Of a stretch of DNA of 64,000 nt, positions 1 through 64,000 are shown in pieces. Source of the DNA: Macrostomum hystrix (Eukaryota > Animalia > Platyhelminthes); the NCBI GenBank assembly GCA_950097015.1, contig CATNEN010000038.1, forward strand, positions 33,356,001 through 33,420,000, in the 5' to 3' direction. Positions within the stretch are counted from its first letter, which is position 1. The number at the start of each line of letters is the position of its first letter. The position numbers were made by a program, and so were the translations under genes. The notes under the pieces were generated by a model that did no database searches, was not told the origin of the DNA, and saw nothing but the letters and a program-made list of their open reading frames with translations.

Positions 1-949
1 GAATTTAAGGGTCCTTCTGATTGTCATAAATATTATATTATCAGGATTGGGCGTAAGGCAAAAGAGCCCCCCCTACGCGAATCCGCGAAGACCTTGTTTC
101 CTGCATTGATCAGGACATGCAGGATTACAGATCCGTATTATCTGTAAGATAGACTTATAGCAGCCTTAAGTCTCTCTTTTCGACATAAATAATATAATCG
201 TAGCTATCGAAGCCCTTCGATCACCGCGTTCTTTGTGTAAAACAATATACAGCTGTAACCGCGCAAGATGGTCGTTGACCAACCTACTCTGAGTAGTCCC
301 AACCGTAAAACTCCCTGGCAGAAATTATTTGTGTTGACAACGGGACCTTGGCTAATCGAATTAAAACTCAGCTACCAACTCAGCTACCAACTCAGCTATC
401 AAGGGCCCCGGTTTAATATGCTTTATTTTTTGTTTAATTGGCGTTGCTGCTAGAAGTGAACGCGGTCAATCCACGTAGAGGCAAATAAATCTATTTGCTC
501 TGATTTAAAGCCTCTAAATGAATTATGAGCCATTTTAAAGCTTGGTGTATACTCGCATTAAACTCAAGTTGACATTAGTTCATCTCGCATGTTTGCCATC
601 GTCAATAAAACATTTTAAACAGAGAGTTTATTTACACGACTGTTCGAGTGCATGAACTGAACTACTTTGTGACTCCTAATTATACAAAATACCTACTTTC
701 TTGACTTCGTATACGGTAGTTTAATTGCCAAGTCTGTTTTCCGATTCGACATTTTCGAAGGGGTAAATATATGGTTATGTAGCTACACTAGTACGTTGTA
801 CACTGAAATATAGAGAAGCCATTTTATCCCTGACCCAAGAATCATGTGAAAGCTCCCGATTCAGAAGATATATTTATCGAATATACTCGTATATGCATGA
901 TGTAACAAGAAAAATAATTGATCGCATCTACCTCAATAGATCAATTAGG

Positions 950-1218
950 GCCAGATGTGTAGCCGACAGCACAGCCGCAGCTAGTGCGCGTCGCATCTGA
1001 AGGCTGCGTACGGCTGTTCAGTCCATGTGTTCAGGGTAGACGCCGCTCGATCCCTCCTTCAATTACCCCACCTAACGCTGGTAACCCTTGTGAACAGCTT
1101 GGTGAACTGAAGCAATGGTCAAATGTCTTGCATAAACACCAAAAATTCTTCTAGTGAAATCCGAATCGAAAGCCCGACCTTAAAGTCGTGAGTCCAACGC
1201 TCTAACCACTAGACAACA
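950..1218 (-). mobile_element. tRNA-derived SINE, family A
   Basis: Shares blocks (cagatgtgtagccgacagcacagccgcagct, cggctgttcagtccatg, gtgaactgaagcaatg, tRNA-like head) with copies at about 23325, 25880, 27750/29058 and 34345. Boundaries approximate. Confidence 0.7.
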
Positions 1219-2035
1219 AGCAGTTTTATGTTTATAGAATTATTTCTAGAAAATGCTAGGGAAATGCTATAGTGTGAGAGGTGTGGAGCTAGATGTTACT
1301 TTAGTACTTTAAGTATGACGCACCACTCTTATACTATACCAGGCATGCATTTACAGCAGAGACAAGAGCGGCCTTTTAGCAGGTCGAAGAAGCATAGAAC
1401 TGCAAAAAATTAATTATAGCAAACACGGCTGACGTCACGATTCGCTGCGGTCGTATCGGTATTAAACGTTTCTCCAGCACATACCCCCAGAGTTCTGAGT
1501 TTATGAACAGAAGCTGCAAGTCTTCATCAAGTAGAGAGAATAACGAGCTTTAATATAGGACCCCCTCATTAACCATGCTCTCACAATGGAAGCGGTTCTT
1601 TACCAGTTAGATGCATATTGGTCCTAACTTTGCACTCATACAGCGGTGGGTTGGACGAAAAGGCCAAGAAATGGCATATAAAATAGGCATATATTATGCA
1701 CACGCATAAGCCCTAGTCCAGCTCTTGTCCTTTTTTCTACTAAAATAGTTCCACGTGAAGCAGCCGCCCAGTTTACTAGGCTTAACTTCTCTCGCGGCAG
1801 AGAAGGACAACGAGTGGACGACGAAGAGAAAATTATAGAGGACCAGTAAAGTGTCTGGCAGGAGAGAGGAGCTAGATAGGCTGACAGAAATTTAATAAAA
1901 AAGGTTCTCGCGATCTCCGTTGTTTCTACACTTTCAAAAGTATGAAATAGCAGACTAGCTGACTTAGTACAAGGCCGCGAGTTTGCATCAAAACAGCGCC
2001 AGGTTTTTCGAGAAATCCAAATCCAATACCGCAGC

Positions 2036-5000
2036 ATGTCCTCGCCTGTGGAGACGGCGAAGCGAGATTTGGCTCGCGCACTTCGCTCGGAGGAGCCGCA
2101 CCGGGTCAAGGCAATTCTGCGCTCACCTGTAGCGGACGTTGCCTGGCTGGACAAACCGTTGGACAGGTGAGGCTTAACTTATAGTATGTTTTTAGAGGTT
2201 AGTACTAGCTTTAATCCAAGGCAGGGCCAAATTTATTTGGGGTGGGCTTTCGGAAGGCTTTCGGAAGGCCCATTCCCATAATGTTTGAGCTCAAGCAAGA
2301 TCGTTTCTTCGAAATAAGAATTAGTGCCTAGCACCTGGTCCACGGCGTCAGTGGATTATGAATTCTCCCCGACACTACCAGGAGGCGCCACAACCAGGAG
2401 GCGCCCCGGCCTTGGCCCCACCATCGGATAGCTTTGAATTCTACAACAAAGCAAACTTAAAAACCTCCAGAGACGGCAGCTGCGCCCTGCACATCGGCGC
2501 CTACTGTGGCCAAGAAGTCGGCGTGCACGCCCTGCTCGAGTTCGGCTGCGACCCAAATGTGATCAATCAGAATGGCGAGACTCCGCTTCACGTGGCAGCT
2601 GAGCAGCGCTTCGAGCACATGATCGACCTGCTCGTGGACGCCGAGGGTGTCCGACTTGACGCGGCCAGGAGGGTCGATAAGCGGACTGCACTTCACATTG
2701 CCGCCGGGCACGGCTGCTGCGACGGGGTGCGTCGCCTTTTAGAGGCCGGAGCCGGCATTGACGTTCGTGATCGTGATGGCAACACGCCGGTGTTTCTAGC
2801 GGTGCAGAACAACAGGTGAGAGAGCTTAACAATTATATTTTTAATATCTTTTGCAAGTAAAATAATTGTACAGTATTTAGGACGCCAAGTTCAGAGTGAG
2901 TGCAGATACCAAAGGGTCACTTTACCCACATGGTAAAAGCAGGACAGCTGTTTTGGATTGCAAATTATGATTGCCGAAAAAATAGCAGAGTTAGCACTCT
3001 CCAAACAATTTTTCGTGGTATACAGCTGGGGGTTGCTAGGACTGAAGCTCGCGTGTTCGTATGCATTCGTTGGTTTTAATTGACAGTAAATTCCGAATAC
3101 ATAGCTGAAATTGGTTTGAATTCGAAAGCTTCAATAATATTATTATGTTCATTTAGGCATTTTTTATTCTAATTCATGAAAAGTTACATCGCAAAACTCG
3201 CAGGCATCGAGTTGTACAGGAGCTAGTTTCACAGGGCGCCAATTTGAAACTAAAAAACAATGGCCTGCAAACTTGCTTAGCTTACGCTATGAAGCAGAGC
3301 CAGGACAAGGCCATGATACGCCTGCTGGTTGAGCGCAAGTCCAATGCCGCCGCAGCCGCCGCAGCTGCCGCGACGCCTGCCGGTCGGCAGTCGAATAGAG
3401 CTCCGCGCACCGACATTGTCAGCAATTCTAGGCAGCAGCAGCCAGCAGCTGCAGAAGTTCCGCTGGCTTCTTCAAGAGAGCGGCAGCAGCAGCAGCAGGG
3501 GCGAATCTTCTTAACCGAGTCGCACATGAAGTCTGAGAGACCCAGCTTCGGAGGCAATAGGCAGCTCTGGCAGCAGCCAGCAGTAGCGCATGCGCAAGGG
3601 GTTAGTTGCACGCAATTAGAATTGAAACTGAAGCAAAAATGGACTCTGAGAGTTCTCCTGAAGCCATTGTTTATTTGTTGAGTCAGTGTTGCTTTGCTAG
3701 AAAAAAGTAGCGAAAACTATGCTTTCAGGCAACCAGCCGCCAGAAACATGCCGCGATTCCCGAGGAGCCGCCACAGTACCACCATCAGCCCCAGTCTCAG
3801 CAGAATCAGCAGCAGCACCGCATGGTGGTTAATCCAAGCTCAGTACGTCGACGTGACATGAAAAGCGCAGGCGTCCAGGCCACGCCAGCAGATTCTGACG
3901 AAGATGATCAAGACAACGAGTGCTACGCAATGGATAGCAAGATTCGTGGTCTGTGCATCATCGTGAACAATCAGGACTATTTTAACTCTGACGACTTCAA
4001 AGAGCGAGCTGGCACTGACTTAGACGAAAAGCGCCTAGAACGACTGTTCAAATCGCTGCGCTTTCACGTGAAGATCTTCAAGAATCTGGATGCCAAGGAC
4101 ATCTACTGGAATCTTAGCAACTACGCCAAGAGTGATCACAGCGCCTTCGACTGCTACGTCTGTTGCATTCTGTCCCACGGCACCCTGGGTGGAATCTACG
4201 GTGTCGACGGACGAGTCCAGAAACTGTCCGACCTGACCGTGATGCTGAGCAGCACCAACTGCCCGTCACTGGCTGGCAAACCGAAGCTGTTTTTTATTCA
4301 GGTAATTTAGATTATATATCTGATCATTGTTACTTGCCTTAGTCCATCGATCAATTATTTCAAATCATTGCATGTTCGTGGCAAAAGTCATCAAACGATC
4401 CACTTGTTCACGATTCGGGTACTTTCAACGCGCTTTATTCTATTAGAAAATCTAGCGCTGAATTTCTCGCAATTGTGCCAAGTCATTCCTAAAGATTATC
4501 TCCGACGCCAATCCTTCTACCTCATCTTGTAAGGATTCCAAGATGAAGAATTACCATTGTGCTGGAAGTTGTTTATTATCATTGTGCGAGAAAATAACCA
4601 TAACAGCAACCAAAACACCACCATTGACTTCAACCAGGCCTGCCGTGGACGTTGCCTTCAACGTGGAGCGCATCACGTCGACCGGCGTTACCCGGGAAAC
4701 GATCCGGCGATGATCCAGATGGCTAACCACGAGACAGACGCGCTGACGGCCGATGCGGAGCAGGAGTACATCCTGCCAGATCATGGCGACTTTCTGATTG
4801 GCTACGCCACCGTAGCCCAGCACATCGCACAGCGGCATCGCGAGCAGGGCTCAGTCTACGTTCAGACCCTCTGCGACGTCATCGAACGCGGTCGGCACAA
4901 GGAGGACCTACTGAGCCTGCTCACCAAGGTCAAGTATCGAGTCTCAAAGCACGTCTTTCACAACGAAGACGGCAGCGTGTTCGTGCAGATGCCCGAGGTT

Positions 5001-5036
5001 AAAGAGACGCTACGCAAAAAGATCTACTTTAAGTAG
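2036..5036 (+). CDS. Ankyrin-repeat caspase (about 5 ANK repeats, Gln-rich linker, caspase-8-like p20/p10), 614 aa
   Basis: Exons 2036-2166, 2471-2815, 3204-3600, 3729-4301, 4638-5036; all GT-AG and phase-consistent (1845 nt). ANK motifs GETPLHVAA, KRTALHIAA, GNTPVFLAV. Catalytic ILSHG, and Q|ACRG joined across intron 4. Linker HETD. AATAAA near 5055. Confidence 0.9.
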
Positions 5037-6386
5037 TGATGCGAACATTTTAACAATAAATCCTGAATCTAACTAATGTACATATAGCAAGCAAAAGGAC
5101 TACTAGTAGAATAATTCATTATTGTTGCGTGAAGAGCGACATGGCAGGTACTATTTAAATGGAGCTTATAAAATCGTCAAAATCATGCAAACATATTTTT
5201 CGTTTTTTATTTGTAACATTATATAATATTTTCTTGTCAAATTTAACTAACAAAATAGAGGAGCCAGCAATAAAATTTTCACATTTCCAGAGCCATCAGT
5301 CTTCGTAACTCAACACCACTGGGTGCCATTATATATTAGTCCTATGCCTAAACTGCAGAGCTTCAAAATCTTCTTGTATAAATAAAACCTGCCTTAGACC
5401 AGTGCTGCTGATTTTTATATTTTCTAATAAATGTACACATGATTTGTTTGCTTTGAGATGTCTGCTTTCTTTTATAATTTCAATTTAAACTGAAAATATG
5501 TGCTTTGATGACGGTTGGGGGATTGTATCACACACATGCATAGGTTTTACTTGCATATTTTTCATCTTGTTCTGAAATTGGTTTTTTTTCTAGAGAAAAC
5601 GAGCGTCGTTTCTTATTCCCCCTGTCCTTACTCAAACATCTCAAACAAGGTTGAAGTCTTAGCCTCGTTAAAAAAATTTGGACCGATTTCGATTCATGCA
5701 TCACATCATCACATCGTTATAGACGTCTATAATATAATAATTTCAGATTGCTTATTAAAAGAAATTGTCTAGTTAATGACACACTATTTATCTGTGAGGC
5801 AAAAAAATAGATATAAAAACTGCTGTTCATTTGTTTGTGCATGCTAAATATGGATTAAGCAGGGCAAATTTTTGGAAGACTAGTACATATTTTACTTAAC
5901 TCTAAGATCTGATGATCAGGAAATCAACAATTTTTCTTGATGTCGTTAAGTTTAGCGAATTAAATCTAATTTTATTGACCTACTCGTACAATCGGAGAAA
6001 AGTTTTGATATAGAAATATTATGTGATCCATTGAATGTTTTCATATATAAAAACGCATGTTTAATCCTTGTTGAATATCCTTTTTCTATTCTTCTTTTCT
6101 AGTTTGGTTATGAGGTCTAGATTTCTAAAGATTGAGGAGCTAATAATTTACCCACAATAATCAGTTCTCAGGGGAACAATGAAAGATTTTTCTTGCTATC
6201 GAATATACTTGTATAAGACCCATCGTGCGCTGCTAAAATTGTTTCTTGGTCACACAACGGTCTAGGATTTCATGGCTTATATAAATAGTGTTGACCATCG
6301 ACTATTGTCACATAGATCAAGCCTACTAGCAACGCTTCTTATTGTCACACGCAGACATTGGTGTTATGACCATAGACTACGATCTG

Positions 6387-7460
6387 CTCATTCGTTTTTC
6401 AGCGTATTGGCGTAAAAGTACGCAAACCGATTAAAGTACTCAAAAAGCTTCTTGAGGTCAGCCACCTCGATTGGCTCGAATCGCTTCACACTTCTGCCTG
6501 AAGCTTGTCACGGACTTTCATGCGAAGCATGCGATTCGCGCTGCCAAATTCAGGCGCGTCGATGATGTTGACCTCTCGCTTCACCATGTAGCGAAAAAAT
6601 CGCTGGATCCCGGCCCTGATACAGACGAGGCTTGACGCAGAGTACATGTCGCCATCAGGTTTCACCAATCGGAAGTAGTAGAGACGAAGAAACTCGTTCA
6701 GCATCTCTACTCTCATAATACGTATAACGTCCAGTGGGTAACCAAGAGAGTTAAGGTAGTCGACAAATTTCTGTCCATGTAGTATCATTTGATCTCGAGT
6801 AGTTCTTGGAAGCAAATCCAACTCCCTCTTGTCTCTTTGAGATGCTCCTGGCCTCTTTCGCCAAGAACGTATTATCAGCACAAACACGACCTCATCCTGT
6901 AGACGTTCGGCAGTCTGCCGATTGAAGTAGTTGAATATCTTGGAGAGGTCAGTGTTATCTATAGGCAGGCTCGAAGTGCTTTACACTTCCGCCTGAAGCT
7001 TGAAAATCGCGGACTTTCATTCGCAGCATACGATTCGCGCTGCCGAATACAGGCGCATCAATGATATTTATTTCTCGCTTCACGATGTAGTTGAAAAAAA
7101 CGCTGGATGGCAGCCCTGATGCATACGAGGCTTGATGCTGAATACAGTTCGCCATTGGGTTTGGCCAACCGAAAATAGTAAAGACGTAGGTGCTCGTTAA
7201 GCTTATCCAGCTCCACCGTTCGTAGAACATCCATAGGATAGCCCAGGTTATTCATGTAGATCGCAATCTTCTCTCCATGCTGCAGCATTTGATCTCGCGT
7301 CTGTCGAGGTGCTCGCATTCTCAGACAGCGGAAGATCTGGCAGATCTACTCCCGCGATGTTGTCATCATTGTTGCTGAAGTCGGTGATAAACTTAATAAA
7401 GCGTTCCAGTTCTTTATCCTCGCTGTGGTCTTCATGGCTCAACTCGCTTATCAGCGCCAT
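6387..7460 (-). mobile_element. Degenerate Crypton/DUF3504-like relic: two tandem N-terminal domains, no catalytic C-terminus, frameshifted
   Basis: The block LRLYYFRLxKPxGxxYSASSLVCIRAxIQRFF...NIIDAPxFGSANRML occurs twice. It resembles the DUF3504/Crypton-type region and is homologous to the translation of 49760-50047. Confidence 0.65.
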
Positions 7461-7685
7461 TTCGCTTGCGGTTACACCATCGAGAGAATCAACAAGCAAA
7501 AATTTCCAGTTTATCATTTTTGAAAAAAATGCCTAATCGAATCAGTATATTTTCTTAACTGATAAATCTTTTTTTAATTTGCATGTCTATGGTCAAGAGA
7601 TCAGATTGTCTATTTCTTTTCTTTAAACTAAAGCACGCCAGTTTTCTAAAAATAGACATGCATTGCCACATGTGGCAATGGTAAG

Positions 7686-7791
7686 TTGTCTATATGGTTT
7701 CATCATAGACAACGCTCAGAGTTAGAGTTAGACAACGCTCAATTGCCACGAGTGGATTTGAACGATGTCTATGATGAAACCATATACACAA
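7686..7791. repeat. 29-bp inverted repeat (27/29 match) upstream of the Crypton-like ORF
   Basis: ttgtctatatggtttcatcatagacaacg (7686-7714) versus cgatgtctatgatgaaaccatatacacaa (7763-7791). Confidence 0.85.
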
Positions 7792-7989
7792 TATTATTGT
7801 CTTATTGGCCAAGCCTACTCACGTGACAATCGTGCAATCGTGCCTGTGACAATCGTGCATTGGCACTAATCTACCAAAAGCGATCATAATTATTCTATGG
7901 CCTAATCATTGCGTCATGATTTATTGCGTACCGCTTGCATGTTTTATTTAAGGACTAATAAACGACACGAACTAGCAGTTTAGTAGTCC

Positions 7990-8212
7990 TTGGTTTTGAT
8001 GATCCTTGGTTCATCCGCCCTGACTTTCTCATGGTCAGGCAGTGTACACAGTGTATAGTGAAGGCCTTGGAGGTTGACCTTCACGGGCCTAAATTGCACG
8101 AAAAGCCCCAAGCCTTCTCTCCGCGGCTGCGCCCCAAATGAATGCGGCCTCACCGTGGAATCGAGCTCAGGGACCTTGGTGCAAGAGGCAACCACTCTGC
8201 CGCTAACCCCCA
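7990..8212 (-). mobile_element. tRNA-derived SINE, family B (duplicate at about 15013-15235)
   Basis: Shares ggaatcgagctcagggac, ccccaagccttctct and cagtgtacac blocks with about 10520-10825, 11094-11190, 24955-25225 and 35165-35300. Confidence 0.65.
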
Positions 8213-8642
8213 AACATAACCCCATATAATGCAAGCCGCAATTAAGTTGGTAATCCCAAGTTCAAGTGCATTCATACTAACTATAAGGTGTTTATAATAT
8301 TTTTACCAGGTCGGTGTTGTTATCGAACCCGAAAACAGATTTTCTTCATCTTTCGTAAGCTAACTTGGTAAATGATGTAGATGGCAAACTGTGAGTATTC
8401 ATCTATAGATATAATCCACCTCGGTTGTTATCGCCATATCGATTCATATATTTATTTATTTATCTAATAGACATTTGCATGATGAAAATAATAATTATTT
8501 TCACCGATAAAAATTCTCCAAGCGGCGGGCACACAGAGTGGCAACCAATATCGCCTATTAATAGCTAGATAAATATCAACTGTCCATTGAAGCGCTTTTA
8601 AAGCGAAATAATTTCAGTCAGATTCATCCAACACGCATGGAT

Positions 8643-9003
8643 TCAGTTGTGCAGGCGGAAGTGGATCTTGGCCCTGGTGCAGCTGCACTCGCACACTCGC
8701 CAGTGGGCCGGCCAGCGGCTCGGCAGCTCGCCTTTGAAGCAGGTCGGCAGCCGGACGCACACGCGAGAGCAGAGGCTACTCCAGAACTGCTGAGTCTCCA
8801 CTGCAATTAGATGCATTGATTTGGTTTATAGGTGAAGCATTTCATTCACTGACAGTTATACACTGCTCATTGCATAGCTACTTACTATAGCTGATGCCAA
8901 ACTGCCTCTTGGCAACCAGCTCCTGCGTGTCGACAGCCGCTGCGGCCGTCGACATCATCAGAGAGGAGGCGACCAACAAGGTCAAGAAGCGGATTGTCAC
9001 CAT
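8643..9003 (-). CDS. Secreted cysteine-rich prepropeptide, 91 aa (family member 1a)
   Basis: Exon 1 9003-8886 (MVTIRFLTLLVASSLMMSTAAAAVDTQELVAKRQFGISY), donor GTAAGT, 85-nt phase-1 intron, acceptor TTGCAG. Exon 2 8800-8643 (METQQFWSSLCSRVCVRLPTCFKGELPSRWPAHWRVCECSCTRAKIHFRLHN*). TATA-like cataaata near 9100 and AATAAA near 8455 on the minus strand. Confidence 0.85.
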
Positions 9004-10519
9004 TGTTGCTGATTTACTCCACAGAGTTGTAGCTTAATTATTCACGAATGCTCGTCGGATTTTCCGATGCAAATGGAATTGAGGCCAGAAATAAGTTGTA
9101 TTTATGGAGTCGGAGACTCAGGATCTGAGTCTATGATTGGCTGACGTTGATAAAGGAGCGAAAGCTTCAAGTTTTGATCGACACATTCTGAGAATCGTTT
9201 CAGTGCCCACGTTCTAGATCGAGGTGTTCTGTGCTAGAAACTCTCTGGCTAACGAAGTGTTTTTGTTGGCTAACGATAGTTTCTCGATTAGGTTTCAGCG
9301 AACAGCGAGCCTGACCTACCCGAAGTTTTTCTGGCCTTTATAAAGCGTTTGTCCCGTCTCAGTCAACCGCTAAAAAGCAAAAATAGAATACTTGAAGCGC
9401 CTCAGGAAATCGATGCAGGCATGTCGTCACTTCTCATTACCGCTCAGTCTTCTTACAGGGTTGACAATGTGAGCCAATTTACTTTTCATTTGGGCACAAC
9501 GTTCAATTTATTTTTATTAAAAAACAACACAGTATATATAGCCTACGACATGCCATTGACGTAAGGTCTGTCAGATAAACCTTCAGCAGGCTAGGTCTTT
9601 GACGGAAGCTGGTCAGCTGACCTGGTACCGGCACACAGCACAGAATCAGCTAGCATGCGGTCTTTAGGTTTCTTGAAGACTGAACCTAAGGAGCTCCTGA
9701 AGGAGCTTCAGGTTCTTGCTTGTTATCGCCGGTTCGGGCCCAGCGTTAGACGCTGGACGTCCTCTTCCAGTTCGGGACATTCAGCCTCGGCGTGGTTTAC
9801 GTGTCGTGCTAGTTGAAACCACTTCTGTGATAATAGGTAATAAGTGATGTTGAGTAGGAAGAGTGATTGCTGCTTATAACATCCAAGACCTCTTGTGTTC
9901 TGGAAGCGTGTCATACAGCAGGGTACCTGGCTGTCAAGGTCGAGATTTGCTTACTTAGAAGCCAAATTAAGTTTGTATCCAAGCATGAATATTTCGCTGG
10001 CATTGCTGACGACGTTGCTGACGTCACAATTGACACGTGGCTCTGATCTAAACCTCATATTGTGCTTCTCTTCTTATTCACAGGGGCCTGGAGGCACTTG
10101 TGCGTCTCACTCGAAGAAAATATTAGTCTTAACAATGTCGCGTTAGGAACTCAGGTGTTTTGGCATGCTACACAAGTAGCAGACAAGAACATTAAATATC
10201 AAGCCAAATATTGAAATACTTTGCTATTAACTCATGCTCAATTATTAAAATTCAGCAATCTTGAAGGAAAAAATCTAATACTTTCTAGGCAGGGAGAATA
10301 TGGAGAACTGTTGGGAGAATTATAGCATTAAACAATTAACCATTATAATGCCATTATGATGCTGTCTGGGTGGTAAAACCGAATCAATGAACAGGTTAAG
10401 CCCAGGTGGCAGAGCGGGCCGATCTGGTTAAAAAAGGGCAGTCAGCGAAAGAGAATCTTCGTGCGCAGTCGTTTTATTGTAATAACAATTGCAAGAGGGC
10501 CGCGGGCAATGGTACATCA

Positions 10520-10825
10520 TTCAGTGACACTAGACCCGCCACCAGCAAGGAGTCGATTCTGATTTCTTTGACTCCTGAGCACACACGCACACAGATACCG
10601 TACACTAGCATACGCTCACACAGGTGTGTACATCTGACCTGAAATTCTCATCGTCAGATGCAGTGTACACTTTCACTGTACCTTAAAGGTTGTCCTTCAA
10701 GGGCATAAGTTTTATAACGAGCCCCAAGCCTTCTCTCTTAGTTTAGTTTGGCCTTGACGCGGAATCGAGCTCAGGGACGTTGGTGCGAGAGGCAAACACG
10801 TTAGACCACTCTGCCGCTCACCCCA
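10520..10825 (-). mobile_element. SINE family B copy (duplicate at about 17543-17848)
   Basis: Similarity to the other family B copies; tRNA-like head ggggtgagcggcagagtggtctaacg on the minus strand. Confidence 0.65.
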
Positions 10826-11093
10826 ATGTTGTCGTAGATTGGACAGAGCTCTGCGAATAGGATATTTGAATGAGGCTAAAAAACAGTTTTTCTTTGTCTT
10901 GCCTGGCCAAAGGCAAGATTATATACCACAAACACCTTGCCAATCAGCCTTTAAAATGAAGCGATTTTAAGAAACACCCGCCCACATGATTAGCACGGTA
11001 GATATCTGTTCAAAGGACTTCATGGAACGCATAGCTCATTCTGGACCACCTAAATTATTCGCCCTGAAAGTGTATGGTGTACCTGTAAATCTA

Positions 11094-11190
11094 GGGGGTG
11101 AGTGGCAGACCGTTCAACAACGCGTTAGCCTCTCGCACCAACGTCCCTGAGCTCAATTCCGCGGCGAGGCCACATTCATTTGGGGCGCAT
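11094..11190 (+). mobile_element. SINE family B 5' fragment (duplicate at about 18118-18214)
   Basis: gggggtgagtggcag...gcctctcgcaccaacgtccctgagctcaattccgcggcgaggcc. Confidence 0.55.
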
Positions 11191-11828
11191 CAAATGATGT
11201 GCCATTGCCCACAGCCCTCCTAAAATGATCATTTTTATTACTAGTAATAGTAGTATTTGAATATCAGTCGTTGATATTCCCAACCATTTGTTGTACCAAA
11301 ATTTAGCTAGCTGTAATAAAGAATGAAGTGTTTTTTGTAAAAAAAAAGTTGTCTGATTTTTGGTTGGCTTTGCGCTACTGGACTCGTGATTCGTGAATCG
11401 AATTCGTGACTTTATACAAAGAACTAATTAAAATGGCCTGCTTGACAGAATAACAACATCATGGTTTAGAATTGCATTTAAAAAGTACTATAATTTCTAT
11501 CGAGCTTAGCTTAGCACAAGATTAACTTAAAGATCTAGAAAAAATGGCAAAAAAGACTGACTTTAAAAAGTAAGAAGGGTTGGGTTGTTCGCTTGTTTTC
11601 GCTATAGAATATTTCAGCGTGCGGTGATAACAGTTTTGCTTGTAGCACAAAGAGATAACGACTAAACGGCGAACTGTACCAGCTAAAATAAAAATATAAT
11701 TTTAGCTATGAAATAAAAATTAGCCATAAAGACTTGCGAGTTCACGAGCTCATTTTTGAGACCGGTGATACTGGCAACGGCTTCGCTCTGCAATTTGGCG
11801 TGGCCTCTTTTTAGGCCAGAACCCGCAA

Positions 11829-13754
11829 ATGTCCGGTTTGTCTCGTCTACTCGCTTTCCTGTTCATCAGTTGGCAGTGCTGCTCTAGAGCGCTGTGCCAA
11901 CTGGAACTGGTCGTAGAGACCGAGGATGCAGTATACCATGGCCGCGTGCTATCTCTGAACGTCCAAGTACAACAGCAGCAAACTGTTGCTCACCTGGGCA
12001 TCCCCTATGCTCAGCCGCCAGTGCAAATGCTTCGCTTCGCCGCCCCATCACCATGGAGACCAGCGTTGTCACCCAAAGATAAAAACGCATCTGGCAAGCT
12101 GGAATTGAACGCCACTCGGGCTGGCCCTGCGTGCCTGCAGCGGCCGGACCTCATTGGCACACCCAGTCGGATGTCCGAGGACTGCCTTTATCTAAATATT
12201 CAATCACCAACCAGACGAGCCGCTCCGGGAGTGTACAGACCTGTCCTAGTCTGGCTGCACGGTGGGTACTTCGAGACTGGGGCCGTCAGCGATCCAGATC
12301 AAAATGGCGATGCGATCGCATGGGACCTGGTGGCAACTCGTCAAAACCTGCTAGTAGTTGAGGTCGCCTACCGTCTGGGAGTGTTTGGCTTCCTGGCCGA
12401 GCCCGATGCTGGCAATGGCAACGCTGGACTGAAGGACCAGCAACTAGCTTTAGTTTGGGTGGCACGCAACATCGGCTACTTCGGTGGCAGCAACGGCTCT
12501 GTGACGCTAGCTGGGTTAGACGCCGGTGCCGCGGCGGTCGGTTGGCACATGCTGAGTGAAGGAAGTCGCGGACTGTTCCAGCGTACCTTCCTTCTCGGAG
12601 GTAGTCCTTTAGCCAACTGGGCGTTCGTGCGAGATCGCGAGGCACTGCGCGTAGTACACGAGAGGTTTTATAACCTTGCTAACTGTACCGACACCAGTGA
12701 GCGACTGGCGTGCTTGCGAAACATTTCAGCGGAGAAGCTAAACGCCTACCAGGCGGAGTTCAATCGAGCCTTTGATGGGGTGGAATTTCCGGTGGTTGTC
12801 GACGGTCAGTTTCTGAAGAAGGATCCAATTGAAGCATTTGTGCGGGGCGAATTTGAGACGAAGGCAACGGTGCTGGGGGCGACAAGCTTGGAGGGCATCC
12901 AGCTAGGCTATCGTACACTGAGAGCGTTCAATACTAGCAAGCCTACTCTGACTGGACAGGTCTACCTGAATCTGCTAACCGAAACTTTTCGCTACTTTCC
13001 AAGGTTTCCCGAGGAACTAACATCGCTAGGACGGGAGTTCCTCACGCTGCAACTTACCGCATACTCTGGTGAAAATTTGGGCGAGAGAAACTTCGATCTG
13101 TTGACAAATGCTTTGTCTCAGCGAGTCACAGTTTGCGAGTCAAACATGCTGGCTGACCTGCTACTGCAGGCTGACAACGGACGCGGAGAGGTATTCGTGT
13201 ATCAGCTGGATGAGCCTGATGGCAACACGGACGAATACCGAGGTGCTGGACACGGAAAGGATGCCGCGTACTTTCTGGGAGAGCCACTGCGACGAGCTGA
13301 TTATGACCAGTACCAACGGACCCTTTCTGGCACGATGATGGACCAGCTGGTGAACTTCTTGACGACGGGTAATGTGTCACAGACCGGCTGGCATACTAGC
13401 AGTATCACTAGGCACGAATTTTACCGCCTTAGGGCGCCACGAAGTGTGAACTTGCGGTCCGAGATGGTTGGCGGTGGCTTCAGCCGACAGGAATGCCGGA
13501 TGTGGACTGAAATCCTGCCCCGTCTGGGTGTCATCAGCCCGACAACAACTCCGAAGACCGACGAAGATGCCGAGGCCAAGTTCTGGGCGCGGTGCAATGC
13601 GACCATCAATTTGGTAAGCATGATAGTCATGTGCATTGGTGGTGGCCTGGTGCTGCTTCTCATCCTGTGCGTTGTCATCGTGGCAAGAGGACGACGTGGC
13701 AGCTCGCATGACCTAGTGGAGTTGTACCAGAGAGTGAAGCCGGCAGGAAAGTGA
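11829..13754 (+). CDS. Type-B carboxylesterase/cholinesterase-like type I membrane protein, predicted inactive (Ser to Asp), copy 1
   Basis: Signal peptide; LGIPYAQPP, SEDCLYLN, WLHGG, YRLGVFGFL and GNAGLKDQ motifs. Nucleophile motif is GLDAG instead of GESAG. C-terminal hydrophobic TM segment. Single 641-aa ORF. Confidence 0.93.
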   Translation: MSGLSRLLAFLFISWQCCSRALCQLELVVETEDAVYHGRVLSLNVQVQQQQTVAHLGIPYAQPPVQMLRFAAPSPWRPALSPKDKNASGKLELNATRAGPACLQRPDLIGTPSRMSEDCLYLNIQSPTRRAAPGVYRPVLVWLHGGYFETGAVSDPDQNGDAIAWDLVATRQNLLVVEVAYRLGVFGFLAEPDAGNGNAGLKDQQLALVWVARNIGYFGGSNGSVTLAGLDAGAAAVGWHMLSEGSRGLFQRTFLLGGSPLANWAFVRDREALRVVHERFYNLANCTDTSERLACLRNISAEKLNAYQAEFNRAFDGVEFPVVVDGQFLKKDPIEAFVRGEFETKATVLGATSLEGIQLGYRTLRAFNTSKPTLTGQVYLNLLTETFRYFPRFPEELTSLGREFLTLQLTAYSGENLGERNFDLLTNALSQRVTVCESNMLADLLLQADNGRGEVFVYQLDEPDGNTDEYRGAGHGKDAAYFLGEPLRRADYDQYQRTLSGTMMDQLVNFLTTGNVSQTGWHTSSITRHEFYRLRAPRSVNLRSEMVGGGFSRQECRMWTEILPRLGVISPTTTPKTDEDAEAKFWARCNATINLVSMIVMCIGGGLVLLLILCVVIVARGRRGSSHDLVELYQRVKPAGK

Positions 13755-14693
13755 CATTGTGTCAACTTTCTAGTATCAAAGATTTGTTACAAACCTCCAT
13801 CTTACAGTAAGACCCTTATACCGCCACCGCCACTCGGACACTGTATCCACCATTTTCTATTTAATTTCAACGTTGCTCACATATTACTGTTTCAACGCTA
13901 CAGTAGCTTTTAAATTTGAATTCTTAAAAAACTGTCCATTGTCGTTTAATGTAAAAAGTATTAATTAAATAACACCTCTGGTGATTTTTTTAATTCTGTG
14001 GCAAGAAGCCAAAAGCAGCATGCCATTTTGTTGCACGGTAGAAGTGGTCTTTGGTTAATTTGAATTTACCTCGATTTTAATTGCGTTACTATCGTCACTC
14101 GACGGTATGCTTTGGCTACAGTGCTTGAACCATAGACATAATCTAAGAAACAGACAATGACAAGTCCGTGGCTGGGTCAGCAAGCGTTATTCGCGTCCCT
14201 CTGTTTACTGTTTGGTCATGGCCATAGACAAAACGACGACTGCATGAGGAAATTATTGGGTGTTTACCCCAGAAAATGCAGTCTTTTATATCAGCGAAAA
14301 TGTTAATATTATGAAAACTATAAAATAGATCTGGCAGACCATCTTTTGGCAGTGAGACCAAGCATTGTTCCCTTAATTATTTGTCTATGGACTCAAATAA
14401 TCAATAGCCTCTGAACCCGGGCTATTGTCTATAATCCATTGTCACACCATTTCGGCATACATGCAGACGGGGAGATGAAAGAAGTTTTCAACACTGACAC
14501 TTCATCATGTAGCAATACAATAAATCCTTGACTCAAACTACGCTCGTACTTGATTTCCCACTGTCAGTTTTCGTCAGTTTTCTATTTCTGTCTGTTCGAC
14601 GGAGCTCTGGATTGGAAATTGCCTAATTACGTTAGAGCAGGGGTCGAAATCCTAATATACCTCGCATTAGGACAGCGGGCCACATTGAATGTG

Positions 14694-14940
14694 GAGAGAT
14701 GAGACACGGGAGAGATAAGACAGGAGAGAGATGAGACAGGAGAGAGATGCGACTCGGGAGAGATTAGACACTGAAGAGATGAGACAAGGGAGAGATGAGA
14801 CAGGGCAGAGAAGAGACACGGGAGAAATGAGACAGGGGAGAGATGAGACAGGAGAGAGATAAGACACGGGAGAGATGAGACAGGAGAGAGATGAAACAGC
14901 GGAGAGATGAGACGGGAGAGAGATGAGATAGCGGAGAGAT
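14694..14940. repeat. Purine-rich degenerate minisatellite (GGAGAGATGAGACA-like); shorter copy at 21718-21867
   Basis: Visible iterated gagatgagac units. Confidence 0.9.
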
Positions 14941-15665
14941 GATTTATTGCGTACCGCTTGCATGTTTTATTTAAGGACTAATAAACGACACGAACTAGCA
15001 GTTTAGTAGTCCTTGGTTTTGATGATCCTTGGTTCATCCGCCCTGACTTTCTCATGGTCAGGCAGTGTACACAGTGTATAGTGAAGGCCTTGGAGGTTGA
15101 CCTTCACGGGCCTAAATTGCACGAAAAGCCCCAAGCCTTCTCTCCGCGGCTGCGCCCCAAATGAATGCGGCCTCACCGTGGAATCGAGCTCAGGGACCTT
15201 GGTGCAAGAGGCAACCACTCTGCCGCTAACCCCCAAACATAACCCCATATAATGCAAGCCGCAATTAAGTTGGTAATCCCAAGTTCAAGTGCATTCATAC
15301 TAACTATAAGGTGTTTATAATATTTTTACCAGGTCGGTGTTGTTATCGAACCCGAAAACAGATTTTCTTCATCTTTCGTTAGCTAACTTGGTAAATGATG
15401 TAGATGGCAAACTGTGAGTATTCATCTATAGATATAATCCACCTCGGTTGTTATCGCCATATCGATTCATATATTTATTTATTTATCTAATAGACATTTG
15501 CATGATGAAAATAATAATTATTTTCACCGATAAAAATTCTCCAAGCGGCGGGCACACAGAGTGGCAACCAATATCGCCTATTAATAGCTAGATAAATATC
15601 AACTGTCCATTGAAGCGCTTTTAAAGCGAAATAATTTCAGTCAGATTCATCCAACACGCATGGAT

Positions 15666-16026
15666 TCAGTTGTGCAGGCGGAAGTGGATCTTGGCCCTGG
15701 TGCAGCTGCACTCGCACACTCGCCAGTGGGCCGGCCAGCGGCTCGGCAGCTCGCCTTTGAAGCAGGTCGGCAGCCGGACGCACACGCGAGAGCAGAGGCT
15801 ACTCCAGAACTGCTGAGTCTCCACTGCAATTAGATGCATTGATTTGGTTTATAGGTGAAGCATTTCATTCACTGACAGTTATACACTGCTCATTGCATAG
15901 CTACTTACTATAGCTGATGCCAAACTGCCTCTTGGCAACCAGCTCCTGCGTGTCGACAGCCGCTGCGGCCGTCGACATCATCAGAGAGGAGGCGACCAAC
16001 AAGGTCAAGAAGCGGATTGTCACCAT
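15666..16026 (-). CDS. Secreted cysteine-rich prepropeptide, 91 aa (member 1b, duplicate of 8643-9003)
   Basis: Exons 16026-15909 and 15823-15666; no differences seen from copy 1. Confidence 0.85.
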
Positions 16027-18852
16027 TGTTGCTGATTTACTCCACAGAGTTGTAGCTTAATTATTCACGAATGCTCGTCGGATTTTCCGATGCAAATGGA
16101 ATTGAGGCCAGAAATAAGTTGTATTTATGGAGTCGGAGACTCAGGATCTGAGTCTATGATTGGCTGACGTTGATAAAGGAGCGAAAGCTTCAAGTTTTGA
16201 TCGACACATTCTGAGAATCGTTTCAGTGCCCACGTTCTAGATCGAGGTGTTCTGTGCTAGAAACTCTCTGGCTAACGAAGTGTTTTTGTTGGCTAACGAT
16301 AGTTTCTCGATTAGGTTTCAGCGAACAGCGAGCCTGACCTACCCGAAGTTTTTCTGGCCTTTATAAAGCGTTTGTCCCGTCTCAGTCAACCGCTAAAAAG
16401 CAAAAATAGAATACTTGAAGCGCCTCAGGAAATCGATGCAGGCATGTCGTCACTTCTCATTACCGCTCAGTCTTCTTACAGGGTTGACAATGTGAGCCAA
16501 TTTACTTTTCATTTGGGCACAACGTTCAATTTATTTTTATTAAAAAACAACACAGTATATATAGCCTACGACATGCCATTGACGTAAGGTCTGTCAGATA
16601 AACCTTCAGCAGGCTAGGTCTATGACGGAAGCTGGTCAGCTGACCTGGTACCGGCACACAGCACAGAATCAGCTAGCATGCGGTCTTTAGGTTTCTTGAA
16701 GACTGAACCTAAGGAGCTCCTGAAGGAGCTTCAGGTTCTTGCTTGTTATCGCCGGTTCGGGCCCAGCGTTAGACGCTGGACGTCCTCTTCCAGTTCGGGA
16801 CATTCAGCCTCGGCGTGGTTTACGTGTCGTGCTAGTTGAAACCACTTCTGCGATAATAGGTAATAAGTGATGTTGAGTAGGAAGAGTGATTGCTGCTTAT
16901 AACATCCAAGACCTCTTGTGTTCTGGAAGCGCGTCATACAGCAGGGTACCTGGCTGTCAAGGTCGAGATTTGCTTACTTAGAAGCCAAATTAAGTTTGTA
17001 TCCAAGCATGAATATTTCGCTGGCATTGCTGACGACGTTGCTGACGTCACAATTGACACGTGGCTCTGATCTAAACCTCATATTGTGCTTCTCTTCTTAT
17101 TTACAGGGGCCAGGAAGCACTTGTGCGTCTCACTCGAAGAAAATATTAGTCTTAACAATGTCGCGTTAGGAACTCAGGTGTTTTGGCATGCTACACAAGT
17201 AGCAGACAAGAACATTAAATATCAAGCCAAATATTGAAATACTTTGCTATTAACTCATGCTCAATTATTAAAATTCAGCAATCTTGAAGGAAAAAATCTA
17301 ATACTTTCTAGGCAGGGAGAATATGGAGAACTGTTGGGAGAATTATAGCATTAAACAATTAACCATTATAATGCCATTATGATGCTGTCTGGGTGGTAAA
17401 ACCGAATCAATGAACAGGTTAAGCCCAGGTGGCAGAGCGGGCCGATCTGGTTAAAAAAGGGCAGTCAGCGAAAGAGAATCTTCGTGCGCAGTCGTTTTAT
17501 TGTAATAACAATTGCAAGAGGGCCGTGGGCAATGGCACATCATTCAGTGACACTAGACCCGCCACCAGCAAGGAGTCGATTCTGATTTCTTTGACTCCTG
17601 AGCACACACGCACACAGATACCGTACACTAGCATACGCTCACACAGGTGTGTACATCTGACCTGAAATTCTCATCGTCAGATGCAGTGTACACTTTCACT
17701 GTACCTTAAAGGTTGTCCTTCAAGGGCATAAGTTTTATAACGAGCCCCAAGCCTTCTCTCTTAGTTTAGTTTGGCCTTGACGCGGAATCGAGCTCAGGGA
17801 CGTTGGTGCGAGAGGCAAACACGTTAGACCACTCTGCCGCTCACCCCAATGTTGTCGTAGATTGGACAGAGCTCTGCGAATAGGATATCTGAATGAGGCT
17901 AAAAAAACTGTTTTCCTTTGTCTTGCCTGGCCAAAGGCAAGATTATATACCACAAACACCTTGCCAATCAGCCTTTAAAATGAAGCGATTTTAAGAAACA
18001 CCCGCCCACATGATTAGCACGGTAGATATCTGTTCAAAGGACTTCATGGAACGCATAGCTCATTCTGGACCACCTAAATTATTCGCCCTGAAAGTGTATG
18101 GTGTACCTGTAAATCTAGGGGGTGAGTGGCAGACCGTTCAACAACGCGTTAGCCTCTCGCACCAACGTCCCTGAGCTCAATTCCGCGGCGAGGCCACATT
18201 CATTTGGGGCGCATCAAATGATGTGCCATTGCCCACAGCCCTCCTAAAATGATCATTTTTATTACTAGTAATAGTAGTATTTGAATATCAGTCGTTGATA
18301 TTCCCAACCATTTGTTGTACCAAAATTTAGCTAGCTGTAATAAAGAATGAAGTGTTTTTTGTAAAAAAAAAGTTGTCTGATTTTTGGTTGGCTTTGCGCT
18401 ACTGGACTCGTGATTCGTGAATCGAATTCGTGACTTTATACAAAGAACTAATTAAAATGGCCTGCTTGACAGAATAACAACATCATGGTTTAGAATTGCA
18501 TTTAAAAAGTACTATAATTTCTATCGAGCTTAGCTTAGCACAAGATTAACTTAAAGATCTAGAAAAAATGGCAAAAAAGACTGACTTTAAAAAGTAAGAA
18601 GGGTTGGGTTGTTCGCTTGTTTTCGCTATAGAATATTTCAGCGTGCGGTGATAACAGTTTTGCTTGTAGCACAAAGAGATAACGACTAAACGGCGAACTG
18701 TACCAGCTAAAATAAAAATATAATTTTAGCTATGAAATAAAAATTAGCCATAAAGACTTGCGAGTTCACGAGCTCATTTTTGAGACCGGTGATACTGGCA
18801 ACGGCTTCGCTCTGCAATTTGGCGTGGCCTCTTTTTAGGCCAGAACCCGCAA

Positions 18853-20778
18853 ATGTCCGGTTTGTCTCGTCTACTCGCTTTCCTGTTCATCAGTTGGCAG
18901 TGCTGCTCTAGAGCGCTGTGCCAACTGGAACTGGTCGTAGAGACCGAGGATGCAGTATACCATGGCCGCGTGCTATCTCTGAACGTCCAAGTACAACAGC
19001 AGCAAACTGTTGCTCACCTGGGCATCCCCTATGCTCAGCCGCCAGTGCAAATGCTTCGCTTCGCCGCCCCATCACCATGGAGACCAGCGTTGTCACCCAA
19101 AGATAAAAACGCATCTGGCAAGCTGGAATTGAACGCCACTCGGGCTGGCCCTGCGTGCCTGCAGCGGCCGGACCTCATTGGCACACCCAGTCGGATGTCC
19201 GAGGACTGCCTTTATCTAAATATTCAATCACCAACCAGACGAGCCGCTCCGGGAGTGTACAGACCTGTCCTAGTCTGGCTGCACGGTGGGTACTTCGAGA
19301 CTGGGGCCGTCAGCGATCCAGATCAAAATGGCGATGCGATCGCATGGGACCTGGTGGCAACTCGTCAAAACCTGCTAGTAGTTGAGGTCGCCTACCGTCT
19401 GGGAGTGTTTGGCTTCCTGGCCGAGCCCGATGCTGGCAATGGCAACGCTGGACTGAAGGACCAGCAACTAGCTTTAGTTTGGGTGGCACGCAACATCGGC
19501 TACTTCGGTGGCAGCAACGGCTCTGTGACGCTAGCTGGGTTAGACGCCGGTGCCGCGGCGGTCGGTTGGCACATGCTGAGTGAAGGAAGTCGCGGACTGT
19601 TCCAGCGTACCTTCCTTCTCGGAGGTAGTCCTTTAGCCAACTGGGCGTTCGTGCGAGATCGCGAGGCACTGCGCGTAGTACACGAGAGGTTTTATAACCT
19701 TGCTAACTGTACCGACACCAGTGAGCGACTGGCGTGCTTGCGAAACATTTCAGCGGAGAAGCTAAACGCCTACCAGGCGGAGTTCAATCGAGCCTTTGAT
19801 GGGGTGGAATTTCCGGTGGTTGTCGACGGTCAGTTTCTGAAGAAGGATCCAGTTGAAGCATTTGTGCGGGGCGAATTTGAGACGAAGGCAACGGTGCTGG
19901 GGGCGACAAGCTTGGAGGGCATCCAGCTAGGCTATCGTACACTGAGAGCGTTCAATACTAGCAAGCCTACTCTGACTGGACAGGTCTACCTGAATCTGCT
20001 AACCGAAACTTTTCGCTACTTTCCAAGGTTTCCCGAGGAACTAACATCGCTAGGACGGGAGTTCCTCACGCTGCAACTTACCCCATACTCTGGTGAAAAT
20101 TTGGGCGAGAGAAACTTCGATCTGTTGACAAAGGCTTTGTCTCAGCGAGTCACAGTTTGCGAGTCAAACATGCTGGCTGACCTGCTACTGCAGGCTGACA
20201 ATGGACGCGGAGAGGTATTCGTGTATCAGCTGGATGAGCCTGATGGCAACACGGACGAATACCGAGGTGCTGGACACGGAAAGGATGCCGCGTACTTTCT
20301 GGGAGAGCCACTGCGACGAGCTGATTATGACCAGTACCAACGGACCCTTTCTGGCACGATGATGGACCAGCTGGTGACCTTCTTGACGACGGGTAATGTG
20401 TCACAGACTGGCTGGCATGCTAGCAGTATCACTAGGCACGAATTTTACCGCCTTAGGGCGCCACGAAGTGTGAACTTGCGGTCCGAGATTGTTGGCGGTG
20501 GCTTCAGCCGACAGGAATGCCGGATGTGGACTGAAATCCTGCCCCGTCTGGGTGTCATCAGCCCGACAACAACTCCGAAGACCGACGAAGATGCCGAGGC
20601 CAAGTTCTGGGCGCGGTGCAATGCGACCATCAATTTGGTAAGCATGATAGTCATGTGCATTGGTGGTGGCCTGGTGCTGCTTCTCATCCTGTGCGTTGTC
20701 ATCGTGGCAAGAGGACGACGTGGCAGCTCGCATGACCTAGTGGAGTTGTACCAGAGAGTGAAGCCGGCAGGAAAGTGA
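18853..20778 (+). CDS. Carboxylesterase/cholinesterase-like membrane protein, predicted inactive, copy 2
   Basis: 641 aa; six amino-acid differences from copy 1; same GLDAG motif. Confidence 0.93.
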   Translation: MSGLSRLLAFLFISWQCCSRALCQLELVVETEDAVYHGRVLSLNVQVQQQQTVAHLGIPYAQPPVQMLRFAAPSPWRPALSPKDKNASGKLELNATRAGPACLQRPDLIGTPSRMSEDCLYLNIQSPTRRAAPGVYRPVLVWLHGGYFETGAVSDPDQNGDAIAWDLVATRQNLLVVEVAYRLGVFGFLAEPDAGNGNAGLKDQQLALVWVARNIGYFGGSNGSVTLAGLDAGAAAVGWHMLSEGSRGLFQRTFLLGGSPLANWAFVRDREALRVVHERFYNLANCTDTSERLACLRNISAEKLNAYQAEFNRAFDGVEFPVVVDGQFLKKDPVEAFVRGEFETKATVLGATSLEGIQLGYRTLRAFNTSKPTLTGQVYLNLLTETFRYFPRFPEELTSLGREFLTLQLTPYSGENLGERNFDLLTKALSQRVTVCESNMLADLLLQADNGRGEVFVYQLDEPDGNTDEYRGAGHGKDAAYFLGEPLRRADYDQYQRTLSGTMMDQLVTFLTTGNVSQTGWHASSITRHEFYRLRAPRSVNLRSEIVGGGFSRQECRMWTEILPRLGVISPTTTPKTDEDAEAKFWARCNATINLVSMIVMCIGGGLVLLLILCVVIVARGRRGSSHDLVELYQRVKPAGK

Positions 20779-22428
20779 CATTGTGTCAACTTTCTAGTAT
20801 CAAAGATTTGTTACAAACCTCCATCTTACAGTAAGACCCTTATACCGCCACCGCCACTCGGACACTGTATCCACCATTTTCTATTTAATTTCAACGTTGC
20901 TCACATATTACTGTTTCAACGCTACAGTAGCTTTTAAATTTGAATTCTTAAAAAACTGTCCATTGTCGTTTAATGTAAAAAGTATTAATTAAATAACACC
21001 TCTGGTGATTTTTTTAATTCTGTGGCAAGAAGCCAAAAGCAGCATGCCATTTTGTTGCACGGTAGAAGTGGTCTTTGGTTAATTTGAATTTACCTCGATT
21101 TTAATTGCGTTACTATCGTCACTCGACGGTATGCTTTGGCTACAGTGCTTGAACCATAGACATAATCTAGGAAACAGACAATGACAAGTCCGTGGCTGGG
21201 GTCAGCAAGCGTTATTCGCGTCCCTCTGTTTACTGTTTGGTCATGGCCATAGACAAAACGACGACTGCATGAGGAAATTATTGGGTGTTTTCCCCAGAAA
21301 ATGCGGTCTTTTATATCAGCGAAAATGTTAATTTTATGAAAACTATAAAATAGATCTGGCAGACCATCTTTTGGCAGTGAGACCAAGCATTGTTCCCTTA
21401 ATTATTTGTCTATGGACTCAAATAATCAATAGCCTCTGAACCCGGGCTATTGTCTATAATCCATTGCCACACCATTTCGGCATACATGCAGACGGGGAGA
21501 TAAAAGAAGTTTTCAACACTGACGCTTCATCATGTAGCAATACAATAAATCCTTGACTCAAACTACGCTCGTACTTGATTTCCCACTGTCAGTTTTTGTC
21601 TGTTTTCTATTTCTGTCTGTTCGACGGAGCTCTGGATTGGAAATTGCCTAATTACGTTAGAGCAGGGGTCGACATCCTAATATACCTCGCATTAGGACAG
21701 CGGGCCACATTGAATGTGGAGAGATGAGACAGGGGAGCGATGAGACAGCGGAGAGATGAGACAAGAGAGAGATGAGACACGGGAGAGAGATGAGACAGCG
21801 GAGAGATGAGACGGGAGAGAGATGAGATAGCGGAGAGATGAGTAGCGTGAGAGATGAGATGAGAGAAAATTCAAAGGTGCCGGTTTCAGGAGCTTCGAAG
21901 GAAGCATTTGGCGCAGCTGCATCAGTTGCAGGTGCTAAAAAAATAATCGGTTGATAATAAACGAGATTTCTTGATCGGCAACAAAGGTAGAGTAATTTAT
22001 TTTACTGTTCCCTGTTGCATCCATTTTAACTGTCTTGTCGAGTGGTTGGAGCGATTTGAGCAATCGTGAAAAGAGAATTATCCACTGCAGGTATTTTTCA
22101 AGCAATTTTCACTTGAGCACCTGAGCTGTCAAGCACTGCAGTTCCAGCATTCCACTCCTTCAGCAGAGGTCAAATCGTTGAATATTTCTCAATGCTGAAA
22201 TTTCAAAACTATACCGGAATTCAGTCTGTTTTACTTACTGAAACGATTAAAATTCTATACACATATATTATCGTATATTTGTTTAATGAAACTCTATAGG
22301 ATCAGAACTGGAGTAATAAGATAGACATGTCAGTTAACAGATGGTCATTAGTCCTGATCTTGATCATATTTCGCACAGCTGCAGTTGACATAGCGGCATT
22401 CATTGCAGGAGCAGTAGAGCATTGTTTG

Positions 22429-22436
22429 GTATAAAA
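22429..22436 (+). promoter_or_regulatory. Putative TATA box
   Basis: gtataaaa about 80 nt upstream of ATG 22512; the paralog has gtataaata at 24258. Confidence 0.5.
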
Positions 22437-22511
22437 TACCTTTGCTTAATAGTTTTTTCAACAATTCTAAGCAGTGTCCGTAAAGCTTTGAAATACTCGA
22501 GAAAGTCAAGA

Positions 22512-22919
22512 ATGCAGCCGCATCTGCTGAGCCTTCTCGTAGCCGCAGTTTGCGCCAGCGCGTTGCTGGGCGGCGCAGCCGTCAGCTGTCCGGCGGGCGC
22601 GCGCTTCAAAAATGCCACTCTGGGCGGCAAGTTCATCAGCCAGAAACTGTTCCAGCTGACCGTGGCCACCGGCGAGTGCCTCTGGGTCGCCGAGGGCAGC
22701 GTCGCTAGCGCCTTCCGCACCGAGGACTGCATCTTCTGCCGCGTTGACCAGTACGGGAAATCCTGCCTCACCACCCCTGAAGAGTTCGTTGAGCCGCCCT
22801 GCGTGAAGCACTTGGGCCCCGACTGCAGGTGGCACGTCACCGATCCACGCAACCAGACGATCGCCTGTGACATCATGGCCATCCTCATGTCCGGATTGCC
22901 TCCGCCCAACGGCAAGTGA
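22512..22919 (+). CDS. Secreted 8-Cys protein, beta-microseminoprotein/PSP94-like, 135 aa
   Basis: Signal peptide MQPHLLSLLVAAVCASALLGGAAVS. FRTEDCIFC...SC...PPC...PDCRWHV...IAC resembles MSMB cysteine spacing. Clear paralog of 24356-24775. Confidence 0.8.
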   Translation: MQPHLLSLLVAAVCASALLGGAAVSCPAGARFKNATLGGKFISQKLFQLTVATGECLWVAEGSVASAFRTEDCIFCRVDQYGKSCLTTPEEFVEPPCVKHLGPDCRWHVTDPRNQTIACDIMAILMSGLPPPNGK

Positions 22920-23324
22920 AGCCTTCTGAATGTACCTAGTCACCGAGAGTGACAATGGCTTCAATTTGACAGCTTCTCTACTTCTGGTTTCGACTTTCCA
23001 GAAGAGTGGGTGGTGAATATTAAGAACTAAAATATACGTGGACATGCAATCTGAATATATAAGAAAGATGTCAGTGAATAATGCGATTCAATTGGCTTCA
23101 AATCCACATCTTTATGTGTTATGTACGAGGGGTGTTTCAAAAGTTTCCGGACTGACGTCACCATTTTGAGTTGAAATGGCCAAATCACTTGAAATTTGAT
23201 ATGCAATTGCAATAAGATTATTTTTATTATGTCCTAAAATTTCAGCGCAATCGGATTAACTGATCAAAAGTTGTAATGAATTTTGCATTAAACATATAAC
23301 AACCTGCACTATTTACAATTACTT

Positions 23325-23570
23325 GGGGTTGTAGCGTAGTGGTTACAGCGTCGTACTCAACTTGAAGATCGGGGGTTCGATTCTTCAACCCACTGGAAAA
23401 TATATTGTACTTTAGAGACACTTAACTCTACATTGATTCTGTTTAAAAGCTGTTAAAAGGTTAACAGCATTAGCTGGGGTTATTGAGGGTGGGTAAGGTG
23501 CCTCCTACCAGTCCACGGACTGAACAGCTGTACGCAGCCTGTGTGCAGTCAGCTGTACATCTGGCCCGAT
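23325..23570 (+). mobile_element. SINE family A copy
   Basis: A-box (tagcgtagtgg) and B-box (ggttcgattc) head; tail ...cagctgtacatctggccc. Confidence 0.7.
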
Positions 23571-23737
23571 CGGGATTTGTGTTATGAGTTAAAATAACTT
23601 TTAATTTTATATAACTTAATAAACATAAGTGTCTTTTGAAAAGACATTATGCACTCAAAGTTCAAACAATGAAGACCAACTCTAGTGTTCTATCTAGACA
23701 TATTTGAGAACTCATTAATGTGATTTCGTCATTCAAT

Positions 23738-23990
23738 TCTTCCTTCCTTCCTTCCTTTCTTTTTTTCCTTCCTTCCTTCCTTCCTTCCTTTCTTCCTTCC
23801 TTCCTTCTTCCTTCCTTCCTTTCTTTTTTCCCTCCTTCCTTCCTTCCTTCCTTCCCTCCTTCCTTCCTTCCTTCCTTCCTTCCTTCCTTCCTTCCTTCCT
23901 TCCTTCCTTCCTTCCTTCCTTCCTTCCTTCCTTCCTTCCTTCCTTCCTTCCTTCTTTCTTTCTTTCTTTCTTCCTTCCTTCCTTCTTTCT
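23738..23990. repeat. (TTCC)n microsatellite
   Basis: Direct reading. Confidence 0.98.
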
Positions 23991-24257
23991 AGCGCGTATC
24001 AGTTCAATCTGAACTTCCGCTTGTCATTCATTCATTTCATTTATTGCACTGTCCTTTAAAAATGTCGATTGATTGAGCCGTTGTTTAAATTCAGTGCTTG
24101 AGTAAAGTAGAGACGTTCAAAGCAAACAAGACGTCCAAGTCTATATGCCTGTGAGCTCGATTGCTTAGTTTGACAGACTGACGGCCTGCAAAAATCAAGT
24201 TTTAGCGCGACCCAGCTGTCTTTGGTCTCAAATTTCAAATACAATGTCCAGTCTCGT

Positions 24258-24266
24258 GTATAAATA
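24258..24266 (+). promoter_or_regulatory. Putative TATA box
   Basis: gtataaata about 95 nt upstream of ATG 24356. Confidence 0.5.
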
Positions 24267-24355
24267 GCAGTCATTATTGAGCCTGAGATTACCCAAGTGA
24301 ACTCGCCAAGTGAACACCTTCAAATCGTCTCTAAGTTTGCACAGCATCTAGAGCC

Positions 24356-24775
24356 ATGCAAAAGCACTGCTGCCTGATAGCTGCCGTGTTGGCCTTCTGC
24401 CTACTGGCGGGGCCCGCGATGGCCAGCGACGACTCGGATTGTCCGAGCGAGCGGCGAACAAAGTCAGCCACACTGGGAGGCAAACAGATCAGCCAGAACC
24501 TGCTGAAGATGCGCGTGGGCACCGGCCAGTGCGTCTGGGTCTTCGAGGGTAGCACAGCCGACAAGTTCCGCACGGAGAGCTGCATGAGCTGCCGGTACTA
24601 CAACAGCCAGGTGTACTGCGTTGGCAGCCCAGCCATGGCTGTGCCGCCACCCTGCGTCATGAAGCTTGGCCCGGACTGCCAGATGTACACCGTGGACCCG
24701 ACAGACAAGACCAAGGCCTGCGACGTGCTGGCATTGCTGTCTGCCGCTGCCGCTGCTGGTGGACCTGGTCGCTAA
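24356..24775 (+). CDS. Secreted 8-Cys protein, beta-microseminoprotein/PSP94-like, 139 aa
   Basis: Signal peptide. Shares ATLGGKxISQxL, TGxCxWVxEGS, FRTExCxxC, PPCVxxLGPDC, DP and ACD with the 22512 paralog. Confidence 0.82.
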   Translation: MQKHCCLIAAVLAFCLLAGPAMASDDSDCPSERRTKSATLGGKQISQNLLKMRVGTGQCVWVFEGSTADKFRTESCMSCRYYNSQVYCVGSPAMAVPPPCVMKLGPDCQMYTVDPTDKTKACDVLALLSAAAAAGGPGR

Positions 24776-24954
24776 AGAGGCTGATAGTGACCTTCTGATG
24801 TGCTTTGTGTGGCTTCAATCGGTTGGTGTTTGAACTAGTTTTACTATAGTATTTGATGCAGACTTCTCAGCAGCAAAATGAAATACACGAGTTGCACGCC
24901 ACACTGCAGATAAAATATGCTTAATTTTTGCTGACACCGTCAATCTGGTCATTA

Positions 24955-25225
24955 GTTTCTCCAAGGTCTTTGAGCTCGATTCCACGGCGAGGTCACCATT
25001 CATTTTGGGACGCAGCCGCGGCGTAGAGAAGGCTTTTTGGGCTTATCGTGCAATTTACGCCGTGAAAGTGTACACTGCCTGACGACGAGAAATTCAGGGC
25101 AGATGTACAGGGCACACCTGTGTGTCTGTATGTCTGCGTACGGTATATCTGTGCGCATGTGTGCTCAGGAGTCAGCGGAATGGGCAGAATTGCCTCTTCA
25201 CTGCCTGCAGGACTAGTGTCACCAA
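24955..25225 (+). mobile_element. SINE family B copy
   Basis: tgagctcgattccacggcgagg...gtgtacactgcctgac...gtgtgctcaggagtca matches the other copies. Confidence 0.65.
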
Positions 25226-25466
25226 ATGATATTATTACTGCTAGTAATAATAACTAGATTTTGTCTAGTAAAGGGTTGAAACTAAATAAAACAAAAACGC
25301 AATTCAAGTGCAAAATTAGTGCCTACTTGAAGTAGTGTTCAGAAACAAAACTTTCCATTTTAAAACAGAACCAGAAAAGTCTGCAAAATAGAGCACTTTT
25401 TAAACATTTTTAGATGATTTTATTGTCCTGTGGTCCAAGTTTATATGACGTCAGTAACTATCAATT

Positions 25467-25790
25467 AGGGGCGGATAGCTCAGTCAGTAAGGTGTCGGAC
25501 TCTGGATCAGATGGTCCTGGGTTCGACTCCCGACTTAGTCTAGAACTATTCGTGCAGCCTTTGGCAAGCTGCTTTGCCCTGATGTGCTCACAGTCTACTC
25601 AGCTGCAAATGAGTACCGACATTTCATCGGTAATAATAATTCTGGCTGGCGTGGAATAAAGCAGTTCTGTGCGGCAATTCTGTAGGGTTTGGATGCTGCC
25701 GATATGTTTGGAAAAATAAATTCCGGGGAGTACAATAGGTGTGCAGTCCCCACCTGCTAGTGTGCCTGGCCCTTGGGTCTAGTGTCAATT
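25467..25790 (+). mobile_element. tRNA-derived SINE, family C
   Basis: Head ggggcggatagctcagtcagtaaggtgtcggactctggatcagatggtcctgggttcgactccc, followed by core ctcagctgcaaatgagtacc and an (ATT)n tail. Confidence 0.65.
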
Positions 25791-25879
25791 ATTATTATTA
25801 TTAACTATCAATTGAATCTCTATTTTTTAAATCGAAAAGCAAATAATTATTTGCAGATTTTATTTCCCCTGCCCACATT

Positions 25880-26100
25880 AGACCTGATGAGCAGCCAACA
25901 GCACAGCCACAGCTGACAGCTGCGTACGGCTGTTCAGTCCATGGACTGGGGGACGCCACACCCACCCTCAATTATCCCTACAATTGCTGGTACCCATTGA
26001 ATAGCTGGGTGAACTGAAGCAATGCAGATTAAAGTGTCCCGCTAAAAGACATGATGGGAGCCGAGTCGGGAGTCGAACCCCCGACCTTCTATTCGTGAAT
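25880..26100 (-). mobile_element. SINE family A copy
   Basis: Matches 950-1218; B-box ggttcgactccc on the minus strand. Confidence 0.7.
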
Positions 26101-26824
26101 GACAATGACAGTAGCGAGCATTACTTTATAAATCGGCAAGCAGAGGAAAAGAGCATATAATTTTTTATAACGCAACCTATACGACCAGCTCTAATCGTTG
26201 ACGCCTTTCTAGAATTTGCTCGAAGACCTGACTAAGGACGCCTCCCCTACCTGACTCGAAAGGACGAACTCGAGAATAATTCAGCTGGTAAGCAGGCGGT
26301 GAGGAAATGCGAATTCAAAGGATTAGACCGTGTGTCGGGCGATAATTGCAGGACCGGCACGAACTTCCGCCCCACAAAGCCAGCCGCCAGCCAGTCTGAC
26401 ATCTGCCCACCCCCGGGGGCTGATTCAGGGCGTGATTTCATGCAACCTGTAATTGCAATTACGAGCAGTAAGGGACTTCTCTATCCCTGATTTCAGATCT
26501 CAGGAGCGGCGAAACAGCGAGAAGGAGGATGTCGAGGCTAACACACAAGAAGACGGCACTCTCGATTTGCGAAGCTGCGGGCGAAATTAATCTTCAGATA
26601 CAGAAAAAAAGAATACTTAAAACGTATCACTTTTGCCTAGCTACTTACGTCTATCCTTTCGCCATCTTTAGTCTGCTGCGGGTGCATCACAGGATCGGGA
26701 TATATTTTGTGATTGGTCTGCCGAATGCACAGAAAGCTAACTTAGTCCGTTGCAAATCGACTCGAGAAAAAGTGTTTTGAGACATCAGTTAGATTCGGAC
26801 AGTCAAAGCTTGACGAGCATCGAC

Positions 26825-27499
26825 ATGGGTCTCCGACAGAGCTGCTGCTATTCCTGCTGCTGCTCACAGCTGGACGCCTTTGTTGACGACAACAGCGACG
26901 ACATCAGTCCGTCCGCCACAACTAACAACAATGCGATAGTTAGCAGCACAGGCAACTACAGTGGCAACAACAACAGCAGCGGCGGCGGCGGCGGCAGCGG
27001 CAGTATCAGCAGCAAGAGCTGCCTGAAGCGCGGCAGTCGCAGCGGGGCTGACTCCGCCCCCATTGTTATCGGCGTCGATGACTCGTCAGCGACAGCAGCT
27101 GCGGCCGGAAGCTCCTCCAGCTCAAATCCTTCGGCCACCCCAGCTGGCAGAAAGAAGTCAATGCGGCGCTGCTCCAGCCTGGCCGACAAGCAGCTGTTCG
27201 GCGACCTAGCCGACGGTCTGTCGCAGGCGGCAATCAGCGAGATACTTCTGCTCCGCGGCATGGTCCGCTCTGGACTGCTGCCACTGCACAGCTACGTACA
27301 GTTCGCTGCTGAGATCACCGAGTGCGACCAGCTGCACCAGCTGCAGCAGCAAGAGGAGCAAAAGCAACAGCAACTGTTGCACAAACAGCAAAAGCGGTTG
27401 CAACTAGCTCAGCAGTCCCCTCAGCAGCAGCAGCAGCAGCAGCAGTTCCATCTCATGCGCGCGAAGGCCATGGCTAGAGCGCAGAATGCTAACATCTGA
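26825..27499 (+). CDS. Hypothetical low-complexity protein (N-terminal MG plus Cys cluster, Ser/Gly-rich, poly-Q), 224 aa
   Basis: GC-rich open frame in AT-rich flanks; first ATG at 26825 (MGLRQSCCYSCCCS). No recognisable domain. Confidence 0.6.
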   Translation: MGLRQSCCYSCCCSQLDAFVDDNSDDISPSATTNNNAIVSSTGNYSGNNNSSGGGGGSGSISSKSCLKRGSRSGADSAPIVIGVDDSSATAAAAGSSSSSNPSATPAGRKKSMRRCSSLADKQLFGDLADGLSQAAISEILLLRGMVRSGLLPLHSYVQFAAEITECDQLHQLQQQEEQKQQQLLHKQQKRLQLAQQSPQQQQQQQQFHLMRAKAMARAQNANI

Positions 27500-27749
27500 T
27501 TTACGGATTGTGGAAGTTTTAAAATTTTACTAAAAACATACTGGTAGATTTGCAATTTTACTTTTTAGTCACCGGCCGTTTCTAAAAAAACTGACTTTCA
27601 CAATAGAAACTACCAGCTCCAGTGTGAAATTTATTGCTGCAATTTAAATTTACTCACGTCTGTGTTTTAGTTAAATTGTTGTTTCGTAAAATTTAGGCCT
27701 GGTTAAGCACGGTAGCTTTGTGTTAATTAAAAAAATAAGATAGGTACTC

Positions 27750-27887
27750 TAGCCTAGCTAGTGTTTATCGCGCCTGACTCACGACTTAAAGGGGTTCGAT
27801 TCCCGACTCCACTGGAACAATCTGTGTCCTTTAGCTATACACTTAACTCTGCATTGCTTCAGTTCACCCAGCTATTAAATGGGTACT
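27750..27887 (+). mobile_element. SINE family A, 5' half (3' half at about 29058-29185)
   Basis: Ends at cacccagctattaaatgggtac and resumes at cagctgggataattgagggtggg, colinear with the intact copy at 25880-26100. Confidence 0.7.
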
Positions 27888-29044
27888 TGTAGTGTCGGCA
27901 TGTTTTTATAATGCGTATATTTCTACTTGTAGTAACTTATTCGCGCACGTCAATATTATGAATTATTTTAATGTATCTTATAGGTTAGTTGTTTGTACAT
28001 GCGCACCCCAGCCAGGCCTAACACGCGACCGGCCGGTCACCCCTGCTCTACAGCCAAGGCATCAGACTAGCCCTGGTCTGGTGGGCCCAACCAATGGGAG
28101 GACGGCTAGCCGATTGAAGTGAACCGACTTAAGTGCGACACCCCGAGCCGGGCCAATCAGCAGCCGGTTCGTTAACCGGCAGGGTCGACCTGGCAGAAGA
28201 ACAAGCGGCGCGGCCGGCACCCAGGCTTTGATGAGGGCTGGGGCGGGCGCTTGACTATAAAACTGACTATTGCGCTGAAATATTGTTCTCATGTGATTCT
28301 GGTCTCGCGTTTGACCTTGCTCTTGCTCTTGATCTTGATATTGTTCTCATTCGTGTTACGCATCCTAGTAAATAGATACCGGGACAGGTAAACCGGTCCA
28401 ACTAGTTAGTCAAAGAAAACCCCCACACTCAACCCCACGTCAGTAAGTAGCTTGCGCTGAGCTCGGTACGTCTGGCCAACTGCTGACGGAGTGTTAGATA
28501 GGGATTGGCAAGCACGGAAGCACTCTCCATATCGCCGACAATCATCGGTGGGACGCCGTCGAACAGACATTAGGTGTGGCACGATAGAACTATCGTTGTG
28601 CCATAGTGCAGAAGTGCTTGCTGGTCGCCTCGGTTTTATGTTAGGGATTTTGGTTAGGTTTCGCGTTATTTGTCTTGTTTGTTATAGGGACTATCTGTTT
28701 GTCTAGGATTTATTTGTGTTGTTTATCGTGTCGTATTATCGAGTAGAGTTCGTGTTTTGTGTTGCGGTTATCGAGATTTTGTTAGTGCGAATTGTGAATT
28801 GGATTGAATTAAGTACAGTACCTGGCAGGGGACGAAAAGAGCGCTGCCAGGGGAATTGATCAGTGATCATAGCTTTCTCTTATTTACTGATTAACACTTA
28901 AATATCAGCTGTTTAGCTTGGGATTTGAATCGTCTTGTCTTCGTTATTTTCGAGTTGCGAAAAGGGAATCTCTCACAAAGAGTAGGACACCCGACCTCAT
29001 TTAGGAATCTCAACGTAAAGAGAGACCTAAGTCAAAATATCACA
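27888..29044. mobile_element. About 1.16-kb insertion in a SINE, probable solo LTR
   Basis: Splits a SINE. Starts TGTAGTG and ends ATCACA, non-coding, TATAAA at about 28256, flanked by ACT on both sides. Confidence 0.5.
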
Positions 29045-29057
29045 ACTATTCAAATTA

Positions 29058-29185
29058 TCAGCTGGGATAATTGAGGGTGGGTGTGGCGTCTCCCCAGTCC
29101 ATGGACTGAACAGCAAGCCGTGCGCAGCCTTCAGATGCACCGCGCAATAGCTGCGGCTGTGCTGTCGGCTGCACATCTGGCCCAG
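29058..29185 (+). mobile_element. SINE family A, 3' half
   Basis: gggataattgagggtggg...gctgtcggctgcacatctggccc. Confidence 0.7.
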
Positions 29186-29594
29186 CTGTGAAGTGTATGA
29201 TCAATTATTATATATTATTAATACCATGGCAGAGATCAAGCCTCTCAGTGTTTTGTGTTTTGCACGGAGGAAAACAAGATGAATTAACATGCAATGTTTG
29301 AATATCAGTTTTTTAATGAAATTTTATTTGATAGACTCACAACTACCTAAGTAGAATAAAAAAATTTACGTTAGACTGAAATTACGGTTAGCACCGTTTT
29401 AGATCTTCTAACATAATATATCCACCGTTAAAGCAGCTATTTTTAATTAAATGGGTTTACTACATTTATGCACGCGGAATCGATAAATAAATAAATAAAA
29501 ATTTTTAATTGAAGCTCTGCGATAAGTTCAGAGAATTTGTAATTCTTTTCAAACCTATCATCTTACCTGGAAAACCAATAGGCTTTTTTCCTGT

Positions 29595-29911
29595 CCATTC
29601 TATTCCATTCTATTCTATTCTATTCCATTCTATTCCATTCTATTCCATTATATTCCATTCTATTCCATTCTATTCCATTCTATTCCATTCTATTCCATTC
29701 TATTCCATTATATTCCATTCTATTCCATTCTATTCCATTCTATTCCATTCTATTCCATTCTATTCCATTCTATTCCATTCTATTCCATTCTATTCCATTC
29801 TATTCCATTCTATTCCATTCTATTCCATTCTATTCCATTCTATTCCATTCTATTCCATTCTATTCCATTCTATTCCATTCTATTCCATACTATTCCATAC
29901 TATTCCATTCT
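29595..29911. repeat. (TATTCCATTC)n microsatellite
   Basis: Direct reading. Confidence 0.98.
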
Positions 29912-29924
29912 ATTTGGTTTGGTT

Positions 29925-30514
29925 AGCGGGGCGAGTGGGTCAGCGGCTAACGTCGCTGCCTCGCACTCCAAAGGACGCTAGTTCGATTCACCCTTCAAGT
30001 CACGATTAATTTCGGGACTTGTTGGGGGATTTGGACAGTAGCGACCGGCGGAGGTGCACCATATTTCGTGCAATCAAAGCTTGAAATAATAGCTTCGCTC
30101 CTACCTTTCTGTGTGCCTGTTCTGCGTTGTGTGAGTTGTGTGCGTTGGCGCTGGGGCGTGAGGCCTTGCGGGGGGTGGCTGGAGGGCGGGTGTACACCGC
30201 CGCGCGCTTTCTGGACTTCCGTTAGCGCGATTGGATAAGTGTACACTCATCACCCGGCCCCCCCCTGAGGACTGATTTCTTATCAGCCTTCCGCCCCGGC
30301 TTGGTCTGCTATGTGCGTGTGTGGCTGGGGTGGGGGACACTGCTGCCTATTTCGGGTGCCTCCTGCCCTCCCCGGCTGGTCTGTGCTGCTGTGTGTGGTG
30401 CCTGCTCATGGGAGGCGGCGCGATGGGCGCAAAAGCGCCTAGTTCGCCGGTCTGGGGGCGTGCCGCTCCGTCGCTTGTGCGACAAGTGCCCCGGGCCCCC
30501 CTGCAAATAGATAG
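29925..30514 (+). mobile_element. About 590-bp SINE-like retroposon with 13-bp TSD
   Basis: ATTTGGTTTGGTT at 29912-29924 and 30515-30527; tRNA-like head (gttcgattc B-box); atagatag tail. Confidence 0.75.
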
Positions 30515-30596
30515 ATTTGGTTTGGTTGCACAAAGTTTGCTATCCATCGAGAAGAAAGCGAAAAGTGCACACAGTTTTGAGTTGTCAATGAGCAAT

Positions 30597-33500
30597 CTAG
30601 CAGTCGTATGTGCACAGAAACTGTTGCAGAAATGCGTAGACCAGAAATCCCACGTAAATGATGAAGAATGAGATTCCGATGGCTTTGCCCAGCTTGAAAT
30701 TGGCGATAGCAATCACAAATAGACACACAACCAGTATAATGATCAGGATTATGCCAAACTTCACGTGCGGAATCATCTTCATAACGCCCTGGCAGTAGTA
30801 TTGCTGAAATGTTTTGCCAGATTTTGCAACACCTAATTTAGATTGGTTGAAATATTGTTGTTCATTTTAATTTTTTTTTATAAAGATTCAATTTTTCACA
30901 GCGCGTTTTTATGATGTACAACCGTCTGCCTGGTGCATCCTCTGCAACGTCGGAGAGACATTGGTTCTCTTCTGGTGGGGAGACATTGGTTCTCTTCTGG
31001 TGGGGAGACATTGGTTCTCTGCTGCTTGGGGAGACATTGGTTCTCTGCTGCTTAGGGAGACATTGGTTCTCTGCTGCTTGGGGAGACATTGGTTCTCTTC
31101 TGGTGGGGAGACATTGGTTCTCTGCTGCTTGGGGAGACATTGGTTCTCTGCTGCTTAGGGAGACATTGGTTCTCTGCTGCTTGGGGAGACATTGGTCCTG
31201 TGCTGCTTAGGGAGACATTGGTCCTCTGCTGCTTGGGGAGACATTGGTCCTGTGCTGCTTAGGGAGACATTGGTTCTCTGCTGCTTGGGGAGACATTGGT
31301 TCTCTGCTGCTTGGGGAGACATTGGTTCTCTTCTGGTGGGGAGACATTGGTTCTCTGCTGCTTGGGGAGACATTGGTTCTCTTCTGGTGGGGAGACATTG
31401 GTTCTCTGCTGCTTGGGGAGACATTGGTTCTCTGCTGCTTAGGGAGACATTGGTTCTCTGCTGCTTGGGGAGACATTGGTCCTGTGCTGCTTAGGGAGAC
31501 ATTGGTCCTCTGCTGCTTGGGGAGACATTGGTCCTGTGCTGCTTGGGGAGACATTGGTTCTCTGCTGCTTGGGGAGACATTGGTTCTCTGCTGCTTGGGG
31601 AGACATTGGTTCTCTGCTGCTTGGGGAGACATTGGTTCTCTTCTGGTGGGGAGACATTGGTCCTGTGCTGCTTAGGGAGACATTGGTTCTCTTCTGGTGG
31701 GGAGACATTGGTCCTGTGCTGCTTAGGGAGACATTGGTCCTCTGCTGCTTGGGGAGACATTGGTTCTCTGCTGCTTGGGGAGACATTGGTCCTGTGCTGC
31801 TTAGGGAGACATTGGTTCTCTGCTGCTTGGGGAGACATTGGTCCTGTGCTGCTTAGGGAGACATTGGTTCTCTTCTGGTGGGGAGACATTGGTTCTCTGC
31901 TGCTTGGGGAGACATTGGTCCTGTGCTGCTTAGGGAGACATTGGTCCTGTGCTGCTTGGGGAGACATTGGTTCTCTGCTGCTTGGGGAGACATTGGTTCT
32001 CTGCTGCTTGGGGAGACATTGGTTCTCTGCTGCTTGGGGAGACATTGGTTCTCTGCTGCTTGGGGAGACATTGGTTCTCTGCTGCTTGGGGAGACATTGG
32101 TTCTCTTCTGGTGGGGAGACATTGGTCCTCTGCTGCTTGGGGAGACATTGGTCCTCTGCTGCTTGGGGAGACATTGGTTCTCTTCTGGTGGGGAGACATT
32201 GGTCCTCTGCTGCTTGGGGAGACATTGGTTCTCTGCTGCTTAGGGAGACATTGGTCCTCTGCTGCTTGGGGAGACATTGGTTCTCTGCTGCTTGGGGAGA
32301 CATTGGTTCTCTTCTGGTGGGGAGACATTGGTTCTCTGCTGCTTGGGGAGACATTGGTTCTCTGCTGCTTGGGGAGACATTGGTTCTCTGCTGCTTGGGG
32401 AGACATTGGTCCTCTGCTGCTTGGGGAGACATTGGTCCTCTGCTGCTTGGGGAGACATTGGTTCTCTGCTGCTTGGGGAGACATTGGTCCTCTGCTGCTT
32501 GGGGAGACATTGGTCCTCTGCTGCTTGGGGAGACATTGGTTCTCTTCTGGTGGGGAGACATTGGTCCTGTGCTGCTTAGGGAGACATTGGTTCTCTGCTG
32601 CTTAGGGAGACATTGGTCCTTTGCTGCTTGGGGAGACATTGGTTCTCTGCTGCTTGGGGAGACATTGGTTCTCTTCTGGTGGGGAGACATTGGTTCTCTG
32701 CTGCTTGGGGAGACATTGGTTCTCTTCTGGTGGGGAGACATTGGTTCTCTGCTGCTTGGGGAGACATTGGTTCTCTGCTGCTTAGGGAGACATTGGTTCT
32801 CTGCTGCTTGGGGAGACATTGGTCCTGTGCTGCTTAGGGAGACATTGGTTCTCTGCTGCTTGGGGAGACATTGGTCCTGTGCTGCTTAGGGAGACATTGG
32901 TCCTCTGCTGCTTGGGGAGACATTGGTTCTCTGCTGCTTGGGGGGACATTGGTCCTCTGCTGCTTGGGGAGACATTGGTCCTCTGCTGCTTGGGGAGACA
33001 TTGGTTCTCTTCTGGTGGGGAGACATTGGTTCTCTGCTGCTTGGGGAGACATTGGTTCTCTGCTGCTTGGGGAGACATTGGTTCTCTGCTGCTTGGGGAG
33101 ACATTGGTTCTCTGCTGCTTGGGGAGACATTGGTTCTCTGCTGCTTGGGGAGACATTGGTTCTCTGCTGCTTGGGGAGACATTGGTTCTCTGCTGCTTGG
33201 GGAGACATTGGTTCTCTGCTGCTTGGGGAGACATTGGTTCTCTTAAAAAAATGATATTTTTTTACGGCTAAGGTTGTCACCCCGAAGAGGATTATGTTTT
33301 GGCCACCCGGAGGAGTGAATCAGCTTATTGAGGGGATAGTTAGCTCAATGAGTTAAAAAATTATTTTGATTGGATGAATAGCCTTTTTTGAGGATAATTT
33401 GCTTAATTAGGGTATTAATTAGATCCCCTATTGCCGCCTCTACTTCCTGGAGGGGAGCTAAAATTGCAAGTGAAGTTCCAATGTGAAAAACCCGATTATT

Positions 33501-36500
33501 ACAAAGGTCAAGTGGCTTACTCGCTCCTTATCGCTGAACATGTCAATAGGCTCCATCTTGTTGATGCAGAGCTTGATGAAAAATGGCAGGCCAAGGCCAA
33601 GGTCGATGTCGAATACGTTGGATCCGATGGCATTTGACACGGCCATGTCGCCGCAACCGTCTTTAGCGACTATGATGGAGCTGAGAAGATCCTATAAGCA
33701 GAGAACACATTTTCCTTAGTTTTCCTAGTTTAACAGTAGAAAGACCACCGAGGTGTCTTTCTACTAAATTTATTTAGTTAGTCAATCCCCTATAGTTAAC
33801 AAAGATGGCCGACTTGGTTAATTTGAAATTTTGTGAGCAAAAAATGATGCCTATATTTGGGGTTCTTGCTACCAGACAACTCCGACGACAATCGTTGAAT
33901 ATCTCAACGATGCCGATGTCTTGTGATTCTGGAAGTTGTTTCATCGGAAAGAGCAGAAAATTCTAGCCCGTTTTCTGGATATTCATCGCGATTGGTTGAA
34001 TATTTTCTACTAGGAAAGGGCTCTCGATCCTTCCGCATCGTCTTCCTCTTCCACACTGTCGTGCTCCTCTTCGTACACATAATCACTGAAAGCATCGAAA
34101 TTTATCATCGACTCACTGGAATGCTGGTGCCAGCGGCTAGGAAAACCAGCGACATGACAAACGTGTCAACGCCAAGAAGACAGCCAAGACGGGCTACGAC
34201 TGTCACCATGCAGAAGGACACGGCTGCGATCCACAGGATGGACACAATGAAGCTTAGCACGAAGTATTTTCTGGAATGTGGCTCCGCAGCGTATTGTATA
34301 GTGCTAACAATATAAATTGTGTGTTTTAGAATGACTTCAGTTCGACTAGTCTATGGACTGAACAGCGGAACGCAGCCTTTAGCAACAGCTGCGGCTGTGC
34401 TGTCGGCTGCACATCTGACCCTATTGAGGCAGATGTAATCAATAACAATTTGGTGACAGTAGACCCGCACCTATGTCACACAAACCTACATGGTTACGAT
34501 GGACAGGCACTCTCACACGTGTGTAAATGGGCGCTATACTCACTCACTGTGCTTTGGGGGCCCGACACTCACTAGCGTTAATTGCAGGACAAACCTTCTC
34601 ATCGCGGCTTGTCTATTGTATAGCGCTAATAGCATCAAAATGGTCAATTTAAGAACTTGATTACAGTCCAGCTCCTGAATCTCACTTCAGATCCTCTCTC
34701 GAGCACTCTGGAATGGTCCAGCTGAACAGGCAAATGAATGGAAATGCCAGAACGAAAACGATCCACTTCAGGACGTAGACAGTCAGCTGCCCGCAGCTGG
34801 CCGGCTCGCCGTCCTCGCCAGTCGGCCGCTCAGGAGGGGCGCCGCGGATGTCCGGACAGCAGGCGCAACAGGCGCAGCAGGCGATGCGGCCGCCGTTGTC
34901 ATCGTCCTCCTTGTTTTCGGTTTTCGCTACCTCGGCTTCCACGTGTTTTTCATCGCTCCCCGAGACACCGTTTTCAGCGATGGTTTTCGGCTGCTTCGAA
35001 GTTGCCTAAGCAAAGCGTTGATGATGCTCGTTTATTAGTGATGCTCATTGACTAGCGAAGTTTCCGGATTTTTCCGGTGTTATTTCGTTACAAAATCGCA
35101 CATTTTTCCCGGACTATTTGAGACGATTTTAACCCTTAGCCATATTCAAATGTTCTATGATGAATGGGGGTGAATGGCCCCATACTTCACGCAGTGGGAG
35201 TGTACACCGCCTGACAATGAGAAAGTCATGGCAGATTTATCACACCCTGTGTTAGTGTGTGCTCAGGAATGGGCAGAATTGCTTTCTTGCTGGCTGTTGG
35301 TTGACCAAATGAAGGATCTCTGTTCAAAACGCCTGCAAATATATAATTTTTTAATTCAAAGTAAAACGTCTAACCAACCTCAGATTTTCCTGGCTTGGAG
35401 TTGCTGTCAACATTCGGTGTGGCTTTAGAATGAGCCGCATTAGATTCCTTTGAAAATAATTTCGCTGATGTTTTATTTCAAAAAACTATACGACAATTAA
35501 TTTCGAAGGAATTATTTTGCTTACTTTTCCAGAATCGCCAGCCCTTAGGCTAATCTTTGAGTCGTGCAGTGCAAGTAGCACAGAGTTGCGTCTGTCATGT
35601 TTGAACTGTTTTAGTTCCCGGCGCTCGCCAATGCTCGTTGTCGACTGTGTTGCAGCCTAGTTGGTTTTAAAATATGTTTTAATAATGCTACTTAAAGTAG
35701 GCAAGTTTATATATGATAGTTTTAATGAAATTCTCATATAATAATATGAGCTAGAAATATAACATCGTTATTTGTAACTTGTTGAACTCCGTTTATTAGA
35801 TAATTGTCTATGGTCCAAACACTGTTGGCCAAAGCAAACCTTATATAATCCTGTAATGTTAATTTTGTTATACTTTTTAAAATAGTTATTTATTTATTGT
35901 TAATTTTTAATTCTTAATAATTATTAATGTTTTTTATTTTATCTTTTGTATTTGTAGTTTCCCTAGCCAAGCGTTGATGAGGCATGCAGTTATCCATTGA
36001 TGCTCATCGTTTCGCAAAATTTCCGGATATTTCCGGTGTTACGTCGAACTAAAATGGCGAATTTTTCCGTCTTTTTAGTTTAACTACTATCCATCTTTAA
36101 ATTTTCTATGATGAATGGGGGAACAATAGCCATTTTGTTTATTTTTCAGATACTAATTATTATCAATAACTTATAAAATACTTTTTTATTAAAAATCAGC
36201 TCACACTGGCGTTTGGTCCGGTGCTGGTACCATCTTCAACATCGCCGGGCTCCACCTTTGAGCTGAAATATTATCGGCTTGTTTAGGATCAAATAACAAT
36301 GTTCTAATTAATATTACTACTTACAAGTTCAGCTTTGTGATCAGAATACAATAAGTACAGATAAGTAATACAATTCAGTGCTCGCACCGGCGGGACACAG
36401 CGCCTGTGAGGTATGAGACAGACCAGGCCCACGGGCTAAGGTCTGCGATGCCTCACACCTGCAGTCGCTCCTTGAGCAGGTTTGGCAGGAAGGAGACCTG

Positions 36501-39500
36501 TGCCTTCGGGCGCAGGAATCCCTCCACGCTGTCCCGTCAGCTGACCCATGGGTACACGCCCCGCGAGTGTTCAAGGCTGCCCCTAGGGCAGCCGGACAGA
36601 ATGGGCAACAGCGCTGGATGACCCATCCAGGGCCCCTGGCCAAAATGGGCACCTCTAGCCCCGGCTGGAGGGAAAGGTGTCACCCTTTGACCTTAACAGG
36701 GTATGCGGCCTGTCCGCAGCGTTCGTGCACCTGTGCGTGATCAGGTACCTCTGGCTACGGCTCTGAGGGAAAGGTGTCACCCTTTGACCTCAACAGGGTA
36801 TGCGGCCAGTCCGCATTTTTCGTGCACCTGTGCGTGATCAGGTACCTCTGGCTACGGCTCTGAGGGAAAGGTGTCACCCTTTGACCTCAACAGGGTATGC
36901 GGCCAGTCCGCAGCGTTCGTGCACCTGTGCGTGATCAGGTACCTCTGGCTACGGCTCTGAGGGAAAGGTGTCACCCTTCGACCTTTAACAGGGCATGCGG
37001 CCAGTCCGCAGTTTTTCGCCCACCTGTGCGTGATCAGGTACCTCTGGCTCCGGCTCGGGGGGAAAGGTGTCACCCTTCGACCTTAACAGGGTATGCGGCC
37101 AGTCCGCAGCGTTCGTGCACCTGTGCGTGATCAGGTACCTCTGGCTACGGCTCTGAGGGAAAGGTGTCACCCTTCGACCTTTAACAGGGCATGCGGCCAG
37201 TCCGCAGTTTTTCGCCCACCTGTGCGTGATCAGGTACCTCTGGCTCCGGCTCGGGGGGAAAGGTGTCACCCTTCGACCTTAACAGGGTATGCGGCCAGTC
37301 CGCAGCGTTCGTGCACCTGTGCGTGATCAGGTACCTCTGGCTACGGCTCTGAGGAAAAGGTGTCACCCTTCAACCTCATAGGGTACGCAGCCAGTCTGCG
37401 GGCCCGGCACAGCCTTTTGTGCTCTCCAATGCCTAAGGTCACACCGCGCCGAGGGGCTGGGAGGTCCGGGGAGTAATCCGGCCATTAGCGGTCCTCCATT
37501 CCTTTTTTTTTCTTTGCATTCCAGCGATTTCTCGGTGATATGGAATCAAACAACCAAAAACAAACGATGGAGATCGAGGAGGTACCCACGCATCGCGAAG
37601 GGCCCTCTTCGGACAACATCACGACCACAGCAGGACCAAGCCATCCAGGACCTGCCCCACCCGGCATCGGGCCCAACGAGCCACTTAGCGCCAAGCTGAG
37701 TAGCACGTCCGGTGCAGCCCGCCGCAGACGCCTCAAGGCCAAGCTACTGGCCTCGGGTGCCCTCGAAGTGTCGAACCCTCGGCTTAGGCCGAAGGAGGCC
37801 CAGCCAGCCATTACGGGAGGCCGTCAGCCCACCTGTCCGGCCCCTGAGGAAGGCAGGGCGCCCGAAGCCAATGAAGGGTACTCTCTACCGACTTCTTCAA
37901 GTGCTTTGGACCCTCAGTCCGGTGCCAGTGTAGCCCAGCCAGCCAGGGCGGCGGGCGTGGAAGGCCCTCGGTCCCCACGCCCTGCCGCCCAGGAGGGTGG
38001 GGCCTCTGGCTCCGCGACTGGGGGGGATCGCAGCAGGCCCACCTTCGCCGCCGTCGCAAGGAGGCAGCCGGCGATCGTCATCCTTGGCAGGGACGCGCGT
38101 CTGACTGCCGACCAGCTGACACAAGCTAGCCGCGTCATCGACGGGCTCCTGTGGAAGCAAACCCTCAAGGGCACGCCCCTGGCCATTAAAACTCACGCCA
38201 CGCGGGACTCGTGCCTGCTCATCTGGCCCAGCGACGCCGAGTCAGGACGGCGCCTCCTGGAGATGCTGCCTGAGCAGAGCTGGGAAGCCAATATGGCATT
38301 TTACCGAGAAGACGAGCCACCCCAGACGAAGAGGCACCGCATCTTCGTTCCGGCGGCTAGTGTCGTTACCTCTTCAGAAGAGTTGCGAAACGGATTGCTA
38401 GCAGTCAATCGCGACTTACCTGCCGCGGGCCTAGTGGTGCACGACACCATTCAGCATCCCGAGGGTCGGGGCTTCACCGCCATTCTTGGTCTGTCGGACG
38501 TCTGGATGCGCAAGTACCCAGACGACACACAGATCGCCATCGGCCTCCTAAAGCTGCGCATCAGAGCTTTTGAGGCAGACAAGCGCCGGAAGCAGGGCGT
38601 GAACCCTACCGAGGCGGCAGCCGAAGGAGCGTCGGCCCCTAAGGCTGCTAGGCCCTCGGTCAGGAGACACAAAGCCCAGCATAGCCACGATGGAAAGGCA
38701 GAACGCGCTGCTGAGGGGGGCTCCGATCGTCACCCAGCACGCTCCACTAAAAGGAAAGGCCTGCTGCAGAGAGCTGCGGAGGCAGTCCAGTCAGCAAAGC
38801 TGACCCACCTCAGGAGAGAGGCTTCCGGCCTGTTGAGGCGGGCAGCCCAGCCTAGGGCGACTGGCGGCGCCACCGTTGGGCCTAGCTCCATGGAGCAGGG
38901 ACCTCGGGGACCACGCCAAATTGCCCAGGGCGGGACTCTCACCGAGACCATGGGCACCACGCAGATGGTGGGCTCCGCTACGGGAGAAAACAGGGCGTCT
39001 CAGGATGCCCAATACCCGCCCGCAGGTCAGGAGCCTGACCCTGTGGGGGAGCCCATGGAGACCGGCAGCCCCCGTCATCTCCCTATTACTGAAGAGGAGG
39101 AAGAGGGCCTCCTGGCCCAATCCCCTCAGAAACCAGAGGAACATCAATGAGTGAAAATTTTTGTTGCCTCCAAATAAACTCTCAGCACTGCGTGGCGGCA
39201 TCGGTTAACCTGCTGCGCGTGGCTGAGAGCACGCTCCCGAGCCTCATTTTTGTTCAGGAGCCCTGGCTTTCCAAAGGTAAGTCTACCAATATACCTTCGG
39301 GTTTTGACTGTTTTTGCATGGCGAACACCCCTCGCCCCAGATCTTTGATCCTTGCCGCAAATTCTCTGAAAGCGTGGATGAGACCCGACCTTTCCACCGG
39401 GGACATCTGCGTGATCCAAACCCTGCACATAGTGCAGCGTAAGTCTACTCTGGTGGCGTCGGTCTACCTGCCAGGCGATGCCCCCACGGTTAGCGATGCG

Positions 39501-42500
39501 TTGGTAGCTCTCTGTGACTACGCGCAGGCGCGCAATTTCGAGCTCCTCATTGCCGGTGATGTGAACGCACACCACACGCACTGGGGTAGTAAGAACATCA
39601 ACGACCGCGGCGAAGAGCTCCTCGCTTTCGTCGGTGGCACCAACCTTAATTTCTGCAATGTCGGAAGCACCCCGACTTTCGACAATGGCCGCTGGTCGGA
39701 GGTCCTCGACGTCACCCTCGCCTCCCCGGGCGTCCTCGCCAGGATATCCGGATGGAGGGTGTGGGGAGAAGAAGAGTCCCTCTCTGACCATCGCTTCATC
39801 CGTTTCGAGGTTGCAAATGCTACCCCGAAAAAAACTATCACCTGGAGCAGAAACGTCCGAAACACCGATTGGACCAGGTTCGGCCTTGAGCTGAGCAGGG
39901 GCCTGCGCGACATCGGCACCCCGGGTGAAATCACAAACTGTGACACTGCTGACGAGTTGGCCTCCAAGCTTGGAGGCACGGTCATCAATGCCTATGAGGC
40001 GGCCTGTCCCCTCAAAGCCTATAAAGGCAAAAAATCTGCCCCCTGGTGGAACCCCGAGCTCGGAATCCTGAGAAAACGAGCCAAGGCTCTGCAGAGGAGA
40101 TCTCTAAAAACCAGGACTCCTGAAGACAGAGAAGCCTATGTCCATGCTAGTCATGAGTTCAAGGGCCAAGTCAGAAGGGCAAAAGCGGCAAAATGGCGCC
40201 AATACTGCGAAGGGCTTGAGGGCTCCCGCCCCACTGCCCGCGTGGTAAAAGCGCTCACCCAAGACCGCTTCTCCAAACTATCCGTGGTAAAGAGGCCTGA
40301 TGGGTCCACCACAGATACGCCGGAAGAGACGCTCCAGCTCATGCTCGGGCATTTCTTCCCCAGCAACCAGACAGCGCAGGGCCAGCCAGACCACACTGTG
40401 GGCGGGCAAGGTCTAGCAAAGTCTCTCGTCACCAAAGACCGCATCATCCGTGCGGCAAAGTCCTTTAATCCATACAAGGCTCCGGGCCCAGACGGCATTT
40501 ACCCGGCTTTCTTGCACGAGGCAGTGAAAAATCCCTGCTTCCTGGACATTCTCTGTCAGCTTCTGCGGGCCTGCGTGGAGCTGGGCTATGTACCAGCCAC
40601 CTGGAGGGAGGCCCGCGTGGTCTTCCTTCCCAAGCCCGCAAAAGACGACTATCAATCAGTCAAGGCCTACCGTCCTATCAGCCTGACTTCCTCCTTACTG
40701 AAGCTGCTTGAGAGACTGGTGCTCTGGCGCCTCCTCTCTGTGGAGCTCAAACGCTTCCCTCTCTCTCAGAACCAGCACGCCTTTAGGGCCGGCAGATCCA
40801 CTGAGAGCGCCCTCCACTCCATCGTGGAAAAGCTGGAACGAGCAGTGCTGGGTAACAGTTTTGCTCTTTCCGTCTTCATCGACATCGAGGGGGCCTTCGA
40901 CAACGTCCGTTTCGAAGCGTTCCGTAGAGCTCTTGAATCTAGAGCCACGCACCCCCACCTTGTCCGCTGGATTATGTACATGATCCAACACCGCTCTGTT
41001 GTGGCCAACCTCAATGGGCACACGCTTTCAGCGCCATGTCCAGAAAGGGGGCCCTCAGGGCGGGGTCCTTACTCCTCTTCTTTGGAATCTTGTCATGGAT
41101 GAGCTGCTTGAAGATGCTCCGCAAGATCCGGTCCAAAAAGTGGGATACGCCGATGATGTGACCGCCACCTGTGCGGGACCTTCAGCGGAAACCACCAGAG
41201 ACCTCGTTCAGGGTTTCATCAACAGAGCTGAAAGCTGGGCGACCCGCTGCGGGCTCAGACTCTCCGAGTCCAAGACCGTGGCGATCATGTTTACCAGCAA
41301 GCTGCTTTGGACCATAAAACCCCTCACTCTCTACGGCAAGGACATCGCCATGAGCAAGCAAACTCGCTGCCTTGGTCTGATCTTGGACCATAGGTTAAAC
41401 TGGAGTCACCACCTCCGTTTCAAAACCAAGAGGGCCCTGGCGACCCTGGCGCAAGTCAGGCGAGCCGTTGGCACCACTTGGGGCCTCACCCCCCAGAAGC
41501 TCTGGTGGATCTACACCACGATCATCAGACCCTCGATCTCGTACGCCAGCCTCATATGGGCTAGCGCCACTAGCACCCAGGGAAACCTGGATGCGCTTTA
41601 CAGGGTGCAGGGCAGAGCCTGTCGCATGACCTTGGGCGCCTCACCCTCCACCCCCTTCGAAGGCATGAACGCCTTCCTGGGAGCCACCCCTCTGGACATT
41701 TTCGTCAAGGGAGAGGCCGCGAAGAGCACCAGGCGACTCATGGATGCCGGTGTGACCTTCAAATTCTCGAGGGCCTTCAAAAAGCGCTCTCTCGCTCCCC
41801 ACTCCGATCTTTGCCTCAAGATTCTGGGCGAGTGCGAAGGGCTTTACATCCTCTCCGATGCTATACCCGCCACTCTGATCCTGAGCCACAGGTACAAGGT
41901 CGAAATTCCAGCCTCGCCATGAGGCAAACGACAGCTGGGCCGACTCTGAAATCCACTGTTATACCGACGGCTCCATGATGAACGGAATCTCTGGTTTCGG
42001 AGCCTGTATCTACAAGGGAGGAGAGGTCGCCTGGACTCACTCCCAGCACACTGGAAAAAACTCCAGCGTTTTTCAGAACGAGATGCTCGCCATCAGTTCT
42101 TGTGCAGCAGAGCTGCGCCTGAGGGGGCTCACTGACCGGAAGATCTTCTTCCACTCCGACAGTCAAGCCGCCCTCCGGGCCCTCGACCGAAGCACCACCT
42201 GCTCTAAGACTACCTTGGACTGCCATGCCCAGCTCAATGAGCTGGCGCGGGCAAACGAGGTCAAGCTCAAATGGATCCCAGGCCACGCTGGCTTCCCAGG
42301 GAATGAGATGGCGGACCAGCTCGCAAAAGCTGGAGCAGCCAGCACCCTGGCGGGACCAGAACCTGGCGCTCCTATCCCCGCCAATGTGACCAACCTCAAG
42401 CTAAAACGCTGGATGGAGACACAGCATCTGGACAGATGGACCAAGACCCAGAACTGCAAGCAATCTAGGGCAGCGGTCCCTTGTCCGTCTCACCGCCTGC

Positions 42501-45500
42501 GCAAAGCCCTCTTAAAGCTAAACCGCAGGGATCTCCGCGCAGTCAGCATGGCCCTCTCAGGTCATGGCTGCTTCTCTCGGCACCGCTTTCTCCAGGGCCA
42601 GCTCCTGGAGGACAAATGCACTTTTTGTAGTTCGGGCAGTGAAAACGCCGAACACTTTATCTGCCAATGCCCAGTTTTCACCAGGGCAAGGCTTGAACAC
42701 CTTGGGCCTAACCCAACTCTCTCCGATGTTTGCAGGCCCGAGAGCATCCCTCAGCTTGCCCGGTACCTCCGGGATACTGGGCGAGCCAACGTCTTTCCCA
42801 CGGACAGTGCGGAGGACCAAGCTGCAGGCGAGTCCAACGGGCCACCCTGAGCAACACCACCTCTCCCTGAGGTCGTCTGGTTTGCCAGGGGTTAGCGGAA
42901 TGGGCGGTCCTCTCCGCCTCCTCGCTGCGTCCGTCGGTACGGAGCACCCTGCAGCTAAGTCAAGTAAGTCAATACAATTCAGTTCTCAAACTCAAAAATC
43001 ACATACTTAAACTTGAACAAAAAATCCACAAACCATTTGCAATGATTCTCAGCTTCCGCAAGCCGGTCCATGAGCCTGCTATTTAGCACCATGATGACAA
43101 TGTACAGCGCGTACAGAACTAGCAATATCACCGCGTCCCAGATCTGTACCACAGAGTCGTACATCACAAAGATGAAGAACAGAATAGAGACCAGGTACCA
43201 AGTGGCGTCGCGAGCCAAAGGTCGCCAGTCTAAGGTCAGAACCTGAGGTTCGGTTTTTCGGAATTGTCTTTTTAAACCTTTTGTATTTAGAATGAGTCAA
43301 TTTGTTACTTTGAGTCACTCCCTAAGCACTCTCTATGTCACAGCGTTACTTAAAATTACAAATTTATAAGCTTGTAACTTTGTTATTTTTGCTAGTGCTT
43401 TCTAAGAAAATAAATTTAAATCTCAAGTTTCTAAGAATCATATCCGATGAAGTCTGACAATTAAATATATTTAAGTACAGTGTCAGCAGCCGTAATGTAC
43501 AGTAAGTGAAGAGAATGCCAGTCTCACCTGTCCAGCGAAGGCTGCTGAAAGTGACACAATCACTAGCAGGTTGAACACGGCGGACCTGCGGGTTTTTAAT
43601 TACTCGGTGAGATTTAGAAGGTGCATAAGTTCGGATAATTCACTCACCCTGCAATGGTGCCCCACAACCTTCACTCACCCTGCAATGGTGCCCACATCCT
43701 TCACTCAACCTGCAATGGTGCCCACATCCTTCGCTCACCCTGCAATGGTGCCCACATCCTTCACTCACCCTGCAATGGAGCCCACACCCTTCACTCAACC
43801 TGCAATGGAGCCCACACCCTTCACTCACCCTGCAATGGTGCCCCACACCCTTCACTCACCCTGCAATGGTGCCCCACACCCTTCACTCACCCTGCAATGG
43901 TGCCCTGCACCCTTCACTCAACCCTGCAATGGTGCCCCACAACCTTCACGATCAACCTGCAATGGTGCCCCACAACCTTCACTCAACCCTGCAATGGTGC
44001 CCCACAACCTTCACTCACCCTGCAATGGTGCCCCACACCCTTCACTCACCCTGCAATGGTGCCTCACTCCCTTCACTCACCCTGCAATGGTGCCCTGCAC
44101 CCTTCACTCAACCCTGCAATGGTGCCCCACAACCTTCACTCAACCCTGCAATGGTGCCCCACAACCTTCACTCAACCCTGCAATGGTGCCCCACAACCTT
44201 CACTCAACCCTGCAATGGTGCCCCACACCCTTCACTCACCCTGCAATGGTGCCTCACTCCCTTCACTCACCCTGCAATGGTGCCCTGCACCCTTCACTCA
44301 ACCCTGCAATGGTGCCCCACAACCTTCACTCAACCTGCAATGGTGCCCCACAACCTTCACTAAACCCTGCAATGGTGCCCCACACCCTTCACTCACCCTG
44401 CAATGGTGCCCTGCACCCTTCACTCAACCCTGCAATGGTGCCCCACACCCTTCACTAAACCTGCAATGGTGCCCACACCCTTCACTCACCCTGCAATGGT
44501 GCCCACACCCTTCACTCACCCTGCAATGGTGCCCCACACCCTTCACTAAACCTGCAATGGTGCCCCACACCCTTCACTAAACCTGCAATGGTGCCCCACA
44601 CCCTTCAAACAACCTGCAATGGTGCCTCACACCCTTCACTCACCCTGCAATGGTGCCCACACCCTTCACTCAACCTGCAATGGTGCCTCACACCCTTCAC
44701 TCAACCTGCAATGGTGCCCCACACCCTTCACTCACCCTGCAATGGTGCCCCACACCCTTCACTCACCCTGCAATGGTGCCCCACACCCTTCACTCACCCT
44801 GCAATGGTGCCTCACACCCTTCACTCACCCTGCAATGGTGCCCTGCACCCTTCACTCAACCCTGCAATGGTGCCCCACACCCTTCACTCACCCTGCAATG
44901 GTGCCCTGCACCCTTCACTCAACCCTGCAATGGTGCCCCACACCCTTCACTAAACCTGCAATGGTGCCCACACCCTTCACTCACCCTGCAATGGTGCCCA
45001 CACCCTTCACTCACCCTGCAATGGTGCCCCACACCCTTCACTAAACCTGCAATGGTGCCCCACACCCTTCACTAAACCTGCAATGGTGCCCCACACCCTT
45101 CACTCAACCTGCAATGGTGCCTCACACCCTTCACTCACCCTGCAATGGTGCCCACACCCTTCACTCAACCTGCAATGGTGCCTCACACCCTTCACTCAAC
45201 CTGCAATGGTGCCCCACACCCTTCACTCACCCTGCAATGGTGCCCCACACCCTTCACTCACCCTGCAATGGTGCCCCACACCCTTCACTAAACCTGCAAT
45301 GGTGCCCCACACCCTTCACTAAACCTGCAATGGTGCCCCACACCCTTCACTCAACCTGCAATGGTGCCTCACACCCTTCACTCACCCTGCAATGGTGCCC
45401 ACACCCTTCACTCAACCTGCAATGGTGCCTCACACCCTTCACTCAACCTGCAATGGTGCCTCACACCCTTCACTCAACCTGCAATGGTGCCCCACACCCT

Positions 45501-47285
45501 TCACTCACCCTGCAATGGTGCCCCACACCCTTCACTCACCCTGCAATGGTGCCTCACACCCTTCACTCACCCTGCAATGGTGCCCTGCACCCTTCACTCA
45601 ACCCTGCAATGGTGCCCCACACCCTTCACTCACCCTGCAATGGTGCCCTGCACCCTTCACTCAACCCTGCAATGGTGCCCCACACCCTTCACTAAACCTG
45701 CAATGGTGCCCACACCCTTCACTCACCCTGCAATGGTGCCCACACCCTTCACTCACCCTGCAATGGTGCCCCACACCCTTCACTAAACCTGCAATGGTGC
45801 CCCACACCCTTCACTAAACCTGCAATGGTGCCCCACACCCTTCACTCAACCTGCAATGGTGCCTCACACCCTTCACTCACCCTGCAATGGTGCCCACACC
45901 CTTCACTCAACCTGCAATGGTGCCTCACACCCTTCACTCAACCTGCAATGGTGCCCCACACCCTTCACTCACCCTGCAATGGTGCCCCACACCCTTCACT
46001 CACCCTGCAATGGTGCCCCACACCCTTCACTAAACCTGCAATGGTGCCCCACACCCTTCACTAAACCTGCAATGGTGCCCCACACCCTTCACTCAACCTG
46101 CAATGGTGCCTCACACCCTTCACTCACCCTGCAATGGTGCCCACACCCTTCATTCAACCTGCAATGGTGCCTCACACCCTTCACTCAACCTGCAATGGTG
46201 CCTCACACCCTTCACTCAACCTGCAATGGTGCCCCACACCCTTCACTCACCCTGCAATGGTGCCCCACACCCTTCACTCACCCTGCAATGGTGCCTCACA
46301 CCCTTCACTCACCCTGCAATGGTGCCCACACCAGCATCGGAGTCAAAAGACACGGCAGCCAGCGAGCTGAACAGCTCGGGTGCAGACGATCCGGCAGCCA
46401 TGAAGGTGGCGCCGGCCACATCCTCTGACAGTTTCAACTTCTCCGAAATCACTTCCAGGGAAGGCACAAAGAAGTCGTCGCAGATGATAGCCATTGCTGG
46501 TCGTTAAATTACAAGTTGATGACAAACTGTATCACTTTATTAACTTTATTAACTTTTCATCCATCAATGTCAACTCGACTATTTCTCACCGATGAACGTG
46601 ATGATCGTCACGACTATGTACAGCACAATCCATCCGGCCAGACTGTTGGTGGACTTTTCAAAGTCGCAGCTTTCCCAGGCCACTCCGGAGTGACTGGATG
46701 CGTTCACCACTTCGCATTTGTAGTTGTAGTGAATGCTGGTGTTTACTGTGACAAACAACAGCTGCCGACTGACCAGTAGGGCGTCTGGAGGAGATTGATA
46801 ATTGAGTGAGATAAGGTTGATAATGTGTTGAGATAAGATTGATAATTGATGGGGTGGGATAAGATTGGTGATGGAGTGAGATAAGATTGATAATGTAGCG
46901 AGATAAGATTGATAATATATTGAGACAAGATCGAGAATGTGGCGAGATAGGATTGATAAAGTAGTAGGACGAGATAAAAATTTAGATGAGACTAGGGTGA
47001 TATTGAGGATAAATTAAGGGCACTGATGTTATATTGGATACTGCAGTGGTTGTATTAAAGACTGATAATAAAATGAGGTGGCTTACCTGCTTGGGCCAAG
47101 GGCACCACATCTCTGACCCCAAAGTAGCCCCACCTGTAGGCGGCTGCAGCAGCGGACGCGAGTACTAGAAAACAAGCCGCCGCAGATGCGCACCTGCCCG
47201 GAGATTGCCTAGCAACCAGGCGAGAGTAGCCCAGACTGCGATCCCACTGACCCTTGCGCTGTCGTGCTGAGTAGAGTCGGACCAT
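30597..47285 (-). CDS. K+-dependent Na+/Ca2+ exchanger (SLC24/NCKX family), 12 exons, about 660 aa
   Basis: Exons 47285-47087, 46784-46590, 46496-46313, 43585-43528, 43242-43007 (or 43034), 36262-36205, 35656-35525, 35447-35379, 35005-34686, 34270-34117, 33691-33521, 30803-30597. All GT-AG and phase-consistent (1983 nt). Alpha-1 repeat [13 protein letters not shown]...GVGTIAGSAVFN; alpha-2 repeat LAAGTSIPD...GSNVFDI. Confidence 0.92.
30953..33243. repeat. 25/26-bp minisatellite (about 88 units) in the last NCKX intron
   Basis: Unit ggggagacattggttctctgctgctt, with interspersed variants ...cttctggt and agggagacattggtcctgtgctgctt. Confidence 0.97.
36660..37400 (+). repeat. About 98-bp tandem monomers (about 7.5 copies) in the LINE 5' UTR
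   Basis: Repeated gggaaaggtgtcaccct...gtgatcaggtacctctggct; two alternating variants give a 196-bp period in the 3' part. Confidence 0.95.
37540..39150 (+). CDS. LINE ORF1 (gag-like), 536 aa
   Basis: Long ORF whose stop overlaps the ORF2 start (ATGA). SGAARRR and TFAAVA motifs are typical of ORF1 in this group. Confidence 0.8.
   Translation: MESNNQKQTMEIEEVPTHREGPSSDNITTTAGPSHPGPAPPGIGPNEPLSAKLSSTSGAARRRRLKAKLLASGALEVSNPRLRPKEAQPAITGGRQPTCPAPEEGRAPEANEGYSLPTSSSALDPQSGASVAQPARAAGVEGPRSPRPAAQEGGASGSATGGDRSRPTFAAVARRQPAIVILGRDARLTADQLTQASRVIDGLLWKQTLKGTPLAIKTHATRDSCLLIWPSDAESGRRLLEMLPEQSWEANMAFYREDEPPQTKRHRIFVPAASVVTSSEELRNGLLAVNRDLPAAGLVVHDTIQHPEGRGFTAILGLSDVWMRKYPDDTQIAIGLLKLRIRAFEADKRRKQGVNPTEAAAEGASAPKAARPSVRRHKAQHSHDGKAERAAEGGSDRHPARSTKRKGLLQRAAEAVQSAKLTHLRREASGLLRRAAQPRATGGATVGPSSMEQGPRGPRQIAQGGTLTETMGTTQMVGSATGENRASQDAQYPPAGQEPDPVGEPMETGSPRHLPITEEEEEGLLAQSPQKPEEHQ
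39147..42850 (+). pseudogene. LINE ORF2 (AP endonuclease, RT, RNase H, CCHC finger) with two frameshifts
   Basis: VQEP, GDVNAH, SDH (APE); YRPISL, PQGGVL, GYADD (RT); YTDGS, DSQAAL, WIPGH, GNEMAD (RNase H); CTFC...EHFIC. Frame breaks near 41025 and 41909. Confidence 0.9.
43640..46331. repeat. 30-32-bp minisatellite (about 87 units) formed from the NCKX exon 3/intron 3 junction
   Basis: Minus-strand unit GTGGG(G)CACCATTGCAGG|GTGAGTGAAGGGT. A 742-bp higher-order period is visible in the ORF track (44619/45361, 45083/45825). Confidence 0.97.
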
Positions 47286-49398
47286 GAGCGCGGCGTTCTG
47301 AGTCGCGTGCTACTTTTCGGTTCGATGTCGTTTATGTGGTAGCCTCAACTACGTCTGAAGCTGAACTGTTTTTCTACTGGTTACGGAGGCTCCGAGAAAC
47401 GAAAGCGCTCCAGCGTCAATCTCGATTCGCCCAATGCCTAACTGGCAGCTAAACACCCACCCCAGCTAAATTAGGGCACACAAGCAGCCATTGTCGGCTA
47501 TTCCGTCAATCTGTGGTCCACTAAACCAGCTCTCCTACTGAGAACAGAGCGGCAAATAATTGAGAAGTTTTTTTGGCCAAGAACGGTCTATAGAGTCTCT
47601 CTCTCTGTCTCATCGGTCACAGCAAAAAAAATAGACAGAAGACAGAAAATTAGGTAAAATAGCATTAATACTTACCCGATATAGACGCAGGTGCGAATGG
47701 CATCGTTTTGAAGACTGCACGACCATTCAGCGCACTAATTTACGAACTCACTAATTTACGGCTCAGCCTGTTTGGTGAGATCTGAGCAAACTACTTTATT
47801 AAGGGACCTGTCACAGCGCTTATGCTAAAGGTGGCAAGTGTTCTGTTAAGAAACGCACTCTATAGCTCGTAGCGTTGTAACGAGGGGGCGAGATAAATTT
47901 TGCCTTTCTGTATGAAACTCAGGCGTTAAAAACCAAATTCTCAGGCCCATCGTGAGCAAGATATTAATTTTTTCTCTGGAATTTTTCACTCATATACTCG
48001 TAAGCTAATCTAACAACCATTATTCCGTGCTTCAAAGTCTGGCTTATCTTTTTAATAACTTCGATTATTACTCTGTCTTTTACGAAGCACTTTATTCAGT
48101 TCTCAGCATTCATCTGACCACTGTTGCTGAGTAAAAAAATATTTGCCCAATTCCTGTCACCGCTATGAAATGACCAACTCGCACTGTAGATGAATTCTAA
48201 TTTTAGCTGCATTATAACAATAGTGCATAGTGCAGTTCGTGTTGGCCCAGAAACTAATTGCCCATCTAAAATTAGTTTGGCCACTATCATCTTAAGCCAC
48301 TCGGAACGAAGTACGAACTTTAACTGGAGAAGCTTGCCAATGACGCATAAGGACTGTCAGTCGTGTGTCTTGTAGACAGTGTGGCGGCAAAAGACGCTAT
48401 GAGTGAGCATGGAGTGAGCAGCGAATATTTGCTTTCAGCTTTTTAAGTTACCAGAAAAAAACGATTCACATCTATATAGTCCACAATGAGTTTTTTGCCT
48501 GAAAGTTTAAACTCCGTTTGCAGTCAAACGTACCCACTGTCACCCGCTGTCAAAAATACTAAGTCGTTAGTAGTTTTTAGGATTTCTTTCTGTATGCTAT
48601 AAAAAAAGAAGAAAATTAAACTTAAAAAAATCAAAGTGATGCTTGAATTTTTATTTAGCTGTTCAGAATTTCTGCCTACTAAAATAGAACAAAGTGAGCC
48701 AATTTTTCGACACAAAAATATGTGGCCTATTTGTCCACATCGGCGCGGACTGGAAGACGACCAAGCTCGCTCGCTGGCCGCATTTCACCCGCCTCCGGCT
48801 CTGGTGCCCGAAGTGTAGGACAATTGGTGACGCAAAGGACTCGCCTGAAGCTGGACGGCCTACCAGTCGGTCCGCACCTTCATCCAGTCCGAAGCGCTGC
48901 CCTATGGTTTGGTTTGCTGTAGCGGCAGGATTCAGGACCAGACCGGACTGGATTTCGTCCGCTCGCCGCTCGCTGTCTATGGCTGCAACCAAAACTAAAT
49001 AAGGTATGCGAATTTCTGACCCTATCTATGGCCAAACCTTGCTCAATCGGCATTAGACCAACATATACGTCGTATATAATAAAACTGGGGCAGCTTATTT
49101 AGAGCCGATTTCTTGTCAATCGTGCAGGATTGTCTCTGTCTATGGCCCAGATTGCGACATCAAGGGCGATTCAGACAATGATATTCTTCAATGGAGAGAT
49201 GACGCACGGCTTTTGAGTGCAGCAACGACCTAGGCACGAGTGCGCGTTAGTGCACGAGTGTCTATGGTCGTGGCTGCATGATAAAGCCGAGCGTCGACAT
49301 CATTGACTAACGATTTCAGCAATAGACAATCGTTTCAGCCATTGAATCAAACCAGTCTGATTTGAGGTAGGAATTAATGGGGTTCGCTGGCTGTTAAA

Positions 49399-50790
49399 GT
49401 GAATAAAATTTCAGAATGGCTGAAACATCCGAAACTCAACCTAAGCTACTTTCCGAACGAGCTTGTTAGCGGATTGACAACAGAGGAGTTGACTAGTCAA
49501 GCTGAATTGAACGCAATGAACGATCTCGTGGAGAAAGTGATGTATGAGGACACCGACTGTCCAACGCTGGATGCCTCTGGATGGTTCACTCTGCTGCCTT
49601 CAACAGAAGATACCATAAAGGAACTAGAAGCTATTGTTGGCCAGCAGTACGACGCAACGAAAGTTCAATCCACTGAGAAGCAAGAAGTTGCGGCTGTTCG
49701 TAAACTGAAGGTTTTTTTGACAGCTCATTCGCTTAATTGCGACATCGACAACTGTACGTGATATTGCATATCTGGCTGAAAAACTAAAGTACTTTTACGC
49801 GACGCTACGAAAGGATGACAAGTCCTTCTATGCACCGACTACGCTTATCTGCTGGAGAGCTGGGCTCTTCCGGTATTTTCTGCGTGTTCGCCAGTTGAAC
49901 ATCATCGAAAACGTCGCATTTGCGCAGGCAAATTTGGCACTTAAGGCTGTTGGCCGTCTGTTCCTTAAAGCCGGTGGGAGGATCCTACATTTTAAAGCAA
50001 TTTGTAAGGAGGACATGGAGAAGCTGGCGTTCTACTTTGACCGGTAATCTCCCACCGTGTTGTGATGTGACAAGAGGTGTACTTTGTTCTCGTGTATTTT
50101 TTTGGTCAACGCGGTCGTGAGTGGTATCGTGGATTGACGACTGAAAGTCTGGTTTTTGAGACCAACAACGTGTGCGGAACTGTCATTCGTCTACGGACTG
50201 GGCTGCAAAAGACTTTGGGCGCTAGACTCTCGACAGGTGCAATGAACGACAACAAGGAAGCGGTCATCCGGGCTACTGGTGGAACCCAATGCCCTGTGCA
50301 GGCCGTTCAACTGTACCTTGAGAAGCGTAGCTCCACCGCTGGTTTGACGGAAGACTCGCCGCTGCTTCTGACGCCCAAAAAGAAGCCGGTTTTCGGCGCA
50401 CCTTGGTTCACCAAGATTCCACTTGGTGTGAACAGTGTCGGTGCAATGATGAAGGCAATATCGACATCGGCTGGATTGTCCAAGGAGTACACATCGCATT
50501 GCATTCGACCGACTGTCATCTCTGATCTTCACGAAGCTGGTTTTTCGGTTGGAACAAATTTGCAACATCACGGGTCACAAGGAGACCAAGACTGTTCAAA
50601 GGTTAGTACAAGTGAGATATGTTTGTTAAACAGTAAATTTAATTTACTCTACATTCTCAATGTACTATACATTATCCTACACTACACAGGTACCTGACGC
50701 ATGGAAAGCGCAAGGCCACGGAGAGTGGCTTCGCGCACTCGTTTTATGGCCATTATTTAACGCCGAAACATACTACAGTATATAATCTAC
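49399..50790 (+). mobile_element. Degenerate Crypton-like tyrosine recombinase gene with a spliceosomal intron
   Basis: LKYFYATLRKDDKSFYAPTTL (49780 region), FFGQRGRE (catalytic R), CPVQAV, SHCIR (HxxR). After a frameshift near 50548: ITGHKETKTVQR|Y across a GT-AG intron at 50602-50689. Several stops and frameshifts. Confidence 0.8.
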
Positions 50791-51099
50791 CATTGCCGAG
50801 AACTTAAATTTCGAGCTAGGACCACTCTACGTTTATTAAATTCGCAGGTTCGCAGGTTCGTCTAAAGTTAGTTCACATTTGGATGTGAAGCGTCGCTTCA
50901 AGTTGATATTGAAAAAAATGAAGAAAAATCGTGCAAAATTTGTTAGGCATTTTTACAAAGACTTTGTACAGAAAAATTGGAGTTTTGGAGTTTGTAAATA
51001 AATAGTAAAATATTACCTTGCATATAACCAGCATGCAGTTTCTAATTGCGTATAATATAAATGCCTTTTCCTTTCTGTCTATGCCTTCCAACAATAATT

Positions 51100-51575
51100 C
51101 ACCGCTCCCTACCGCTCCCCACCGCTCCCTACCGCTCCCTACTGCTGCATACCACTCCCTACCGCTCCCTACCGCTCCCTACCGCTCCCTACCGCTGCTT
51201 ACCGCTCCCTACAGCTCCCCACCGCTCCCTACCGCTCCCTACTGCTGCATACCACTCCCTACCGCTCCCTACCGCTCCCTACTGCTGCATACCACTCCCT
51301 ACCGCTCCCTACCGCTGCTTACCACTCCCTACCGCTGTTTACCGCTCCCTACCGCTCCCTAAAGCTGCTTACCGCTCCCTACCGCTCCCTACCGCTCCCT
51401 ACCGCTCCCTACCGCTCCCAACCGCTGCTTACCGCTCCCTAAAGCTCCCTAAAGCTGCTTACCGCTCCCTACCGCTCCCTATAGCTCTCTAAAGCTCCTA
51501 CCGCTCCCAACCGCTCCCTACCACTCCCTACCGCTCTCTACAGCTCCCTACCACTCCCTACCGCTCTCTACCGCT
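51100..51575. repeat. (ACCGCTCCCT)n 10-bp minisatellite
   Basis: Direct reading. Confidence 0.97.
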
Positions 51576-51766
51576 TGTATTTAACTGCAAGCTCTCTAAC
51601 TTTTACGCGAATTTAAAACTAGTATTCAAATTTTTACGTTAAAGTAAGGTGTACCACCGTTGTGGTAAATTAAAAACCACAGCTTCTACTAACAGTAGTA
51701 GTTTGATTAGGGAGAGCTGGGAGAGCTGTTTGGAGAGTTTGGAGAGTAAGTTTGGAGAATAGATAG

Positions 51767-52050
51767 ATCTATCAATCTATCCATCTATCTATCTATCTAT
51801 CTATCCATCTATCTATCTATCGATTTATCTATTTATCTGTCTATCTATCCATCAATCTATCTATATATCTATCCATCTATCTATCTATCCATCAATCCAT
51901 CTATCTATTTATCCATCCATCTATCCATATATCCATCTATCTATTTATCTATCTATCCATCAATCTATCTATATATCTATCCATCTATCTATCTATCCAT
52001 CAATCCATCTATCTATTTATCCATCCATCTATCTATCTATCTATCTATCT
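51767..52050. repeat. (ATCT)n/(ATCC)n microsatellite
   Basis: Direct reading. Confidence 0.97.
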
Positions 52051-52314
52051 AGCACAGCTATGCATCCCTCGAAAACAGCTTCGCTGACAGCACATCATGT
52101 TAAGGGCCTAGTAACTGTTATTTTAGTTGTTTTTTATCATGAAGTGTTTATTTGCCGCTGAATTTAACTTTGAAATGACCAAAGCAATTTACTGTATAAA
52201 TTTCTATGAACAACAAAATTATGTTCTCAGAACACCTGTTAATCAAGTGATGTTGTGCTATTCGCTCAGATTATAGCTGGCATTCTTAGTCTATGGTTCC
52301 AGGCGTTGTACACC

Positions 52315-52858
52315 TTACTGCAGCTTCTGCAGCTTCTGGCTTAAAATGAAATTGGTACAGAAGCACTGGCAGGGCATGTCGCTGCTACCGTAGTTATACC
52401 AGCTTCTGGGGCATTGAAATGCCACCTGGCACAGATGACGACAGGTCATGCGCCAATTAGCGATTAGCTTGGCTGCGGGTAGCGGGTGGAATCGGGTGTT
52501 TAGTCGTTAGATTTAACAATATTAAATGTTTGGTCATACACTATAGTCAAACAAAGGCGTCCCACAAAGGCGTTAGTTGCAAGCCACAAGCCACAAGCCA
52601 ATTTGCGAGAGGGCAACGCGTTCGACCGCTCTGCAACTCACCCCCGTGTGTGACTTTCCTTTCTATTTATTTTGCATCCCCCAGTTACAAAGTGCTCAGA
52701 TTTTATTTACCGTGAGCAGCCGGGATGAAAGACAGACGCTTTCGCAGCCCAACCAAGGCAGGAGGGTCGGCAGACACCGCAGCTCCATTCGTCAGCGACA
52801 CCGCGATGACAGCGGCTATCAGAGTCAGCAGAATCCAGGGGCGAATCATTGGTCCCAT
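52315..52858 (-). CDS. Secreted cysteine-rich prepropeptide, 101 aa (family member 2)
   Basis: Exon 1 52858-52711 (MGPMIRPWILLTLIAAVIAVSLTNGAAVSADPPALVGLRKRLSFIPAAH), donor GTAAAT, phase-1 intron, acceptor CCGCAG. Exon 2 52472-52315 (AKLIANWRMTCRHLCQVAFQCPRSWYNYGSSDMPCQCFCTNFILSQKLQKLQ*). Confidence 0.85.
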
Positions 52859-52955
52859 CTTGACTGTGCTCAGCGTTCAGATTCGCAAGAGGCTCTGTTC
52901 GATACGGTAGATGCTCGGTCGGCAGCAGGTTCCGCTTCGGGGCAACGAGCGGCGA

Positions 52956-52964
52956 TATTTATAG
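52956..52964 (-). promoter_or_regulatory. Putative TATA box of peptide gene 2
   Basis: ctataaata on the minus strand, about 100 nt upstream of ATG 52858. Confidence 0.55.
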
Positions 52965-53453
52965 GGCCAGAGCAAGGACAGGACTACTCAGTTGGGGTTG
53001 CGGCTGCGAGCAGCCAATGAGAATCAGTTAATGTCGTTCAAATAAAAAAGCGGGGGCGGCTGTGAAGGCGGACTCAATTGAGCCGGTCTCAGCTGTGGTC
53101 TGATGTCGCTTGCTTACGACCGTCTTTGATTAATCAAACCTAGTCAAAGGAGACTGCCAGTACTACCGTCTTTGCCGCTTTCATATTTTCTTGTGATCAA
53201 CGCGTTGAGAACTTTTGCTTCTGGTTCTAATGAAAACGCGGCGAAATTTCCGCCTCGGAAACAACAGATTACTGAACCGCTATTGAGGACTGGGATAATC
53301 GCTTGGGATCTGGCAAAAACAAGTAAGGGGGACTCATTTAGCAAGGAGACTCTTCTGGAATTGAATTTTTCTAGGTGATGCTTGGTAGGTCTTACCTCAG
53401 GATTTTCTGAGTTCTGAGTCTTACCTGAGGATTTTGGAGAGTAGTTAGTCCTA

Positions 53454-54311
53454 CCTCCTTTCGAAGGCATGAACGCCTTCCTGGGAGCCACTCTTTTGGA
53501 CATCTTCGTCAAGGGAGAGACCGCGAAGAGCACCAGGCGCCTCATGGATGCCGGCGTGCCTTTCAATTTCTCGAGAGCCTTCAAAAAGCGCTCTCTCACT
53601 CCCCACTCCGATCTCTGCCTAAAGATTCTGGGCGAGTGCGAAGGGCTCAACATCCGCTCCGATGCAATACCCGCCACTCTGATCCTGAGCCACAGGTACA
53701 AGGTCAAAATTCAGCCTCGCCAGGAGGCAAACGACAGCTGGACCGACCCTGAAATCCACTGTTATACCGACGGCTCCCTGATGAACGGAATCTCGGGATT
53801 CAGAGCCTGTATCTAGCTCGTACAAGGGAGGAGAGGTCGCTTGGACTCACTCCCAGCATACTGGGAAAAACTCCAGCGTTTTTCAGAACGAGATGCTCGC
53901 CATCAGTTCATGCGCTCAGGGCATGGCTGTTTTTCTCGGCATCGCTATCTCCAGGGCCAGCTCCTGGAGGACAAATGCACATTCTGTAGCTCGGGCAGTG
54001 AAAACGCCGAGCACTTTATCTGCCCAGTTTTCACCAGGGCAAGGCTTGAACACCTTGGGCCTAACCCAACTCTCTCCGATGCTTGCAGGCCCGAGAGCAT
54101 CCCTCAGCTTGCCCGGTACCTTTGGGATACTGGGCGAGCTGACGTCTTCCCCACCGACAGTGCGGAAGACCACGCTGCGGGCCACCCTGAGCAACACCAC
54201 CTCTCCTGAGGTCGTTTGGTTTGCCAGGGGTTAGAGGAATGGGCGGTCCCCTCCGCCTCCTCGCTGCGTCCGCCGGTACGGAGCACCCCGCAGTTAAGTC
54301 AAAGTAAGTCA
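53454..54311 (+). mobile_element. 5'-truncated copy of the LOA-like LINE with an internal RNase H deletion
   Basis: Matches about 41652-42970 minus about 450 bp; 11-bp TSD AGTTAGTCCTA (53443-53453, 54312-54322). Confidence 0.92.
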
Positions 54312-55072
54312 AGTTAGTCCTAACTGGGCTAAGCACATAGGCTAAATAATACAGTAGTAAAATTATATTAAAATAATCTGGGAAAACAAGGCTTTTTTCG
54401 AGAACTGAAAAACTTGCTTAGCCATTTTTTAGCTCTGACGCGGAAAATTTTTTGCACGAAGAATTTAATCCTAATCAACGGTAATGAGTCTGTGACGCAT
54501 CATCGCTCTGGTTGATCTCCATTTTACTCATTCCCAATTCGCGTGTAGCTACGACTTTTGGTTAATTGGGCATCTTATGCAGTTTGTTTGCAGCTCTGAA
54601 TATTTTCATCCCACGGGTTCATCTTCCTAGTGAAATTCTGAGAAACAATATTTGCTTCAGGCTGTGCAGACGTGATTTGATGCGATAATCAATTAGCTGA
54701 TTCCTGTCGAAGGCTGTCTAGTTTATGAGCTCCATCTTCCTCTCCTTTGACGCCCATAAAAAAGAAAAGCTGCAAGCCTAGGATGAGATTGCAGACAAAT
54801 TTATTGAAGAAACGAAGGTCGTTCAGAGCGACGGATTTTTTCACGATTCTGATAGTAGAGCTAGACAAGGCTTTCGACTCTAGTTAGGTGAAATTAATCC
54901 TTGTAGAGGTGGACCTCTGCGAGACATGAATCAACTAGTCTAATCTTTGATTAACATGCAAGAGCACAATTTTCTGGTCCATTATGTCATTAAGTCGTAG
55001 TTATTTGACTATTTATCAAATAAATCGTAGTTCAAATAAAATATCGTAGTTATTTTAGGACCGTTGCTAATC

Positions 55073-56450
55073 GCGTAGATTCTTGGTAGGACCGTAAAAC
55101 TATTAGCGTAGATTCTTGGTAGGACCGTAAAACTATTAGCGCAGATTCTTGGTAGGACCGTAAAACTATTAGCGTAGATTCTTGGTAGGACCGTAAAACT
55201 ATTAGCGCAGATTCTTGGTAGGACCGTAAAACTATTAGCGCAGATTCTTGGTAGGACCGTAAAACTATTAGCGCAGATTCTTGGTAGGACCGTAAAACTA
55301 TTAGCGCAGATTCTTGGTAGGACCGTAAAACTATAAGCGCAGATTCTTGGTAGGACCGTAAAACTATTAGCGTAGATTCTTGGTGGGACCGTAAAACTAT
55401 TAGCGTAGATTCTTGGTAGGACCGTAAAACTATTAGCGTAGAATAGCGTTAGGCGTAGATTCGTGGTAAGAACCGTAGCTATTTAAGCGTAGATTCGTGG
55501 TAAAAACCGTAGCTATTTAAGCGTAGATTCGTGGTAAAAACCGTAGCTATTTAAGCGTAGATTCATGGTAAGAACCGTAGCTATTTAAGCGTAGATTCAT
55601 GGTAAGAACCGTAGCTATTTAAGCGTAGATTCATGGTAAGAACCGTAGCTATTTAAGCGTAGATTCGTGATAAAAACCGTAGCTATTTAAGCGTAGATTC
55701 GTGATAAAAACCGTAGCTATTTAAGCGTAGATTCATGGTAAGAACCGTAGCTATTTAAGCGTAGATTCATGGTAAGAACCGTAGCTATTTAAGCGTAGAT
55801 TCATGGTAAGAACCGTAGCTATTTAAGCGTAGATTCATGGTAAGAACCGTAGCTATTTAAGCGTAGATTCGTGATAAAAACCGTAGCTATTTAAGCGTAG
55901 ATTCATGGTAAGAACCGTAGCTATTTAAGCGTAGATTCATGGTAAGAACCGTAGCTATTTAAGCGTAGATTCGTGATAAAAACCGTAGCTATTTAAGCGT
56001 AGATTCGTGATAAAAACCGTAGCTATTTAAGCGTAGATTCATGGTAAGAACCGTAGCTATTTAAGCGTAGATTCATGGTAAGAACCGTAGCTATTTAAGC
56101 GTAGATTCATGGTAAGAACCGTAGCTATTTAAGCGTAGATTCGTGGTAAGAACCGTAGCTATTTAAGCGTAGATTCATGGTAAGAACCGTAGCTATTTAA
56201 GCGTAGATTCGTGGTAAGAACCGTAGCTATTTAAGCGTAGATTCGTGGTAAGAACCGTAGCTATTCAAGCGTAGATTCGTGATAAAAACCGTAGCTATTT
56301 AAACGTAGATTCATGGTAAGAACCGTAGCTATTTAAGCGTAGATTCATGGTAAGAACCGTAGCTATTTAAGCGTAGATTCGTGGTAAGAACCGTAGCTAT
56401 TTAAGCGTAGATTCGTGGTAAGAACCGTAGCTATTCAAGCGTAGATTCAT
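55073..56450. repeat. Bipartite satellite: 33-bp unit (about 11 copies) then a related 34-bp unit (about 29 copies)
   Basis: gcgtagattcttggtaggaccgtaaaactatta, then gcgtagattcatggtaagaaccgtagctatttaa. Confidence 0.97.
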
Positions 56451-56919
56451 GTTAGGACCGTTGCTAATGGCGTAAATTCTAGGTAGGACCGTAACTACAA
56501 GCGTAAAATTCAAGGTAGCAGTAAAACTATTAAAACAAAAGTAAACAAATAGTTTAAACAAGAGTGAAACAGCTAGCATTTTGTATTTTCTCAATTCGTT
56601 TGGAAATGTGGGCGCCGTGGCAAAGGGTTATTAGCATGAGTCTGGATGTGAGAGAAGAACTCCAAATACTGAGATGACTGACAGTCAGAACGCACGAAAC
56701 GTTACGGAGGCATAACCAAGGCTGGCGAAAAAACGAAAGTCAATTTATTTTAGACATTCCATGCAGCTATTAGTCACACCTGAGTCACAGTCACTTGAGG
56801 CCATCCATGCACACCGCATATAGTTATGTTTACAAGGAGCTGCAATTATCTGTAAAAATAGAATCGTACCATGAATTTCCTGCAAAAATCATTGCCATCG
56901 TGCTTTTGAACATTTTTTA

Positions 56920-57016
56920 AATCGCCCCGCGAGAATCGCCCCGCGAGAATCGCCCCGCGAGAATCGCCCCGCGAGAATCGCCCCGCGAGAATCGCCCCGC
57001 GAGAATCGCCCCGCGT
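56920..57016. repeat. 14-bp tandem repeat (aatcgccccgcgag), 6-7 copies
   Basis: Direct reading. Confidence 0.95.
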
Positions 57017-58747
57017 GGAATTAAGGAGACCTTTTAAGATCTATATATGCACCCTGAAAGAATGAAATCTTCCCTTTAATTGCCTGTTTGCATGCCTACA
57101 TGCCCTTACATGCCCGTGTCAATTTAAGAGTGGAAGTCAGGTCGTATAGTCTGGGAACAGTTGGTGGAAAATGTTTAATTGCTGGGTTTATGTAAAACTG
57201 GCCAACTGTAAAATTCTCAATCTGATGAAAATTGTTTTAAATTGCGTGGTTATTTGTGAAGGAGGATCAAGTCTTAATGATACTTATCCATTGGATGTGA
57301 CTCTAAAACATTTTTATTTTAAGCACTTACTGTTCTTTTTTATTTCCAAACTGATCGATTGTCGCAATGCAAATCGAACAGGAAGATGATGTTGAAGAAG
57401 ACGCCTCTGAGAGAAATCGGATATCGTTTGGGAAAATTTTCCCAAGCTTAATTCATTATATAAATCGCAGGCAATTGCATAGCGGCTGCTTTCTTGGTTA
57501 GGCAGCAAATGCCTCCTCATGCAGTTTGTGAAATAATATTTCAGATACATATACGGAGTTTCAATGCTAAAGCTACAAAAAGATGTAATTGCCATCTACT
57601 ACCGTTCACATTGATCCAAAAGAGTTCAGTTTCGTTACACAAAGTATTTTAAGCCGCAATAATTGATGCACTCGTTGATGAGTTCAGAACGTACTTTTCG
57701 AAATCTGGTTAAAATTACGCACATGTAGATCTTCATATTCTCCCTGTGTTCTGACTATAGAGAATTATTTTGCGCTTTTACCGCCAGACAAATGCAATCT
57801 TCTAATGAAAGTTTATAAACGCCAAAATTGAATCAATAATAGGAATCGTTGAAAATATTTATTTTGTTTATTAAATTCGATACCGATGTTATCCAATTAA
57901 AGCTCGAAGTTTTCGTAGGCTTAAATATTTAAAGTTTTTAAACAAACATTCAAACGTCATAGATAACCCCTTAAGGCGTTAACTTTAGCATATTTGTTTA
58001 GAAAACTCTGGTTACAAGTAATAATTGTATTTATCCAGTTGCTAAAATATTTATTGAACGAATTACTACTGAAGCTTCTACGTTCCAAATCCATTTGTGT
58101 TTTAATCAAAACGACAGAATCAACCTCCGAGACTTAGCTTTCGTGACACAAAAATCCTGGAAAAAACTTAGTTCTTAACGATGTTAAAGAATTTTTATGC
58201 TTATAATTTAAATGTGCTTAATATGTAATAAATATTTATCATACCCAACAAACAATCAAACTTCATTGATTGTTTCAGTTTGTAGTCATAAAAAACTTTT
58301 TAAGTGAGGTAATTTAACAGTTGAATGATTCTTCTAGGAACGATAATTTTCTAGAACGTTTAGAACATTTAGAAATTTTGTCTTATTTTACTACTCACAG
58401 GTGGAGTCGTAGGTTTGCTAACGATAAAAATTCATAAACATTAAAAGGTGCAGCATTCGTTAATATGATACTTATAAGAATGGGGTGGCAAGTAAATTAG
58501 ACAGCAAAGTGGTAGAATGCGAGAAGTGTTTTAAAACATTAATAAAATGTAAAATAAAAAGCTGGTCGGAGTAATTAGAAGAATTCGCAGTTCAGATAAT
58601 GAATATTTTAAATCTTCCGCGTTTATTGGATGAAAATATATAATATATTCGAATATAAGAAAGGCTCATAACAATATTCAACTTTCTAGCATCTAGTATC
58701 TAGTATCTAGTATCAATTAACTAGAAGCAATTGTGTTGCCGCTTATT

Positions 58748-60734
58748 TCACACGAAATCTTGTGTACCATAGATAATAAACCTGACAACTTGGCCAAACA
58801 TGGAGTTGAGTCGGCCAACAGATGTCTCGTTTATCTCTGGACGAGAATGTTGCCACAGGTGCAGTAGGTAGTTATTGTGCCAATTCCACTTGACCTGCAG
58901 AGCGGAGAGGTTGCCGTACATCTGGCGCAGCTCGGCCTCGGACCAGCCGGGGCGTGCGATGTACTCCGGTTCGACATGGCACAGGTGAGGATACTTCAGC
59001 CACATTTGATGCGGTAACATGACTGAATGTGTAGCCCATTGGCTGTCTGTGAAGGTCTGATAGAGAGTGTACCACAGCAGCAGAAAGCTTGACTGCGGCT
59101 TGGACATGAAAGCGCCGATAGTTAGTCCACTGGCTGACTCACGACCTATTGCACAGTCGTGACTGAAAGCAAATAGTTCATTAAAACAAAAATATTGACA
59201 TATACATTGTTGTAATTAAAGCAATCGTTCGTGTCCCTTAGTAAAATTATTTTCATTTCCTAGTGTCTCATTTCACCCAGCTAGCTGTGAAATTGGCACT
59301 AGCATCAGCTAGGTTAGAAATTTAAATACAGCCTTGCACAGCTGAGCCATGCAATTTCTATTTATCTACCTTAGTATCTATCTGGTATCTAAGGCATCTA
59401 ACATTCCGCTAATATAGCTTTTTGCAGCCCATTTGGTCTTACAAGCATTCAATTTAAACCAAGACCTGCCTGCAAGTTGCTTGAGCGTCAGGTCCAACTG
59501 CTACTCAATTAAATCAAGAGAAACCCTCTGTTGAAGTTGCAGCAACTGCCGCAGAAGTTAAACGAACAGTTCTAGTTGGTTGTCAGTATCTCGACAATCA
59601 GCAGAGCTTTGGAAAAGCAGCCTGCAGACGGTTGCGAGACGCTCTAATCACAAGATTCAAGAAAGACACAAGACACAAGAAATCACAAGCTACAACCTCT
59701 TGTTAATGTTAGATGCACTCGAACTTTAGAATTAAAGTGGATGCACTGTAAGAATGCGCTTAAGCATCTATTTGTGATCGAAATCTTGTCGAAGCTCTCA
59801 CCTTCGTAGCGGCTGCAGAGAGCGAAGTGTGACCACATCTGAATCCAAAAATATACCTCCCAGCATGATGGCTGTCTCCAGCTTCATCACGTCCACCTGG
59901 TGTTGAATAACCCTAACCGGCCTGTCAAACACCTGACTAGGTAGAGGTCTGGTTGCCAGCAGCAGCCGGTTTCGACGACCGTGCACGGTCAGGTTTAGCA
60001 CTAATTGTTGCCAGTAGCGACCACTGGGAGCACCGCTGGACCACAGAACTACTTTTTCAGCTTCCGACAGCCAGACTGCACTCAACAGTGCCAGGTAGTC
60101 CACGAATTGGAGCGTAATATTTCGCTTTCCATTGGAAAAGAAGCGGTAGAAATGAATCCAGTTCGGTATTGGCCGCTCATTACTGCTGCTTTGTCGCATT
60201 GCTGTGCAAATTACGATCGTGTTTATCTCCGTTCCGTCCAAGCTCCAGAACCGATGTCCGTTCAGACTGAGGTGCTCCGGATAATACTCGGAGATACTCA
60301 CATTGTCTGATGGGTTTACAGCGGTGGATTCTGTGAATTCATAATTTACTCTGAACTCAACTATTTGTTCACTCACCTGCAACACCTTGAACAGACTTCA
60401 CAAGCTCCAGCATTCTGCCGGACTTTCTGAGCCGGTGTAGGAAGGCCCTCACGTTGGCGTCGCTATCATTGTTTTTTTGCGACTCCTTACCGGTGGAAAC
60501 GGAGGGCCCAATGGCACTTTTATTAGTGGAGTAGTGATAGAAACTATCGTTGGAAGATATTTTCTTTAGATGCATTGACGCTAGCATGAAAGATGAGTAG
60601 AACGATGTCACAATTGTCAGAGTCACGCAGAGTAGTAGTGTCCCTCTTAATAAACTCGTTAAGCAGTAGCTGTTGCAGCCGCTATTGACACGGCGGATCC
60701 ACAGAAATCTCAAAAAAATATTGACGAACTGCAT
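58748..60734 (-). CDS. Type II membrane DXD glycosyltransferase (GT32/alpha-1,4-glycosyltransferase-like), about 433 aa
   Basis: Exons 60734-60377, 60330-59802, 59162-58748, phase-consistent. N-terminal TM segment; IPNWIHF, HQVDVMKL and GGIFLDSDV motifs. The start could be the upstream ATG at 60803. Confidence 0.85.
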
Positions 60735-62691
60735 TGCAGTTGAATCGAAATTTGATAACTTTCTAACACAATATGAAAGTCCTGCAGGGAGATGTTTTAG
60801 CATTTGAGAGTTTCTATAGTTTAGTGATTTTTTACTACTCCATAATGCTACTTCAATAGCAATCACTTGACTATGGTAGCGGAGATAGTGTGGAAATTAT
60901 AAGGACGCTTTTAAGAAAGCCTTGGACAAAGATCTGCTTAAAGCGGTGCATTTTTAGCTTTTTTCTAAGCGTTCATAGGCTTAAGAATCTCAAATACTGA
61001 AACGAATCCCAGCATGCTGCACATATGCATTTTGCTTTCTATAACTATGGCATGCAGAAAAAAAGAAAAAAACTTCTTGCAGCAAAAGGAGCTTGAAATC
61101 CAGGCTTAATCTAAATCAAGTACTCGACCCTCTGAAGGGCCAGACTGAAGGAAAAATTCTAGACTTCGTTTAGAATTAAGGGGCTTCAGGTTTCATAAGA
61201 ATTGAACAAAAAAGCAAGTATCAAATGGTGCACACTCGCTTTACAGGTTTTGACAGCATTGACCTCGTGGCACGTACGTCCTGGGATTTTAGAGCCTGAA
61301 GCAGTTTTCAATTTAGCGTCAATCGAAACTCCATGGAAAAGAGTTTCACGAAGGAAGTGTGTTTTAAATCTGTCAATAAAGGTTAAAATAAAGTATATAT
61401 TAGGTATAGAGCATTAGATGAAAACAAAAAATATTTTAGCGACTTTGACAGCTCCCGAGAAAAAACCTGGTAAACTTGTCAATTCAGCAATGGTACTTAG
61501 TACTTGACTGTACTTAAAAAGTTTGTCATGTTGGAGATCCAAGTACTTGGCTTGAAGTAGGTCGGTCGACATGCAGTTCAAACATTGAATAATTGGGAAG
61601 TACTTGATTATTTGCTGATATAGTTTGGTATCTGTACTTGAAAGTAACTTTAAAATTCAAAATCAACATCCCAAGCTTGCCAAGCTTGTAACAATACTTT
61701 GCAGTAATTATTCAAGTATGTCATGTTTACTTTCAAAGTTGCTTGTCAAGTTTATCATTTTATAATATTTTTTCTCTGGAGAACGTTATGGAGATTTCGC
61801 AATCACGCAAAGCCCAGTCCATAAAGAGCGACAAAGAGTTGAAAACCGCTGGAAAGGCTCATGGATCAGACAAGTCCCACGCTGCTGATAGAATGAGGCA
61901 GGGGCCTGATGGCTACGATTGTTATTTGGAAATTAAGATTTAGAGGGAGACTAATATGCATTAGCGCTCTGCTGATGCATACCAGCTCAATGAAGTGTCC
62001 CAGTCAAGCGCATGCGCCTTACTTTCGCTTAATTTGTACGCGTGCGCGCTATCAAAAGCACAAAATATGCGCGCAAAACTCATCGCGTATATAACTCTAG
62101 AATACGTGCATCGAGCGCGTGGATCTAAAGCTTCAAATACGAGTAAACCCCGTCACTTTTTGCCATCTTAAACGGCGCATATCGCACTGCAATTATTAAA
62201 TGCTGAAATTTTCGCGTCAGTTTGAGTAAGTCAGTATTGTTCAAACCTCCTAGTTCGAAAATACGTTGCGTTCCTACGAATATACTTGCTCTCATTTCAT
62301 TATTATTCTTACATGCCGATTCAGAAAAGAATTGAACTGAATTTTCGTTGGACTGTACTCAAATAATGGGCAACCCATCTAGCCTGGGTCGGCGGCTGGG
62401 CGTTTTGACACTGTAGGAACTGCAAAGGGGCTCCGCTCCTTAGTCATTTTGTGCCCCTTCCGTTGTGAAAGTTATTCTTTGAACTTTAAGTCTTATAATC
62501 TTTAACAAATTATATTATCTTTTATTGTCCTTCTCCCCCCATTGCGACTTCGTATTGTTATTTTGTTCTAATTTTTAATTGTTTGATAGTTTTAGTTATG
62601 ATGTTGTTTTCTTCCTTTTACGATAAATTTGTGTGCGCTCGACATATTGGGCAACAGAAATAATAACTGATGACCAACTGACACCACAGCC

Positions 62692-62863
62692 CAGTGGCGT
62701 AGCTGGGGAATACAGGGTTATATCCCCCCAAGAGGCAGAAAAATTGTGGGAGAGTTGAAAGAGGGGCGGGAGTATTACCATTAAAAACTGTCTATTTTTT
62801 TGTTTATTTTTTAACTTTTTTTCATTTACCCCCCCCCATATAAAATTCCTAGCTACGCCACTG
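62692..62863. mobile_element. hAT-like MITE, 172 bp
   Basis: 13-bp TIRs CAGTGGCGTAGCT/AGCTACGCCACTG; imperfect 8-bp TSD ccacagcc/cggcagcc. Confidence 0.75.
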
Positions 62864-64000
62864 CGGCAGCCACTTGACTTTCCCTTTTTACCTTTTGTTT
62901 CCATTTTGCTTCACCGTTTGGCTTCCACGTTTTTCTTAATTGCGAGTTTTATATTTTGGTGATGGTGAAATGTTATAGCTTACAGGACGAATTTCCCTTA
63001 GTGAATATTAATATCCCCTGAACCATAAATATCTCTGCCAACGGATTCTAATGAACCGAAAAATTCCCCTTTCCTGAAATTATCAACTTTGAATTTATCC
63101 TGACTGCTGACGTATCGCTTTTTGAGTAATTAGTAGGCGAGAAGATTAGTAGGCGAGGTAGTTGTCTGTTGCTTAAATAGTCGATTATAATAAAGGAAGT
63201 ATACATCAATCTCCACCATCAAAATCAAAGCATCGATTTATTCATTTTTTCGCTTTCTTTGTTTTAATAATAATAACTTTTAATAATAAATTTGTTATAA
63301 ATATCTGCAGGTACAAGTTCTATTCGTAATTAATTTAATAATTCAAGTAATTATGTGATGCTGTCTCTCTAATTTAATGTTGTTTTAATATGCTAGTTAA
63401 AATTATGGGCATTGTTTTCGTGAGCTATATTTTTAAGGGATATTTCTTCGGTTTTCCATTAATATTTATAATAGTTTTGTTTTAGTGTGCTACATAGTCG
63501 TAGTTCGTATTCAAATGTGCTAATTAGGCCTTTCCAGGAAGGCTCCCTCTCCCTGTTCTACGACTGAGTGCTGCCCGCCGGTTGTTATTTTATCAGTGGC
63601 TAATTTGAATTGTAGCTGTAGCTGTGTTTTATGTGAAATCCATTGAGTAGCTCTGTAACCCATCTAAGATATAGACAGCATTCGCCGTAAAGACGATTTC
63701 TTAATTCGAAGGCCCAATTTATTGCATGAGAGTGCTTTCCGCTACAAGGTTTTGTAACTATTGATAATTTTTACCTTACTAATAAAATAAACCGAAACTG
63801 CTACGCCTATTCGTTAAAACCGAAACTTCGTCATAATTAATTATGTTCCTGGTGGCAGCAACTAGTACCCTTTCGTATTGTTGTATTATTAGAAGAGTAG
63901 GCCAATATTAAATCAATTTTAGCGTGAATTTAACTGGCAGTAGATTTTCATTTGTTTATTTTATAAAGATATGGAGCTATAGGGCCTAGAACATCCCTAT

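What the first reader, a model, noticed from the sequence alone, without database searches (positions are those of the whole stretch)
43640..46331. A minisatellite made of a splice donor: about 87 copies of the NCKX exon 3/intron 3 junction
Seen: the unit consists of the last ~17 coding nt of exon 3 (GTG GGC ACC ATT GCA GG, VGTIAG of the conserved alpha-1 repeat) plus the donor GTGAGTGAAGGGT. The array fills almost all of the 2.7-kb intron with dozens of perfect donors in native exonic context. Read-through past the first donor gives GCA GGG TGA, an immediate stop, so only donor 1 is productive. Variant units read TGCAG|GTTGAG or TGCAG|GTTTAG, which are AG|GT junctions like recursive splice sites. 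Inference: the array could act as a U1 snRNP sink, an NMD-coupled expression dial dependent on copy number, or a substrate for recursive splicing or intron gain.
Basis: partly seen in the sequence, partly recalled or inferred. Interest (0 to 1): 0.8.

Follow-up and report, generated by a model that had tools for sequence, protein, structure and literature searches.

The report
Splice-donor minisatellite in flatworm exchanger gene
In a flatworm's sodium/calcium exchanger gene, the end of one exon and its splice signal are copied 87 times in a row into the next intron, but the assembled RNA uses the first copy, so this is likely a tolerated repeat of a kind already known from human and lancelet genes.

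Summary
The array is real: 87 units of 30-33 nt at 43639-46333 fill 98% of intron 3 of an NCKX-type gene whose nearest named relatives are from Macrostomum lignano. Each unit copies 21 exon nt plus 9 intron nt of the exon 3 donor. 40 of 87 units (the authentic one and 39 decoys) keep AGG|GTGAG(T/C), and any decoy gives a stop after residue 193 of 628. Spliced contigs from three runs in two studies join exon 3 at donor 1 to exon 4. No other donor was seen, but contigs lose rare forms. The intron predates the array: the last copy runs into a 62-nt remnant intron, and a paralog has an intron at the same position. Intron gain therefore fails here, and the AG|GT variants would regenerate only weak donors. 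The class is known: human F7, IFI6, CBS, LMNB2, PDGF and ABCA7 VNTRs, and lancelet 'mirages'. This scan has noted it before on other DNA (41 findings in at least 22 genomes). A second 88-copy array without donors sits in intron 10. Verdict: likely a neutral new member of a known kind; a hidden leak to NMD remains untested.

The parts
30597..47285 (-). NCKX-type Na/Ca exchanger gene, 11 coding exons, 628 aa (host gene)
   Evidence: Model (corrected after the alignment). Pfam Na_Ca_ex in 4 of 4 exons scanned, 3 above the curated cut-off. 78% identical (459 of 587 aligned residues) to M. lignano P0001. Introns 1-5 are seen spliced in contigs.
46313..46496 (-). Exon 3 (184 nt), ending in ...VGTIA-GG (phase 2)
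   Evidence: both ends seen in the spliced contigs of X2 and X4.
46304..46333 (-). Source unit: last 21 nt of exon 3 plus the first 9 nt of the intron, holding the authentic donor (GT at 46312-46311)
   Evidence: 8 units differ from this 30-mer by one base, and all 86 copies align to it. Donor use is shown by loose ends.
43639..46333 (-). Minisatellite of 87 units (30-33 nt, 23 types) with 39 intact decoy donors and 47 units whose donor is broken
   Evidence: DNA depth.
44736..46152 (-). Higher-order block repeat inside the array (period 742 nt = 24 units; 675 nt identical between copies)
   Evidence: Autocorrelation and longest exact run; unit string.
43586..43647 (-). 62-nt remnant of the likely ancestral intron 3: last donor copy, 53 unique nt, TAAT at -17, CAG acceptor
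   Evidence: that it is ancestral is inferred.
43528..43585 (-). Exon 4 (58 nt, [20 protein letters not shown])
   Evidence: spliced to exon 3 in X2, X3 and X4 and to exon 5 in X3 and X7.
30955..33243 (-). Second minisatellite (26 nt x 88.6) inside intron 10, 151 nt from the acceptor and not built from a splice site: an internal control

Best explanation
The array is a run of 87 copies of the exon 3 end plus its splice donor, which likely arose by slippage duplication across the edge of an older 62-nt intron and is likely a tolerated passenger, because the assembled RNA splices at the first copy. Steps: (1) shown: the unit is the 30-nt junction (21 exon + 9 intron nt), and the last copy continues into 53 unique intron nt. 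(2) inferred: one duplication across the donor seeded the array, which then grew by unit slippage and by block duplication (742-nt blocks). (3) shown in contigs: donor 1 is joined to exon 4. (4) inferred from the F7 experiments: the most upstream of identical donors wins, by 5'-to-3' or exon-definition selection, so the decoys stay mostly silent. (5) inferred: rare use of a decoy leaves TGA in frame after residue 193, and such RNA would be removed by NMD, so selection barely sees the array.
For: Unit anatomy and remnant intron. Donor-1 junction in X2, X4 and X3; the loose-end letters map to exon 4 at 43554 and to unique exon 3 letters at 46330. These are 3 of 6 spliced or RNA-guess runs laid, from 2 studies; X7, X9 and X10 do not cross the junction. 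Paralog intron at the same position with non-repeat letters (record 3). The protein is collinear with the four Macrostomum homologs that cover the junction (GTIAGSAVFN). A similar-sized array without donors lies in intron 10, and tandem repeats cover 14.6% of the window, 10.4% without this array; in M. lignano, simple and tandem repeats make up 15% of the genome (PMC5730564, passage). About 7% of tolerated 30-nt seeds in this gene would span a donor by chance (240 of 3266 positions in a rough model). 47 of 87 donors are broken, which a selected donor array would not predict. Precedents: only the first donor is used in F7, LMNB2 and PDGF (PMC1557585); mirages do not disturb splicing (PMC3087553).
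Against: All RNA evidence is assembled contigs at depth 5-15, which drop rare forms, and decoy products would be NMD targets, so a leak could be hidden. In IFI6 and CBS two pseudo-donors are used, and in ABCA7 the second donor is used and splicing shifts with length. The two decoys nearest the exon are intact. The last copy rebuilds the original 62-nt intron, which intron definition would favour. 7 of 14 hand-counted mutation events fall in +1..+6 (binomial P = 0.012, post hoc; 0.093 for all 9 intron positions), which could mean that decoys cost something.
Confidence: 0.76

Rival explanations
1. Leaky decoys act as an NMD-coupled expression dial: a sizeable share of transcripts would splice at the nearest decoys (46282, 46251) or at the last copy (43648, which rebuilds the 62-nt intron), carry the stop at codon 194 and be destroyed, so array length and make-up would set the exchanger's dose.
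For: 39 intact decoys, all giving the same stop. The two nearest decoys are intact. Proximal pseudo-donors are used in IFI6 and CBS, and splicing depends on length in ABCA7. Mutation events cluster in +1..+6, as weak selection against decoys would predict.
Against: No contig with unit letters joined to exon 4 in the three spliced or RNA-guess runs laid there (X3, X7, X10; only X3 crosses the junction). Donor 1 is used in X2, X3 and X4. If leak were costly, the nearest decoys should decay first, but 4 of the first 10 decoys are intact against 35 of the other 76. The clustering also fits mutation at the ends of G runs, because the same GGG-to-GGT change occurs at -19 in exon-derived sequence.
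Confidence: 0.16
2. Recursive splicing: the intron would be removed in steps at the CAG|GTT junctions of variant units, which act as zero-length exons.
For: 34 of 86 copies carry CAG|GTT, and a zero-length cassette there keeps the frame. The pyrimidine share before the pseudo-acceptors (0.47) lies within the native range (0.40-0.73). One native donor, TG|GTTTGT, is weak yet used.
Against: After joining to exon 3 the regenerated donor would read AGG|GTTGAG or AGG|GTTTAG, matching 3 of 9 consensus positions against 4-8 for the 10 native donors. The array has 1 TRAY motif in 2.7 kb, and G makes up 44% of the sequence before its AGs against 0-22% before native acceptors. Known ratchet points lie mostly in long introns and are conserved (PMC8605326, passages).
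Confidence: 0.04
3. The array is a selected U1 snRNP sink or splicing enhancer that was amplified for its donor motifs.
For: 39 extra U1-type sites with G runs in a transcribed intron.
Against: The commonest variants destroy the donor: +1 G>T in 34 units and an inserted T in 13. The paralog's intron has non-repeat letters at its 3' end. An equally large array without donors sits in intron 10. One gene's nascent RNA is unlikely to deplete an abundant snRNP (recalled knowledge, not tested).
Confidence: 0.02
4. The array, or most of its length, is an assembly artefact.
For: A 742-nt block is repeated with 675 nt identical, which assemblers can miscount. Only one DNA run was laid, and it may be the source.
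Against: Unit depth is 92-122 times single copy, and both boundaries are recovered in DNA contigs. 23 unit types lie in ordered blocks.
Confidence: 0.02

Closest known systems
Human exon/intron-junction VNTRs: F7 IVS7 (37 bp x 5-9), IFI6/6-16 intron 2 (25 pseudo-donors), CBS intron 13 (31 bp x 15-20), LMNB2 (100 bp x 10-15), PDGF intron 4 (81 bp x 16-18). PMC1557585: abstract, introduction, discussion and reference passages seen; the primary IFI6, CBS, LMNB2 and PDGF papers were not seen.
   Same: The first unit spans the exon/intron boundary, so the authentic donor is repeated into the intron, and the most upstream donor is the one seen in mRNA. The unit length equals that of CBS.
   Different: More copies (87) and more exon sequence per unit (21 nt against 4 in F7). 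The array replaces almost the whole intron, which was likely 62 nt. The host is a flatworm. Length polymorphism was not tested.
Human ABCA7 intron 18 VNTR (25 bp x about 12-427). PMC5954066, passages seen.
   Same: Each unit begins with the donor GT; use of the second donor gives an out-of-frame transcript; large copy numbers occur.
   Different: ABCA7 has measured, length-dependent splicing changes and a disease link. Here no use of a decoy was seen and nothing was quantified.
Amphioxus 'mirage' minisatellites (Adh3, globins BflGb6 and BflGb9). PMC3087553, passages seen.
   Same: Invertebrate tandem duplications of exon/intron boundaries that do not disturb regular splicing; concerted evolution inside the array with divergent edge units; proposed as a route to intron gain.
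   Different: The globin cases are short (up to 6 units for BflGb6). Here there are 87 units with higher-order blocks, and no frame-keeping cassette can end at an intact decoy.
Recursive splice sites (ratchet points). PMC8605326, passages seen.
   Same: Juxtaposed AG|GT in 34 variant units.
   Different: The regenerated donors are weak, the intron is 2.7 kb, and the junctions are by-products of a G-to-T change that kills the donor.

Membership tests
Exon/intron-junction minisatellite (F7 type, 'mirage') | Tandem array whose first unit spans an authentic exon/intron boundary | tested here: met
   The source unit 46333-46304 is 21 exon + 9 intron nt, and all 87 units align to it.
Exon/intron-junction minisatellite (F7 type, 'mirage') | Splice signal repeated in the neighbouring intron | tested here: met
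   39 of 86 downstream copies keep AGG|GTGAG(T/C).
Exon/intron-junction minisatellite (F7 type, 'mirage') | Regular mRNA made from the authentic, most upstream donor | tested here: met
   Donor-1 junction in contigs of X2, X3 and X4, two studies; minor forms are not visible.
Exon/intron-junction minisatellite (F7 type, 'mirage') | Homogenised interior with divergent edge units | tested here: met
   742-nt blocks with 675 nt identical; private variants in the last units.
Exon/intron-junction minisatellite (F7 type, 'mirage') | Copy number varies between alleles (VNTR) | not testable with these tools
   One DNA run laid, held as contigs that collapse the repeat.
Recursive splice site (ratchet point) | Juxtaposed acceptor and donor, AG|GT | tested here: met
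   34 of 86 copies read CAG|GTT.
Recursive splice site (ratchet point) | Functional donor regenerated after the first step | tested here: not met
   3 of 9 consensus matches against 4-8 for the 10 native donors; a sequence score only.
Recursive splice site (ratchet point) | Exon-to-site intermediates or lariats in nascent RNA | not testable with these tools
   Only assembled contigs were offered.
Intron gain by tandem duplication of an AG/GT proto-splice site (Rogers model, as cited in PMC3087553) | Intron absent before the duplication and built from the duplicated sequence | tested here: not met
   A 62-nt remnant with its own acceptor; a paralog has an intron at the same position with non-repeat letters.
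Na/Ca exchanger, NCKX type (host gene) | Two Na_Ca_ex alpha-repeat domains and close named homologs | tested here: met
PF01699 in exons 3, 5, 9 and 10; 57-78% identity to 5 of 5 hits.

The most novel reading that the evidence does not exclude
The array pits two geometries against each other in a short-intron flatworm gene: donor 1 keeps the native exon, and the last copy rebuilds the native 62-nt intron. A large hidden share of transcripts uses decoy donors and is destroyed by NMD, so copy number tunes the exchanger's dose, and donor-killing variants (47 of 87 units) have spread because they plug the leak.
Probability: 0.12. Interest if true: 0.5.

Novelty: new member of a known kind. Interest (0 to 1): 0.2.

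Why it matters
As it stands, it adds a flatworm case to a known class. My searches found no report from Macrostomum (papers; scan notes), though most subscription papers are not searched. Its value is as a natural reporter: an intron likely stretched from 62 to 2727 nt, with identical donors at both ends, tests whether this animal chooses donors by exon or by intron definition. If NMD hides a large leak, it would extend ABCA7-like dosage effects to an invertebrate and explain why donor-killing variants are common in such arrays.

Tried and rejected
(1) An idea that the intron 10 array copies a splice acceptor. It rested on a 19-nt micro-exon in my first model. The homolog alignment showed no such residues; the true acceptor is at 30803, 151 nt from the array. 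Rejected, and the model was corrected to 11 exons and 628 aa. (2) U1 duplex energies: the fold can slide out of register, so I relied on in-register match counts. (3) A branch-point argument: TRAY is nearly absent from the array, but it is also missing from 6 of 10 native intron tails, so it is weak. (4) G-quadruplex-driven expansion: mean G4Hunter score 0.83, 12% of windows at 1.2 or more, 0 canonical and 34 long-loop motifs; possible but not shown. (5) Selection against decoys: the post hoc P is 0.012 or 0.093 depending on the window chosen, and the nearest decoys are intact; undecided. (6) No listed holder was on record as RNA; runs X2, X3, X4, X7, X9 and X10 were read as RNA-derived because their contigs skip introns. 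(7) X7's contig stops 2 nt inside exon 4, and X9 and X10 do not reach the junction: no information. (8) No whole genome is held, so no genome-wide count of junction arrays was made; the 7% chance estimate comes from this one gene. (9) The paralog's intron 3 length could not be read; only its 3' end was seen. (10) Two papers were not held, so IFI6 is cited second-hand. (11) PMC10078293 passages gave no junction-spanning case. No supplements were read.
Full report
Observation. Tandem Repeats Finder reports a 31-nt array of 87.0 copies (93% matches, score 4427) at 43639-46332. On the minus strand it begins inside an exon ending ...GTG GGC ACC ATT GCA GG and runs through nearly all of a 2727-nt intron (46312-43586). 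Splitting gives 87 units of 30-33 nt. In the true register each unit is a copy of 46333-46304: 21 exon nt and the 9 intron nt GTGAGTGAA. Eight units differ from that 30-mer by one base. Of the 87 units, 40 keep AGG|GTGAG(T/C) (the authentic donor and 39 decoys); 34 carry +1 G>T, which shifts the site to CAG|GTT; and 13 carry an inserted T. Use of any decoy leaves GCA GGG TGA in frame: 193 aa instead of 628.

Host gene. The gene has 11 coding exons between 47285 and 30597. My first model had a spurious 19-nt exon, which the homolog alignment removed. Four of 4 exons scanned hit Pfam Na_Ca_ex, three above the curated cut-off. A search with exon 8 returned 5 hits among 33 candidates, four named Macrostomum lignano in full and one listed with its name cut short. 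The best is 78% identical over 587 aligned residues, and the four homologs that cover the junction read GTIAGSAVFN like the model. The window is therefore likely from a Macrostomum relative. In M. lignano simple and tandem repeats make up 15% of the genome (PMC5730564, passages). Here they cover 14.6% of the window, or 10.4% without this array.

Is it real? Ten runs from 3 studies hold part of the stretch. I laid 7 of them, on the two flanks only. In DNA run X1, a unique 2888-nt contig ends at the entry to the array and a 733-nt contig starts at its exit. Summed depth on unit sequence is 8,478-10,270 against 84-92 on the flanks, a ratio of 92-122. This fits about 87 copies in order of magnitude. 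X1 may be the source of the assembly, summed contig depth is no copy number, and a 742-nt block with 675 identical nt could be miscounted, so the exact length is open.

Which donor is used? Contigs of X2, X3, X4, X7, X9 and X10 skip introns, so I read them as RNA-derived, although none is on record as RNA. In X2 and X4 the contig leaves exon 3 at donor 1 and continues with exon 4 letters. In X3 the contig enters exon 4 from letters unique to exon 3. That is 3 of 6 such runs, from two studies; X7, X9 and X10 do not cross the junction. No contig joined unit letters to exon 4. Depth was 5-15 and contigs drop rare forms, so this shows that donor 1 dominates surviving RNA; it does not show that decoys are never used.

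Origin. The last unit's donor runs on into 53 unique nt with TAAT at -17 and the CAG acceptor: a complete 62-nt intron. A paralog contig in X1 matches exon 4 and its acceptor, then continues with unrelated non-repeat intron letters, and it shares the next donor as well (record 3; its spliced form is X3 record 12). The intron position is thus older than the array. The simplest history (inferred) is one 30-nt duplication across the donor, then unit slippage and block duplication; the unit string shows a 24-unit block present about three times and private variants in the last units. A rough count for this gene puts 240 of 3266 tolerated 30-nt seeds (7%) across a donor. A second array of like size (26 nt x 88.6) lies inside intron 10 and is not built from a splice site. 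No special cause is needed.

Intron gain: not for this intron. In addition, 0 of 1802 internal cassettes ending at an intact decoy keep the frame; with shifted donors, 46 of 1184 do, 34 of them of zero length. Recursive splicing: the 34 AG|GT junctions exist, but after joining to exon 3 the donor would match 3 of 9 consensus positions, below all 10 native donors (4-8). The sequence before the pseudo-acceptors is 44% G against 0-22% natively. On the other side, their pyrimidine share is ordinary and one weak native donor (TG|GTTTGT) is used, so it is unlikely rather than excluded. U1 sink: the variants that spread most destroy the donor. NMD dial: open. For it: the two nearest decoys are intact, the last copy rebuilds the short intron, and 7 of 14 hand-counted mutation events fall in +1..+6 (P = 0.012 post hoc, 0.093 with all 9 intron positions). 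Against it: decay is no stronger near the exon (4 of 10 intact against 35 of 76), and the same G-run change occurs in exon-derived positions.

What is known. PMC1557585 (abstract, introduction, discussion, reference passages) describes minisatellites whose first unit spans an exon/intron boundary in F7, IFI6, CBS, LMNB2 and PDGF. It shows by mutagenesis that the most upstream of identical donors is chosen, and reports use of two nearby pseudo-donors in IFI6 and CBS. PMC5954066 (passages) describes the ABCA7 VNTR, up to about 427 units each starting with the donor, with one-unit retention and length-dependent splicing. PMC3087553 (passages) describes lancelet 'mirages' that leave splicing intact and were proposed as a route to intron gain; I owe this lead to earlier scan notes, which list 41 findings with these words in at least 22 genomes. 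PMC8605326 (passages) gave the features of ratchet points. I found no report for Macrostomum. No supplements were read.

Verdict. This is a new member of a known kind, likely neutral (0.76), with a hidden NMD-coupled leak as the main rival (0.16). Interest 0.2.

Noticed in passing
window 36440-42950 (intron 5 of the exchanger gene), + strand: A non-LTR retrotransposon lies antisense in intron 5: ORFs with endonuclease, reverse transcriptase and RNase H domains split over three frames, and a 97-nt tandem repeat at its 5' end. A fragment of the same element lies at 53449-54312. Intron 5 is still spliced correctly in X3, X7 and X10.
   Followed up: partly
window 7916-21859: A 6.9-kb tandem duplication at 99.2% identity carries two 661-codon carboxylesterase-family ORFs (11769-13754 and 18793-20778); it is either a recent duplication or an uncollapsed haplotype.
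   Followed up: partly
window 30955-33243: A 26-nt x 88.6 minisatellite (8 unit types) fills most of intron 10 of the same gene; used as a control.
   Followed up: yes
window 46792-46963: A degenerate 22-nt array (7.5 copies) in intron 1 ends 7 nt before the exon 2 acceptor, which is still used.
   Followed up: partly
window 43034, - strand: Exon 5 uses a weak donor, TG|GTTTGT, seen spliced in three runs.
   Followed up: yes
window about 52860-52700, - strand: A short reading frame that looks by eye like a signal peptide followed by a dibasic site, perhaps a secreted peptide precursor. My one translation check was out of frame, so it is unverified.
   Followed up: no
window 3711-4307 and 50071-50694, + strand: A caspase-domain ORF and a weak DUF3504 hit below the curated cut-off.
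   Followed up: no
runs X1-X4 and X7, exons 3-5: At least three paralogous exchanger genes appear in the same runs.
   Followed up: partly

Follow-up and report, generated by a model that had tools for sequence, protein, structure and literature searches.

A small gene on the minus strand at 52858-52315, referred to below as member 2, is a genuine, transcribed and spliced two-exon gene of the 64,000-nucleotide stretch of Macrostomum hystrix DNA analysed here (the window). Reciprocal searches identify it as the single M. hystrix orthologue of M. lignano Mlig016917, a hypothetical protein that public databases already list. The predicted peptide is conserved between these distant Macrostomum species, and the conservation of its mature part is what purifying selection on a processed peptide would leave. 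The best reading of the member 2 family is a genus-restricted, uncharacterised, processed peptide of signalling or defence type. A second gene of the window, member 1 (9003-8643), is probably its paralogue, mainly on the grounds of gene structure and linkage.

The two coding exons of member 2, both on the minus strand, extend from an ATG at 52858-52856 (context gtcaagATGg) to a TAA stop codon at 52317-52315, as read from the sequence. The coding part of exon 1 (52711-52858, minus strand, 148 nt) translates as MGPMIRPWILLTLIAAVIAVSLTNGAAVSADPPALVGLRKRLSFIPAAH plus one nucleotide and comprises the signal peptide, a short pro-piece, the RKR site, LSFIPAAH, and the first base of a split codon. The intron (52473-52710, minus strand, 238 nt, GT..AG) is of phase 1, lies eight codons past RKR, and has a GTAAAT donor from 52710 and a CAG acceptor up to 52473; the residue that it splits is Ala, a detail added to the original prediction. 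The coding part of exon 2 (52315-52472, minus strand, 158 nt including TAA), defined by transcript contigs and by alignment with the orthologue, encodes the six-cysteine domain (A)KLIANWRMTCRHLCQVAFQCPRSWYNYGSSDMPCQCFCTNFILSQKLQKLQ. The signal peptide, RKR, the phase-1 intron after the cleavage site and the 158-nt coding exon 2 proposed in the original prediction are all present in the sequence, and so is the TATA box proposed upstream (TATAAATA, 52963-52956, minus strand), which lies about 40-45 nt before the point where the transcript contigs begin (5’ ends at 52911-52917). About 50 nt further upstream the sequence contains a CCAAT-box-like element (53014-53018, minus strand), which reads ATTGG on the gene strand and is therefore inverted. 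The 5’ UTR covers at least 52859-52917 (minus strand; from the sequence and the contigs) and contains no upstream ATG in this interval. The 3’ UTR (52108-52314, minus strand) carries AATAAA at 52152-52147, and the contigs end 8-39 nt downstream of this signal. At the 3’ end of the intron (52473-52509, gene strand), its final 36 nt contain no stop in the exon 2 frame and translate as RLNTRFHPLPAA, which is faintly like the exon-1-coded SFIPAAHA; a six-frame match of the M. lignano protein ran through it, the likeness probably being due to chance.

Transcript evidence came from four public runs of a single 2020 study, stored as assembled contigs and mapped to 51900-53400. The share of sampled words of the region 52150-53000 found in the four runs, 59%, is that expected for the mRNA part only. 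Each run contained one contig (4/4 runs), 540-567 nt long, covering 52108-52472 and 52711-52917 with 0 mismatches and omitting exactly the 238 nt of the intron, whose CT..AC ends on the plus strand correspond to GT..AG on the gene strand. The 52711/52472 junction, named in the original prediction as a check to be made, was found in the contigs of all four runs without a mismatch; these transcript-derived sequences bear out the gene model together with its splice site and reading frame. Since the contigs join 52711 to 52472, they fix the reading frame of member 2 and provide the limits of its transcript. No sign of a spliced leader was seen in the four contigs, the ends of which had no loose or unmatched letters. 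From their intron-less form we infer that the contigs are of RNA origin, the library type being off record; they bear on the presence and splicing of the member 2 transcript rather than on its expression level or tissue.

The member 2 precursor is 101 aa long and consists of a signal peptide, the RKR site and the domain W-x3-C-x3-C-x5-C-x13-CxCxC-T. The signal peptide was assigned from its hydrophobic core only (ILLTLIAAVIAV, mean Kyte-Doolittle hydropathy 3.17 over 12 residues). Signal and KR cleavage, the disulfides and the type of function of the peptide are predictions from the sequence. The signal peptide would be cleaved off co-translationally, probably behind VSA or GAA, as the chain enters the secretory pathway, and an enzyme of the furin or prohormone-convertase type would then cut after RKR. 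The product would be a secreted cationic peptide of about 60 residues (net charge about +5) with three disulfides in the framework W-x3-C-x3-C-x5-C-x13-C-x-C-x-C. The net charge of the exon-2-coded part is +5 in both genes of the window, and that of the M. lignano mature peptide is +7. Neither an amidation signal nor a pyroglutamate position is present in the member 2 sequence. At the DNA level, the pattern of W-x3-C-x3-C-x5-C occurs three times in the window versus 0.09 times expected from shuffles, all three occurrences being in members 1 and 2. Genome-wide, a DNA pattern of the cysteine framework gave about 20,700 matches versus about 7,800 for the control and was swamped by CTG/CAG repeats.

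Homologues were sought with single-exon translations or with the natural M. lignano protein as the query. A HMMER search with a profile of exon-2 translations against 1.84 billion representative proteins yielded three matches: two repeat proteins and, over the whole domain, a 99-aa M. lignano precursor (E 4.4e-6) annotated as “hypothetical protein BOX15_Mlig016917g3”. Two further copies, g1 and g2, differ from it at few residues (accessions of g1, g2 and g3: PAA58189.1, PAA88211.1 and PAA94439.1; UniProt A0A267EBK7). In the reverse direction, Mlig016917g3 matched only the member 2 locus in the M. hystrix genome (52339-52512, E 4.4e-17), and this reciprocity is the ground on which the two genes are considered orthologues. 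A word-indexed homologue search with the exon-2 frame of member 2 gave no candidate, as the orthologue shares too few 5-mers with it. No member 1 orthologue was found in the profile search of the same 1.84 billion proteins. Protein and profile searches of the 220,453,370-base genome (42 contigs) found member 2 once, member 1 twice as identical copies, and no other loci; six weaker matches within the genome all lack the cysteine framework.

The M. lignano and M. hystrix precursors are close in length (99 and 101 aa) and share a signal peptide, a short pro-piece, a KR site, and the cysteine framework, in which the loops are of the same size (3/5/13/1/1). Where the member 2 intron falls, the M. 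lignano sequence is SAHAKVIAHW, with Ala likewise at the place of the split codon. The exons of member 2 were compared separately with Mlig016917g3, this being the one other species in the comparison. Identity is 27% in the signal and pro part (11/41), 75% in the eight residues past KR (6/8), 63% in exon 2 up to three residues past the sixth cysteine (26/41), and 17% in the C-terminal tail (2/12). The mature core, comprising the eight post-KR residues and this part of exon 2, is therefore 65% identical (32/49), as compared with 11/41 in the prepro region (Fisher p = 3e-4), and includes SFIPxAHAK, WRMxCRH and SWYNYG. The kept positions span the cysteine-free N-terminus, SFIPxAHAKxIAxWRM, as well as the loops, with CRH, AF, SWYNYG and PCQC; one loop is RHL in one orthologue and RHF in the other. 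Besides the signal and pro part and the tail, the two species differ in gene number, M. lignano having three near-identical copies. For comparison, the 641-aa carboxylesterase-family ORF at 11829-13754 has its best M. lignano matches at 62-69% and the next animals at 34%, so that the mature core of member 2 is about as conserved as this neighbouring gene.

The searches led to no family assignment for these proteins. Apart from a weak somatostatin match, neither the exons of members 1 and 2 nor the M. lignano proteins were placed in a family by Pfam at E up to 10. The somatostatin/cortistatin match (E 0.13-0.18) is confined to the unconserved tail of two M. lignano copies and was taken as chance; the FWK core motif of somatostatin is absent from member 2. 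Two M. lignano copies bear the automatic UniProt label “WSC domain-containing”, which was rejected, there being no Pfam WSC match at E up to 10. A sequence search of the PDB returned only chance Myb matches with E above 1. In the ESM Atlas, the clusters nearest to the whole protein were arthropod toxin/defensin precursors at 0.76-0.78, a level reached by shuffled sequences as well, and the mature part had no match. AlphaFold2 gave a mean pLDDT of 51 for the M. lignano precursor and 52 for member 1 exon 2, too poor for fold comparison; the low-confidence model of member 1 consists of a helix followed by a beta hairpin, and Foldseek with these models found no match. A literature search found no mention of Mlig016917 and nothing on this peptide family under Macrostomum neuropeptides, cysteine-rich peptides or cis-defensins, and the gene was not found in supplements of PMC10468722.

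Member 1 is predicted from the sequence on the minus strand at 8643-9003, with 118 coding nt in exon 1 (9003-8886), an 85-nt phase-1 intron six codons past KR (8885-8801), and a 158-nt exon 2 (8800-8643). Its predicted 91-aa precursor has AKR followed by QFGISY(M)ETQQFWSSLCSRVCVRLPTC-x15-CECSCT. About 40 nt upstream of its TATA box lies CAGCCAAT. As an addition to the original prediction, member 1 was found to be present twice: the second copy (15666-16026, minus strand) is identical to the first over at least 1 kb and 7023 nt away from it. Both copies belong to a tandem duplication with a period of 7023 nt (7916-14832 and 14939-21859, 99.2% identical), with one member 1 gene in each unit. Each 7-kb unit also contains an intron-less 641-aa ORF of the carboxylesterase/cholinesterase family (11829-13754 and 18853-20778) with a signal peptide and a C-terminal membrane anchor, the two copies differing at few residues. 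The duplication thus takes in an unrelated gene as well; the doubling of member 1 is a recent segmental event rather than an expansion specific to the peptide.

The window contains several repetitive and mobile elements as well. A full-length non-LTR retrotransposon occupies 37540-42850, with ORF1 at 37540-39150 and ORF2 in pieces at 39147-42850 (endonuclease, reverse transcriptase and RNase H). A truncated 3’ copy of a non-LTR retrotransposon, 92% identical to the full-length element over 256 nt, was found at 53457-54210, about 500 nt upstream of the member 2 TATA box. Three long minisatellite arrays are located at 30874-33300, 43640-46400 and 55313-56600, with periods of about 26, 31 and 34 nt, and strong GC skew is seen in the first two. 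ORFs at 49399-50697 resemble, by eye, the C-terminal domain of a tyrosine recombinase (Crypton-like) or a domesticated relative.

Members 1 and 2 have in common two exons, a phase-1 intron soon after KR, the framework W-x3-C-x3-C-x5-C...CxCxC-T and a cationic peptide. They differ in the third loop, which has 15 residues in member 1 and 13 in member 2 as originally predicted, in the 85-nt intron of member 1, and in most of exon 2, which is 24% identical; little besides the W, the six cysteines and the T is shared, also in agreement with that prediction. The mature N-terminus of member 1 is Gln and may become pyroglutamate, unlike that of member 2. The proposal that the two genes are paralogues fared unevenly: the shared architecture is real, but the sequence tests are marginal. 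BLASTP between the two gave E 0.07, over the CxCxC tail; hhalign of the member 2 profile with member 1 gave E 0.009 and a probability of 4%, with the W and all six cysteines aligned; and composition-preserving shuffles gave p 0.045, a value that was 0.03 when the M. lignano sequence was included. From the sequence as such, kinship is marginally suggested (p 0.01-0.07). Because of this, the case for paralogy rests on the landmark codons, the length of exon 2, the intron phase, the strand and the linkage. The W and the first three cysteines occupy codons 6, 10, 14 and 20 of exon 2 in both members; exon 2 has 158 nt in both, despite the two-residue difference in the third loop; the sixth cysteine is followed by T in both; the phase-1 intron lies 6-8 codons past KR in both; the CCAAT and TATA promoter layout is common to both; and the genes lie on one strand at a distance of 36-44 kb from each other.

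The alternative, that the two are unrelated secreted-peptide genes sharing a cysteine framework and a phase-1 intron by chance, appears improbable. Phase 1 is the commonest intron phase beside signal-peptide exons, and the marginal sequence statistics given above are in line with such a coincidence, as is the existence in this genome of a separate group of four genes in which a signal peptide, KR and a phase-1 intron go together with CxxxC..C..CxCxC and loops of other lengths. However, chance does not readily account for identical codon positions of the W and three cysteines, for equal exon 2 lengths with a T after the last cysteine, for linkage on one strand, or for a W-x3-C-x3-C-x5-C pattern expected 0.09 times per window. 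Their wide divergence fits better with an old duplication, after which each copy was conserved.

The separate group shows that this build recurs in the genome, so that intron phase and CxxxC..CxCxC by themselves say little about kinship, and it is the exact positional identities that count for members 1 and 2. One of its genes (G000:C38:4481493-4481895, that is L042:5493-5895, plus strand) has two exons, a signal peptide, DKR and the framework CxxxC-x9-C-x10-CxCxC, with a phase-1 intron four codons past DKR. Its paralogues at G000:C7:6024607-6024729, C38:8135332-8135436 (minus strand) and C29:1292451-1292558 all have phase-1 acceptors. The group shares a signal peptide, KR, the phase-1 intron and the framework (F/Y)CTxxC-x9-C-xGY(F/L)N-x5-CxCVC; a terminal G or GGR in two of its members could be an amidation signal. 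The outer pattern CxxxC..C..CxCxC is common to this group and members 1 and 2, whereas loop lengths and landmark positions are not, and a profile-profile comparison aligned the CxCxC part only (E 0.0013, probability 18%). A wider superfamily uniting the group with members 1 and 2 is rather doubtful. A more elaborate version is also unlikely, namely that they form a Macrostomum-wide superfamily of conserved signalling ligands whose cystine-stabilised helix/strand fold would be rearranged, the usual N-terminal cysteine having moved into the C-terminal CxCxC.

As for function, we give about an even chance to the member 2 peptide being an extracellular signalling ligand, hormone-like or neuropeptide-like. 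This role is favoured because the conserved part is the released peptide, including its unstructured N-terminus, and because the gene is not expanded. Since the part following the cleavage site is far better conserved than the signal and pro part, the released peptide would act through a specific, conserved molecular interaction. The precursor has sequence features expected of a peptide hormone or neuropeptide precursor: a signal peptide, a basic cleavage site, and a released peptide that is the most conserved part. Six-cysteine neurohormones of the eclosion hormone and ITP/CHH types likewise are single long disulfide-rich peptides made from short precursors in which the mature part is better conserved than the leader; their cysteine spacing differs from that of member 2, and no sequence or family match to them was found. 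Against a ligand, a cationic, hydrophobic and disulfide-rich peptide fits an antimicrobial peptide equally well, and the missing amidation signal and pyroglutamate of member 2 also count against it. Host defence, with the released three-disulfide peptide acting as a defensin-like antimicrobial on microbial membranes or cell-wall precursors and CxxxC and CxC forming a cystine-stabilised helix and strand core, is a credible but distinctly less likely role. The CS-alpha-beta (cis-defensin) motif combines CxxxC with a downstream CxC, canonically as C..CxxxC..C..CxC. Invertebrate defensins and short scorpion toxins of this class resemble member 2 in being small, secreted, cationic peptides with three disulfides, a prepro precursor, and both of these elements; the charge of +5 in the window genes and +7 in M. 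lignano, the helix and hairpin of the low-confidence member 1 model, and the arthropod toxin/defensin neighbours in the ESM Atlas, at 0.76-0.78 and below the meaningful level, point the same way. Yet CS-alpha-beta peptides have a cysteine before CxxxC and end in CxC, whereas member 2 has none before it and ends in CxCxC. Membership is supported neither by this cysteine order (CxxxC-x5-C-x13-CxCxC) nor by Pfam, which gave no defensin or toxin match at E up to 10; likewise there was no HMM or PDB-sequence match, nor a Foldseek match of the low-confidence models. Antimicrobial peptide families do not usually combine a strongly kept cysteine-free N-terminus with a variable signal, and no expansion of the gene is seen.

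The original prediction had favoured a diversifying effector with a conserved scaffold and hypervariable loops. Such a peptide could be toxin-like, belong to the seminal fluid or be antagonistic in some other way, its cysteine scaffold being fixed and its loops under positive selection. Members 1 and 2 do have little in common besides the W, six cysteines and T. Conotoxins combine a conserved signal peptide with a hypervariable mature peptide in large gene families. Member 2 resembles the cone-snail toxin superfamilies in its prepro architecture and fixed cysteine framework, but here it is the signal that varies and the mature part that is conserved, in one or two gene copies; frog-skin peptide families, too, show the reverse pattern, with a conserved signal and a hypervariable mature part. 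The proposal is unsupported, because the loops of the orthologue are kept (RHL/RHF, SWYNYG, PCQC) along with the cysteine-free N-terminus, the mature core is better conserved than the prepro part (65% versus 27%), the latter being the fastest-evolving region, and no lineage-specific expansion is seen. Member 2 is single-copy in the 220-Mb genome, and the duplication of member 1 is the recent 7-kb event that includes an unrelated gene. A recent genome duplication has been published for M. lignano (PMC10468722), and the three near-identical Mlig016917 copies fit it. Fast evolution has been reported for Macrostomum reproduction-related genes (PMC10468722), which speaks for a diversifying effector; taken together, we regard this role as very unlikely.

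Member 2 is a verified, spliced and conserved orphan peptide gene in a flatworm genus that serves as a model for regeneration and sexual selection. Comparison with the orthologue indicates that the large difference between the paralogues should not be taken as arms-race diversification. If the superfamily including the second group is real and has the rearranged fold, it would represent a new variant of the defensin/toxin scaffold recruited for hormone-like use in flatworms. If the peptide is a ligand, it would lend itself to RNAi and to receptor de-orphanisation in M. lignano.
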